A stretch of 64,000 nt of DNA, taken from positions 18,974,001-19,038,000 of the forward strand of contig NC_086097.1 of the NCBI RefSeq assembly GCF_963921235.1. The letters are read 5' to 3'. Positions within the stretch are counted from its first letter, which is position 1; the number at the start of each line of letters is the position of its first letter. The stretch is from Mobula hypostoma. Taxonomy: Eukaryota. Positions 1 to 64,000 of the stretch are shown here, piece after piece. Under the pieces are notes generated by a model that did not search any database, had not been told where the DNA came from, and saw nothing but the letters and a program-made list of their open reading frames with translations. The position numbers were made by a program, and so were the translations under genes.

Positions 1-513
1 AATTTACTCTCTTTCCTTTAGATTCTGTATATGAATCCTAAAGTTCTAAATAATCCTGCATTACTTTCATGATATAAGCAAAGCTAATTGCTGTTGGTTT
101 GGTTGAAACAGTCAAACTTCAAAGCAAACTGTATGCCTTTAAACCAAACACACTCAGCAAAACTGGTACTTGTTTTTCATTGGCTATTCCATCCGGTTCA
201 AAGTACTATTCAATTAGTGCAGTATACATGAGCCAGCTACCTGTTGAGAAGTTGATGCATCTATCTTTCCATTATAGCCATTTCTGGTTTTACTTTAATG
301 AATATCACCTAATACTTGTTTGTTGAACCTATTAATTATTTCAATTTCTGCCTTTTTTTAACAATTCTCCTCTCTCTTCTGAAGAGCCATGTTCTGTGCT
401 GCTTTTTAAAAAATTCAAAGGTCTCGCTGTGCTTTTTTTTACCCGAACGTCTCACTGCACGTCAATGGGTTGGTAGCCATCTCAGGTTCAGTTTTAAAAT
501 ACTCCGTCATCAC

Positions 514-1822
514 GGTTATGTTCTGCAACTCCAAAACATCAAACCAATTCAAAGGAAAACAAAAGATCTGAGAGATGCGAATCTTAAGTTTGTTCTTTAT
601 GTTAAGCAAAGCACGCATGTATCACATGGTAGCACAATGACGTATACAATTCATGTATTTATACATATAATCCATAATGAATGATTTAAACAAACAAAAA
701 TGCTTAATCAACCAATATATAGAAACATAGAAACATAGAAACATAGAAAATAGGTGCAGGAGTAGGCCATTCGGCCCTTCGAGCCTGCACCGCCATTTAT
801 TATGATCATGGCTGATCATCCAACTCAGAACCCAGCCTTCCCTCCATACCCCCTGACCCCTGTAGCCACAAGGGCCATATCTAACTTCCTTTTAAACATA
901 GCTAATGAACTGGCCTCAACAGTTTGCTGTGGCAGAGAATTCCACAGATTCACCACTCTCTGTGTGAAGAAGTTTTTCCTAACCTCGGTCCTAAAAGGCT
1001 TCCCCTCTATCCTCAAACTGTGACCCCTCGTTCTAGACCTCCCCAACATCGGGAACAATCTTCCTGCATCTAGCCTGTCCAATCCCTTTAGGATCTTATA
1101 CGTTTCAATCAGATCCCCCCTCAATCTTCTAAATTCCAACGAGTACAAGCCCAGTTCATCCAGTCTTTCTTCATATGAAAGACCTGCCATCCCAGGAATC
1201 AATCTGGTGAACCTTCTTTGTACTCCCTCTATGGCAAAGATGTCTTTCCTCAGATTAGGGGACCAAAACTGCACACAATACTCCAGGTGTGGTCTCACCA
1301 AGGCCTTGTACAACTGCAGTAGTACCTCCCTGCTCCTGTACTCGAATCCTCTCGCTATAAATGCCAGCATACCGTTCGCCTTTTTCACCGCCTGCTGTAC
1401 CTGCATGCCCACTTTCAATGACTGGTGTATAATGACACCCAGGTCTCGTTGCACCTCCCCTTTTCCTAATCGGCCACCATTCAGATAATAATCTGTTTTC
1501 CTATTTTTGCCACCAAAGTGGATAACTTCACATTTATCCACATTAAATTGCATCTGCCATGAGTTTGCCCACTCACCCAATCTATCCAAGTCACCCTGCA
1601 TCCTCTTAGCATCCTCCTCACTGCTAACACTGCCACCCAGCTTCGTGTCATCCGCAAACTTGGAGATGCTGCATTTAATTCCCTCATCCAAGTCATTAAT
1701 ATATATTGTAAACAACTGGGGTCCCAGCACTGAGCCTTGCGGTACCCCACTAGTCACCGCCTGCCATTCTGAACCATATACACAAGATAACTCAAATATT
1801 ACTGAAATATTAAATACACAAG
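514..1822. mobile_element. Possible solo-LTR-like element (about 250 bp net) interrupted by a CR1 insertion
   Basis: AT-rich segment from (g)gttatgttctgc to aaatacacaaga resembles degenerate TG...CA LTR ends. The halves 514-716 and 1774-1822 flank the CR1, with aaccaatata/aaccatata at the junctions. Confidence 0.3.
717..1773 (-). mobile_element. Young 5'-truncated CR1/HER1-type LINE (RT C-terminal half plus 3' UTR)
   Basis: Uninterrupted ORF with [52 protein letters not shown]. (TTTCTATG)n tail at about 717-750 on the minus strand. Confidence 0.95.
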
Positions 1823-2283
1823 AGGAACAACTCCTCATATTTCATCTGGGTAGCCTCAAATCTGATAGCATGAACATCGATTTCCCCTTACTGTAAAACA
1901 ACTTTTCTCTCTCATTACCTCTTTTTCTATTCCCCTCTCTGGCCTCATACCACTTCTCATGTGCCTATCACCTCCTGCTGGTACCCTTTCTTCTTCCCTT
2001 ACTCCCATGGCCCACTTGTTTCTCCTTTACAATACCTTCTTCTCAGGCCTGAATCTTTCCTACCCATCTGGCTTCACCTATCACCTCTGAGCTATCCTCC
2101 TTCCCCTACCCATCTTGTTATTCTGGTATCTTCTCCCTCCCTTTCCAGTCCTGAAGAAAGGTCTCGGCCTGAAACGTCGACTGTTTCTTCATTTCTATAG
2201 ATGCTGCCTGACCTGCTGAGTTCCTCCTTCATTTTGTGTCTATTGTTTGGGATGGCCAACATCTACAGAATTTCACGTGTCTA
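1821..2283 (+). mobile_element. Penelope-like element 3' end / pseudo-LTR
   Basis: Decayed EEQHLIFHLGSLxPDGMNIDF C-terminus, pyrimidine-rich tract, hammerhead motif and the conserved tagatgctgcctgacctgctgagttcctcc block. Confidence 0.85.
2146..2183 (+). ncRNA. Minimal type I hammerhead ribozyme (PLE-associated), intact core
   Basis: cagtc-CTGAAGA-a-agg-tctcgg-cct-GAAA-cg-TC-gactg: stem I cagtc/gactg, CUGANGA, stem II agg/cct, GAAA, palindromic ACGU stem III, GUC cleavage triplet. Confidence 0.8.
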
Positions 2284-2943
2284 TAATTTGACACACTTCA
2301 CTGTTTGTTTGATGCACATGTGACAAATAAAGATAATTTTATCTTATGTACAGGCAAAAAGGATTAGGTATTGGATGTGCTACATTGTAACTGACATCAA
2401 AGGGTAATTTACAGTTGCTGTTAACCAAACAGCATATCTCATGAGGTATAGGAGAACCTACAAACTGTTCTCTGACAGCACTCAAGATTCAGAATGAACG
2501 CAGTTGCCTGGAGCTGAAAGGCAGTGACATTAACTGCTGTGCCCATACGATTTATATCTATAAACTTTTCTTTACCACATTCTACCAAAAAATAATATTG
2601 TATTAAATAGAGCTAAGAGATGCTGTGTGGACTTTATTTTTAAAAATGTCTTGCGTCAGGATTGAACAAACAGCTAGTTGCCAAGGCACCAGACAATGTG
2701 CCTTCAAAGTGTTAAATATTGTGCCAAGAGTGAGAAGCGTGAGCGGGACATTTGAGGGTGAGGGCATCTTCCAAGCACGGCTACTCTCCCTGATTAAACC
2801 AAGAAATTCTGGAGGCTACAAACATCGAAACACCTGCCAATTAAATCTTGCTTACCGGGGAAAATTTAAAGAACACAAGAGTCTTGCCGGGCAAAATTAA
2901 CATAGAGCTGCAGTTTCACTGAAGGACTGGAAAACACTTTTTG

Positions 2944-4005
2944 ATGCATTCTTTCCTCCCAGCTCTCTGCTTTCCACTGTGATTCTGTGATTCCTTTGTC
3001 CATTTGTCCCTCCCCACTAACCTCCCTCCTGGCACATACCCTTGCAAGTGACAGAAATGCTATGCCTACCCATTTACCTTCTCCCTAATCTCCATGCAGG
3101 GCCCCAAACAGTCCTTCTAAGTGAGGCAACACTTCACCTGCAAATCCATTGGGGTTGATTATTGTATCCAAAGCTCCCAAGGCAGTCTCCTCTACATTGG
3201 TGAGACCTGATGTAGGCCACTCTCAGGGTGGAGGGGCAACACCTCATATTCCATCTAGGTAGACCCGAATCTGATGGCATGAACATTGATTTCTCCTTCC
3301 TGTAATTTTTTTTTTCTCTCCCCCTTCTATTTTCTCCTCTGGTCTCTTGCCTCTTCCCCTCACATGCCTACCACTTTCCCCAGAGTCCTCTCTTGCTTCC
3401 CTTTCTCCCATGGTTCATTCTTCTCTCCCATCAGATTCCTGCATCTCCAGCCCTTGACCTTTCCCATCCACCTGGCTTCACCTGTCATCTTCTAGCTAGC
3501 CCTCCTTCACCTCTCCCAACCTTTTTATTCTTGCATCTTCCCCCTTGCTTCCCTGTCCTGAAGAAGGATCTCAGCCTGGAAGATTGACTGTTTATTCATT
3601 TCCATAGATGCTACCTGGCCTTCTGGGTCCCTCCGTAGAAACATAGAAACATAAAAAATAGGTGCAGGAGTAGGCCATTTGGCCCTTCGAGCCTGCACCG
3701 CCATTCAATATGATCATGGCTGATCATCCAACTCAGAACCCTGTACCAGCCTTCCCCCCATACCCCCTGATCCTTTCAGCCACAAGGACCATATCTAACT
3801 CCCTCTTAAATATAGCCAATGAACTGGCCTCAACTGTTTCCTGTGGCAGAGAATTCCACAGATTCACCACTCTCTGTGTGAAGAAGTTTTTCCTCATCTC
3901 AGTCCTAAAAGGTTTCCCCTTTATCCTTAAACTGTGACCCCTCGTTCTGGACTTCCCCAACATCGGGAACATTCTTCCTGCATCTCCAGCATTTTGTATG
4001 TGTTG
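2944..4005 (+). mobile_element. Penelope-like element fragment (GIY-YIG endonuclease region plus pLTR), interrupted by CR1
   Basis: Decayed PKQSFxVRQHFTCxSxGVxYCI...LLYIGET motif. The pLTR resumes after the CR1 at 3984 (ctccagcattttg). Confidence 0.85.
3635..3983 (-). mobile_element. CR1/HER1 3' fragment
   Basis: Near-identical to 717-1070. FPMLGKSRTRGHSLRI...RVVNLWNSLP; ctcc is duplicated at 3631-3634 and 3984-3987. Confidence 0.95.
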
Positions 4006-4164
4006 CAGTGAAAAGTAAATTTGTTTCTGCAGCTGATATTTCTACACAAGATCTTCTCCTGCAATCAACACGGTATTAATTGAAACCATGGGCCTCTACA
4101 GCTAATGTAAAAGGAATACCAGCCTCCTTACACTCGTAGAGTGGCACAGATATCTTGACCCAAT

Positions 4165-4380
4165 TCAGAATCAGAATCAGGTTTATTATCACCAGCATGT
4201 GTCCTGGAATTTGTTAACTTAGCAGCAGCAGTTCAATGCAATACATAATATGGAAGAAAAATAATAATATATAAATAAGTAAATCAATACGGTAGATGTA
4301 TATTGAATTGATTAAAATCATGCAAAAACAGAAATAATATATATTTTAAAAGTGAGGCAGTGTCCAAGGGTTTAGTATCC
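4165..4380 (-). mobile_element. Rex1/Babar-type LINE 3' UTR fragment
   Basis: (GATTCT)n tail; reverse complement of the 3' UTR at 25800-25980. Confidence 0.7.
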
Positions 4381-6233
4381 ATTCTCCTTACTTATGCTTC
4401 CTCTTGATTTTATAAGCCTTGATAAAGTCACACCTCAAGCATTACATGACCTTCTGTGTTCTTGAGATGGACTTGGTCTTATATAGCCCATGTATTATTG
4501 ATTTTGGAATTGGCCATACACCATTCCATGTATTACTGAAATGGATTTGGTCCTTCATGGCCCTGTGTATTATGGAGATGGAATTGGTCTTGCACAGCTC
4601 TGTGACTCTGATTATAAGGCTTTCAGATAGGAACAGACCAGTGTAGAGCACAAAGCAGAGATCTCTTACGGGAGGTCTAATTGCATCATTTGTTGCTTTT
4701 TAATGATATGGGTCCTCCACAACCTGGACTGACACATTGACGTCGTGTGGAGGCTTGCGTGCTTCAAGGACTCCATCAGGCAATGCCATCTCAGGGCCAC
4801 CCACGCTGGAACGGCTGTGGACAAGATGCCAGACAAAGATCGATCCAAACCCAGTTCCTGAATGGACAGACTCGCATCTGCCCCTCCCGGGCCACACTTC
4901 AGTTAGAAGTGTGAATGCCATATGAAGCAACAACAATGATATGGCTCCTTAACTCGTGCAGATATGGTGGAAATAAGGCTCATTGTGATTTTCTGAGAAC
5001 TGGATAAATCTGTAGGGAAGAATTTGCAAGCCTCCAGAAGAAAGGCCAGCAAGGGAACTGATGAGTTCCTCTGGCGGGGAGACAGCATGGATCTAATGGA
5101 TCAAATGCCCTCCTCCCATACTGCAACCATTCCATGACTAACAGATGCAGAGCTTAGTACTGCTCACGTGATCTCACACTTTATACCAAATATATTTGCT
5201 CAGAATCTGACACAGAGAAATGATTTGAAATGTTCCCACAACCTATGGATTCACTTCTGACTTACAGTTCATCTCATGTTCTCGATCTTTACTTCTTATT
5301 TTTTATTATTATTATTATTATTTCTTTCTTTTTGTATTTGCACAGCTTGCTGTCTTTTACACACTTGTTGAATGCCCAAGTTGGTGCAGTGTTTCACTGA
5401 TTCTGTTATGGTTACTATTCTATAGACTTATCAAGTATGCCCACAAGAAAATGAATCTCAGAGTCATATATAATGGCATATATGCACTTTGAACATTTAA
5501 AAAAGGGAACAAAATATGTTCATCTAGGTGTCACACACAAAATACTGGAGGAACTCAGCAGGTCAGGCAGCATCAATCAGGCCAAGACTCTTCATCAGGA
5601 CATATGTTCATTTGTGTGATGTCTTTCCTGAAAACCTGAAAACATTTCATCCATTGTCATTCTAACAGGACAATTACCTCTTGATGGTGGGTCGGATGTT
5701 GTTGCCTGCAGTGTGGCAGCTGCATTTCCTACAGTGCCATACTTCAGGAGCAGTTAAGTGGCTGTGTAGTGCTTAAAACACCTTGAGATCCTGAAAGGCT
5801 CTTTATGAAAGGAAGTACCCTTCTTTAATACTGCACACAGCTCATTGAAACGTGTCACGGAGAGCTGCAGGTGGTATCCCAATAGAAGGAGGCAGACAGC
5901 TATCACCTGGTGAAAATAAAAAAAAATTGCAGGCTCTTAAATCTGAAATAAAATCAGAAAATACCAGAAAGACTTAGCAGCTCAGGCAGCATCTGTGGGA
6001 AGGGAAACAGTCATCATTTTGGGTCAGTGACCCTTGGTCGGAACTGGGAAAGCAAAGGATGTGACAGTTTCCAGTGGGGGAGAAGGTAGGGAAGGAATGG
6101 GTAAAACAAAGAGTCAGAAAGAGTCAAAAATGGCTTCATCGTGGCAATTCCCAGCACATTAAGTGACTGTGCAATGTGTTGTTAATGGTACAGTGGGAGA
6201 ACATGCCAAGCATTCCAGATTTGTAAGGCTTGT

Positions 6234-6965
6234 CTAGATATCACAAGGTCTTGACAATTTTGGAGAGAAGCTGGTCTTGAGATAACTCTCAATAAAACTG
6301 CAGGATTCTATAAGACGTGTAAAAATAAAACCTGTATCTTTAACCCCAGCAATAAGGGCATGACTGATTTTAGGAGAGTGGGAAAAAACCTTGGAGCTCA
6401 GATTGACTCCCAGATAGGGTGCTCTATTGACAATTGGACTTAAGAGATGGAGTAATAGGATCCTTAGGATAACGTTGAGCAGGGCAGGAGGGATCGGTGT
6501 GTCACGATGTGCACTGCCAATGTCGGAACCCAAGTGTGGAGGAAAGACAGACTCCAATGTAGAGATGGCAACTAAACTTTATTCTTAAGAATTCCAGCAG
6601 AACATCAGAGCCTCAGCCGAGCGACACAGCGAGGTAAGATTCTCAAAACCAGGACCCCATGATTAGCGCTAATTGGATGTTCGCTGAAATAATACAAGTA
6701 ATACGGAATCCCCTAGCCTGCCAAAATAAGCTTAACAAGTTTAAAGAGAAGGCACCAGGAGACCGCACTCCAAAGAGCGAATGGCTGGAGAAAACCACAA
6801 GGAAATCTAAATGATCAACAACACCTTTTAAACAACAATTAACCATTCTAAGTGCTCTAAAAACTTCCGAGAACAATGCCCTCCAGTGCCCCACACAGGT
6901 CCGAAGAGCTCATTTCAAGTGGAAAGAGAAATAAAACCTTCATCGGGCCTAGGAACCTCAAGAAC
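6234..6965 (+). mobile_element. Degenerate R2-clade non-LTR retrotransposon fragment, apparently interrupted by an LTR-like piece near 6500-6700
   Basis: Frame from 6234 reads QFWREAGLEITLNKTAGFYKTCKNKTCIFNP...KNLGAQIDSQIG, similar to the R2 RT C-terminal motifs FCxxxGL....KxxGFY and KYLGxxxDPWIG. Weaker downstream matches are KSEWL, ILSALK and FQVERE. Confidence 0.55.
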
Positions 6966-6974
6966 AGAGTCAGA

Positions 6975-7856
6975 GTTCTCTTGTTTGTCATCCTCCAACC
7001 TACTATCCCCCACATACAGCATATCCTCCTTAATCATTTATTATAGGTTCAGTGAGGTCCCACCACTCACCACAACTTCACCCCACCCATCCTCCCCTTC
7101 CCACAGAACTCTCTGCCTTCCACACGAACCACTCTCTCTCCCTGACCAGCTCATCTTTCCACAGCCACACCTACCTGATCCCTGGCACTTACCCCTTGCT
7201 CTTGCAGGAGGTGCCACACTCACTCCTATACCTCACCGCCATCCCGTGACCTTCCCGGTGAGGCAAATACTCATCTGTGCCCCCTCTGACTCGCTCACTG
7301 CGTTCGCTGTTCCTCAATGCTCAGCAAGACCAAACTAAGTGGTCAATTTGCGGAGCGCCTGCATTCTGTCTGCAGGGACCATTCCGAGCCCCGATATACG
7401 CCTTTGCAGCTCCCAGTCTTGCTCCCACACCAACCTGTCCTTCCTTGGCCTTCTTCACTTCCTGGTGAGAATATATCATCCCCACCTCCCAAGCAGCTGT
7501 CTCCTTCTGCATTGTCCCCTCCTCCACCTGGCTCCTTCTGTCTTTTTCATCCTTGCCTGTTTATACCTATCACCTCTTTCTTTCAACTTTGTCCCTCCCT
7601 CTCCCCCATCTGGCACTATCTGCCTATTGTTCTTACACTTGTCGGTCCTCCTGTCACCTACTGGCCGATCTTCCCACTCCTCCTCTCCTCTTTATACATG
7701 CTATCTTCCCTCGATCCTCGCCGTCATGTTGCAGGGTTTCGACGTGAAATATTGACTATTGTTTTACTTCCCACACCCCACCCACCCCACCATAGATGCT
7801 GCTTGACGTGCAGTTTGGTTTCTTTTGGTCAAGATTCCAGAAATGGCCTTCTCTTG
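6975..7856 (+). mobile_element. Old Penelope-like element fragment
   Basis: cctggcacttaccccttgc, ttcccggtgaggcaa...catctgtg, tttgcggagcgcctgcattctgtc (F.EHL.SV) and a decayed pLTR. Confidence 0.7.
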
Positions 7857-7859
7857 TGT

Positions 7860-8840
7860 CATTGTCTTGAGAGCAGAGGTGGCCCAGATGGAGAGAATGA
7901 GGGAAAAGGGATGATACCCTAACAGGGGGCAGGGTGGGCAGAGGTATGGGTGTGGTCATGGTACCTATGAGATTTAGTGGATTGAGAGAGGGTGTCATCA
8001 GGAAGTCTATCTCCTGAGATACAGACAGAGAGATTCACTGACACCACACACATACAAAACGCTGAAGGAACTCAGTAGGCCAGGCAGCATCTATGGGTTC
8101 AAATAAACAGTTGAAGTTTTGGGCCAAAACCTTTCATTCAGGACTGGAAAGGAAGGGAACAACAGCCAGAATTCCCTTCCACAGAATCTGCCTGGCATGC
8201 TGAGTTCCTCCAGCATTTTGTGTGTCCTGGTCAAGTTCATGTTCATTGTTGTTCAGCCATACACATGTATACACAGCACATACAGCACATAGAATAATTC
8301 AAACACAAAAATATTAACAGATAATAAAGTATCATTCTGAAAATGTGCGAGTTCACATATTCCAGCATCTGCCGGCCTCTCTTATGCTTACGAGATCGAG
8401 CGGAGGAAGTGTCAAAGATAGTCCAGGTGAATTTGAGGACAGGGTGGAAACTGGCAAAAATGATGAAATCGTTCCGTTTCTGAAATTAACGAGTCCTGCA
8501 CAAGTGTAGGAGGCAGCACTGATGCAGTTATTGATGTGGTGGAGATTGAGTTGGGGAGTGTGCCAGAATTGGCTTAGAATAAGATTTGTTCCCTGTAGCG
8601 ATTGAAAGACAGACACTGTTAGGACCCATGTGAGTGCCCACGGCCCAAGATTTGTAGAAAGTGGGAGGAACTGAATGACAAATTTTTGCGGATGAGGAAG
8701 GGGGCAGCTGGGGGCAGGGAGAAAGACTCTATTATCTAAGGTTGGAGGACTTGCTATTGAGTCCGGAGGCTGCAGTGTACCCAGACAGAAGGTGAGATGT
8801 TGTTCCTCAAGTTTCTGTTGCATCTCATGGCAACAGGGTA
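7860..8840 (-). mobile_element. Cluster of old Penelope-like fragments, including an inverted pLTR pair at about 8050-8230
   Basis: Reverse ORF contains QKLEEQHLTFCLGTLQP. pLTR blocks occur in both orientations. Confidence 0.65.
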
Positions 8841-9530
8841 CATGTAGGGGCAATTTGTCACAAAGTAGAGGATGTGAGTAAATTGACAAAATATGCTACA
8901 CGCTCCATTGATGTCAGTTAGCGTTAGAACATACGTATGAGTTTTACTTCATGTATATGGAGGCATAAACCATGCAAACATGATGCCCCATGAACATGTT
9001 GCCTGATGGGGATTTTATATTACTGTGCATGAATGGAACAAAAGTAAGCAGTTAATTGTTAGCCATTAGTGTGTGTGCTCCGCACAAATGTGCAAAACCC
9101 TTGAAAAAGGATCTAGTGATTTCCTGGCGCATATTGCAAATAACCTCTTCCTGGGCTTCCTGCCGGGTACAGGCATCGATTATAGCTGACGTTTGGGTGA
9201 CAAACTCAGGGATGAAGATGACAGAGTTTGCCATCAAAACATTGGTTACAACCGATACCTGTACACAACTAGAAGCCCATGAAGAGTTTATTACATAGTC
9301 CATCCAGGGCCGATAGGGATCAAACTATAATGATCCTGCTCACCGCCTGTCCCCAGTCTCATCTCCCCATGATGCACGCTGAAATAATCAACAAAAATTG
9401 AATAACATTCACTTCTCCCCTTTAGCCCCCCCCACCCCCGCACACACACATCACATGTTGTATCTTTTTAGACAGAGCAGGCCATTTGGCCCATTGAGTC
9501 TATGTCAGAGTGTAAGTGGCACAGCAGTGT

Positions 9531-9737
9531 TGTTGTCATTCCTCTCGCGCCTTGTGGCACATCAGGCAGCATTTTTTGCCATTTCTTTGGCGTTTGTCTG
9601 TTTTTTATGAGGCCGAGTTGCTAGCTTGACGCCCGGCCCAGCACGGACGGAAAGGGTGCAAGGAGTCAGCTGGATTTGAACCCAGGACCGTGCACCTCAA
9701 AGTCCAGTCCTGAAGCCACTGCACCACTGGCCAGCTA
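9531..9737 (-). mobile_element. tRNA-derived SINE with (CAA)n tail
   Basis: Minus strand shows A box gtggtgcagtgg and B box ggttcaaatcc. 13-bp TSD ggcacag(c/t)agtgt at 9518-9530 and 9738-9750; inserted in a V-SINE head. Confidence 0.85.
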
Positions 9738-9804
9738 GGCACAGTAGTGTAGTGGTTAGTACAGCACCACCAATTGGAAAATTCCCACTGCAATCTGTAA
9801 AGAC

Positions 9805-10533
9805 TTAGATTAGATTATGAGAACACCCAGTCCTCTTTTATTGTCATTTAGAAATGCATGCATGCATTAAGAAATGATACAATGTTTCTCTGGAGTGATA
9901 TCACAGAAAACAGGACAAACCAAAGACTAACACTGACAGAACCACATAATTATAACATATAGTTACAGCAGTGTAAAGCAATATCATAATTTGATGAAGA
10001 ACAAACCATGCCTATTTCGCTACCGCTGTTACTGCATGAACCGAAATTTCCGGAGGGGAAGGCCCTGAATCCTTGGCTTTCCCTGTTGCTTGGCGGTCGG
10101 GGCCGGGGTCGAAGCGCTCGGCAGAGATGGTGCTCGGTGCTCGGTGTCGGAGGGCTGGTCGGAGGCTCGAAGTTTTTGGACGGACTCAGAGTTGGACTGC
10201 GGTCGGGTGCTTCCGGAGTAATGCATCGACAAGTTTGCAGCACTGGAAGCTCATGGCAGGGAGAGTTTCTCCCTTCTACCCTCTGCGTGAGATGATGGGC
10301 TATCAGAACTTTGAGACTTTTTTTTACCGTGCCCATTGTCTGCTCTTATCAAATTATGGTATTGTTTTGCACTGTTGTAACTATATGTTATAATTATGTG
10401 TTTTTCGTCAGCTGTAGTTTTGGTCTGTCTTGTGTTTCTGTGATATCATACCGCAGGAACATTGTATCATTTTTAATGCATGCATTACTAAATGACAATA
10501 AACGAGGACTGAGTGTCCTCATAATCTAATAAT
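9805..10533 (+). mobile_element. CpG-rich non-coding retroposon with (TCTAA)n tail and an inverted copy of its own 3' end
   Basis: 10008-10533 matches 62955-63383 and the reverse complement of 59938-60440. 9805-10007 is the reverse complement of about 10333-10533. Confidence 0.85.
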
Positions 10534-11357
10534 CGAAGGAACTGGATTACACGTAGTCGGATTAGTGAAGGTCAAATGTACCAGGGATGGGATGTGAGAG
10601 GAAACCGAAGCAGGCAGCACCCGAGTTCACGGTTTAATAAAGAGGCTATGAGGCAGCAGCTCTAACTGCTGCACCAACCCATCATTCTCCCCACAGCGTT
10701 GTGACCCTCTTCACCCACACCAATCTGATCAGATAAATAGCTCCACCATTCATTACCAATCCTTGGAGGAAACATAAAGGAACAGCCCCAATAAGTCTGC
10801 ACTTATTTGTAAAGATTGGCAAATTTGGTTCCAGATTGCTGACTTGTACACTGTGATTCATATCCTTTGTACTTCAGTTCAATCCATTGTCTGTCTGCTG
10901 ATTCTCCATTATCCCTGAAGATTGGCTGAAGAGACTAATGAACCATCCCCCTAGGTAGCAGTTGGATAATGATACGTCATCTTCTTGGAATGGTAGTGCA
11001 GACTCAACGGGCTGTATGGCTTAATTCTGCCCCTATATCTTATGGACTTATGGAATTGTGAGAGGATATGTCAGCAATGGCTGTGACTGTGAAAGGATCT
11101 CCATCTGGAGCTGGACACATTCCTACATTTTCCATCAGGCTGCCACCAACAAACCTTCAAAATCAAAAATGAGTTTTTACCTCATCTGCAATGGTTTTGA
11201 CTTAAGATTTTCCCCGAGACGCCGGAACACCAGTGGAAGATTGGTGCAGCCTTCACTGAACGCAGCTCACCATTTGACTGAAACTCTGAGGAGAACTAAT
11301 TTTCCCACTGTTTGATGCTTTTACAGATGACCTTACAGATCTGAGTGCTTGGATGGA

Positions 11358-11980
11358 TCATAGAACATAGAACAGAACAGCACAGGAACAAGTCCATGAG
11401 CCCACAGACTTGTGTCAAATTAAACTAATCCCTTTTGCCTACGCAATGTCCATATCCCTTCATTCTCTGCACATTCATGTGTTTATCTAAGAGCCTTTAA
11501 AATGCTTCTACTATATTTGCTTCCACTACCACCCCTGACACCATATTCCAGGCACCCCCTACTCTCTCTGTAAAAATAAACTTGTCCCATATATCTCTTT
11601 TGAACTTACCCTTTCTCACCTGGAATGTATGCCCACTGATATTAAACATATCCAGCCTGGGAGAAAGAGACCAGCTTTCTACTCTATCTACTGTGTGCCT
11701 CTCATAACTTTATAAACTTCTATCAGATCTGCCATCAGTCTCTAATGCTCCAAAGAAAACAACCTAAGTTTGTCTACCCTCTCCGTATAGCATATGCCCT
11801 GTCACCCAGGTAGCATCCTGGTAAACCTCTTGTAAACACTCTCTGAAGCCTCCACATCCTCCCTATAATGGGACAACCCAAATGAATGCTTTAGTTGAGA
11901 TGCAGCCTAATCAGAATTCTGTATTTCTGCAACATACGCTCCTGAGTTGAACTCAATGCCGAGACAAAAAAGGCAAGGAT
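11358..11980 (-). mobile_element. Old CR1 3' fragment
   Basis: catagaacatagaac tail plus reverse-strand RT C-terminal motifs. Confidence 0.8.
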
Positions 11981-12212
11981 CCCTAGAACTAATGCAAATC
12001 GAGCTGCTGGTAACAGCAAAGCTGGTTTAATGGTGTTGAACAGCATTGTCTCACACTCACTGGGCTCATGCCTTCAAGCATTGACGATTATTGCTGTAAA
12101 GTGGGAAATCAATGCTAATTTTGTCCTCATTAACACATATACAAACTAGCTCTGAAATGGCCCCCCCCCTTCACATAAACATTATCACACCTTCAGTGCA
12201 TCTGCTGATAGT

Positions 12213-12720
12213 TTTGAGCAAAGTTCAAAGTAAATTTATTATAAAGTGTGCATATGTCACTATATACTACTCTGAGATTCGTTTTCCGGCAGGCCTGCAC
12301 AGAAGGTGCAAAGAAACACAGAATCAATGTAAAAACCACAGCCAAAAATGGACAACCTACCAATGAGCAAAAGATGACAAACAGTGGAAACAGCAAAAGA
12401 AAAATAGACAATAAATAAATAAACAAGCAAATAAACCTGGCAACATGAGCTCTGGAGTTCCTGAAAGTGAGTTCATAGGTTATGAAATCAGTTCAGAGTA
12501 GGGGTGAGTGAAGTTATCTACTCTGGTTCGGGAGGCTGTTGGTTGTAGGGTAATAACTGTTCCTGAATCTGGTGGTGTGGGACCTAAGGCTTCTGTACTT
12601 CCTTCCCAGTGGCAGCAGTGCTTACCCTCTGAGCCTCTGTGACGGGTATTCTGCTCCTCTGTTGGCCAGTAGCAGTGCTCATAATATAACAATTGCTAGA
12701 AGGTTTGTAGAGGCACTAAA
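12213..12720 (-). mobile_element. Rex1/Babar LINE 3' fragment
   Basis: Reverse of ctgccactgggaagg...tacagaagcc...agattcaggaacagttattacc (LPxGxxYRS...RFRNSYYP). Confidence 0.7.
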
Positions 12721-13614
12721 AATGTTTCTGTTCTCTGTCACCTTTGACTGGTGCTGGTCCAGTACACTGATTGCTTCTTGCTGCACTCAATGAGTACCTG
12801 GCCAACCTCAGTTCCAGCCAGCCCTACTGAACCAATTGCAAGCACTGAGGTGACACTAGCTGTAAATAATTTCTGGGAAAATTAATTTGCAGAATGTTTG
12901 ATGTGCATTTTTCTGATGTTAAAATCAACAGGAATATATCAGGCTTCTTTCCTTTGGACGTTACTAAGCTCTGGATGAGGTTAATTTAACATCATCGCCG
13001 CTCTGCTTTAGATTTAAGATTGTCTAGAATAACAACTTATTTTTATAGAGCATTTGAAATATCATAAAGTTTTCCAGCGCACCATCAAACATAGTGGATG
13101 CTGAGCCGGATAAGAAGCAAGAGACCAAGGTCAGGGAGGGGTGTCAGAGCTTGGACCTCAATTGTGTATCTTGTGAAGGGAGTCTGAGCAAGTTAGGGCT
13201 TTTCTCTCTGGAGTGAAGGAGGATAAGAACGAGCTGAAATGACTGTGGGCGGGGAAATCTGATAGGTGAGGACAGTGTACCATGAAAGAAAGGGAAGGAG
13301 GCCGGATACCAGAGGAAGTGATGGACAGGGCAGCAGAAGAGAAGGGTGAGAGGGAACCAGAATGGTGAATGGAAGCAGAAAGAACAGAGAGGGGTGAAGA
13401 AATTGCCAGAAGTTGGAGAAATTGATATGCACGCCATTAGATTGGAGGCTACTCAGACAGTATACTGTAGGGTAATGTAACGGGTGACAGATGACACAAA
13501 TTGTTCACAATAGAAACTGTTCTACGTAATTCACAAATACCGTAATTAAATTGTTGTGTTCACTTTAAGAGACGGTGTCTGACGTAATGATGACAGTGTA
13601 AGGCGATTGCTGTT

Positions 13615-13868
13615 GGCTTTAAGGTAAGGGGTGGGAAGTTCAAGGGGGATATTAGAGGAAGGTTTTTCACTCAGAGACTGGTTGGTGCGTGGAATGCACT
13701 GCCTGAGTCAGTGGTGGAGGCAGATACACTAGTGAAGTTTAAGAGACTACTAGACAGGTATATGGAGGAATTTAAGGTGGGGTGTTATATGGGAGGCAGG
13801 GTTTGAGGGTCGGCACAACATTGTGGGCGGAAGGGCCTGTACTGTACTGTACTATGTTCTATGTTCTT
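13615..13868 (+). mobile_element. CR1 3' fragment inside a possible TG...CA LTR-like segment (13476 to about 13946)
   Basis: FFTQRLVGAWNALPESVVEADT followed by a (TATGTTC)n tail. Confidence 0.85.
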
Positions 13869-13949
13869 CGTAATGGAAGTAAAGGGCTGCGGCTTTTGTT
13901 AAACACATAAAGTGAATCTCACATGTTTTATTCACAAAATCTAACAATA

Positions 13950-14218
13950 ACCCCTCCAAGCTTCTTAATTCATTCTCCCTCCCCCTCCCCATCCAAACCA
14001 CCTTCCCTTCTCATCAGGTTTCACCTATCACCTGCCACCTTGCACTCCTTCCCCTCCCTCTTCCTTCTGGCTTCTGCCCCCTTCCTTTCCAGTCCTGGTG
14101 AAGGGTCTTGTCCCAAGACGACAACTGTTTATCCCTCTCCATAGGTGCTGCCTGATTTGTTGAGTTCTTCCAGCATTGCTCAAAATATCCAGCATCTGCA
14201 GAATCTCTTGTGTTTCTG
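13950..14218 (+). mobile_element. Penelope-like pLTR
   Basis: Pyrimidine tract, decayed hammerhead at about 14090-14127, and the conserved 3' block ending ccagcatctgcagaatctc. Confidence 0.75.
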
Positions 14219-14774
14219 TATTTGGTCTCTAAATATTTAACTTGACAAAAAATGGATTCTTTTGTTGTGTATTCTGTACAGGTGATGGCTACTGGAGTTC
14301 CATTTACTTGTCCAAGTTCTCATTGGAACAAAGTGCAGCAACGTGGGCTTGTGAGGTGTGAGACACTGCATGAGTCAAACATCATTAAGCATTTCTCTAA
14401 AACTATCAGCACTCTGAAATATTGTGCTAGCTTCAGGCAAGAGAAATATTACCAGTAACTTTACTGAAAGGGGGGAGAAATGAGACTCATTGTCTCCAGC
14501 CTTACCATTCCTCTTTTTATATCTGCATGAATGCACTAACCTGCCAAAGCTTCAGAAGTATAATTATATCTCTGCATTAAAGCTTTCCTTGATTTGTAAT
14601 TTAGTATTAATTGTATTAGTTATGTTAATGGTGTTCTATTTCTTTTCTGGTAGAAATAGACAACAGCATATTAATATCCTGACTATATTTATAGTTAAAT
14701 TTCATGTTGTGCTGGATTTCATAAATAAGCAAGGAGACAGAAAACAAGCACATGCAAAGGCTTGTGCTGAGGCT

Positions 14775-15050
14775 CACACACAAAATACTGAAGGAACTCA
14801 GCAGGTCAGGCAGCATCTATGCATCAGATAAACAATCGGCAATTTGGGCCAGGACCCTATCTCTGGATGGGAAAGGAAGGGAGCAGAAGGTCGAGCACCT
14901 TTGCTCTGTCCACCACAATGGCCAGGATATCCCGCTGGTCACCCGTTTCAATTTGACTTCCCATTCCCACACAAGCAAGCACAGGCTGGAGGAGAAACCT
15001 TTCATATTCGATGTGGGTTGCCACTAACCTAACAGCTTGAATATTGATTT
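14775..15050. mobile_element. Penelope-like fragment with inverted pLTR
   Basis: Minus-strand pLTR at 14775-14890 joined to the plus-strand EHL...HFN...LEEKPFIF region. Confidence 0.7.
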
Positions 15051-15761
15051 GATCCATAATACTTAGGGGCAGAATTCAGCCCATCGAGTCTGCTCTGTCG
15101 TTCCATCATGGCTGATCCATTATCCTTCTCAAACCCACTCTCCCACAACCTTCGACACTCCCGTTCATCAAAAACCTGTCAGCTTTTGTTTCAAATACAC
15201 CCAATGACCCAGCCTCCACAGCCATCTGTGACAAGAAAACCACACAGACTCACCAGCCCTGGCCAGATTTCTCTAACTTCCAGTAACCACCCCCCTCTGC
15301 ATTCCCCCACGTGCCTTTTTTGTTTTCCCTTATTCTGGTAGCCCTCTAACCCCTTCTCTTCTCCGCTCCAACACGTATGACCTGTTGTAGCAGCAGTACA
15401 GTGCAAAGACATAAAAAATTGCTCTAAATTACAAAAATAAAATAATAAATTGTACAAAATTAGAATAGTGCGGTATTGGTCAGGGGTTCGATTTAGCAGG
15501 TCAAGGGCACCCATTGGAAGCATCAAGCAATCTGCTGGAGGAACTCCTCTGTCCCAAAGATGCTGCTCGACACATAGAGTTCCTCCAGCACATTGTTCGC
15601 ATCTCCATCACGCCGTTCTGCTGTTCAATGACTTTGTGATAGATCTGTGACTTGACTCCATAGAAGAAAAGAGTGAGGTAGTGATGGAAAGGAGTAAATT
15701 AGAAAGAGTAGAAGAGGAAGGTTACAAGCTAATTTTGAATTAGGAAAATACAAGAGGGTAA

Positions 15762-16435
15762 AAGATTCAAGATTATTTAATGTCATTTCCAGTACACAAG
15801 TGTAAAGGAGAATGATACCATTGTTACTGAGAATCCAGCACACAAATAAAATAAAAGATAAAGAACACAACAATAATAAGAAAACACAATAAATATAAAT
15901 ACATAAGATTTCTGCTATTCAATTTCTGAATGGACATTGAACCCTTGAACGCTATCTCACTACTTTTTAATTTCTATTTTTGTAATCCTTATTTATTTTA
16001 AATATTTAGCTACAATTCACAGTTTTTTATCTATTATTATATATTGCATTCTACTGCTGTCACAAAGACAACACATTTCAGGACATATGCAGATGATATT
16101 AAACCTCATTCTGACTCTGATGAGATAGCTTATTTTCATAGATTGATTGTATGTCAATAAAATGATGCTTGGTGCAGGAGTGGTTGTACTTAAGGTGTCT
16201 CGGACAGGAAATGATAAAGTAGTGGTGACTTGTGGGTGGAGGTGTTGATCAGCTTTGCTACTTGGGGAAGGTAATTGTTTCTGGGTCTGGTTGTCCTAGT
16301 GAGGATGCTACGTAACCTCCTCCCTGATGGGAGTGAAACGAGCAGTTCAGGAACTTGGGGGGTGGGATGCTTCATAATATTGCTGGTCTTTTAATACCAC
16401 CCTTCTGTATATACTCTATGCCCTTGATGGTGGGT
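15762..16435 (-). mobile_element. Rex1/Babar LINE 3' fragment with a nested opposite-strand Rex1 tail (about 15915-16122)
   Basis: ORF LPSGRRLRSILTRTTRPRNNYLPQVAKLIN; (TCTTGAA)-like tail. Confidence 0.75.
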
Positions 16436-16749
16436 TGTTCCTGAGGAAAAGGACAATTTAGAAAGAATGGGCTCAAATCACTCAAAACACACACAACTTT
16501 TCAGGAACAGCTTTTTCCCCTCCACCATCAGATTTCTGAATGGACAATGAGCCACGTACACTCATTCATTCATTGGGTGCCATGTCGTATGATGTGGGTG
16601 GTCTTCATTTTTCCATGACCATGATTGACCTTGCCAAATATTTCTACCTTAGTGGTTTGCCATTGCCCCCTTCTGGACAGTATCGTTACAAGACTGGTGA
16701 CGCTAGCACTCTAGCACTAATCTTGCACTCTTTTTGGAACTACTTACTT

Positions 16750-17063
16750 CGTAAAGGCATCGGTTAGTCTTGCGAGACCATGGATCTGCGCCTGGAAAGT
16801 CTTCACTCTCCAGGGCGCAGACCTGGGCAAGGTTGTATGGAAGACTAGCAGTTGCCCATGCTGCAAGTCTCCCTTCTCCATGACACCGATGTTGTCCAAG
16901 GGAAGGGCATTAGGACCCATACAGCTTGGCGCCAGTGTCGTCACAGAGCAATGTGTGGTTAAGTGCCTTGCTCAAGGACACAACACACTGCCTCGGCTGG
17001 GGCTCGAACTCACGACCTTCAGGTAGCTAGTCCAATGCCTTAACCACTTGGCTACATGCCCAT
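16750..17063 (-). mobile_element. Full-length tRNA-derived SINE with CORE-like domain
   Basis: Minus strand shows A box tagccaagtgg, B box gttcgagcc and CORE-like tgtgtccttgagcaaggcacttaacc. 11-bp TSD actacttactt at 16739-16749 and 17064-17074. Confidence 0.9.
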
Positions 17064-17384
17064 ACTACTTACTTAATTTCATTTTAAATACAGTTTATAT
17101 TTTGTATTGTAGTTTATAGTTTTTAATTATATTGCAATGTACCGCTGCCACAAAACAACAAATTTTATGACTTATGCCAGTATTATTAAATCTGCTAATC
17201 TGATTCTGATGTACTTAAACAATCTGTGTGGATGTCATACAAAACAGATTTTCACTGTACCTTGGTACATATGACAATAATAAACCAACTTACAGGATGT
17301 GCACTGAACAGTTTCTCGCTGGCCCAGACCACTCGTAACATGGGTATTGTTTGCCTTATGAATTTGGTAATAAATAACTAACTA

Positions 17385-17822
17385 ATGGAATCTACAGAAC
17401 TGGAAAAAAGCTGCAAAAAGTTGTGAACTCAGTCAGCTCTGTCATGGGCACGAGCCTCTCCAGCATGCATGACACCTTCAAGGAGTGATGTCTCAGAAAG
17501 GTGGTATCCATCATTAAGGACGTTCACCACAGGCTACATGCTCTCGTTTCATTGCTACCATCAAGGAGGAGGTACAGGAGCCTGAAGGCACACACTCACT
17601 GATTCAGGAACAGCTTCTTCCCCTCTGCCATCAGATTTCTGAATGGACATTGAACCCATGAACACTATCTCACTACTTCTCTCTTTTTTCATATTTAATT
17701 TACCTTTATTAAATATATTTACTGCAATTTATAGTTTGTATTATTATGCATTACAATGTGCTGCTGCCACATACAACACATTTCACGATGCATGCCGGTG
17801 ATATTAAACCCGACTCTGATTA
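17385..17822 (+). mobile_element. Rex1/Babar LINE 3' fragment
   Basis: LLPSRRRYRSLKAHTH*FRNSFFPSAIRFLN followed by a ctctgat tail. Confidence 0.8.
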
Positions 17823-18466
17823 TGGTCCCTCCTCCTGTTTATAACATGCCCTTCAGTTGTCTTGTTGAAGCGCATCGTTACTGTACCAACAGCTACTCTG
17901 GTCACTCCTTGGAGGGAGGGTGGTGTTGAAGATTATTGGGATGCCTTTCGATCATGTTAAAAGATCTAATTATAAGTTCTGCTGTGGCATGTAATGTTGT
18001 TTATCAGAATAATGGTGAAGTATTAGTGGCAACCATGTGTCTTCCTGCAACAGGGAATAATCTTTGGTTCAGTAGTTTTATCTGAAGATTGAATTGTCTG
18101 CTGATTCTAGCTTTTACCGAGAAGAAGAGGTCACTTGGCCATGGGATTTGTTTGTAACTATCTCCCCAGAAAATGGCCATGCCTTTGGGGAAAGATGAGA
18201 AAGAGAAAGGAAATAGATGAGGGACAGTCAATCGGCAGCCTTTGTATCACGGCCCATTTAATTCATTCATTAAATTCATAAAAAAACAAGCCGTTAAACA
18301 AATGCATACATTTTAGATAAAGCTAATTAGATTTCTGGAGTGTATTGCTGACTCGTGGTCAAATTTTGAAGTAGATTGGTAATAACAATGCCATTTAAAG
18401 ATATATATCCTGGATAATTAAAGAGCAGTTTACGCTTGCCTGTGGGTTCTAAGCTTAACTTGAAAT

Positions 18467-20178
18467 ACACTCAGTGGACACTTTCTTACATACAGTAGGT
18501 ACAGAATAAAGTGGCTACTGGGGATATTTTTGTATGTTCATGGTTTTCTGCTGCTGCAGCCCAAAGACTTCAATGTTCAATGTGTTGTGTCTTCTGTAAA
18601 CCACTGTTGTAACAAGTGGCTATTTAAGTTACCGTCACCTTCCTGTCAGCTTGAACCATTCCGACCTCTCTCATTAACAAGGCATTTTTTTTTCCCCAAA
18701 GAACCGCTGCACACGGGGTGTCTTTGGCTCTTCACACCATTTTCTGTAAATTCCAGAGATTGTTGTATGTGAAAATCCCAGAAGATCAGCAGTTTCTGAG
18801 ATACTCAAACCACCTGATTGGCACCAACAGTCATTCCACAGTCAAAGTCATTCCTTCCCCACTCTGACATTTGGTCTGAGCAACGAACAACAATTGGGTT
18901 GCTGCCTTCTTCTTCTTCTTCTTCTTCTTCTTCTTCTGTTGCTTTTTATTTACAGTTGGTACACTCCCTACTGAACTGCAGTGTGAGGAGGATTCAGGAG
19001 AGTGATCCTAACATCTACCACCACCACCCCCAAGAATAGATAATATTAATAATAAGGATGATAATAATAATAGTAACTAAATAAATATATAAACACCAAC
19101 ACTATTGACTTAAATTGTATTAATCAACCCACCAAGTTTCAAGAATTTAAATTCTTGCTATGCTTCTTTTGTGCTTCTTGTCCACAGCCCAGCAAACTAT
19201 CCAAAGTAGCAATATTTCTTCCCTGGATCTGCTTTCTCTCCCAATCATATGCCCTATCTTGCAATAACACTTGTAAGAATGTCTCTGGAAGTTAACGCGA
19301 TCTACATTCACCCAAAGTATGTTTACCAAGCCTAATCAATGTGCTATTTAAACTAGTATAGCCCAATCTAAGCCGAGTAATTACAACTTTCTCCCATCTG
19401 GCCCCTCCTCTCCACCAAAGTGAAGTATCCTTTTTCTGAATTCCATATAAATGACTCCCTTTCAATTGGGTGCCCCACAGTCCCTGCCAGATTGTGTGAA
19501 CATGGTCCTTACCCCTTACTTAATAAAATATCAACATCAATAACACCGACCTTCATAGATTATTTAGCTAGCCTATCTTCTACTTCATTTCCTTCCACCC
19601 CAACATGATCTGGAACCCACAAAAAGTAGACATACACTCTTAAGTACTGCAGCCATAATAACGTTTGTCTAACTTCCAACCAAACGTCTGGATGACTGTT
19701 GGACACACACACACCTTCAGACTACACAATACAGAGAAGGAATCAGAACGAACACTCTGTTAGGCCGTACATCCTCTGTCCACTGCAATGCGAGAAGGAC
19801 TGCCACCATTTCAATAGTATAAACTGAAAGGTTATTAGATAATTGACCCCTGAAATTCTGGGACAGAGACTGCCGCACTGGTGTTATGAGACATCGGGTC
19901 GTAAGAGCCATCCGTAAACACTGGAACTATTCCATAATATTGACAGTCGCCACTACCTCTTCAGATACACACCAGACACACCTGACAGTTTCTCACTGAG
20001 TCAAATCCGCCCTAGGTAAAGGAAATAGCTGGAGAGGGATAATGTATAAAGCCACAATCGGAGCAGAGGTCAGCTTAACCTCTTGCCTACGTCTGCATGC
20101 TTTTATGCATTGAGTTGCTGCCACATGATTGGTTAGTTTGCACTAACGAGCAGTATACAGTACCTAATGAGTGTATAA
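18467..20178 (-). mobile_element. Tc1/mariner-derived element interrupted by an I/Nimb-like LINE
   Basis: TIR-like tacactcagtggacacttt at 18467; reverse-strand transposase HTH region; resumes at about 20080 and ends gtacctaatgagtgta. Confidence 0.75.
18907..20075 (-). mobile_element. I/Nimb-like LINE 3' fragment with RNase H domain
   Basis: Reverse strand reads FTDGS, SVYTIEMVAVLLALQW and FLWVPDHVGVEGNEVEDRLAK (RNase H motifs); (GAA)n tail at 18907-18936. Confidence 0.85.
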
Positions 20179-21061
20179 TAGATGTGACAATGTCTTGTAC
20201 TACTTTCTTAAAGGAGAAAGAGGGAAAGAGGCAAGTAAAGGAGCAAGTGCCTTAAAGAAAGATCCAATAACTGCTTAAAGTATGCAAAGGGAAGAGATTA
20301 GAAAAAAATAAATGGGATCCTTTAAAAGCACAGATAAGAGAAATTATAATGAGAAATAAGGAAATGGCAGAGATATTAGCAATGCTGATATAGCAGAAGA
20401 AAACACAAAAAAAAACATTGTGGAAATAATAGGAAACCAAGGCTTGATAAAAATAAGGAAAAGAAAGTATTAGTAGTTCCCTTGATGTGGAAGATAACAA
20501 AAGCGACACCACCATATTAGAACTGAGGGAAAGTGAAAACAGAGCTGCTTGTTTGACATCAGAAAATTTAGGACTGACTATGAGCATTAAATAATGATAA
20601 TGTGATTGGGCAGTGTCAGCACTGATTTATAAAAGGAAATCATGTTTGACAAATTGGTTCATGTGAAATTATAGCAAGCAGGGCAGGTAGGTACCATTCA
20701 ACGAACATAAGTGTTTATGGATTTTCTGAAGAAATTTGAAAAGCACCACAAGAGGCAGAGATAAGGCTCTCCGGATTTATTAACACAGAATGAGGCTTGA
20801 TTAATAGAAATACGAAAATGTGAACTAAGAAAAATAGATTTTCACAATAGCAGCCAATAAACAAGTGCCACATCCTAAGGTAAATCAGGCACTAAGCTGC
20901 AAGAGGACTGAGAGTTCATTCAGTAAGAAGATGGCAAATGCAGAATAATACTGTAAAATGTGAATGTGCAGTTACAGGTGTGGCTCAAGTTACAAACACC
21001 CAGCTTGTTCTGAATGGGTGTTTGGAAAATAGAGCCTGACCTCGGGTTGCAGCAGTATCAA

Positions 21062-21610
21062 TGTGTGCAGTTTTGGTCCCCTAATCTGAGGAAAGACATC
21101 CTTGCCATAGAGGTAGTACAAAGCAGGTTCACCAGATTGATTCCTGGGGTGGCAGGACTTTCATATGACGAAAGACTGGATGAACTAGGCTTATACTCGC
21201 TGGAATTTAGAAGATTGAGGGGGGATCTTATTGAAACGTATAAAATCCTAAACGGATTGGACAGGCTAGATGCAGGAAGATTGTTCCCGATGTTGGGGAA
21301 GTCCAGAATGAGGGGTCACAGTTTGAGGATAAGGGGGAAGCTTTTTAAGACTGAGATTAGGAAAAACTTCTTCACACAGAGAGTGGTGAATCTGTGGAAT
21401 TCTCTGCCACAGGAAACTGTTGAGGCCAGTTCATTGGCTATATTTAAGAGGGAGTTAGATATGGCCCTTGTGGCTACGGGGGTCAGGGGGTATGGAGGGA
21501 AGGCTGGCACAGGGTTCTGAGTTGGATGATCAGCCATGATCATATTGAATGGCAGTGCAGGCTCGAAGGGCCGAATGGCCTACTCCTGCACCTATTTTCT
21601 ATGTTTCTAT
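21062..21610 (+). mobile_element. Young CR1/HER1 3' fragment
   Basis: CVQFWSPNLRKDILAIE...KAGTGF; near-identical to the reverse complement of 717-1275. Confidence 0.95.
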
Positions 21611-21849
21611 ATTACACTTTTCAATGAAATCTGATTGGCTGAGTTAAGCATCCTGATTCAACTGCCTGGTTGGCCTATGCTTTTATTTAAGTATATTGAC
21701 AGCAGCTGTGTTTCCAGCTTGCAGACTGATCAGGTTGTGAATGGTTCTCAGGAACTGATGCCTGTGGAGTTCAGGGGAGGAACTGCAGATAGGAAACCAG
21801 TAAATCAGAATCTTTCTTAAATAGCAGGTTTGAATATGGATTATGGATT

Positions 21850-22710
21850 CTTAGCAATGTAGAGGAGCAGAGGCATCTTGAGGTCTACATCCATAGATCC
21901 CTTAAAGTTGCCACACAAGTTGATAGGGTAGTTAGGAAGGTGTATGCTGTGTTGCCCTTTATTAGTAAGGAAGTTGAGTTCAAGAGCTGCAAGGTTATGT
22001 TGCAGCTCCATAAACCCTGGTGAGACCACACCTGGAGAATCGTATTCTGTTCTGGTTGCCTTGTATAGGAAGCATGTGGAAGAATGGACAGGGTGTAGAG
22101 GAGATTTACCAGGATGTTTCCTGGATTGGAGAACATTTGTCATGAGGAAAGTCTGAGCGAGATAGGGCTTTTCTCTTTGGGACAAAGGAGGATAAGAGGT
22201 GAGATGTAGATAGAGTGGACACCTGGCACCTTTTTTCAATGTGGCAGCGACAATACCAGGGGATTAAGGTGAAGGAACGTTTAGGGGAGATGTCAAAGGT
22301 AGGTTTTTACACAGAGAGTGTGAGTGCCTGGGACACACTGCCCGGGGTGGTGATAGAAGCTGATACAACGGGGGCATTTAAAAGACTCCTAGGTAGGCAC
22401 TTAGGTGGTGTTGTGGCATCAGCACCGCACTTCGAGGCAAGTGGCCCCAGGTTTGAATCTGGCCGACTCCTTCCACGCTTCCTGTCTGTGCTGAGCTAGC
22501 AGCTCAGCCTTGTAAAAAAGACAAATCTTAAAGAAACAGCAAAAACTGCCGCCCAAGGTGCAAAAAGGAACAAAAAGTAGGCACTTGAATGAGATAAAAA
22601 CAGGGGGTTATAGGCTGTGTGGAAGGAAGGGTAAGGTTGATTGTGAAGTCAGTTTAAATAGGGCACTGCAACATCATGGGCCAAAGGGGCCGTTCTGTGC
22701 TGTTGATCCA
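21850..22710 (+). mobile_element. Old CR1 3' fragment interrupted by a SINE
   Basis: Decayed LVRPHLE and FYTESVSAWDTLPGVVIEADT motifs. Confidence 0.8.
22403..22576 (+). mobile_element. tRNA-derived SINE (same family as 9531-9737)
   Basis: B box ggtttgaatc; 10-bp TSD gtaggcactt at 22393-22402 and 22577-22586. Confidence 0.85.
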
Positions 22711-23269
22711 TAACCAACCAAGAAAATGGAAATAATAGTGTTTAAAGGAATCTCAATATCTTTGCATTTTGAGGAAGCTAAACAAATGGAGCAGTTGTCT
22801 TCATGACATGGGTCTTACAGTGTAAGTCATAATGCAATTGTATAGGGCCTTGACGAGATCTCATCAGGACTAACCATTTTTGTTAATTTATCTAACTTAT
22901 CCTTCTCTTGGAGGGACTCCAAAAAGAATCACCATTTTGGTTCCTGGGCAGGGCAAGTTGTTCTACAAGGACACCAAAACTTGAAAATAGAAGAATGAGA
23001 TGTGAATCTTATGAGTCAGATGGAACTTTTCGGGGTTGACGCTGGGGCAGTGATCTTGGCTGGTGAGTCGAGAGCCAGAGATCATTAGTCTCAGGACAAG
23101 GAAGTGGTCATTTTGACCTAAGGTAAAGGAATCTAAATGAGCAGGATCTTCATCTTCAAGATTGTGGGAGTGGCCATTGTTGGAGAGGACCAGGGTTAGA
23201 GTGGGAGGTTTTGGCTCAACAGACTTCGCCAAGAACAGGCAGAGGCTAAGGGCACTGAGTTGTTTGGAA

Positions 23270-24690
23270 TCGTTTGTAGTTTTTAGCATTTTAGATTGTA
23301 GAGTTTAAAGTTGAGAAGCTAGAGCCAAAGGTATAGCAAGCTTGGCGAGAAGAAACCAAATAAGTGACCTACGAAGGTAAGTGCAAGATTCAAAGGTTTC
23401 AGAGAGTAGGCACAGGTAAGAAACTGTAAAGATCAGACCCAAGGACCTGCAGGAGGTTGCTGCTGACCGTACCACTTGGCGACAGCTGTGTTGGGACAGT
23501 GATCGTATTCTGGAGATGGAAAGAACAACCAGAAGACAGCAGAAGAGAGCCAGGAGAAATGCAGCCATGGTTGCCACCACTACCACCACCACATATACAT
23601 GTCCTACCTGCAATCGAGCTTGTGGGTCCAGGATATGACTGTATAGTCATCAAAGATCTCACCGTTAAAGGAGTAGGCATCATCATTGGATTTCGATGGA
23701 CAACCGAAGTCCTTAATTTGGTTTAGGTGGTAGTTGAGGAAGTGGAAAGCTCCTTCTGCGAGATGTGGGATTTCAAGGTATCTAATGGTCTCCCCGATGA
23801 CTACATCAGTGGGAAGTTCACCCAACTTCAGATAAAATAAATGAAGCTGGAGCTGGACACACGCAGGACCATCCAGGAGGCTGAAAAACTCTTAGGTGAA
23901 ACTTTTACTGAGGAGGTCACCCCCCCCCCCCCGAGAGTTCAAGCTTCAGATAGTAGATGGGTGATCACCAGGAGAAGTAAAGGGAGTGCCCAGTCATTGC
24001 AGGGTTACCTGGTGACCATTCTCCTTAGCAACAAGTATACCCCTTTGGATACTGCTGGAGGAATGACCAACAGGCACAGCAGCAGCTGCGAGCCCAGTGG
24101 CACTGTGCCGGCTCAGAAAGTCAGCAGGGAAGGGTAGCACCGGGCAGAGCCAAAGTGAAAGAAGACTGGGGGAAAGTTGCACTACTAATCACTAGCAATG
24201 TCAGAGCTGCTGTCGGAGGGGACATTACGAAGGGCTCATCCACAGAGGCAATATATGGTGGAACTCAAAAACAGGAAGAGTGCACTCACCCTGATGAAAT
24301 TGTGCCGCCAACCCCCAAGAGCCACTGGAATGTCAAGACTTTGGAGAGTGTGCAGAAGAGGTTTACCAGTATGCTACTTGGATGAGAGGGCATTTGCTAT
24401 AACGAGAGCTTGGACAAACTTGGGATGTTTTCTCTGGAGCACTGGAGGCTGAGGGGAGGTCTGACAGAGATTTATAAGATTATGAGAGGCATAGATAGAG
24501 TAGGCAGATAGTGTACCTGTTTCCCAGGGTTGAAACGGCTAATACCAGGGGGCTTGCATTTAAGGTGAGAGGGGGTAATTTCAAAGGAGTGTGAGGGGCA
24601 AGTTTTTTATATAGAGAGTTGTGGGTGACTGGGGTGGAGGGAGAGGCAGATACATTAGGGACTTCTAAGAGATGTTTTGATAGGCACTTG
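23270..24690 (+). mobile_element. Internally deleted CR1: 5' UTR/ORF1 relic joined to the ORF2 3' end
   Basis: Decayed zinc-finger region SFCEMW...PDDYI and ETFTEEVTP...WV...LSNKYTPLDT typical of CR1 ORF1, followed by ESVQKRFTSML. Confidence 0.7.
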
Positions 24691-24734
24691 AATAGTGAAG
24701 GAAAAGAAAACCAAAAGTTATGGACATAAGCACA

Positions 24735-24985
24735 GGAGGTTTTGCAGATGCTGGAATTCCAGAGCAACACACACAAATGCCGGAGGAACTCATGAGGTTA
24801 GGCAGCACCTCAGCCAAAATATGCCATCAGAATGGAAAAGGACAGGAGAAGGTGCCAGAAGATGAAGGTGGAGGGAAAGGAAAGAAGGACAAGCTAGATA
24901 GAAGGTGATAGGTGGGAGAGGGGAGATGGATTAAGAAACTGGAAGGTGATAGGTGGAAAAGGTAAAGGGCTGGCAAAGGATATGG
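24735..24985 (-). mobile_element. Penelope-like pLTR
   Basis: tgcagatgctggaattccagagcaacacacacaaatgccggaggaactca followed by a purine tract. Confidence 0.7.
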
Positions 24986-25434
24986 ACATTGTATTGGCAG
25001 AAGGGATTGGCTTAGCTGGCCATTTGATTACTAATTTAATTGGTTCAGGACAACATTATGGGCTGAAGGGCCTGTTTCTGTGCTGAACTCTTCTGTTTCA
25101 TCTACTTTATTTTAAGAAGGGTCAGTTGTTGAGTTTGTAGGAGACAAATGGCAAGAGATTTGTGAGCACTCAGAGAAGTGAGGATGGAAAGATGGAATTG
25201 ACCTGAAAGGTCAGTCATGATCTAATTCATTTACAAATACGATTTGCAGGGATTCGTTGGTTATACGCTGATAATGGAATGAATTGGAGCGTCAGGGAAA
25301 TATGGTCTGACGAGATTATGTAAAACAAAGAACTTGTAATTAGCCCATTAGAATGCAGATGAATGAAATAGATTCCATCCTTAGCTAAAGAAATGTCAGT
25401 CTTTAGGAATTCTGCACAGATCTCCTTCTGGTGA

Positions 25435-25980
25435 CCCTCCCACATCCCTTTCTATAGATGTATCATGGAGAGCGTCCTGACAGGCTGTATCACTGTCTGG
25501 TATTGGGGGGAGGATTAGGCTACTACATAGGACCGAAAGAAGTTACAGAAAATCATAAAATGATTCAGCTCCATCTTGGGTACTAACCTCTGTAGTTTCC
25601 AAGGCATCTTCAAGGAGCGATGCCTCAGACAGAGATGTCCATTATTAAGGATCCCTAATACCCAGGGCATAGTTACCATCAGGTAGGAGGTACAGAAACC
25701 TGAAGGCACACATTCAGTAATTCAGGAACAGCTTCCTCCCCTTTACCATCTGATTCTTAAATAGACATTGAACCCGTGAAATCTACCTCACTTTTTTAAT
25801 ATATATTATTTCTGTTTTTGCACTATTTTTAATCTATTCAAAATATATATATATACTGTAATTGATTTACTTTTTTATTTTTTCTTCTGTTATATTATGT
25901 ACGGAATTGAACTGCTGCTGCTAAGTTAACAAATTTCACGACACATGCCAGTGATAATAAACCTGATTCTGATTCTGATC
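25435..25980 (+). mobile_element. Rex1/Babar LINE 3' fragment
   Basis: FYRCIMESVLTGCITVWY...LPSGRRYR...FRNSFLP; (GATTCT)n tail. Confidence 0.85.
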
Positions 25981-26119
25981 CCTTCCTCGCATGATCCAAT
26001 CTCCTCTCCTGTCAGATTCCTTCTCCAGTCCTTTGCCTTTTCCACTTATCACCCCCAAGCTTCTTACTTTGTGCCCCCTCCCCCACCTACCTGATTCACC
26101 AATCACCTTCTAGCTTGGT

Positions 26120-26930
26120 CAATTTCAAGTTGAAGTTTAATTATCATTCACTTTTTCATGAACACCCATGAATACAGCCAAACGAAGCAGCATTACTGTG
26201 GGTCAAAGATGCAAACTACAGTACCAACATTCACGCACAGCACAAGGCACATAGAGCACATATAAGATAGCAGTCAACATACAGTCACACCAAAAACAAA
26301 GTATAGCCCCAAGTCCCTGACTTTCATGTCCTGGTAGATTGATGCCAGTATGTTGTCAGCAAGAAGAAACACGCAACAGTATGCAGACAAACACAATCCA
26401 GCTTGCAGACAATATGCAGACAAACACAATCCAGCTTGCCATCCTCTGAGCGAATACAGAAGAGCGCCACCAATGTGATGAGCCAGCCCCCAGCCATGAC
26501 CTCCAGCGCACCGCTTTCTCCCCTGCTCTCTCCCGTACCGTCTTCAGCATCTCTCCCTGGGTGGCTGCAACAGGCAACCCCGCAGCTTGAGGCCTGGTCC
26601 ACACTGCAACTGAGGCCATGCGCTCCCCCGCCATCGGTCTCACCAGACAGACAATATTGTACATTACCCATGTCCAACAGGGTCGCTCTAGACTGCACAC
26701 CACCTTTGCTTGCCAATTCTAATGCCTTCGTGTAGCAGGCGAAAACACGGTTTAGCCAAGTCCTGCTCCGTCACTGTCAAGCACCTTGCTGATGGGGCAG
26801 ACTTGCAGTACCTGATGTTCTTGATAACAAGCAGTGTCATGCCATCAGAAAAGAAATGTAAAGGATGAACAATTGCACCTTTGCTTGGACCTGGAGTGGC
26901 CAATGTAACCATGTGCACCACCAACTCACT
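26120..26930 (-). mobile_element. Unclassified GC-rich non-coding repeat inserted in a PLE pLTR
   Basis: Interrupts a pLTR (25980-26115 and 26940-27085); has a LINE-like minus-strand tail and no recognisable protein. Confidence 0.5.
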
Positions 26931-27144
26931 GGAAACTATCTCACTTTCCCCTCCTTCCCCTCCCCCCACCTTCCTTTTCTGGCATCATCCCCCCTCGTTT
27001 CCAGTCCTGGCCCGGGACATCGACTGTTTATTCACCTCCATAGATGCTGCCTGACCTGCTAAGTTTGTCCAGCATTTTGTGTGTGTACCTCTAAATAATG
27101 ACAGGTACGGGTTTTCTCCGTAGGACCTCTGTGCAGTATTAGTA

Positions 27145-27810
27145 AATAGAATCAGTCATACAGCATAGAAGCAAACCTTTCAGCCCAGCAGTTCCATGCT
27201 GAACAATTTGCCTCCATTTGGCCCGTGCAAGGAGCTGTACCATTAACTGAGGGGTCCATGGGCCCCACTCAGCTCTAAACCTTTCCTATCCATGTATCAG
27301 TCCAAACACCTTTTAAACACTGTTCAGTACCTGCCTTCTTCAGCTGGCAGCTCATTCCAGATCCTGGTGAATAAGTTACCCCTCAGTCTCCTATTAAACC
27401 TTATCCCTCTCACCCTCAATCTATGCCATCTGGTTCCAGAGAGAAAGACTATACATTCACCTTATACATTCACTATACATTCACCTTATCTAAGCCCCTT
27501 GTGATTCTGTCTCCCTCGTGATTCTGTACACATCTATAAGATCAATCCTCATTCTCCTACGCTTCAATATGAACAGTCCCCAACTACTTCAATCATCTCC
27601 ATAACTCAGTGCTCAAGTCCCAGCAACACACTTGTAAATCTCTCTGCTATCTTTTCCTACTGAATGGCATCTTTCCAATGACAGGGTAGCCACAATAATC
27701 TAAATGTGGCTTTGACAATGTCTTGTGTGACTGCAACATAACATCCCCACTTCTGAATTCATTATCTTGACTAATGAAGACAAGGTGTCAAAGGTCCATT
27801 TTCACCAGTA
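27145..27810 (-). mobile_element. Old CR1 3' fragment
   Basis: atagaatcagtcatacagcatagaa tail plus decayed reverse-strand RT C-terminus. Confidence 0.7.
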
Positions 27811-27984
27811 GAGGAGGATAGGTTTGATCCACTGGAATTCTATGTTGTTTTAGTGGAGGGAACAGTTTATCTAAGGCTAATCCATTGTGATCTGCACGCT
27901 TGGGTTTGAATCATATCTTTGCCTTTTAATCCATTGTGCTTTGGTTTGAATTCCATTTTCATCTGCTAATCCATTGTCCACTTA

Positions 27985-28455
27985 CTGCAGGGATCGTTCC
28001 CTCTGTGACTCCCTTGTCCATTCGTCCCTCCCCACTGATTTCCCTCCTAGCACTTATCCTTGCAAGATGAACAACAGTTACATCTGCCTCTAGACCTCCT
28101 CTCTCCTACCATTCAGAGTCCCAAACAGGCCTTCCAGGTAAGGTGACACTTCACCCGTGGGTCTGTTGAGAACATCTACTGAATCTGGTGCTCCCGATGT
28201 GGCCTCCTGTATATCAGAGAGATCTGACGTAGATTGGGAGACCCCATCGATGAGCACCTTCACTCCATCCGAGACAAAAAGCATGATCTCCCGGTGGCCA
28301 CCAATTTCAATTGGACTTCCTATTCCCATTCCAACATGTCAGTCTATGCCAGGATGAGGCCACACTCTGTTTGGAGGAACAACACCTTATTTTCCATCTG
28401 GGTAGCCTCCAACCTGATGCATAAACATTGATTTCTCGAACTTTTGGTAATTGCT
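27985..28455 (+). mobile_element. Penelope-like element GIY-YIG region
   Basis: PKQAFQVR*HFT...IY*IWCSRCGLLYIRE, GDPIDEHLHSIR, PVATNFN, LEEQHLI. Confidence 0.85.
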
Positions 28456-28766
28456 CATCAATAAGATCAATTTGACAATTGGAATTAATTGTACAATGTA
28501 AACAACTTACTCTAGGATTGCCCGTGGACAGAAGTGGTAAATGTCAGTAATTGATTGACATTTTGCTTACTTCAGTTGTAGAACATCATTTCCCCATTGC
28601 CCCACACATATCTAGCTTTATTTTTATCCTTTCTGTGGCATTAACTGGCATGAAATTAAATGCCAAAAGGATTATTTTGTGTCCAGTGTACATCTAACTG
28701 CGGTGAAGTACATTGGCCTGAGAAAGGTGGTGGTGCGTTCTATTCTGGTCACATCAATGTGTAAGA

Positions 28767-29045
28767 GGCCAGGCAGCATCTCTAGGAAGAGGTACAGTCG
28801 ACGTTTCGGGCCGACACCCTTCGTCAGGACTAACTGAAGGAAGAGCTAGTAAGAGATTTGAAAGTGAGAGGGGGAGGGGGAGATCCAAAATGATAGGAGA
28901 AGACAGGAGGGGGAGGGATGGAGCCAAGTGCTGGACAGGTGATTGGAAAAAGGGATATGAGAGGACCATGGGACAGGAGGCCCAGGGCCACCAGCAACTT
29001 TGATGTGTGTTGCTTGAATTTCCAGCATCTGCAGAATTCCTCGTG
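28767..29045. mobile_element. Young PLE pLTR insertion with a 5' inversion
   Basis: 13-bp TSD tcaatgtgtaaga at 28754-28766 and 29046-29058. 28767 to about 28988 is on the minus strand and 28989-29045 on the plus strand. Confidence 0.9.
28795..28832 (-). ncRNA. Minimal hammerhead ribozyme, intact core
   Basis: Reverse complement: tagtc-CTGACGA-a-ggg-tgtcgg-ccc-GAAA-cg-TC-gactg. Confidence 0.85.
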
Positions 29046-29393
29046 TCAATGTGTAAGATATTGACATGAACAGAATAGCTGTTGAAAACTCATGCACCTC
29101 TTTCAACTATTATGAACATTTGAAAATCTTTTTCCCTCTCAGCGGGCTGCATGTAATCAAACAAAATCCAATTGAAACCCACTTTATTTTGTAGAAAACA
29201 GAATGATTTGCATATTTATGTTCAGGTGGAAATTGCCACATTAATGAAGAATTTGAAACTTCAGCCCTTGGGCTGTCTCTCTCAAAGATATAATCCCTCT
29301 CAGATGCCCTCTAACACATCCCATGGTATTCAGCTGTGTATTCTGGTTAGATTTATAAGCCGTGACTGACCATCTATGAGCTGCAGAAAGGAA

Positions 29394-30770
29394 TGAGAAT
29401 CAGCATCAGGCTTATTATCACTGACATACGTCTTGAAATTTGTTGTTTACCAGTGGCAAAACAGTGCAATACAAAAAAAATTATTATAAGTTACGATAAT
29501 AAACATAAAAATAAATAAGCAATGCAAAAAGCATGTGATCTCATAGCAAAGGAGAAGAAGCTTTTCTTGGAATGTAAAGTGTGTGCCTTTTGCCTCATGC
29601 ACCTCCTCTTTGATGATAGTAATGAGAAGAGGGCAGTGCCTATGATGGAGGTAGCTAAGTTTACAATCCTCTGCTGATTTTTCCAATCTGGTGCTTTTGC
29701 GCCTCCATACAGACGATGTCAGACAGTTAGAATGCTCCTGGGGGTATGTCTGTAGAAATTTTCTAGGATCTTTGCTGACATACCAAATCTCATCAAACTT
29801 GCAATAAATATAGCTGCTGGTGTGCCTCCTTCGTGGGCTCTCCATTGATCGGGATTGATCACACATGCTGTGTCCTCGCTGTCATCACAAGCAAGGGCAG
29901 TACAATATAGAGAGCAGGCTGTTGCCCATGTAGCAGGCTCCCCCTCTCCAAGCAGCTGATGAATCCAAAGAATCAGCAGAGACCAATACATTTGACACCA
30001 GTAGCACCACGGGAGTTGCCAGTCAGCGTTGAGTTCAACGTGGGACTGCCTCAGGGACTCCAGCTCCAGATTTTTCCTCAGGGTTTACTCCTGAAGCCTC
30101 CCCCATGCGTGGTTATAGCTGAAAGGCAGTGGAAGTTTGAGATCAGAGTTTTCCTTCTCCTAGATGAGCTGCCAACCACGGCTGCCATGTCCTATCTGCC
30201 CAAATCGACAGGTTTTAAGGCACCAGTAACCCAGCTCTGATCCTTCTCATCACTAGAAAAGGGCCTGCCAGGCTTCGTAGCTAAGTCATACAGAAAGGCC
30301 AGGAGCTGGACTTGGTGATCAGAGGCTATTTGAGACGCGTGCCATTGGGAACATTTATAAGGTAGTGGGAGCTTTTCCCCACTACGCCCCTGGCTGCCCT
30401 TTTCATAATTGCTTCAATATGTTGGACCCAGGATAGATCTGAAGAAATCTTGACAGCCAGGAACTTGAAACTGCTCACCCTTTCCACTGCTTCTCCTTCC
30501 TGAAGTCCACAGTCAATTCCCTGAGTGCAAGGTTATTGTTGCAACACCATTCAACTAGTCAGTCTATCTCATTTCTGTACACATCCTCATCACCATCTGA
30601 GATTCTGCTGATAATAGCATTGATCTTGGCGAATTCATAGATGCTTTTGAGGTGAGCCCAGGCACACAGTCATGGGCGTAAAGTTGGTGGGGCAATGGGC
30701 TAAGCATGCATCTTTGAGATGCATTGATTGTCAGTGAGAGGGCTTCATCCTTGCAGAAGGGAAAAGCCAA
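29394..30770 (-). mobile_element. Old Rex1/Babar LINE with a nested non-coding repeat (about 29905-30400)
   Basis: Reverse-strand RFGMSAKILENFYRHTPRSILT and ASQRCMLSPL...YAHDCV; gaatcagcatcagg tail. Confidence 0.7.
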
Positions 30771-31591
30771 TAAATCATGTGCTACTTTTTGTCTTTAATG
30801 TCCAAAGTTTTAGATCACAGTGATATGAATAAACTAGATCAGGGCTATGACAACTGGCTGAATTGACTGGGAAGGAGATTGATAGGAAGTCCCCACTGGG
30901 TATATTGCGGCGAAAGGTAGATGAGAAAGCAGTGTGACATCAGTGATGATGTAAGGGATGATGATGACACAAGACTGGGGACATAGTGGACAGTGAGGAA
31001 AGGTATTAAAGTCTGCAAGGGTATCTGGGGCATCTGGACAAATGGGTTGAAAAACTGCAGTGGGATTTAATACAGACGTGTTAGGTGCTGCCCTTTGGGA
31101 GGGCAAAGCAGGATAGTACGTAACGAAAGGTAAGGCAATACATGAGATGGTGTGGCAGGAGAGGAAGGAGGGTGAAGGAGCGGAACAACTGGGCTAAGGA
31201 TTTAGGAAAAATAAAAGAACAGCAAAACAGTGGGTAAAGAAGGCAAGAGGGATACCGGGCAACGAAGGAGAAGAAACACGTGAATCTGGAATCTATATCA
31301 ACATGCAAATTTTAAAGATCTTCCTCTGTGTCTATTTTCAATTATTCAGTTATGAAGGGCCTTCGGGCAAGATGTTAGCGCTGAGCATATTAATTTGTGA
31401 ATCACTCCACTCAGAGTTGTAGGGAGCGCAGGCTCCAACTTACACAGTTTAGTCAAATGCATCAGATTTTTAGAATCTCTGTTGTCAAAAGGTTATTACC
31501 GTCTCATTAATTGGTCTGAATGAGTATCTTAAACCAGTTCCCTGAGCAACCCTACAATAGCCTCCAGATTTAAAAAAAGCAGAGCAAAATA

Positions 31592-32838
31592 GACTCAGTA
31601 GCCATTTTATTAGGTACAGCTCCACATCTGACTAATCTTAAATAGACCCACCTTAAATACACCCAATGACCTGGCCTCCACAGCCACCAGTGGCAACGAA
31701 TTCTACAGATTCGCCAATCTCTGGCTAAAAATATTCCTCCTCATCTCTGTTTTAAATGGACATCCCTCTATTCTGAGACCGTGCCCTTGGGTCTTAGACT
31801 CCTACACCATAGGAAACATTCTCTCCACATCCACTCTATCAAGGCCTTTGAACATTCAATAGGTTCCCCTCATTCACTCACCCCATATTCTTCTAAACTC
31901 CAGTGAGTAAAGGCCCAGAGCCATCAACTGCATCATTCTCATGAACCATCTCTGAAGCCTCTCCAATGTCAGCACATCCTTTCTTACATAAGGGGCCCAA
32001 AACTGCTCACAATACTCCAAGTGAGGCCTCACCGAAGTCTTATAAAGCCTCAGCAATACATCCTTGCTTTTATATTCTAGTCCTTTTGAAATGAATGACA
32101 TCATTGCATTTACCTTCCTCATCAATGACTCAACCTGAAAATTAACCTTTAGAGAATCCTGCACAAGGACTCCCAAGTCCCTTTGCACTTCAGATTTTAG
32201 AATTTTCTCTCTGTTTAGAGAATAGTCCTTCTACCAGAATTGTATTCCTTCTACTGACGTGCATGACCATATACTTCCCAAAACTGTATTCCAGTTGCCA
32301 CTTCTTTGCCCATCCTCCTAATCTCTCCAAGTCCTTCAGCAGCCTCCCTGCTTCCTCAACCCTAATGCAAGTACCTAATCAGCCAATGACAGAGCAGCAA
32401 TTCAATACATAAAAGCATGCAGATATGGTCAAGAGGTTTAGCTGTCATCTCAACTAAATATCAGAATGGGGAAGGAATGTGATCTAAGTGGCTTTGATCG
32501 TGAAGTAATTGTTGGTGCCAGACTCAGTGTTTTGCTGGTCACCTGAAATTTTCATGCACAACAAGCTCTAGAGATTACAGAGGATGGCATGATAAACAAA
32601 AAAATCATCCGGTGAGAAGCAGTATTGTGGGCAAAAACACCTTGTTAATGACTGAGGTCAGAGGAGAATGGCCAGACTTGTTGAAGATGACAGTAACTCA
32701 AATAACCATATGTTACAACAGTGATGTGCAAACAAGCAACTCTGAATGCAAAACACGTTGAACCTTGAAGTGGATGGGCTACAGCAGCAGAAGACCACAC
32801 CGTGATCCACTCCACTAGCCACTTTATTAGGTACCTTC
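31592..32838 (+). mobile_element. Tc1/mariner relic interrupted by a CR1 fragment
   Basis: TIR-like actcagtagccattttattaggtaca; MGKECDLSGFDREVIVGAR...MARLV...TLKWMGYSSRRP. Confidence 0.8.
31640..32362 (-). mobile_element. CR1 RT C-terminal fragment
   Basis: QRDLGVLVQDSLK...VRPHLEYCEQFWAPY. Confidence 0.9.
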
Positions 32839-33071
32839 CTGTGCCGAATGAAGAGGCCTCTGAGTGTCAGGGCAATGGCAACAATTACATATGTAGGCAC
32901 ACTCGGAGACGGTCAGGGAGGTAGGGAAATCATTCAGCCCACAAACTATCGTAGCTGAGCTGTGGTTCTCTTTGTCGTGGGTGCTCACCAGCCTAATGAC
33001 AGCAGAGAAAATTATCAGTAAGTGAGTGAAATTAATATGGAGTAAATGGAAACCCCAACTCAAGATATAAG

Positions 33072-33074
<3 letters not shown>

Positions 33075-33118
<44 letters not shown>

Positions 33119-33300
33119 GGTATGTGTGTCTGTGTATGTGTGTGTGTATTTTTGTGTATGGCTTGGTGTATGTGGGTGTTTGTGAGTATGAGTTTGTGTT
33201 TGTGTGTATGGGGGTGTGCTTTTGTGTGGGGGTGTGTATCTGTGTTTGTGTATCTGTTTGTGTGTGTGTGTTTGTGCGCATGTGTATTCTCTGTGTCTAT
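33075..33300. repeat. (TG)n microsatellite with degenerate extension
   Basis: About 20 perfect TG units followed by an imperfect TG-rich tract. Confidence 0.95.
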
Positions 33301-34475
33301 TGCAGTGAAATATGACAATCTATTGCAGAGCTGATAATTTTCACGGGTTACAGAGATGAAAGACACAATGTCAAAATTCCTCACTTACTCTGTAGTTTTC
33401 CATTTTTAATCTATCCCAACTTTATGAAAAGAGTGGAGATCTGCACACCACTATTCCTAAAATGTCTGTTTTTCATTTTAAGAGGTAAATCTCTAAGCTT
33501 TGATTACGAGGCAATTCAAGGCAAGGACCGCTAGTCTGAGTTTCCTTACCCTTTTCGGTTAGTATAGAAACCAGAATTTCTATGAAGCACATGCAACCAA
33601 TGAGATAAAGGATGTTTCCCTTTAGAAACAGGGTTGTGAATCTCTCAGGGTGCATCTGTGTATGATCAGAAATCAAAATACCCTCCACCTAAAATAAATA
33701 TTTATTCCCATGTCATTGAATTTCCTTTACGCATTCATAACAAAGACTACGCCTGATGTCCATCGCCAGTGTCTTGAGGAGAACATGAGCTGATACCTTG
33801 ACTCCCTGAGAAAGCAGTGACTTTGGGGCAAGGGTTCCAGGAGTTTGGCCCAGTGACATGAAAAAGCAGAAAGACAAGGTAGTATGTAATAGGAATTTGA
33901 GTTGGCTGCACTTCCATCATTCTGATGTCCTTCTTGGGGAGAAAAGTCATGAGCTTGAGAAGAGCTGAACAAGTGTTGAAGAGGCCCTTGCAGGTTGTTG
34001 AAGTGCATTTTGTACACAGCGCAGGCTGAAGTCATGATGCATTGGTGTGAGGAGGTCCAGAGGTCTGACGTTCGTGGGCACATCTGGAGGCCTGAGGTCA
34101 GTTGGCAGGTCCAAATCTCAGACTCCAGTGATCCCTAAGGATGGAGTTCAGGCTGGCAGGTGCTGAGGATGAAGACTTGCTGTATTACTCTATAACTCTA
34201 TGACTCTATCACTTGTGATCGTCAAGGTCAAGGACCAAAGTTGCCAGGAACTGAGACAAGAGCTGGTGATCCCTGAAGGATGGGTGGGAGGTAGCAAGAG
34301 TATTTTTTGCTGTTGTTTTGTCTGTTTTGTTATATATTGGCTATGTATTGTTCTGCTGGACATTGTGGGTATGCTATGTTGGCACTGAAAGTGTAGGCTT
34401 CCCCCAGCACATCCTCAGACTATGTTGGTTGTTTAGTACAAATTACACATTTTTCTGTCTGTTTTGATGTAGAGA

Positions 34476-35657
34476 ACTATGCGAAAGTCTTAGGCACATG
34501 TAAAAAAAATCTATAAAGCAAAGATACTTCCAAAAATAATGAAAAGTTCCTAAATATCAAAAATATTACTATGAAAACTCAAAGATTGGAAGTATATTTA
34601 TTATCAAAGTATGTGTACAGTATATAACCCTGAGACCCACCTTTCTACAGACAGCCATGAAACAAAGAAACACAATGGAACCCATTCGAAGAAAGCATCA
34701 AGCACCCAGCACACGAAAAAAAACAAATTGCGCAAACATCAGAAAACAGGCAAATAGCAGGTGGAATATTAAACAGCAAACCAATGGAGTCCTTGAAACA
34801 GTCTAGCAATGTTCGGTTTAGTTTCGTTCAACTTAGCACTGTGTTGTTCATTGACCGCAGGCCGCAGATCCAATCCGCCCCAATCAAAATCGCACAAGAT
34901 AGCATTAAAAAAAGGAGTAACACATATAACATGACTGCAGAGTCCTTTGAAAATGAATCCAGTCTACAAACTGTGATTGCCCAAGACCCAAGATTCCAGC
35001 ACATTCCTCCAGCAGCCGTGAGGGAGACCGATCAAATGCAGGCAGGCACAGTCAAACACCCACTCACCTTCCACTCAATCAGTGATAAGTGGAGTCAATT
35101 GCAGTCTCCAGGCCTCACACTCTGCTCTAAACCTCACCAGACTCCCTCAGAGACAGCAAAGTGCCACGTCGCTCAATCAGCCCATCAAATGCACCATCAA
35201 AATGCAAATCGCAGGTTCCAATCACACAGAACTTAGTAGTAGAATCATATTTGAAAGAAGAAGAGGTAAAAGAAATAGTCTTGAGAACTGTCTGAAGGAC
35301 GTTGCCATTGGCAGCCTTGCTCGCTAGCGCCATCTCGCTCACCATCAGTCTTGAGCAGTAAACAGTAAAAAAGTTAATCAAATAAATATTTGGTTTAATC
35401 ACCCTTTGCCCTTAAAACTGCATCAAATCTCTTAGATACACTGTCATGCAGTTTTATAAGAAAATTGGTTGGTAGGTACTTCCCACCATCTTGAAGAAGT
35501 TACCAAACTTCTTCTGCAGACTTTGGCTGTCTCGCTTGCTTCTGTCTCTCCAGGTAATCCCAGACAGCCTCAATGATGTTGAGGTCAGGGCTCTGTGGAG
35601 GCCATACCATCTGAAACAAAAAAAACTTAGGGTGCCTAAGACTTCTGCACAGTACAG
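34476..35657. mobile_element. Tc1-like MITE interrupted by a non-coding retroposon
   Basis: Inverted termini actatgcgaaagtcttaggcac and gtgcctaagacttctgcacagtac. Confidence 0.75.
34580..35340 (-). mobile_element. Non-coding LINE-derived retroposon
   Basis: Minus-strand 5' end agatggcgctagcg; LINE-like 3' end ctttgataataaa; no ORF. Confidence 0.55.
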
Positions 35658-36399
35658 TCCATGTGACTAATAAAGAAATCTAATCTAATCTAGTCTAACA
35701 ATTTTCAATTTTCAATCATATCATCCTATATTTCATAGCAACTTCTCTGATTAACAAATAACTTCAATGTTATTCTGAAAATATCAAATCAAAGTAGAAC
35801 CTAAAATTATAGAGAGAAACGGGCTTTTAACTGGTAACTAAGTTATCCTGTGTTTCTGGTCCACCGAATCTTCACATCCTGTTGACTACCAATAGCCAAG
35901 ACCATGTGAGACCGTTGTGTTTTATCATGAACGTAAGGATGATTGCCCTGCTCTTGCTCTTCTGGGAGTATATGTGCCAGAGGTGGTAGAAGTCTCCCTT
36001 ATGTCGTGCGATAACAAGAGACATCAACAGCTCAGGCCACTTAACCTTGATTAACATTCTCTAGGAGTGCCACTGCTCAGTGCCCCTGAGACTGATCAAT
36101 ATAAGTGAAATAATATTGCAGATAAGGTTGCATCAATCACCTGTGTCGTGATTTTCTATCCAAGGGAACATCCCCAGACAGAGCATTGATTTACCCTTTA
36201 CATGGATGGAGATGAATCTATTCTGTCAAGCACACTGATCTGGATTTCTTCACTGAGGAGGAAGCTTTGTCAAAAAATTTCTTTGGTCTCTCTCAGAATT
36301 CTTTACTAGATATTCGCCTTCCCGGGCAGAAGAACCTCTTCCCAATCATCCCATTTTCTCATTCTCATGGTCAGTAAGTTCTCAAGTGATAGGTGGTAT

Positions 36400-37640
36400 C
36401 ATAGACATTGGAGAAGGTTACCAAAAATTATCGGGGGGATGGGGTGCTCCTGATCGGCTGGATAAATAGGCTAAGGACTGGCAAATAGCTTTCAGTTCAG
36501 ATGAGTGTGTGGTGTTATCTTTTGGGTAGTCCAACCAGGAAAGATTTTATACAGTGAATGGTTGGGCCCTGGGAAGTTTTGTAGAGAGGGACCCAGGAGT
36601 ACACAGTTCACTAGAAGTAGCATCACAGGTATAAGATAATATCAGATTCATTTGTCACACATACGTTGAAACATGCAGTGAAATGTGTCATTTGCGTTAT
36701 CGTTTGTGATGTGCTGAAGGAAGCCCACAAGTATTGCCCACTCTTCCGGCACCAACATAGCATGCCAATAACTAACCACATTTCTTTGGAATGTGGGAGG
36801 AAACTGGAGCAACCGGTGGAAACACTCAGGGAGAATGTACAGACAGCAGCAGGAATTGATCCCCAGTCAGTGATAGCTGGTGCAGTAAGGTGATTGATGT
36901 AACCGCTAAGCTACCATGTTGGGTAGACAGGGTGGGAAAGAAAGCATTTGACATGCTGGCCTTCATCAGTCAGGGCACTGAGTACAGAGGATGGGACATT
37001 ACATTGCGGTTGTACGAGATGGTTGGTGAACGGCATTTGGAGAATTGTGTACAGTTTTGGTCACTCTGCTATAGGAAAGATGTCACTAAGCTGGAAAGAG
37101 CCCAGAAAAGATTTACAAGGATGCTGCTAGGTCTCAGAAGCCTGAGTTATAGGGAGAGGTCAGGCAGGCTAGAACTTTATTCCTTGGAATGTGCAGTACT
37201 GTTTATTCATTTCCATAGATGCTGCCTGACCTGCTGAGTTCCTCCAGCGTTTTATGTGTATTACTGTAGGAGATTGAGGGGGAGACCATTTAATGTTGTC
37301 TAATGTTATGAGAGGCAGTGATAGTGATCTCACACAGTCGTTTTCCCAAAGAAGGTGAGCTAGAAACTAGAGGACATAGGATTAAAGTGAGGGGTGAAAG
37401 ATTTGAAAGGGACCCGAAAATCAGCTTCTTCATGCAAAGGGTGGTGCGCTTATGGAATAAGCAGCCAGAGAAAATAGTTTTAGGAGATAAAATAACAACT
37501 TTTAAAAGACATTCAGACAGATATGAGGATAAGAGGGATGCAGAGGGATATGAGCCAAACAGGGGAAAATGGCGGACACCCTGGCTGCCATGGACAAGTT
37601 GGGACAAAGGGCCTTTCCTCGAGCTGTATAACTCAAAGAC
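36400..37640 (+). mobile_element. Old CR1 fragment with nested V-SINE-like (about 36630-36920) and PLE (37193-37267) pieces
   Basis: KKAFDMLAFISQGTEYR...HLENCVQFWS...TRGHRIKVRGERF...RVVRLWN. Confidence 0.85.
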
Positions 37641-37876
37641 TGTAAATAGTCCAAGCAAGTGACTTGTATCTAAAGCACATGCCTTTCCTCGAGTAGTAAT
37701 GGGCTGCCCATTGCAGTTTTAACTGGAGGCAGCCCTATATCTGTGGTAGTCCCGTCAGAAATAATGATTAAAAGGAAATCTGTTGTTAAAATTTCTGATG
37801 GAGATGTTTGATGGACAGGCAAAATGAGTTTATTATTATCTGCACAAGTACAGTTAGGTGAAGCCTATATCGTTTT

Positions 37877-38283
37877 GGGCATGTGGCCAAGTGGTTAAGG
37901 CATTGGACTAGTGACCTGAAGGTCGTGAGTTAAAGCCCCAGCCGAGGCAACTGTGTACTCCTGGGTCCCTCTCTACAAAACTTCCCAGGGCCCAACCATT
38001 CACTGTATAAAATCTTTCCTGGTTGGACTTCCCAAAAGATAACACCTCACACTCATCTGAACTGAAAGGCACTTAATCACACATTGCTCTGCGACGACAC
38101 TGGTGCCAAGCTGTATGAGTCCTAATGCCCTTCCCTTGGACAACATTGGTGTCATGGAGAGGGGAGACTTGCAGCATGGGCAACTGCTGGTCTTCCATAC
38201 AACCTTGCCCAGGCCTGCTCCCTGGAGAGTGAAGACTTTGCAGATGCAGATCCATGATCTCGCAAGACTAACGGATGCCTTAA
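37877..38283 (+). mobile_element. tRNA/CORE-like SINE (same family as 16750-17063) carrying a 120-bp templated insertion
   Basis: gggcatgtggccaagtggttaagg head; body matches the 16.7 kb copy except for 37949-38068. Confidence 0.9.
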
Positions 38284-38559
38284 GTCTAGTATCCCTTTGG
38301 TGAAATTGCCACCTGTATCCCACCTAAGTGTTGTCTAATGTCATGAAAGGCAGTGATAAGGTGATCTCACATAGTCAGTGCTAAGACAGGAAAGATGCCC
38401 CTCTCCATCTGGGAATTCTATTTATTCAAACCCTCTGGCACAAGAACCTGAACAGGGTGAAGTTTTACGGTATAACAAAAAAACTTTTAGCAGCATCACA
38501 GGCACGTAGGTACAGATAACACACAGATAATAAATTATACATAACTGAAACATTAAATT

Positions 38560-38905
38560 ATATGAGAGGTAAAGTTAGGGTTGGTGCAAGGAAACTTTTT
38601 CCACTGAGGTTGGGTGAGATGACACCCAGAGGTCATAGGTTAAGGGTGAAAGGTGAAAACCTTAAGGGGAACATGAGGGGAAATTTCTTCACTCAGAGGG
38701 TCATGAGAGTGTCGAATGAGTTGCCAGCACAAGTGGTGCATGCAAGCTCGATTTCAACATTTAAGGGATTCGGATAGGTACTTGGATGGTAGAGGTATGG
38801 AGGGCTATGGTCCTGGGGCAGGTCGATGGGAGAAGGCAGTCTAAATAGTTTTGGCATAGCCTAGATGGACTGAAGGGCCTGTTTCTGTGGTGTATTTCTC
38901 TATGG
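38560..38905 (+). mobile_element. CR1 3' fragment (same subfamily as 46830-47172)
   Basis: RGHRLRVKGE...NFFTQRVMRVSNELPAQVVHASS. Confidence 0.85.
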
Positions 38906-39494
38906 CTATCACAGGTATACCATGTCATACCACATTATACCATATTCCTCAGTGCAAAACACAAACACAATCAGAGCCAAGTTCACCATAGTGCATGTGG
39001 TAGTCCAGGTGTTCCATTGCTGAAGAAGGGTTAGGACTGTGCAGCTCAGTTCAAGAACCTGACGACTGTAGGAAAGTAGATGTACCTCTTCCTAGAGATG
39101 CTGCCTGGCCTGCTGCGTTCACCAGCAACTTTGATGTGTGTTCTTGAACCTTGTGGTGTAGGATCTGAAGCTTCTGTACAGTAGTGCAAGAAAAAGGCCG
39201 GATCTGGATGGTGGAGATCCCTGATTGCAGCAATCCGATCAGATTCCACCAGTGACCTCACTAATGTATCATGAGTCAAAGAAGATTCAATTAGCCAGTG
39301 AAGCCCATCCTTCCAAGCAGGCAAGAACATAGAGCAGGTTAAATTGAAGTGCATGAGTCATAGGTGGAGGAGTATTTTGCCAGTAAATTAATTTTTGTCC
39401 TCATAGTCCACGAAGTGAAAGGTAGCATTTAAACCTTTACCCATTCATCATGGTCTCTAAGCAGTGCAAAAGAGGGGAGGGGACGGAGGGAATG

Positions 39495-39707
39495 TCGACT
39501 CAGTCCATGAGAGGCCTGCGTCGGGCATTTTCATACCTTACAAGGCGCAGATTGGAAGTCTGTGTGGGACACCACTCCTCGCACAGACTAGAGCTATGTG
39601 TGGTTAAGTGCCTTGCTCAAGGACAGAAACATGTTGCCGCAGCTGAGGCTTGAACTAGCGACCTTCAGATCACTAGAAGAATGCCTTAACCACTTGGCCA
39701 CGTGCCC
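39495..39707 (-). mobile_element. tRNA/CORE-like SINE with an alternative 3' tail
   Basis: Head and CORE-like block match 16945-17061, but the sequence downstream of the CORE-like block is unrelated. Confidence 0.8.
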
Positions 39708-40225
39708 AACACAAACCCTGAGCAAAGGAGCCTGTGTTTACCACGCGGTGAAGTGTGTGACTCCCTGTTGCCTCATACCTCAGTGGCTGAATGATTTATT
39801 GCAAATTAAACACAAGTTACATCTGTTGTTGCTGAATCAATGCACCAAAGAGTAACATGGAAAGGGAGAAGAGGACTTTGGACTAACTTAGTCTAGTTAC
39901 TTGTTTGCTTTTAAGTGTGATTACTTGTGAGGAAACGTGGTAGCAATTTTGTGACTGGCACAAAGGACTGTGAAATGAGTGACCTCATTGTTGGTTGGAT
40001 GGTAAAATATTGGATGGGGACAATACACCTGCACTCACAAGTCACGCCAAAGGATCATTAATATATGGGGAGGGAAAATTCATCCTCTGTTTAGTGTCTC
40101 ATCCAGAAGATGGTAACTTTTCAGGAGGCTGAGATTATTAGTCTCTCTCTCTCTCTCAGGTGAAGTTGCCACCTATAACCCAGGAGAGTGCTGAGGCAGG
40201 AATAAAGTACCTCTCCATCTAGGAA

Positions 40226-41021
40226 CAAACAAGAGAAAATCTGTAGGAGCTGGAAATCTGAGCAACAGACACAAAATGCTGGAGGAACTCCGCAGGCCTG
40301 GCAGCATCTAAAAGACTACAGTTGATGTTTCGGGCTGCGACTCTTCAGCGGAACTGGAGAGAAAAAAAGATGAGGAGACAGACAGAGAAGGTGGGGGACG
40401 GGAGGAAGAAACACACGGTGATAGGAGGAACCAGTGGGGTGGGTGGGCAGAGGGGTGAAGTAAAGAGCTGGGAAGTTGATTGGTGAAAGAGATACAAGGC
40501 TGGAGAAGAGGGAATCTGAAAGGAGAGGACAGGAGGCCATGGATGAAAGGAAATGGGGATGAGCATCAGAGGGAGGTGCTAAGGTGAGAGAGAGAAATGG
40601 GGAATAGTGAAGGGGGGGCATTATCGGAAGTTTGAGATATCAATATTCATGCCATCAGGTTGGAGGCTAACCAGATGGAATTTAAAGTGTTGCTCCTCGA
40701 ACCTTAAAGAGGTCTCATCGTGACAGCAGAGGGGGCCATGGACTAACATGTTGGAATGGGAATGAGAAGTAGCATTAAAATGGGTGGCCACTAGGAAATC
40801 ACGCTTTTTCTGGTGGACAAAGAGCAGGTGCTTGGTGAAATAGTCTCCCAATCTACGTCGGGTCTCATTGATATACAGGAGGCCACACTGGGAGCACCGG
40901 ATACAGTAGATGACCCCAACAGACTCTCAGGTGAAGAGTCACCTCACCTGGAGGGACTGTTTGGGGCCCTGAATGGTAGTGACGGAGGAGGTGTAGGGGC
41001 AGGGGTAGCACTGGTTCAGTT
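40226..41021 (-). mobile_element. Penelope-like element 3' fragment (GIY-YIG C-terminus plus pLTR)
   Basis: GDYFTKHL...VATHFN...RFEEQHFKFHLVSLQPDGMNIDISNFR; 12-bp TSD tccatctaggaa at 40214-40225 and 41022-41033. Confidence 0.9.
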
Positions 41022-42451
41022 TCCATCTAGGAATTCTATTTATTCATGGAGCACAAAACATATAATAGAACATTATAGCACAGTAAGGCCCTTCAGCCCA
41101 CAATGTTGTGCCAACCTTATAGCCTAATCTAAGATCAATCTAACCTTTCCGTCCTACATAGTCCTTCATTTTTCTATCATGGATGTGCCTATCTAAGAGT
41201 CTCTATTCAAACAAGCTGGCACAAGAATTTGAACAGGGTGAAGTTTTATCTATTTATTGGAGCTGGATAATCCTGGTATTAATTGCCCATCCTAAATTAG
41301 CCCTGAATTATCTGGCTTGCCACGTCATTTCTAAGGACAATAAAGAGTCAACTAGACTCTTGCACAATTGCGTGGTCTGGAGTCACGTATAACACAAAGC
41401 AGACAAGGACAGCAGAGGTCCTTCATTCAAGGACATCAGTAAATTATATTTTTAATATGTTCCACAGTCGCTGCAGCTGAGACTTACTTTAAATTTTAAT
41501 TTTAATTTTAATTTAAACTAAACGCCCCAAGTACCAGAATGGGATTTGACTTGTCTATCAAGTCAATAGTCCAGACCACCTCCTGTGTCAGTGCATTAAC
41601 TTCATCAAGGTAATGCAAAGACTAGTGGACTGCCAAGTGTTATGAAGGTGTGCGTTTGTAGAAGGGTCGATCAATTGAAAGGGCATTGAGTAATGATTTG
41701 CTGATTGGAGTGTGGACAAACATTTTTTACATGTTAAACGTGCATCTGATGAAGGGTCTCCAGCCAAAACATGCTGCCTCAGCTCCTCCACCGTCTTGTG
41801 TGTTGCTCCAGGTACCAGCACCGACAGTCTCATGTGTCTCAAGAAATGCATTGCATTCATATCGATCGGCGTACATACTCCAACTTAAAATAAATTCAAC
41901 AGTGTTTGTGTAACAATCCCTAAAGCAGGGTTCCAACCACTCAGTTATTGGTAGGGATTCATTTCATTAAAAAGTTGGGAGTCTCTGCCTTAAAGTATCC
42001 AGTGGAAGAGAGTATTGTGCTCAGTTCTGGTGGCCTCATTATAGGAAGGATGTGGAAGCTTCAGAAAAGATGCTGAGATTTACCAGGATGCTGCCTGGAT
42101 AGAAAGCATGTTTTATGAGGAAAGTCTGAGCCGAGGTAGGGCTTTTCTATTTGGAGCACAGGAGGATGAGAGGAGAATTGATAGAGGTGTATAAGAATAT
42201 TAAGAGGCATGGATAGAGCGGACAGTCAGAGACTTTTTCCAAGGCAGAAGCGGCTAATATGAGGGGGCATAATTTTAAGGTGATTGGAGGAAAGTTTAGG
42301 GGAGATGTCAGAGGCAGGTAGGCAAAAGAGTTCACTGCTCTCGTCTGATGGCGTTATCACTTTAAGTTCCTTGAGACCTATTCTGCTCTTCATGACAACC
42401 ATTGCTCATGCAAAATAAGATAAATGTTCCTTCCTGTTTGGGTGAATCAAT

Positions 42452-44070
42452 AGTCAATAGACAATAGACAACAGACAATAGGTGCAGGAGTAGGCCATTT
42501 GGCCCTTCGAGCCAGCACCGCCATTCACTGTGATCAAAGCTGATCATCCACAATCAGTATCCAGTTCTTGCCTTATCCCCATAACCTTTCATTCCGCTAT
42601 CTTTAAGAGCTCTATCCATCTCTTTCTTGAAAGCATCCAGAGACTTGGCCTCCACAGCCTTCTGGGGCAGAGCATTCCATATATCCACCACTCTCTGGGT
42701 GAAAAAGTTTTTCCTCAACTCTGTTCTAAATGGCCTACCCCTTATTCTTAAACTGTGGCCTCTGGTTCTGGACTCACCCATCAGCAGGAACATGCTTCCT
42801 GCCTCCAGTGTGTCCAATCCTTTAATAATCTTATATGTTTCACTACAATCCCCTCTCAGCCTTCTAAATTCCAGAGTTTACAAGCCCAGTCGCTCCAATC
42901 TTTCGACATATGACAGTCTCGCCATCCCAGGAATTAACCTTGTGAACCTACGCTGCACTCTCTCGGTAACAAGAATGTCCTTCCCCAAATTTGGAGACCA
43001 AAACTGCACACAGTACTCCAGGTGTGGTCTCACCAGGGCCCTGTACAGCTGCAAAAGGACCTCTTTGCTCTTATACTCAATTCCCCTTGTTATGAAGGCC
43101 AGCATGCCATTAGCTTTCTTCACTGCCTGCTGTACCTGCATGCTTGCTTTCAGTGACTGATGAACAAGAACACTTAGATCTCACTGTACTTCCCCTTTTC
43201 CTAACGACTCCATTTAGATAATAATCTGCCTTCCCGTTCTTACCACCAAAGTGGATAACCTCACATTTATCCACATTAAACTGCATCTGCCATGCATCTG
43301 CCCACTCACCCAGCCTGTCCAAGTCACCCTGCATTCTCATAACATCCTCCTCACATTTCACACTGCCACCCAGCTTTGTGTCATCGGCAAATTTGCTAAT
43401 GTTACTTTTAATTCCCTCATCTAAATCATTAATATATATTGTAAACAGCTGCGGTTCCAGCACTGAACCCTGCAGTACCCCACTGGTCACCGCCTGCCAT
43501 TCCAAAAGGGACCCATTAATCACTACTCTTTGTTTTCTGTCAGCCAGCCAATTTTCAATCCATGTCAGTACTCTGCCTCCAATACCATGTGCCCTAATTT
43601 TGCCCACTAATCTCCTATATGGGACTTTATCAAAGGCGTTCTGAAAGTCCAGGTACACTACATCCACTGGTTGTCCCTTGTCCATTTTCATAGTTACATC
43701 CTCAAAAAATTCCAGAAGATTGGTCAAGCACAATTTCCCCTTCGTAAATCCATGCTGACTCGGACCGATCCTGTTTCTACTATCCAGATGTGTCATAATT
43801 TCATCTTTTATAATTGACTCCAGCATCTTTCCCACCACCAACATCAAGCTAACCGGTCTATAATTCCCTGTTTTCTCTCTTCCTCCCTTCTTGAATAGAG
43901 GGACAACATTAGCCACCCTCCAATCCACAGGAACTGATCCTGAATCTATAGAACATTGGAAAATGATTACCAATGCGTCCACGATTTCTAAAGCCACCTC
44001 CTTAAGTATCCTGGGATGCAGACCATCAGGTCTCGGGGACTTATCAGCCTTCAGACCCAAAAGTCTATCC
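42452..44070 (-). mobile_element. Young 5'-truncated CR1 LINE with most of the RT domain (a few frameshifts and stops)
   Basis: KSPRPDGLHPRILKE, NYRPVSL, SQHGF, VVYLDFQNAFDKV, KFADDTKL; (TCTATTG)n tail. Confidence 0.95.
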
Positions 44071-44918
44071 TTTCATGTGAACTGGGCAGGCCCTGAGAAG
44101 TCAATGCAAACTCAAGATTAAGGTGTAAATATAAAGTGGGTCATCAGAATAAAACCAGGGCAAAAATAACCAAAGTGTAAGGACTAGTTCCATTCAGCAT
44201 CTGACAGTGCAGGGGGTGTATTTTGTGGAACGAGAGGGCAGAGCTTTACAAGTAGACAGTTCAGGGTTGATGCCAGAGGTCAGTACATAGGAGAGAAATG
44301 CTCCCTGCTGTTTATCCTTTGGGAATATGGTTATAGGAATGGCTTAATCTTAGGATATTAACATTCACTCTGTTTCTCTCTCCACAGATGCTGCCTGACC
44401 TGAGTGTATCCAGTATTTTCTGGTTTTGTTTCAGATTTCCATCATCTGCGGTATTTTCCCCCCTTTAGGAATATCTAGACTTAAAACAGAGATGTGTTAC
44501 TTGGTTTCTGACTAGGCAAAGCACAAGCCTCAAACTCAGGGCTTTTATTGTGTCGAGGATTACCTATGTTATAAGATCTTGAAAGCCTGGATGACCAAAT
44601 TCAAGAACAGCTTCTCTCCCACTGCTGTTTAGACTCTGAACCTATCACCCCTTTCACATCCCCTTCCAATATTGCTGCTGTATTCTCACGCTCTTCGTTC
44701 CACCTCTTCCGTTACCGCCACAGCGCCATTTCTTTGCAACATTCTGTTGTTTTTGTATTTGTATTAATTATTGGGCATTGCACAAGAACTAAACCCTTCC
44801 ACCATCATTTTGTGCTTAACTAATTTAGCTAATAATGCCTGATTACACAAATCCTCCTTGCCTGCACCTGGTCCATATCCCTACACCCTCTGCATTTTCT
44901 GTTGCCTATCTCTTAAAT

Positions 44919-45297
44919 CGGTTGGCAGGGTGGAGATACATCTCTACCAAAGCAGGTGTAAGGTGCTCCTTCCCTCCATTAGCCTACAAGACACCCTTGA
45001 GCAAGGTGTAGTACCTGCTTAGCCCCCAATAAGTGTCATATGAAGCTTTGGGAGCAGGTGGTTTATGGTCCTATGAGCAGATGGTGCATATCACAAGTCC
45101 TGGTTATGTGGCCACTGATGCCAGGCAGACAATCTCTGCAGAGTATTGATAATGGCTGGGGTCACCCGTCTTGTAAAGACACTGCCCAGAAGAAGGCAGT
45201 GGCAAACCACTTCAGCAAAAAAAATTTGCAAAGAACAATCAGAGTCAGGGACCATGTTCTCCCACGTCATATGTCATGGCACATATTGATAATGATG
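44919..45297 (+). mobile_element. Non-coding SINE-like retroposon with (ATG)n tail
   Basis: 11-bp TSD atctcttaaat at 44908-44918 and 45298-45308. Partial reverse copies at about 16562-16710 and 61927-62030. Confidence 0.8.
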
Positions 45298-45777
45298 ATC
45301 TCTTAAATGTCTCTACCCACCTCCACCCACCACTCCTGGAAGCACATTCCAGATACCCAACACTCTCTATATAAAAAAATTACTTGTTCCACACATCTCC
45401 TTTAAATTTTCCACCTCTCACCTTAATGAATGCCCTCTAGTATTGGTATTGGTTTATTATTGTCTCATGTACCAAGATACAGTGAAAATATTGTCTTGCT
45501 TACTGTTTATATGGATCAAATCATTACATAGGGCATTTGGAAAAAGATAAAACAATACCCTTAGAGACAGAAAATTTAAAAGTGAACGATTATAATAGAA
45601 ATATTGGATGTACAGGTATCTGCAGGGAGCAGCCTGCAATGAGTCGCAATGCTCCAGCACCATCAAAGTCCCTGGGAAAAAGGTAGAACATAGAACTTAC
45701 AACAGTCCAGCTCAGGGACAGGCCTTAATTCTGTGCCAAACTAATTACATTAATAATCCTTAGTTTAGTTTAGTTTA

Positions 45778-46430
45778 GGTGGCGGTACTGTAGCATAGCA
45801 ATAAACACAGCCCTTTACAGCACCAGCTGTATAAGATCAGAGTTCAATTCCTCCACTGTCAGTAAGGAGTTTGTACGTTCTCCCCGTGACTTAATGAGTT
45901 TTCTCTGGGTGCTCTGGGGGGCAGCAGGCTGAGGGTAGCAGACACCAACAGAATCAACAAACCCATTCGTAAGGCCAGTGATGTTGTGGGGATGGAACTG
46001 GAATCTCTGATGGTGGTGTCTGAAAAGAGGATGCTGTCCAAGTTTCGTGCCATCTTGGACAATGTCTCCCATCCACTACATAATGTACTGGTTGGGCACA
46101 GGAGTACATTCAGCCAGAGACTCATTCCACTGAGATGCAACACTGAGCATCATAGGAAGTCATTCCTGCCTGTGGCCATCAAACTTTACAACTCCTCCCT
46201 TGGAGGGTCGGACACCCTGAGCCAATAGGCTGGTCCTGGACTTATTTCCTGGTATAATTTACATATTACTATTTAATTATTTATGGTTTTATTATTATTT
46301 AATTATTTATGGTGCAACTGTAACGAAAACCAATTTCCCCCGGGATCAATAAAGTATGACTATGACTATGACTGATTTGCTCCTACATCCTAAAGATACA
46401 TGGTTAAGGTTAGAATTAGGGTGTTGTGGG
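45778..46430 (+). mobile_element. V-SINE (HE1-like) interrupted by Rex1/Babar
   Basis: tRNA-like head (gagttcaattcc) and V domain ggagtttgtacgttctccccgtg...gggtgctctg, resuming at tttgctcctacatcctaaag. Confidence 0.75.
45916..46372 (+). mobile_element. Rex1/Babar LINE 3' fragment (young)
   Basis: ILDNVSHPLHNVL...RKSFLPVAIKLYNSS; aataaag followed by a (TATGAC)n tail. Confidence 0.9.
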
Positions 46431-46829
46431 CATGCTATATTGGCACCGAAAACATGGCGACATTTGCGGGCTGCTAGGCACAACCTTTGGCGATTTAATT
46501 TAACACAAAACGATGCATTTCACTGTATGTTTCGATGTACATGTGAGAAATAAAGCTTACGTTCACTTTCTGCACAATATCCATATCCTTCCGTTTCATG
46601 TACATTCTTGTGACTATCAAAGGGCCTCTTGAACGCCGCTATCGTGTTTTCCTTCACTACCATCCAGGCAGCACAGTCCAATCGATAGGCACCAGGTCAC
46701 TGGTTGTCAACCTATGCCTTTTAGAACTTTGTAAATATTTATGTACTGTCTCTTAAAATATACACTGCTTAGACTGTGAGCTTCACATGAGCAAGGAATT
46801 TCTGGTCTATTTGACAATTCTTTGGTGTA

Positions 46830-47172
46830 ACAAATTATGAGGAGTAAATGCAAGTAGGCTTTTTCCTCTGGAGTTGGGTGAGACTCAAAACAGAGGTCAT
46901 GGGTTAAGGGTGAAATGTTTAAGGCGAACACAAGTGGAAACTTCTTCACTCAGAGGATTGTGAGAGTGTGGAACGAGCTGCCAGCACAGGTGGTACATGC
47001 GAGCTCGATTTCAACATTTCAGAGAAGTTTGGATAGGTGCATGGATGGTAGGGGTATGGAGGGCTATGGTCCCAGTGCAGGTCGATGGGACCAGGCCTTT
47101 AAAATGTTTCTGCCTGGACTAGATGGGCCAAAAGGACTATTTATCTGCCGTACTTTTCTATGAATCTATGAC
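46830..47172 (+). mobile_element. CR1 3' fragment ending about 60 bp upstream of the SYNDIG1L acceptor
   Basis: NFFTQRIVRVWNELPAQVV; ttctatgaatctatga tail. Confidence 0.85.
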
Positions 47173-47387
47173 TCCAGTATTTACTGAAATCTCAAAGATG
47201 TTAGCCCAAGTAACCACATTTCTCTCTCTTTGCAGGCCACAGGCCAGTGATCATTCCCGGTGCTTGACACCTCCCAAGGGCACAATCAATCGTCCTCATT
47301 CCCTCAGAAGGCAGGACTTCGACCATTCCCACCCCCCCCAATCCCCCCCCTTTCCATCTCCCATCCTCACCCCCCACTGACTACAGA

Positions 47388-47822
47388 ATGGAAAATCTAA
47401 CAGAGCTTCAGAACCCTCTGCTGGAGAAGAACCAACACGTTGGAGGTGATTTTGGTTTCAGAGAGGATTATAATGAGGAGCGGCATTACAAGGAAAAACT
47501 CCTGAGCTACTTTGTGAGCAATAATTCAGCCAAGAACAAACCCAAGGCCAACTTCACCCGGCAGCTCCTGGACGCCAGCTCCCTTCACCTGGCCGTGGAG
47601 GCGTTTTACCGGCCCAATTTTATCTTGTACAAGGACGAGGCAAAAGAAAGTGGGAAGGATTGCAGGAGTGACAGCTGTGAGACAACGTTCACTGAGAGGA
47701 AGAACTTGACTATTGACTGTCCCGACCATTCAGAGTCTAAACTTGTGGAGTACACGGAGAACGACGTGACGATCCAGACAGTCTCCTATGAGGTGGAGGA
47801 AGAAGAGTTTCATGACTGCGAG
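47388..47822 (+). CDS. SYNDIG1L: Synapse differentiation-inducing gene 1-like (capucin/TMEM90A), first coding exon (145 codons); exon probably starts at 47236
   Basis: MENLTELQNPLL, KEKLLSYF, QLLDASSLHLAVEAFYRP, SCETTFTE and VTIQTVSYEV match recalled human SYNDIG1L (MESLSELQNPLL, QEKLYSYL, QLLDPGSLQLAVEAWYRP, SCETSFTE, VTIQTVSYGV). Kozak context AGAATGG; acceptor tctctctctttgcag at 47221-47235; phase-0 donor GAG|gtaaag at 47823. Confidence 0.93.
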
Positions 47823-48023
47823 GTAAAGCCATGCCTTTGCTTACGTGGGGTTGTTTCTCACTCCTGGAACTGTTGAGTGTGTAAAACTGTTGGGCTGTTT
47901 CAGCAGGTGTGGAGGGATTCATTGAGAGATCAGGAGAAGGTTTCGACAGTAGGTGTGCATGTGTCAGTGTCAGAGACTGCCTGTGTTTGTGCATGGGCAT
48001 TTATTTTTGTGTGCCTGTGTACA

Positions 48024-48026
<3 letters not shown>

Positions 48027-48068
<42 letters not shown>

Positions 48069-48265
48069 TGTATATGCGTTTGTATTAATATCAGAATGTG
48101 TGTATGTGTGTGTCTGTGTCTGTATATGTGATTGTATTAGTGTCAGAGTGTGTGTATCTGTGTGTCTATACAGAGTGTGTGTCTATGTGTGTCTCTATGT
48201 TTGTGTATGTTTTTGTATGCGTGTTTATATCTGTGTCTGTCTGTTTGTATATGTTTGTATGTGTC
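48027..48265. repeat. (TG)n microsatellite and degenerate TG-rich tract in the intron
   Basis: About 20 perfect TG units followed by an imperfect extension. Confidence 0.95.
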
Positions 48266-48414
48266 TCATCTGCTCTGAAGCCTATGCAGAGGCAGTTTGT
48301 GGCTATGCTAAAACTCCAGATGGGCACGAAGGCTATGACAGGGCAGGCGCTTCACACTCCCACCCCTGTATTGTACAGTCTCTGTTAAATCAGGACTATA
48401 ATTCTTTAAAGGAG

Positions 48415-48720
48415 GCTGTATGGCACAGTTACTGGAGCTGCTGCCTCATAGTTACGGTGAGCAGTTTTGCCCTTCTCTCTGTGACAGTGTGGGATCTCCT
48501 CGGTCCTCCCACATCCTGAAGACGTGCAGGCCGGTAGGTTAATTGCCTCTGTAAGTTGTCCCTATCATGTAGGTGAGTGATAGAAACATAGTGAGAGTCG
48601 ATGCAAATGCAGGAAAAATGAAATGAGATCTATGATAAGTGCAAATGAATGCCCGATGATCACCACAGATCCAATGGCTGAAGGAGCTTTTCCTGTGTTG
48701 TGTAACTCTTGAGGTTATGA
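48415..48720 (+). mobile_element. Degenerate V-SINE
   Basis: gctgctgcctcatag head, cctcccacatcctgaagacgtgcagg V-domain end, CR1-like tail. Confidence 0.6.
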
Positions 48721-49032
48721 CTTGCAGCCAAGTGGTAAGCTTGAAACATCACATGTAGTACACACAGCTAAACCGCTCGACGTAAATGTGCAACATATAA
48801 TTTTATAACTATCTACAAAAGTATAATCTATTGCTTTAATTTTGTAGATCATCAATATATAAAGTGGCCTCTCTTTGGACAACAGTGGCATCTGACTAAC
48901 AGCATAAGCGATTATTTTTTCAGTGTGGAATTTTATTTGTCTTATTGCTGCCCATGAGGATAAGGGACATTATCTACATTGCTTTTTTTTTCCCATCTGA
49001 ATCACTGACGAGTTGTTGACTAATTAAACTGA

Positions 49033-49146
49033 GCACTGTTGAATGTCATCCAGTGCAGTGATTCTATGACTTTCAGTCTGCTGGGCTACACTGCACTGGA
49101 AGACATTCAACAGTGCAGCCCAGCAGACTGAAAGTCATAGAATCAC
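49033..49146. repeat. Interleaved inverted repeat A-B-A'-B'
   Basis: A at 49033-49060 and A' at 49089-49116 (1 mismatch); B at 49058-49087 and B' at 49117-49146 (perfect). Confidence 0.9.
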
Positions 49147-49429
49147 AGAGTTACTTTGGCAAAGGGGGAATCCATTCGGCCCATGCAATCTGGGCTATCC
49201 CTTCGTAGATCCATCCATTCAGTCCCCAGTCATAGAAAAGATCCACTTGTCCACATTTGGCTGATATCCCTCCAAAAATTCCTATCCATATTCCTGTACA
49301 AGTGACTTTTAAATGTTGTTATTTTGCCTTTCTCAACCACAACCTCTGGCAGCTTGTTCCATATATGCACCACCCCCTGCGTAGTTTCCTCTCAAGACCC
49401 CTTTAAATCCTTTCCTTCTCCCAAACAGA

Positions 49430-50058
49430 AGAGACTCTGAAGATGCTGGAAACCATGAGCAACACACATAAAATGCTGGAGGAACTCAGCAGGTCAGGCA
49501 GCACCTATGGAGGGGATTAAACAGTCAACGCCCATGGCTTTCTCTGTTGCCATGGTGAGGCCAAACTCAGGTTGGAGGAGCATCTTCGCAAATTCCGCCT
49601 GGGTAGCCTCCAACCAGGTGGCATGAGCATTCATTTCTCTAACTTCTGGTAACTTCTCTCCACTCCTTCCATCTCTCCTTTTCCATTTCCCATTCTGGTT
49701 CCACTCTCACTTCTTCTCGTCTCCTCACGCTCCCTTCACCTCCCTCTGGTGCCTCTCTCCTTCCCTTTCTTCCAATGTCCACTTTCCTCTCCTGTTAGGT
49801 TCCTTCTTATTCATCCTTTTCCCTCTTCCTCCCAACTTCTTACTTCATCCTCCCTCTCCCACCCACCTTCACCTTCACCTGTTTCTGCCAAACATCAGCT
49901 AACTTGTACTCATCCCCCTCCCCCCACTTTCTTATTCTGGGTTCTTGCCCTTTCCTGTCCAATCCTGATGAAGGGTCTTGGCCCCTAACATCGACTGTTT
50001 ATTCCCCTCCATAGATGCTGCCTGACTTGTTGAGTTCTTCCAGCATTTTGTGCATGTT
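49430..50058. mobile_element. Penelope-like fragment with inverted pLTR
   Basis: Minus-strand pLTR at 49430-49530 joined to the plus-strand ORF end and pLTR at 49533-50058. Confidence 0.8.
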
Positions 50059-50677
50059 TTCCATCTCCTGCCCTCTTTCTAAATCCATTCAAATTATTTT
50101 CCCGCACAGGACCACTCCATTCGCTTTGGAAAGTCCTGATTTGTTTCTAACTCTCCCCCTTAGATAGTGAGTTCCACAAAACAAAACACAGTCTAAAATA
50201 TCTTTTTTCATAAACTTCCCATATCGTTTGCTTTTTGCTTCAACTATGTAATTGCTGCAATTATTTACCAATTGGAATACTTTTGTACAGCTCATCTTAC
50301 ACAGACTCACAGTGACCTTCTGATATGATGGACCCCATTGAAATGAAGATCATTATTCCACCAGGCCAACATCCCAGGTTGAGATCCTAACCAACTTGTC
50401 CATGCCAACCAAGATGACCATCTACCAAGTGGCCCTAACCACACTCATTGAATAAGGGAAGACCTCATTGAAATGTATGAAATTCTTATAGAGGTTAACA
50501 GGCTAGAGACAGGGTGCTTTCTTCCTCTGGTTGAGGAGTGTATGAACAATGGGCTAGGCTATTCATAGAACATGTACAGGCCCTTCAGCCCACAATGTTG
50601 TGCTGATCTTTAACCTTCTCCAAGATCAATGAAACCTTTCCCTCTCACATAGCCTTCCAATTTTTCCTTTCTTCTAC

Positions 50678-51210
50678 ACTCCGAGACCACTTTTTTTTAG
50701 GTTCACCTGTACACCTGCTTGTTAATGCAAATCCTATGGCAACAACTCAATGCATAAAAGCATGCAGGTATGGTCAAGAAGTTCAGCTGTTGTTCAGAAC
50801 AAACAGAATGGGGGAGAAATGTGATCACAGTGACTTTGACCGTGGAATGATTGTTGATGCCAGAGGAGCAGTTTGAGTATCTCCGAAACTGCTGATCTCC
50901 TGGGACTTTCATGCACAATTATCTCCAGTTTACAGGGAATGGTGCAAAAAAGAACGAAACCAAAATCATCCTGTGAGCGGCAGTTCTGTAGGTGAAAATG
51001 CCTTGTTAATGAAAGAGGTCAGAATGAAAAATGTTCAGAGTGATTCAAGCTGACAGAAAGATGACAGTAACTCAAATAACTACGTGTTAAAACAGTGATG
51101 TGTGGAAGAGCATCTCTGAATGCACAACAGATCAAACCTTGAAGTGAATGGGCTACAGCAGCAGAAGAGCAGGAACATATAGACAATACCTAATAAAGAG
51201 ACCACAGGTC
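50678..51210 (+). mobile_element. Tc1/mariner internal-deletion derivative
   Basis: MGEKCDHSDFDRGMIVDAR...SISETADLLGLS...QADRKMTVTQITT...MGYSSRR, with degenerate TIRs at both ends. Confidence 0.85.
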
Positions 51211-51601
51211 AAAGAGTACCTTAAATATCCTTACCATATTTGCTTCCACCTCCACCCCTGCATTCCAGGCAGCCACCACCAAATAAAACCTACCTCAGAC
51301 ATTTCCCCCCCCACCATACTTCCCTCCAATTATCTTAAAATTATGACCTCTTATATTAGACATTTCTGCCTTGGGGAAAAAGGTGCTGGCTTTGAACTCT
51401 ATGCTTCTTGTCGTTTTACACACACTTACATCCCATACATTCTGTACAGAGAGATTTCTTCACGCAGTGGATGGGGAATACATGAACTACTCTCTCCTGT
51501 GGGAGACGGGTCATCATTTTCACTTAAAATGGAGACTGATACGTTCCAGGGTATTAAGGGTCAAAGGAGATAGTGCTGAAAAACGGCAGTGAGGCAGATC
51601 A

Positions 51602-51739
51602 ACAAACAACAGGAATTCTGCAGATGCTGGAAATTCAAGCAACACACATCGAAGTTGCTGGTGAACGCAGCAGGCCAGGCAGCATCTATAGGAAGAGGCG
51701 CAGTCGACGTTTCAGGCCGAGACCCTTCGTCAGGACTTC
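51602..51739 (-). mobile_element. 138-bp PLE pLTR insertion beginning at the hammerhead
   Basis: 13-bp TSD gtgaggcagatca at 51589-51601 and 51740-51752. Confidence 0.9.
51701..51737 (-). ncRNA. Minimal hammerhead ribozyme, intact core
   Basis: Reverse complement: agtc-CTGACGA-a-ggg-tctcgg-cct-GAAA-cg-TC-gactg. Confidence 0.8.
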
Positions 51740-53269
51740 GTGAGGCAGATCACTAGTCATGCTTGAAATGAATGGCAGAGCACGTTTGATAGGCTGCCTA
51801 TCCACCCATCACTTATATTCTGTCCATGATGATCACCTCAGCTTTGTGGATGCATCACATTGACTAAGCGCTGCTCCAGCTCCAAGACCTGGTGTTCAGG
51901 CTACTGCAGCCAGAGGCATGAGCTACTTGCCAGATCACTACTAGTGCCCACATCTCCCCCTCGCAGCTGGGAATACACATTCCAAGTTCACCTTTACGGA
52001 TAAGACCATAATACCATGATACATATGAACAGAATTAGGCCATTTGGTTGCCAAGAGCATCACTAAGGACTCTGGAGTCTACACTTTGGAAAACTGGCAG
52101 TTTAGGTTATTGGCTGTGCTTATTGGTCTGTCCTAGGGGCTGATGGGAAAGTGGATAAAGTCTCCTCCCTTTGAGTATGTGCTTGGACAACTTTCTCAAT
52201 AAAACCATAAGGCAAAGAGTTCTAACATTTTCTGTCATGCATTCTTGTTTTTTTAAATCTGTTTTTGTGGATATCCGTGAAGAGTAAGAATTTCAGGTTG
52301 TATACTGTATAGATTCTCTGAAAGTAAATTGAACCATTGAACCATGGAATTAGGCCATTCAGCCCATCAAGTCTGCTCCGCATTCCATCATGGCTGATTT
52401 ATTTTCCCTCTCGACACCACCATGCTGCCTTCTCCCTGTAAACGTTGATGCCCTTCCTAATCAAGAACCTATCAACCTCTGCTTTACATATGCTAATGGC
52501 TTGGCCGCCACATTACCTGTGGCAGTGAATTCCATAGACTCACCTCCCCCTGGCTAAAGAAATTCTTCCTTGTCTCAGTTCGAAAGGGATGTCCTTCTGT
52601 TCTGAGAATGTGCCATCTGCTGGTCCTAGATTCTCCTACAAATGGACACATCCTCTCATATACACTCTAGGCTTTTCTAGAGCAGATAATGTATCAAGAA
52701 AAATCTTGCCAGGTAGCTCCCTGCATTCTGCCAATGAACTTCTTGGAACCGCTGTTAATCACAATGAAATGGAGGCTGAATAATGCAATGTTGCCCTTTT
52801 CAGTTTCTTGTTGAATAAAGGAACAGGGAACAATTACGCTCAGTACCCTGGGGCAGTGGTATTGTGAATGAAACCTGCACATATGGTAAACTATGCAATC
52901 CCCATAACACCAGACCATTCCTTTGTAAGCAGTCAGAGTTGTCCTGCTGATACCCAGAAGTGGTTAAAGCCCCTGACATGCTATCTGTTTTATGGAAAGG
53001 ACATTGAGCCCATCATTTTCTGTCTAGTTTATAAGCTCAAACACAGCCTCACTTAAAGTTCCCGATGTCGATATATTGTCTATGATCTTGCTGAGTGTAG
53101 GCTGGTTGGCCTGTTTCCATCAGGACAACAGGGACTGCTGTTCGTTAACTGCAGAGTGCCTTGGGCCATCCTAAGAATGGGAAAAGCTCTTTTGTTAAAT
53201 TACCCTCTTGAGTATTCCAGCTGCAGACTTGCAAGCTGTTCTTGCAAACACTCCAGAACAGAATTTTTT

Positions 53270-54200
53270 CTCTTCAGCTGCAGAAGACACCAAAATTGGT
53301 GATGTAGTAAATAATGAAAAAATTGGTGATATAGTGGATGTCTCAGGTCACAAGAGGATATTGATCAATGGGAAAGTGGACAAGCTGATGGCAGATGGAA
53401 TTTAGTAATGTGATGTAATGTATTTTGGGATATGAAGCCAAGGTGGGACGTACCGTACACAGTGAATAACAGGACCCTGCAGAGCATTGTTGACCATGGA
53501 GACCTAGGAGTACAAGTATTGGGGAACGAGCTTCCAGCAGAAGTGGTTGAGGCAGGTTCGATGTTGTCGTTTAAAGTTAAATTGGACAACTATATGGATG
53601 GGAAAGGAATGCAGGGTTATGGGGTGAGTGCAGGTCGGTGGGACTAGGTGAGAGTAAGAATTTGGCATGGACTAGAAGGGCGAGATGGCCTGTTTCCGTG
53701 CTGTAATTGTTATATGGTTATAAGTATGCAGTTTCCAGGAAGTGGCAACATGAGTAGACAGGGTAGTGAAGAAGTGGCAAGATCATAAGACATAGGAGCA
53801 AAATTAGACCTATTATGTCTGCTCATTACTTTCACGCTCAATTCCGTTCTCCTGCCTTCTTCATCTTTAACACCCTTACTAATCAAGAACCTATCAACCT
53901 CCACTTTAAATATACCCAATGACATAGCCTCCACAGCTGTCTGGGGCAATGAATTTAATGTGGCGTGCTTGCTTTCGTCAGCCGAGACACTGAATATAAG
54001 AAATGGGACATAATGATACAAAATGTTGGTGAGACCATACTTGGAGTATTGTGTGCAGTTTTGGCTACCACACCACAGGAAGGAGATGACTGGAATAGAA
54101 AGGGTGCCAAAAAATTGACAAGACTGTGTGGATTGGAGGGTTTGGGTAAACAGGGCATGGTTTCTCAAAGACGGCTGAGGGGTGACATGACAGAGGTAGG
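53270..54200 (+). mobile_element. Mosaic of old and nested CR1 fragments in both orientations
   Basis: AEDTKIG, DLGV, NELPAEVVEAGS and VRPYLEYCVQFW motifs. Confidence 0.75.
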
Positions 54201-54211
54201 TAGCCAGAGTA

Positions 54212-55272
54212 ATACAGACAAAATGCAGGAGGTGCTCTGCAGGTCAGGCAAAACAATAAACAGTCAATATTTCAGACCAAGACCCTTCATCAGGACTGGA
54301 AAGAAGGGAGAAGAAGCCAGAATTAAAGGTGAGGTAAGGAAGAGTACAAGCTAGAATCTGATAGGTGAAGGAGGGTGATGAAGTGAGAAGCTGGGAGGTG
54401 ATAGGTAGAAAAAGTAAAGGGCTGGAGAAGGAAGAATCTGGTAGGAGAGGAGCATGGGTGACCCTGTCTTCCCACTGCCCTAACAGGAATAGAGCTCCTC
54501 TTGTCCTTACCTGCCATCCCATGAGCCTTCACATCCAGCACATCGTTCTCCACAACTTCCACCAACTTCAAATGAATCCTACCACTAAACACATCTTTAC
54601 CTGTCCACTCCCCACTCTCCACTCGCCACTTTCCTCAGGGATTGCTCTCTCCAAGACTCCCCTGTCCTTTTGTCCCTCCCCACTAATCTCCCTCATGGCA
54701 CTTCGCCCTGCCAGTGCAAGTGCTACACCTGTCCATTCACCTCCCAACAGTCCTCGCTGGTGAGACAACACTTTACCTGGGAATCCACTGGGGTCAGCTA
54801 CTGTATCCAGTGCTCCACTGGGTCTCTATATTGGTGGGACCCAGTGTAGATTGGAGGATCACTTTGTCGAGCACTTTCACTCCATCGGCAACAAGCAGGA
54901 TTTCCTGGAGACCAATCATATTAACTCCAATCCACACTCCCATTCCGACAGGTCGGATCTACTGCCTCGATGAGACTACCCTCATGTTGGAGGAGCAGCA
55001 CCTCAAATTCCGTCTCAAAACAGATGGCATGACTCTCGATTTTTGCCCCTCCACTTCCTCTTCTGCCCCCTCCCTTATCTCTTATCTCCTCACCTGCCCA
55101 TCTCCTCACCCTGATACTCCGCATCCTTCCTTTTCTCCCACGGTCCTAATGAAGGGTCTCAGCCGGAAAAGTTGACAATTTATTCATTTCCAGAGGTGGT
55201 GCCTGGCCTGCTCAGTCCCTCCTGCATTTTGTGTTTTGTAACTCCGGATTTCCAGCATCCGCAGAATCTCCC
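54212..55272. mobile_element. Penelope-like element with inverted 5' pLTR
   Basis: Minus-strand pLTR at 54212-54460, then plus-strand NRNRAPLVLTCHP...IQHIVLHNFHQLQ...PTTKHIF, GIY-YIG relic and pLTR. Confidence 0.85.
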
Positions 55273-57780
55273 AGCAGAACCCGTTTTCCGACACAGAGGA
55301 ATCTGAAACTAGAGGGCTTAGTTTAAAGTGAGAGGGAGGGTGTTTAAAAGGGATATGAGGCAATTTTTTCCACAGGAAGAGTAGATAGTATTAGAATGAT
55401 GGAAAAGATAGTATTAGCCAGAACAGTAACAGCATTTAAGAGAATCTGTACAGGTAATTGAACGAGCAGCATGTAGAAGGATATGGTGCTAATGCAGGAA
55501 AACAGTATTAGTACCGATAGGCATGACGCATGATGTGATGGGCTGAATGGCCTGTTTCTACATGGCACATCTCTTTGACTGTGCAGAATCCTTACTGGTC
55601 ACATTTATAGTGACAGAGAGGACAGGACAGGACAGGCCCAGTTAGGAAGGGGCTGGTTCCAGGCCAGGAGGCAGGTACTATCTAACACTTGAGACCCTTT
55701 ACAAAGCTTGGCAGCCAATTGTAGATAGCCACTGATCTGCAGAGGAGATCTGAAACCATGGCCTCATCTACTTCAACCATGTTTCTCTTTTGACAACTCC
55801 ACCCTCCTTTCAACAGTTTGTCAACTGTCATGCAAGAGAAAATAGAGCATTGGATCTCTTGTACGCAAATGTTAAAGACGCATACAGCTCCACAGCTTGG
55901 TAGATCAGATCACAGCCTTGTTCACCTCATGCCCTTGTATCAGTCCAAAGTACAGCAACAGCAAGCTACCACCAAGATAGTAAAGAAATGGTCTCCAGAG
56001 GCCAACGAGGCCTTGAATGGCTGCTTTGTTACTGACTGGAATGTGCTTTGTGAACCATGTGGAGAGGACATTAACGGACTTTCTGATTGCATCTCTGGCT
56101 ACATCAGCTTCTATGTGGACAGGTCGATAGATCACAGATTTTAATGCCAACAGTGTTAAAGGGAAAGAAAACAATAAACGCTAGGCCAAACAGGGCCGTT
56201 AACTAAAACTCTCAAATGGAAGAAGAAGCCTACACTGCAGCTGAAAAGAACAACTAAGAATAAAACGAATACCGCTCTTCTTCAGAGTCAGTTGACTCAA
56301 CAGTCCAATTTCTCCTGCAAGGCAGAGTGCAGACAACAAAGCGTAACTATGTCCAAGTCTCGACAAATGCTGCGACGGAATGAATGGAGTTACATATTAT
56401 CACAACGAAATAATAATTAGCTGGTGCATGCATATTCACGCATGCAACTGCCAAGTCTGCTGCACTGCCGAATCCGTGGTTGTGACAGTAATACTTTATA
56501 CTTTTATTGTCGCTAAACAATTTATACTAGAACCTACAATCATCACAGCGATATTTAATACCATCAAGGACTATTTGCTGCTTCCCTAACAACAATCCAT
56601 AGGTCACCAGTGATCTGGAGGCTGTTTTCAAACACAAAAAGAGAGCCTTTAGATCAGGAGACAGGGCGGGATTGAAACGTGCAGAGGGAGCAAAAGGAGA
56701 AGATCAAGATGGCTGAAGAGGAATACAGGGAGAGAGTGGAGAACAAGCTTGGGCAGGGTAGCACATGGGAGGTGTGGAGTGGCATGAGGAACATCACTGG
56801 CTTCAATCAGCCTCGCGGTAGAGCCTCGGAATGCAGCCGTGAATAGGTTAATGAGTTAAACCAATTCTTCAATAGGTTTGACAATTACCCTCCTGTTCAC
56901 ACCCTCTCAGCACACCAGTCCTGATACCGGGGCAGCCAGTGCTCCCTCAGCACTAATGCCTCCCCTCCTCTATCCTCCCCCCTCCAGTTCAACACATGGA
57001 TGAACAACACAGGCTACCAGCTCCACTTACCAACTGTTATCATCCCAGTCTCCACCTCCCCTGCCCCTGTCATCCACCAACTCCCCAGTCATCATGGACT
57101 CATCTTCACTACTGAGCAGGTCAGGAGGGCTCTGGGGAAACTCAGACATGGCAAAGCATTGGGACCGGATGGTGTGAACCCCAAGGTTCTGAAGGAGTGT
57201 GCTGAGCAGCTGTGTGGAATTCTCCAGAGCATTTTCAATCCGAGTCTCAGCCTGGAAAGGGTTCCAACTGTATGGAAAACATCATGTATGGTCCCAGTAA
57301 CCAAAAAGGGCCAACCAGAAGTCTTGAGTTCAGTGTCCCTGACCTCACACATCAGGCTGGTCCTGGCTCACCTCCGACCCCTGGTCAGATCAGCCCTCGA
57401 TCCCCTGTAGTTTTCCTACTGGGAGTACATTGGAGTTGACGATGCTGTCATCTACCTGTTGAACAGAGCCTACTCCCACTTTCAGGACTGTGAGGATCAT
57501 GTTCTTTGATTTCTCAAGTGCCTTCAATACCATACAGCCCTCATTGCTGGGGGAAAGGCTCCGTTCAATGCAGGCTGGCACTTCCATTGTATCCTGGATA
57601 ATGGACCACCTGACTGGCAGACCACAATTTGTGCCGCCTCAGAGTTGTGTGTCAGACACGGCTATCAGCAGCACTGGGGCCCCACAGGGGATTGTATTGG
57701 CTCCCTTCCTGTTTACCCCATTTACCTCAGACTTTAGATACAACACCGGGCCAGTGTTGCAGAAATTCCCTGATCACTCA

Positions 57781-59642
57781 TTAGGAGAGCCAGAAGGGGC
57801 CATGAGAAGGCCTTGGCGAGCAGGATTAAGGAAAACCCCAAGACATTCTACAAGTATATGAAGAGCAAGAGGATAAGACGTGAGAGAATAGGACCAATCG
57901 AGTGTGGAAGTGTATGGAACTGGAGGAGATAGCAGAGGTACTTAATGAATACTTTGCTTCAGTATTCACTACGGAAAAATTCATTGACGATTTTAGGGAT
58001 GACTTACAGTGGACTGAAATGCTTGAGCATATAGACATTAAGAAAGAGCTGGAGCTCTTTTGGAAAGCACCAAGTTGGATAAGTCACTGAGAACGGATGA
58101 GATATACCCCAGGCTACTGTGGAGAGGCGAGGGAGGAGATTGCTGAGCCTCTGTCAAAGATCTTTGCATCATCAGTGGGGACAGGAGAGGTTCTGGAGGA
58201 TTGGAGAGTTACAGATGTTGTTCCCTTATTCAAAAAAGGGAGTAGAGATAGCCCAGGAAACTATAGATCATTGAGTCTTACTTCAGTGGTTGGTAAGTTG
58301 ATGGAGAAGATCCTGAGAGGCAAGATTTATGAACATTTGGAGAGACATAATATGATTAGGAATAGTCAGCATGGCTTTGCCAAAGGCAGGTCGTGCCTTA
58401 CAAGCCTGATTGAATTTTTTGAGGATGTGATTAAACACATTGATGAAGATAGAGCTGTAGATGTAGTGTATATGGATTCAGCAAGGCATTTGATAAGGTA
58501 CCCCATTAAAGGCTTTTTGAGAAAGTAAGGAGGCATGGGATCCAAGGGGACTTTGTTTTGTGGATCCAGAACTGGCTTGCTCATAGAAGACAAAGAGTGG
58601 TTGTAGATGGATCATATTCTGCATGGAGGTCAGTTACCAGTGGAGTGCCTCAGGGATCTGTTCTGGGACCCCTTCTCTTTGTAATGTTTATAAATGACCA
58701 AGATGAGGACGTAGAAGGATAGATTTGTAAATTTGCTGATGACACAAAGGTTGGGTGTGTTGTGGATGGTGTGGAAGGATGTCAGAGTTTACAGCGGAAC
58801 ATCGATAGGATGCAAAACTGGGCTGAGAAGTGGCAGATGGAGTTCAACCCAGATAAGTGTGAGGTCTTTCACTTTGGTAGATCAAATATGATAGCAGAGT
58901 ACAGCATTAATGGTAAGACTCTTGGCAGTGTGAAGGATCAGAGGGATCTTGGGGTCCGGAGTCCATAGGACACTCAAAGCTGCTGCGCAGGATGACTGTG
59001 TGGTTAAGAAGGCATACGGTGCATTGGCCTTCATCAACAGTGGGATTAAGTTCAAGAGCTGAAAGGTAATGTTACAACTATACAGACACTGGTCAGACCC
59101 CACTTGGGATACTGTGCTCAGTTCTGGTCGCCTCACTACAGGAAGGATGTGGAAACTATAGAAAGGGTGCAGAGGAGATTTACAAGGATATTGCCTGGAT
59201 TAGGGAGCATGCCTTATGAGAGTAGATTGAGTGAACTCGGCCTTTTGTCTTTGGAGCGATGGAGGATGAGAGGTGACCTGATAGAGGTGTATAAGTTGAT
59301 GAGAGGCATTGGTCGTGTGGATAGTCAGGAGCTTTTTCCCAGGGTTGAAATGGTTTGCCACGAGAGGACACAGTTTTAAGGTGCTGGGGAGTAGGTACAG
59401 AGGAGATGTCAGGGGTAAATTTTTTACGCAGAGAGTGGTGAGTGCGTGGAATGGGCTGCTGGCGATGGTGGTGGAGGCGGATACAATAGGGACTTTTAAG
59501 AGACTCTTGGTTAGGTACATTGAGCTTAGAAAAACAAAGGGCTATGGGTAACCCTAGGTAATTTCTAAAGTAAGTACATGTTGGGCACAGCATTGTGGGC
59601 TGAAGAGCCTGTATTGTGCTGTAGGTTTTCTATGTTTCTATG
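57781..59642 (+). mobile_element. CR1 LINE (5'-truncated ORF2) nested in Rex1/Babar
   Basis: [37 protein letters not shown]; ttctatgtttctatg tail; TSD actca at 57776-57780 and 59643-59647. Confidence 0.95.
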
Positions 59643-59937
59643 ACTCAGCGATAATTGGGTGTACATAAGGAGGACAGGAGGATGAGTACAGGGCCCTGGT
59701 GGAGAATTTTATAAAATGGTGCAAACTGAATCATCTGCAGCTCAATATCAGTAAGACAAAGGAGATGGAGATGGACTTTAGGAAGACTAAGCCTGCATTG
59801 CTCCCTGTTACTACTGATGGTGAAGATGAGGATGTGGTGAGGACCTACAAGTACCTGGGGGTGCACCTGGATGGCAGACTGGAATGGAGCACCAACACAG
59901 AGGCTGAGTACATGTAGGACCAGAGTTGCCTCTACTT

Positions 59938-60590
59938 AGTTTAGATTAGATTAGATTAGATTAGATTATGAGGACATGCAATCCTCTTTTTTTTGTCATT
60001 TAGTAATGCATGCTTTAAGAAATGAGACAATATTCCTCCGCTGTGATATCACAAAACACAGGACAGACCAAGACTGGAAAAAGCTAACAAAACCACATAA
60101 TTATAACATATAGTTACAACAGTGCAACAATACCATAACTTGATAAAGAACAGTCTATGGCACAGTAAAAAAATTCAGTCTCTTAAAAGTCCCACATCTT
60201 ACGCGGACGGGAGAAGGAAGAAAACTCTCCCTGCCATGCCCGACCACAGTCTGACTCTGAGTCGTCCGAAAACTTCGAGCTCTGATCAACCCTCCGACAC
60301 CGAGTACCGAGCGCCATCTCTATCCGAATGCTTCGACCTCAGCCTCGGTCGCCAGCAGCAGGCAAAGCCGGGGATTTTGGGGCCTTCCCTCCGGAGATTC
60401 TCGATCGCTCAGTAGCAACAGCAGCGAATCAGGCATTTCAGAAATTTCTCCAGATGTTCCTCTGCTTCTCAAGTCTGTCTCCATCAAATCAGAATTGTCC
60501 ACAGCCCCTATTTAACGGATAGGATATCATTTCACCTGAGAGCTGCGCGCGCTGCATCGCACTGCCATCTTGTCCTCCCGCCGTACATGT
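59938..60590 (-). mobile_element. Probably full-length copy of the CpG-rich (TCTAA)n non-coding retroposon
   Basis: TSD tactt at 59933-59937 and 60591-60595; minus-strand 5' end ggcgggaggacaagatggcag. Confidence 0.85.
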
Positions 60591-62054
60591 TACTTCCTGA
60601 GGAGACTGAGGTCCTTGGTAGTATGCAGGCTTCTCCTTCACATGTCCTACCAATCTATAGTCGCCAGTACAATCTTCTATACGGTGGTGTGCTGGGGAAA
60701 TGGCATCAAAACGGGTGATGCCAACAGCCTCAATAAACTGATTAGAAAGACTGGCTCTGTTCTTGGAGTCAAACTGGACACACTGGAGGCTGTGGTAGAA
60801 TAAAGGACACAATAGAAAATGCTGGCAATTCTGGACAATATTTCTCACCCTCTGCATGCCACCTTGGCTGAACAGAGGAGCACTTTTAATGATAGACGAA
60901 GACAACTGTGCTACCCCAAAGAGCGCTATATAAGGTCATTCTTACCCTTGCCTATTAGGGTCTATAATGAGTTAACCAATAGCCGGGGAAGTGATGACCC
61001 CCATCCTCTTAGACTGTCTGTAGTCATTTATTTTTTTTATTCTTTCTACTTCTCTTCTAATATATCTATTTGTGCATTTGTAATGCTACTGTGACACTGT
61101 AATCTTCTTTGAAATCAATAAAGTATCTACAGTATCTATCTATCTGCTGTCATGGTGCATAATACATGAAAGGACTTTGTCCAGTGCCATGGCCAACACG
61201 TACCTGTTGGCTCAGCTCGTAGATTGTTTGTGGGATGTACTATATGTCAAAAGAACAATTAGATGTCCGTTCAAGTAAGAACTCTTCAGAAGTAATTCAT
61301 TAACCAAGACGCACACTACCCCTCTCTTCCCCACTCCTGTTCTCACCCAAGACAGCTTTAGAGGATCTTTTAATTATCACATTAGTTGACATCACAGCCA
61401 TAGTTGAATGGTCTTGGCCTGAAATGTCTACTGTTTATTTAGTTCATTCGATGCTGCCTGACCTGCTGAGTTCCTCCAGTATCTTGTGTGTGTTGCCAAG
61501 CCAAACTTCCTGTTGTATATTGCATATTGCCAGAGAACTTCAGTACTGTGTTAAAGACATAGGCGTGTGTGTATATATATAGCGAAGGCGGAGCACCGTG
61601 GGAGGGGTATGGGACAGGTGGCATATAAGGAATGGCAGGAAGGGCGTGAGATGGTGTTGGTGCAGATACATCCAGCCCTGAGGCACCCGTCAAGGTCATT
61701 TGATTCCAGACAATTGGTTTATTGATCATCATAGAATGTCTCTCTAATGCTTCCCACTCCCTCCCTTTCCTTTCCCCTTTTCTCAATCATGATTCCCCTC
61801 TCCCTGCCCCTTTCCACTTATCCGTCCATGATAGAGACCCATAGCAGCATCAGGTCTATCAGCACTCATATATGTCATGAAATTTGTCTTTTTATGTAGC
61901 AGCAGTACAGTGCAAAACGTAGCTATATCATCATCATCATTATGTGCCATACCATAACCTGAGCGACCATGGTCTTAACCGTGATTGTTCTTGACAATTT
62001 TTTCTACAGAAGTGGTTTGCCCTTTTTTCAGCAGTGCAATATATAAAATGACCA

Positions 62055-62126
62055 CACTACTATGCAAAAGTCTTAGGTTCCCCAGCTACATAGTATATAT
62101 GTGCCTAAGACTTTTGCACAGCACTG
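62055..62126. mobile_element. About 70-bp Tc1-like MITE consisting almost entirely of TIRs
   Basis: tactatgcaaaagtcttagg and cctaagacttttgcacagcac; same TIR as 34476-35657. Confidence 0.8.
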
Positions 62127-62344
62127 TTACTGGAGTGGGAACAATTGCAGTCAATGCCTGAAGCAGGTTCTGTTGCTTTCCACTGTAGTTACCTTCAGGC
62201 ATGAGTTTCCCTGTGTAGGTGGATACCTGATTATTGACAAGGAATACGATGAGGCTGGGGAGCATGTTTCTGTGAAGTACGACCTTGTGTAAATATGGGC
62301 AGGTGCATTACCGAGGCAACTGAGAAAAGGGAGAACCTAAGTAC

Positions 62345-62515
62345 AAGAGATTCTGCAAATGCCGACAACCCAGAATAACACATACAAAATGCTGCAGAAC
62401 TCAGCAGATCAGGCTGCATCTGTGGAGAGGAATAAAAAGTCAATGTCTCAGGCCAAGACCCTTCTTCAATACTGCCTGGCCTGCTGAGTTCCTCCAGCAT
62501 TCTATGTGTCTTACT
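62345..62515. mobile_element. Inverted PLE pLTR pair
   Basis: Minus-strand block at 62345-62472 followed by plus-strand ctgcctggcctgctgagttcctccagcatt. Confidence 0.75.
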
Positions 62516-62954
62516 TTGAGGAAAGGGAGTAGGTGGTTGCTAGAGGATGACAGGAGATGCTTTTCAGAAGTGTTTCATTGGTTGGACAGTACTTAAGTCC
62601 TTCCTATGGGTGTGAACAGTTCACTGGACAATGATGGCAGTTCTGCTGTGCCCAAGGTGCAACCCAATAGGGCTTAAACTGGTGTCCAATCTCTCTCAGC
62701 ATAATGCTTTCCTCTGCCATTTCTGCATGCCAGAAAACATCTCCATTTTAGTCCTGTCACTGTTGAGCTGCACTGTATATCCACGTTACTGAGCGTGTTT
62801 CATGGTATGTTTCAGATGCAGGTTGTAAACCTCAGCAATGAATTGCTCCCGTAGAAAACTAGATTGAAATTGTGGCCGTTTCTGAGTGTGTACTTGGGAC
62901 ATAGGTCATGATTTAGTGAGAGCAACACAGGCTTCAATACTTGAGCAGCAAATA

Positions 62955-63383
62955 ATCGAAGCGCTCGGCAGAGATGGTGCTCGGTGCTCGGTGTCAGAGG
63001 GCTGGTCGGAGGCTCGAAGTTTTCGGGCGGACTCAAGAGTCGGCCGTGGTCGGGTGCTGCATCGGCAAGTTTACAGCGCTGGAGGTTCATGGCAGGAAGA
63101 GTTTCTCCCTTCTACCGTCTGCTTGAGATGATGGGACTTTCGAGAGACTTTGAGACTTTTTTTTACCATGCCCATGGTCTGCTCTTTATCAAATTACGGT
63201 ATTGCTTTGTACTGTTGTAACTATATGTTATAATTATGTGGTTTTGGTCAGTTTTTTTGTCTTGGTTTGTCTTGTGTTTCTGTGATATCACACCGGAGGA
63301 ACATTGTATCATTTCTTAATGCATGCATTACTAAATGACAATAAAAGAGGACAGAGTGTCCTCATAATCTAATCTAATTTAAT
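62955..63383 (+). mobile_element. 5'-truncated copy of the (TCTAA)n non-coding retroposon
   Basis: Matches 10108-10533; 3' hairpin gaggacagagtgtcctc followed by ataatctaatctaa. Confidence 0.85.
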
Positions 63384-63397
63384 CTTCTTGAGGAGCT

Positions 63398-63660
63398 CAG
63401 CACCACGATAGCATAGCAGTTAGTGAGACGCTATTACAGCTCAGTGCATCGCAGAGTTCGGAGTTCATTTCTGGCACTATTTTGTACAACCTCCCCGTGG
63501 AATGCATGAGTTTTCCCCTGGTGCTCTGATTCCCTCCTACACTCCGTGGGTTAATTGTCATTGTAACTTGTCCTGTGATTAGAATTGGGTTAATCGTGGT
63601 TGTGCGGTTGCTAGGGCAGCATGGTTCGAAGGGCCAGAAGGGTCTGCCCCGTGCTATATA
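63398..63660 (+). mobile_element. V-SINE
   Basis: tagcatagcagttag head, ggagttcatt, V domain tttgtacaacctccccgtgg...gtgctctgattccctcct, CR1-like tail. Confidence 0.7.
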
Positions 63661-64000
63661 GAATGAATAGAGCGGTATTTGTGGAAGGAAAGGAATGGAC
63701 AGGTTTGGACTTGCAACCCTAACAATTCCTTTCGTCCCACAGATGGTGCTTAACCCATAGAGTTCCTCCAGCAGGTTGCTTGTCACTTCAGATTCCAGCT
63801 TCTGCTGTCTCCTCTGTCTTCAGACTTCAACATTCCTAATTTCTTGGCCCAGAATCATCAAGAAGCAAACCATTGAATACAGCGAAGATCAGTGGGACAT
63901 TTGGAGCGGCGGAAGCTGAGGGAAGACCAGTTAAAAAGTTTATAAAATTGGAGGGGCATAGATAGAGTAGGCAGCTGATATCTTCTTCCTTTGTTAGAAA

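Follow-up and report, generated by a model that had tools for sequence, protein, structure and literature searches.

The window analysed here, a stretch of 64,000 nucleotides (64 kb) from Mobula hypostoma, holds the first coding exon of SYNDIG1L and many remnants of the end of a Penelope-like element (PLE), several of which contain a minimal hammerhead motif (Table 1). Over 145 aa the exon shares 99% identity with a cluster that takes its name from Hemitrygon akajei, and 85% with an electric ray and a shark, which places the window in a myliobatiform ray. Residues 146-243 lie outside the window, as do the exons of the CD225 domain, and the sequence from 47823 to the window end is therefore probably one intron. 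The ribozyme copies had been predicted to surround a neuronal gene, and SYNDIG1L can now be put in that place.

Table 1. Features of the window (positions are those of the window; hammerhead scores are core bases kept out of 11).
Feature	Position	Strand	Remarks
5'-truncated PLE copy with focal motif	1822..2282	+	endonuclease last codons 1822-1884, pyrimidine-rich 3' region, hammerhead, long tail
Focal minimal hammerhead	2146..2183	+	older subfamily, 11/11, stem I 5 bp, 10.1-11.1 = A-U
Copy with linker and endonuclease remnant	2989..4002	+	decayed hammerhead 3553-3590, A13 and palindrome lost
Short copy starting in stem I	5524..5601	-	internal deletion over cut site, 10-bp target duplication 5514-5523/5602-5611
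Old divergent copy	5955..6058	-	hammerhead 6008-6046, 7/11
Old copy with ORF remnant	6966..7813	+	decayed hammerhead 7721-7758, 8/11
Head-to-head pair, two outward tails	8049..8237	both	minus arm with hammerhead 8108-8146, G12 lost
Copy with decayed hammerhead	13956..14215	+	hammerhead 14090-14127, 7/11; inverted upstream piece 13241-13463(-)
Copy with decayed hammerhead	14775..14889	-	hammerhead 14833-14870, 5/11; adjoins inverted endonuclease remnant 14800-15123(+)
Copy with internal deletion over cut site	24727..24980	-	outer arm, probable head-to-head pair with 25979-27090(+)
Copy with 14-nt deletion	26950..27090	+	most of CUGANGA box and stem II 5' strand gone
Young insertion with 5' inversion	28766..29045	both	minus arm 28766-28986 (hammerhead 28795-28832), plus arm 28987-29045 (tail)
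Short copy	37198..37265	+	begins one base 3' of predicted cut site
Young-subfamily tail (from ~39085) after degenerate hammerhead-like stretch	39012..39148	+	treated as chimeric, not counted
Longest clean copy	40226..41021	-	endonuclease end 40624-40926, stop 40621-40623, hammerhead 40319-40356 (9/11), long tail
Heavily deleted remnant	41746..41840	+	hammerhead 5' half fused to tail, without cut site
SYNDIG1L first coding exon, ATG to splice donor	47388..47822	+	protein similarity
Head-to-head pair, two outward tails	49420..50058	both	minus arm starts 4 nt before cut site; plus arm with endonuclease end and hammerhead 49960-49997 (9/11)
Young 138-bp insertion starting at stem I	51602..51739	-	hammerhead 51701-51738, 11/11, G.U at 10.1-11.1
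Head-to-head pair, two outward tails	54205..55272	both	minus arm: core-complete, weakly paired 54261-54298; plus arm: ORF remnant, 55141-55178 (G5 lost)
Short copy	61403..61497	+	begins within CUGANGA box
Head-to-head pair, two outward tails	62342..62512	both	minus arm begins within 5' core box; plus arm tail only
Old divergent remnant of same PLE end	63698..63782	+	nhmmer profile

The focal 38-nt motif is a minimal type I hammerhead lying about 265 nt 3' of the stop codon of a GIY-YIG endonuclease. Its class, dimer-type design and place in a Penelope-like pseudo-LTR agree with the original prediction, as does the sequence of all four copies named there (at 2146, 28795, 51701 and 54261); the predicted cut of the focal hammerhead, after 2178, is correctly placed on the hammerhead model. 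We searched the window with a minimal-hammerhead descriptor (both core boxes present, 15.1-16.1 palindromic, no fewer than 4 bp in stem I and 3 bp in stem II), which matched these four copies and nothing else, and found no match in 200 dinucleotide shuffles. A strict GGG..CCC pattern matched once, at 28804-28827(-), with no match in 100 shuffles. The four copies share an open stem I of 4-5 bp and a closed stem II of 4 bp that includes a U.G pair, and have no helix III; the palindrome is ACGU in three and AUAU in one.

These cores had been described as intact. This holds for the 11 core bases (the CUGANGA and GAAA boxes and U16.1-H17), which are kept in 4/14 copies that span the whole motif and in the majority sequence, but not for the pair G10.1-C11.1, which is A-U at 2146 and G.U at 51701 and 54261. 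Only 28795 has this pair beside a complete core (1/14 full-span copies), making 28795-28832 the only fully canonical hammerhead in the window. Across the 14 copies the pair is G-C in six, G.U in five, A-U in one and something else in two. Replacing it slows cleavage. An extra A follows A9 in 17/19 fragments; the combination of this extra base with G10.1-C11.1 is found in the family and in 28795, but not in the focal motif. The stem lengths given earlier also need amending, as stem I of 51701 has 4 bp rather than 5 and stem II gains a fourth pair (U.G) in 11/14 copies. The ATAT variant at 54261 is present, but we rejected its interpretation as a compensatory change; no such change is needed, since 54261 sits amid general CpG decay at 15.2-16.2 (CG in 4, CA in 3, TG in 2, TA in 2 and other states in 3 of the 14 full-span copies).

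Rfam returned no hammerhead match, either for the whole window at E<=5 (nine unrelated rows, all under gathering) or for 28740-28900 at E<=10, as expected for a motif that lacks helix III. Single-strand folds were no better than those of shuffled sequences (z-scores -1.1 to +0.75). In 4/4 copies a pair of monomers, or some other duplex, had a better predicted energy than the double hammerhead, a result that carries little weight because the folding model ignores core contacts.

An iterated nhmmer profile of the ribozyme and tail region, run on the window and on its reversed sequence, found 26 fragments in the former and none in the latter. Overall there is about one remnant per 3-4 kb, close to the one per 4 kb estimated before. 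Fourteen fragments span the ribozyme with at most three gaps each; 39012 was left out of this set as chimeric. Of 13 decayed copies listed earlier, 12 fall within profile fragments, and the one near 41745 appears only with filters off (E=0.086) or by pairwise alignment. Fragments beyond that list lie at 14775-14889(-), 24768-24870(-), 37198, 39012, 44360, 49463-49538(-) and 63698, together with three tail-only pieces. Internal deletions of 20-30 nt remove the predicted cut site in 5524-5601, 24727-24870 and 41746-41840, and the right breakpoints of these deletions lie at about +12 to +22 relative to that site. The ends of the 41746 deletion would fit GT..AG, but it is too short for an intron.

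The host element can be recognised from its protein. On the minus strand, 40624-40926 reads through 101 codons without a stop, and its product shares 71% identity with a protein of Mobula hypostoma (P0001) that combines reverse transcriptase (RT) motifs and a C-x4-C-x2-C linker with a GIY-YIG end (E=5e-4 for GIY-YIG, under the cut-off). With this protein as query, tblastn gave 14 pieces in the window and none in the reversed window, including the endonuclease end of the focal copy (81% over 21 aa, E=1e-5), a copy that nhmmer also finds. The RT core is absent from the window copies; remnants of the thumb region are present. Pfam, run on seven window stretches, gave no GIY-YIG match and one chance TraY row, with nothing for the endonuclease remnant alone; NCBIfam matches were only weak, and no solved structure matched. 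The closest protein-atlas clusters of the remnant are GIY-YIG proteins; 889 representatives match it, and 5/5 long relatives scanned combine RVT_1 with a C-terminal GIY-YIG. Decayed traces of a CX2-5CxxC linker are found in three window remnants. The host is an EN+ PLE, and the linker, a single motif common to Neptune and Nematis (Craig et al., 2021; PMC8557442), points to these clades, probably to Neptune. The stop-to-ribozyme distance is 264 nt in the 40226-41021 copy, and the tail 3' of the ribozyme comes in two forms, short or long. A Hypanus protein labelled 'mucin-2 isoform X2' (P0002) ends in the linker and endonuclease of the ray PLE, likely a mis-annotation.

Copies in the window are 5'-truncated, some have inverted 5' parts, and four loci are head-to-head pairs with two outward tails (Table 1). 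Target duplications of 10-13 bp were found at 4/17 boundary pairs tested, against 6/300 random pairs with at least 10 bp. None was found at the other 13/17, which include all two-tailed head-to-head pairs. The longest clean copy (40226-41021) is flanked by a 12-bp duplication; another 12-bp match, at 39109, was rejected as a self-match. Duplications of 13 bp surround 51602-51739 (51589 and 51740) and 28766-29045 (at 28754 and 29046). The latter insertion (28754-29058) has an inverted 5' part with about 9 nt missing at the inversion point, a pattern we take to be twin priming as in L1, and 13241-14215 may be a second insertion of this kind. None of the 18 tandem-repeat rows in the window (period <=500) is a tandem array of the ribozyme unit, nor does the window contain a pLTR-ORF-pLTR partial tandem or a full-length master. 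No copy here has a competent tandem partner on the same strand, and the head-to-head partners lie on opposite strands.

A diagnostic tail unites three of the sequences, 28766-29045, 39085-39148 and 51602-51739, whose aligned parts agree to about 91-97%; the remaining fragments are 65-96% like the majority sequence. This young subfamily is recent, as the 51602-51739 insertion is absent from a relative about 2% diverged. A contig of run X6 (record 28) joins 51588 straight to 51740, lacking exactly the insertion and one copy of the duplication (one contig, one run), and the X6 organism differs from the window by 14/989 and 16/777 positions. Contigs of run X1 enter the insertion from both flanks. 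Since X6 covers the 55141 copy, that copy is older than the 51602-51739 insertion. The loose-end consensus of both DNA runs has the palindrome ACAT instead of ACGT (agreement 0.53-0.55), in line with its loss in most older copies. Both hammerheads of the young subfamily (28795-28832 and 51701-51738) have C at N7, which allows one core box to pair with the other. In the predicted folds of the monomer the core is locked; C at N7 also occurs in 15/97 motifs of other families.

We then compared how the core and its surroundings have decayed. Outside CpGs, mismatches to the majority sequence affect 20/139 core and 66/515 tail positions (p=0.67, with six junction bases of 62474 masked), although anchoring of the profile, which used the tail in part, may make the tail seem less divergent than it is. 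Among the older copies alone the figures are 20/119 and 57/455 (p=0.23). CpGs have been lost at 40/48 sites in the 12 older copies vs 1/8 in the two young ones, and three of the four CpGs in the 38-nt motif, mostly lost, lie at functional positions. The number of older copies that keep a complete core, two, is that expected under neutral decay (1.8, n=12). Compared with the pyrimidine-rich 5' flank, the core has fewer mismatches (21/140 vs 79/304, p=0.010), and the spacer, with 41/139, is also above the core. Because flank and spacer differ between subfamilies and align poorly, we read this contrast as a product of low-complexity, poorly aligning, subfamily-divergent sequence and of constraint on the masters, although it may hold a trace of constraint on the copies themselves. 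The original prediction had made excess conservation of the core over its flanks in young copies a touchstone. Over young and older copies together (two of them young), such an excess is missing relative to the 3' tail and seen relative to the 5' flank. The covariation of stems I and II that it proposed to look for does not exceed that of shuffles among the 14 window copies (85.7% paired, with 256/500 shuffles as high; covariation score 0.173 vs 0.167, with 175/500 as high).

A different picture emerges across families. A core-only pattern matched at least 122 metagenome stretches (with flanks in full for 80) and one viral stretch; among the matches listed there are 127, of which 126 have flanks and 97 are distinct. 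The pattern fixes the core bases and does not require stem I to pair. Nevertheless, at least four consecutive Watson-Crick pairs occur in stem I in 33/97 of the distinct motifs listed, compared with a mean of 2.4 and a maximum of 8 in 1000 swaps, and all four pair types occur at each of its first three positions in these 97. Stem I thus covaries strongly across 97 unrelated motifs, and selection therefore probably acts on master elements. Judged from these alignments, the hammerhead design is under selection in the element lineages and not in the dispersed copies of the window. Among the 126 motif loci listed, 23 lie within 600 bp of a PLE-protein match, and nhmmer found none belonging to the ray family. 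Some metagenome contigs have two motif matches each (L004/L005, L021/L022, L057/L058, L036, L043 and L090), either on opposite strands, with between a few bases and 2.5 kb separating them, or on the same strand and 1-5 kb apart, arranged as PLE ends are.

The density of the motif can be extrapolated with caution. Four core-complete copies per 64 kb correspond to 62 per Mb (95% interval 17-160), and the one canonical copy to 16 per Mb (0.4-87). With a genome of 3-4 Gb, and if the window is typical, there would be roughly 50,000 to 600,000 core-complete motifs genome-wide. Under the same assumption, this exceeds the minimal hammerheads reported from coelacanth (4,000) and Xenopus (9,000) (PMC4209133), and is comparable with the up to 120,000 canonical retrozyme copies of axolotl (PMC7229834; bioRxiv 10.64898/2026.07.22.740005). 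Summed contig depth over 51544-51747 reaches 5.3 million in X1 (13-16 in unique bins) and 12.1 million in X6 (55-80), although this is not a copy number, may be inflated up to about 30-fold by overlap of short contigs, and is only a hint of great abundance. A large load is plausible for motif-derived DNA and is not supported for active ribozymes. The very large ribozyme load originally proposed is not borne out: 4/14 copies are core-complete, decay is neutral, covariation and tandem partners are missing in the window, and the core-complete copies in the SYNDIG1L intron (51701 and 54261) are antisense to the gene. The copy at 28795 is antisense and upstream of SYNDIG1L, and 2146 is sense, 45 kb before the start codon; in the intron, 0 sense vs 2 antisense core-complete copies is not a significant difference.

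Taken together, we consider the motif to be a type I hammerhead of the minimal kind, housed in the pseudo-LTR of an EN+, probably Neptune-type PLE, and the dispersed copies to be its fossils rather than working ribozymes (probability about 0.88). By analogy with published elements, a master with pLTR-ORF-pLTR structure would carry two hammerheads on one transcript. Their ACGU palindromes would pair to form the missing helix III, and the paired hammerheads would cut slowly, probably aided by the element's protein. Reverse transcription would start in the tail, some 60-100 nt downstream of the cut site, so that nearly every short insertion would carry the ribozyme; a copy spanning the cut site would derive from RNA that was never cut or had been religated. 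After insertion, a solitary copy would have no partner and would rapidly lose C11.1/G12, the palindrome and C17, because these are located in CpGs.

Several other explanations could be considered. That the hammerhead resemblance is a coincidence, in a repeat without ribozyme ancestry, might be argued from the missing Rfam match, the unremarkable folding z-scores (-1.1 to +0.75) and the lack of covariation within the window. However, the descriptor has no match in 200 shuffles, stem I covaries across families, and the motif shows the published signature (PMC4209133), namely its place in the element, an additional A behind A9, G10.1-C11.1 and the palindrome; shuffle test and cross-family covariation refute this reading, and its probability is negligible. 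It is also very improbable that many solitary copies act within host transcripts, finding a partner in trans or in a copy further away, cutting pre-mRNAs and shaping the expression of genes such as SYNDIG1L. The density of core-complete copies (62 per Mb, 17-160) would provide the material, family sequence abounds in the contigs of two putative RNA runs, and an antisense orientation of both core-complete intron copies is what counter-selection would predict. Yet 0 vs 2 is not significant, and the putative RNA contigs reveal neither strand, end nor level. The window copies decay neutrally without covariation, and the neighbours on the same strand of the intron, 2.5 kb apart, have unlike palindromes (ACGU and AUAU). 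In the published work, monomers did not cleave and dimers did so at low levels (PMC4209133), with cleavage in 1/9 Xenopus dimers and none in 8/9.

The short copies might instead form an independent, non-autonomous family of about 140 bp, SINE-like or akin to a non-LTR retrozyme, with its own circular RNA cycle and borrowed PLE enzymes. The 5' end of some copies does fall at the 5' half of the ribozyme or within it (5601 at -31, 51739 at -32, 61403 at -23 and one near 62470), one young copy has a clean target duplication, and retrozymes have been reported from one cartilaginous fish. But the 5' ends are scattered from -357 or further to +14, many copies continue into endonuclease or RT-thumb sequence, the young insertion 28766-29045 holds about 150 nt upstream of the ribozyme, and the unit forms no tandem arrays within the window, all of which make such a family quite improbable. 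Another explanation, which we hold to be unlikely, is that the masters keep the motif for protein binding, RT pausing or a promoter or 5'-UTR structure, and that it rarely cleaves. In the anole, catalytic mutations left insertion in vitro unchanged and none of the reads had its end at the cut site (PMC11167929), Naiads thrive without the motif (PMC8557442), and with C at N7, as in the young subfamily, the predicted core-box helix lies 4 kcal/mol below the open monomer in energy. On the other hand, the anole ribozyme does cleave with the protein and is rescued by the C3-G8 change (PMC11167929), and catalytic bases and covarying stems recur across families (the core being fixed by the search pattern). 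This explanation concerns the masters and is compatible with the dispersed copies being fossils, which remains our preferred reading.

The class, the dimer model and the solitary, dispersed nature of the copies are already in print (Cervera and de la Pena, 2014), and minimal hammerheads have been reported in Xena, Poseidon and Neptune elements of fishes (PMC4209133). The ray motif shares with them the type I topology without helix III, the palindromic 15.2-16.2, the extra base A9-10.1, the short helix I, the consensus pair G10.1-C11.1 (highly conserved in the class), a predominance of solitary copies from truncated elements, and some pairs on opposite strands, 100-700 bp apart (PMC4209133). 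It differs in that helix II is short (3-4 bp) and the extrapolated density may exceed theirs; cartilaginous fishes are not named in the results and discussion of that paper. We found no description of ray minimal hammerheads in the literature consulted, although Repbase, Dfam or supplements may hold the family.

The ray element also resembles the Neptune and Nematis elements as described by Craig et al. (2021) (PMC8557442), with the RT, CX2-5CxxC linker and C-terminal GIY-YIG of P0001, heavy 5' truncation, inverted 5' copies, an optional 30-40-bp tail and the head-to-head arrangement. In contrast to that description, the ray window holds no full-length element or partial tandem, and has clear 10-13-bp duplications at four insertions. 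In the Poseidon element of Anolis, from a different clade, the ribozyme likewise lies upstream of two preferred 3' ends and insertions span the cut site; cleavage by its ribozyme depended on the protein of the element, and the tail was where reverse transcription set in (Frangieh et al., 2024; PMC11167929). Priming on both strands, as in that element, would fit the two-tailed head-to-head pairs. Non-LTR retrozymes (PMC7229834; bioRxiv 10.64898/2026.07.22.740005) have in common with the ray copies a type I hammerhead, a link to PLE termini and high copy numbers. Retrozymes are, however, tandem non-coding units, while the ray copies stand alone or inverted and run on into the PLE ORF, and no tandem arrays were seen among the copies of the window.

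Other repeats are found alongside these remnants. LINE fragments with RVT_1 and an 8-bp tail repeat, which we take to be of the CR1 clade, are abundant (719-1770, 3636-3985, 21014-21651, 42457-44072 and others). One of them splits the tail of the 2989-4002 copy at about 3636-3985, and so was inserted later than the copy with the hammerhead at 3553. A further repeat family occupies 9703-10530, 59948-60336 and 62956-63385, with copies 74-88% identical. The long imperfect inverted repeat at 49033-49146 is probably a small DNA-transposon-like element; its best Rfam row, a microRNA, was rejected as a chance match.

Our analysis extends the known association of PLEs with minimal hammerheads to a ray, and shows why, in a vertebrate genome with methylation, ribozyme activity is overestimated from motif counts alone. 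A bolder possibility is that ray genomes contain tens to hundreds of thousands of core-complete hammerheads, that the family has gone on jumping since close relatives split and that its breakpoints record cleavage in vivo. We regard this as improbable; three remnants without the cut site and two that begin within 4 nt of it are too few to be distinguished from ordinary truncation. If it were true, ray loads would be among the highest of vertebrates, the core-blocking C at N7 of the young subfamily would be a built-in off switch, and the cutting of PLE hammerheads in vivo would become a purely computational test, based on 5' ends and deletions at the cut site. The young and very abundant subfamily, with its clean duplications and empty site, is well suited to a genome-wide study of PLE insertion ends, and likewise to asking whether the ribozyme cuts in vivo.
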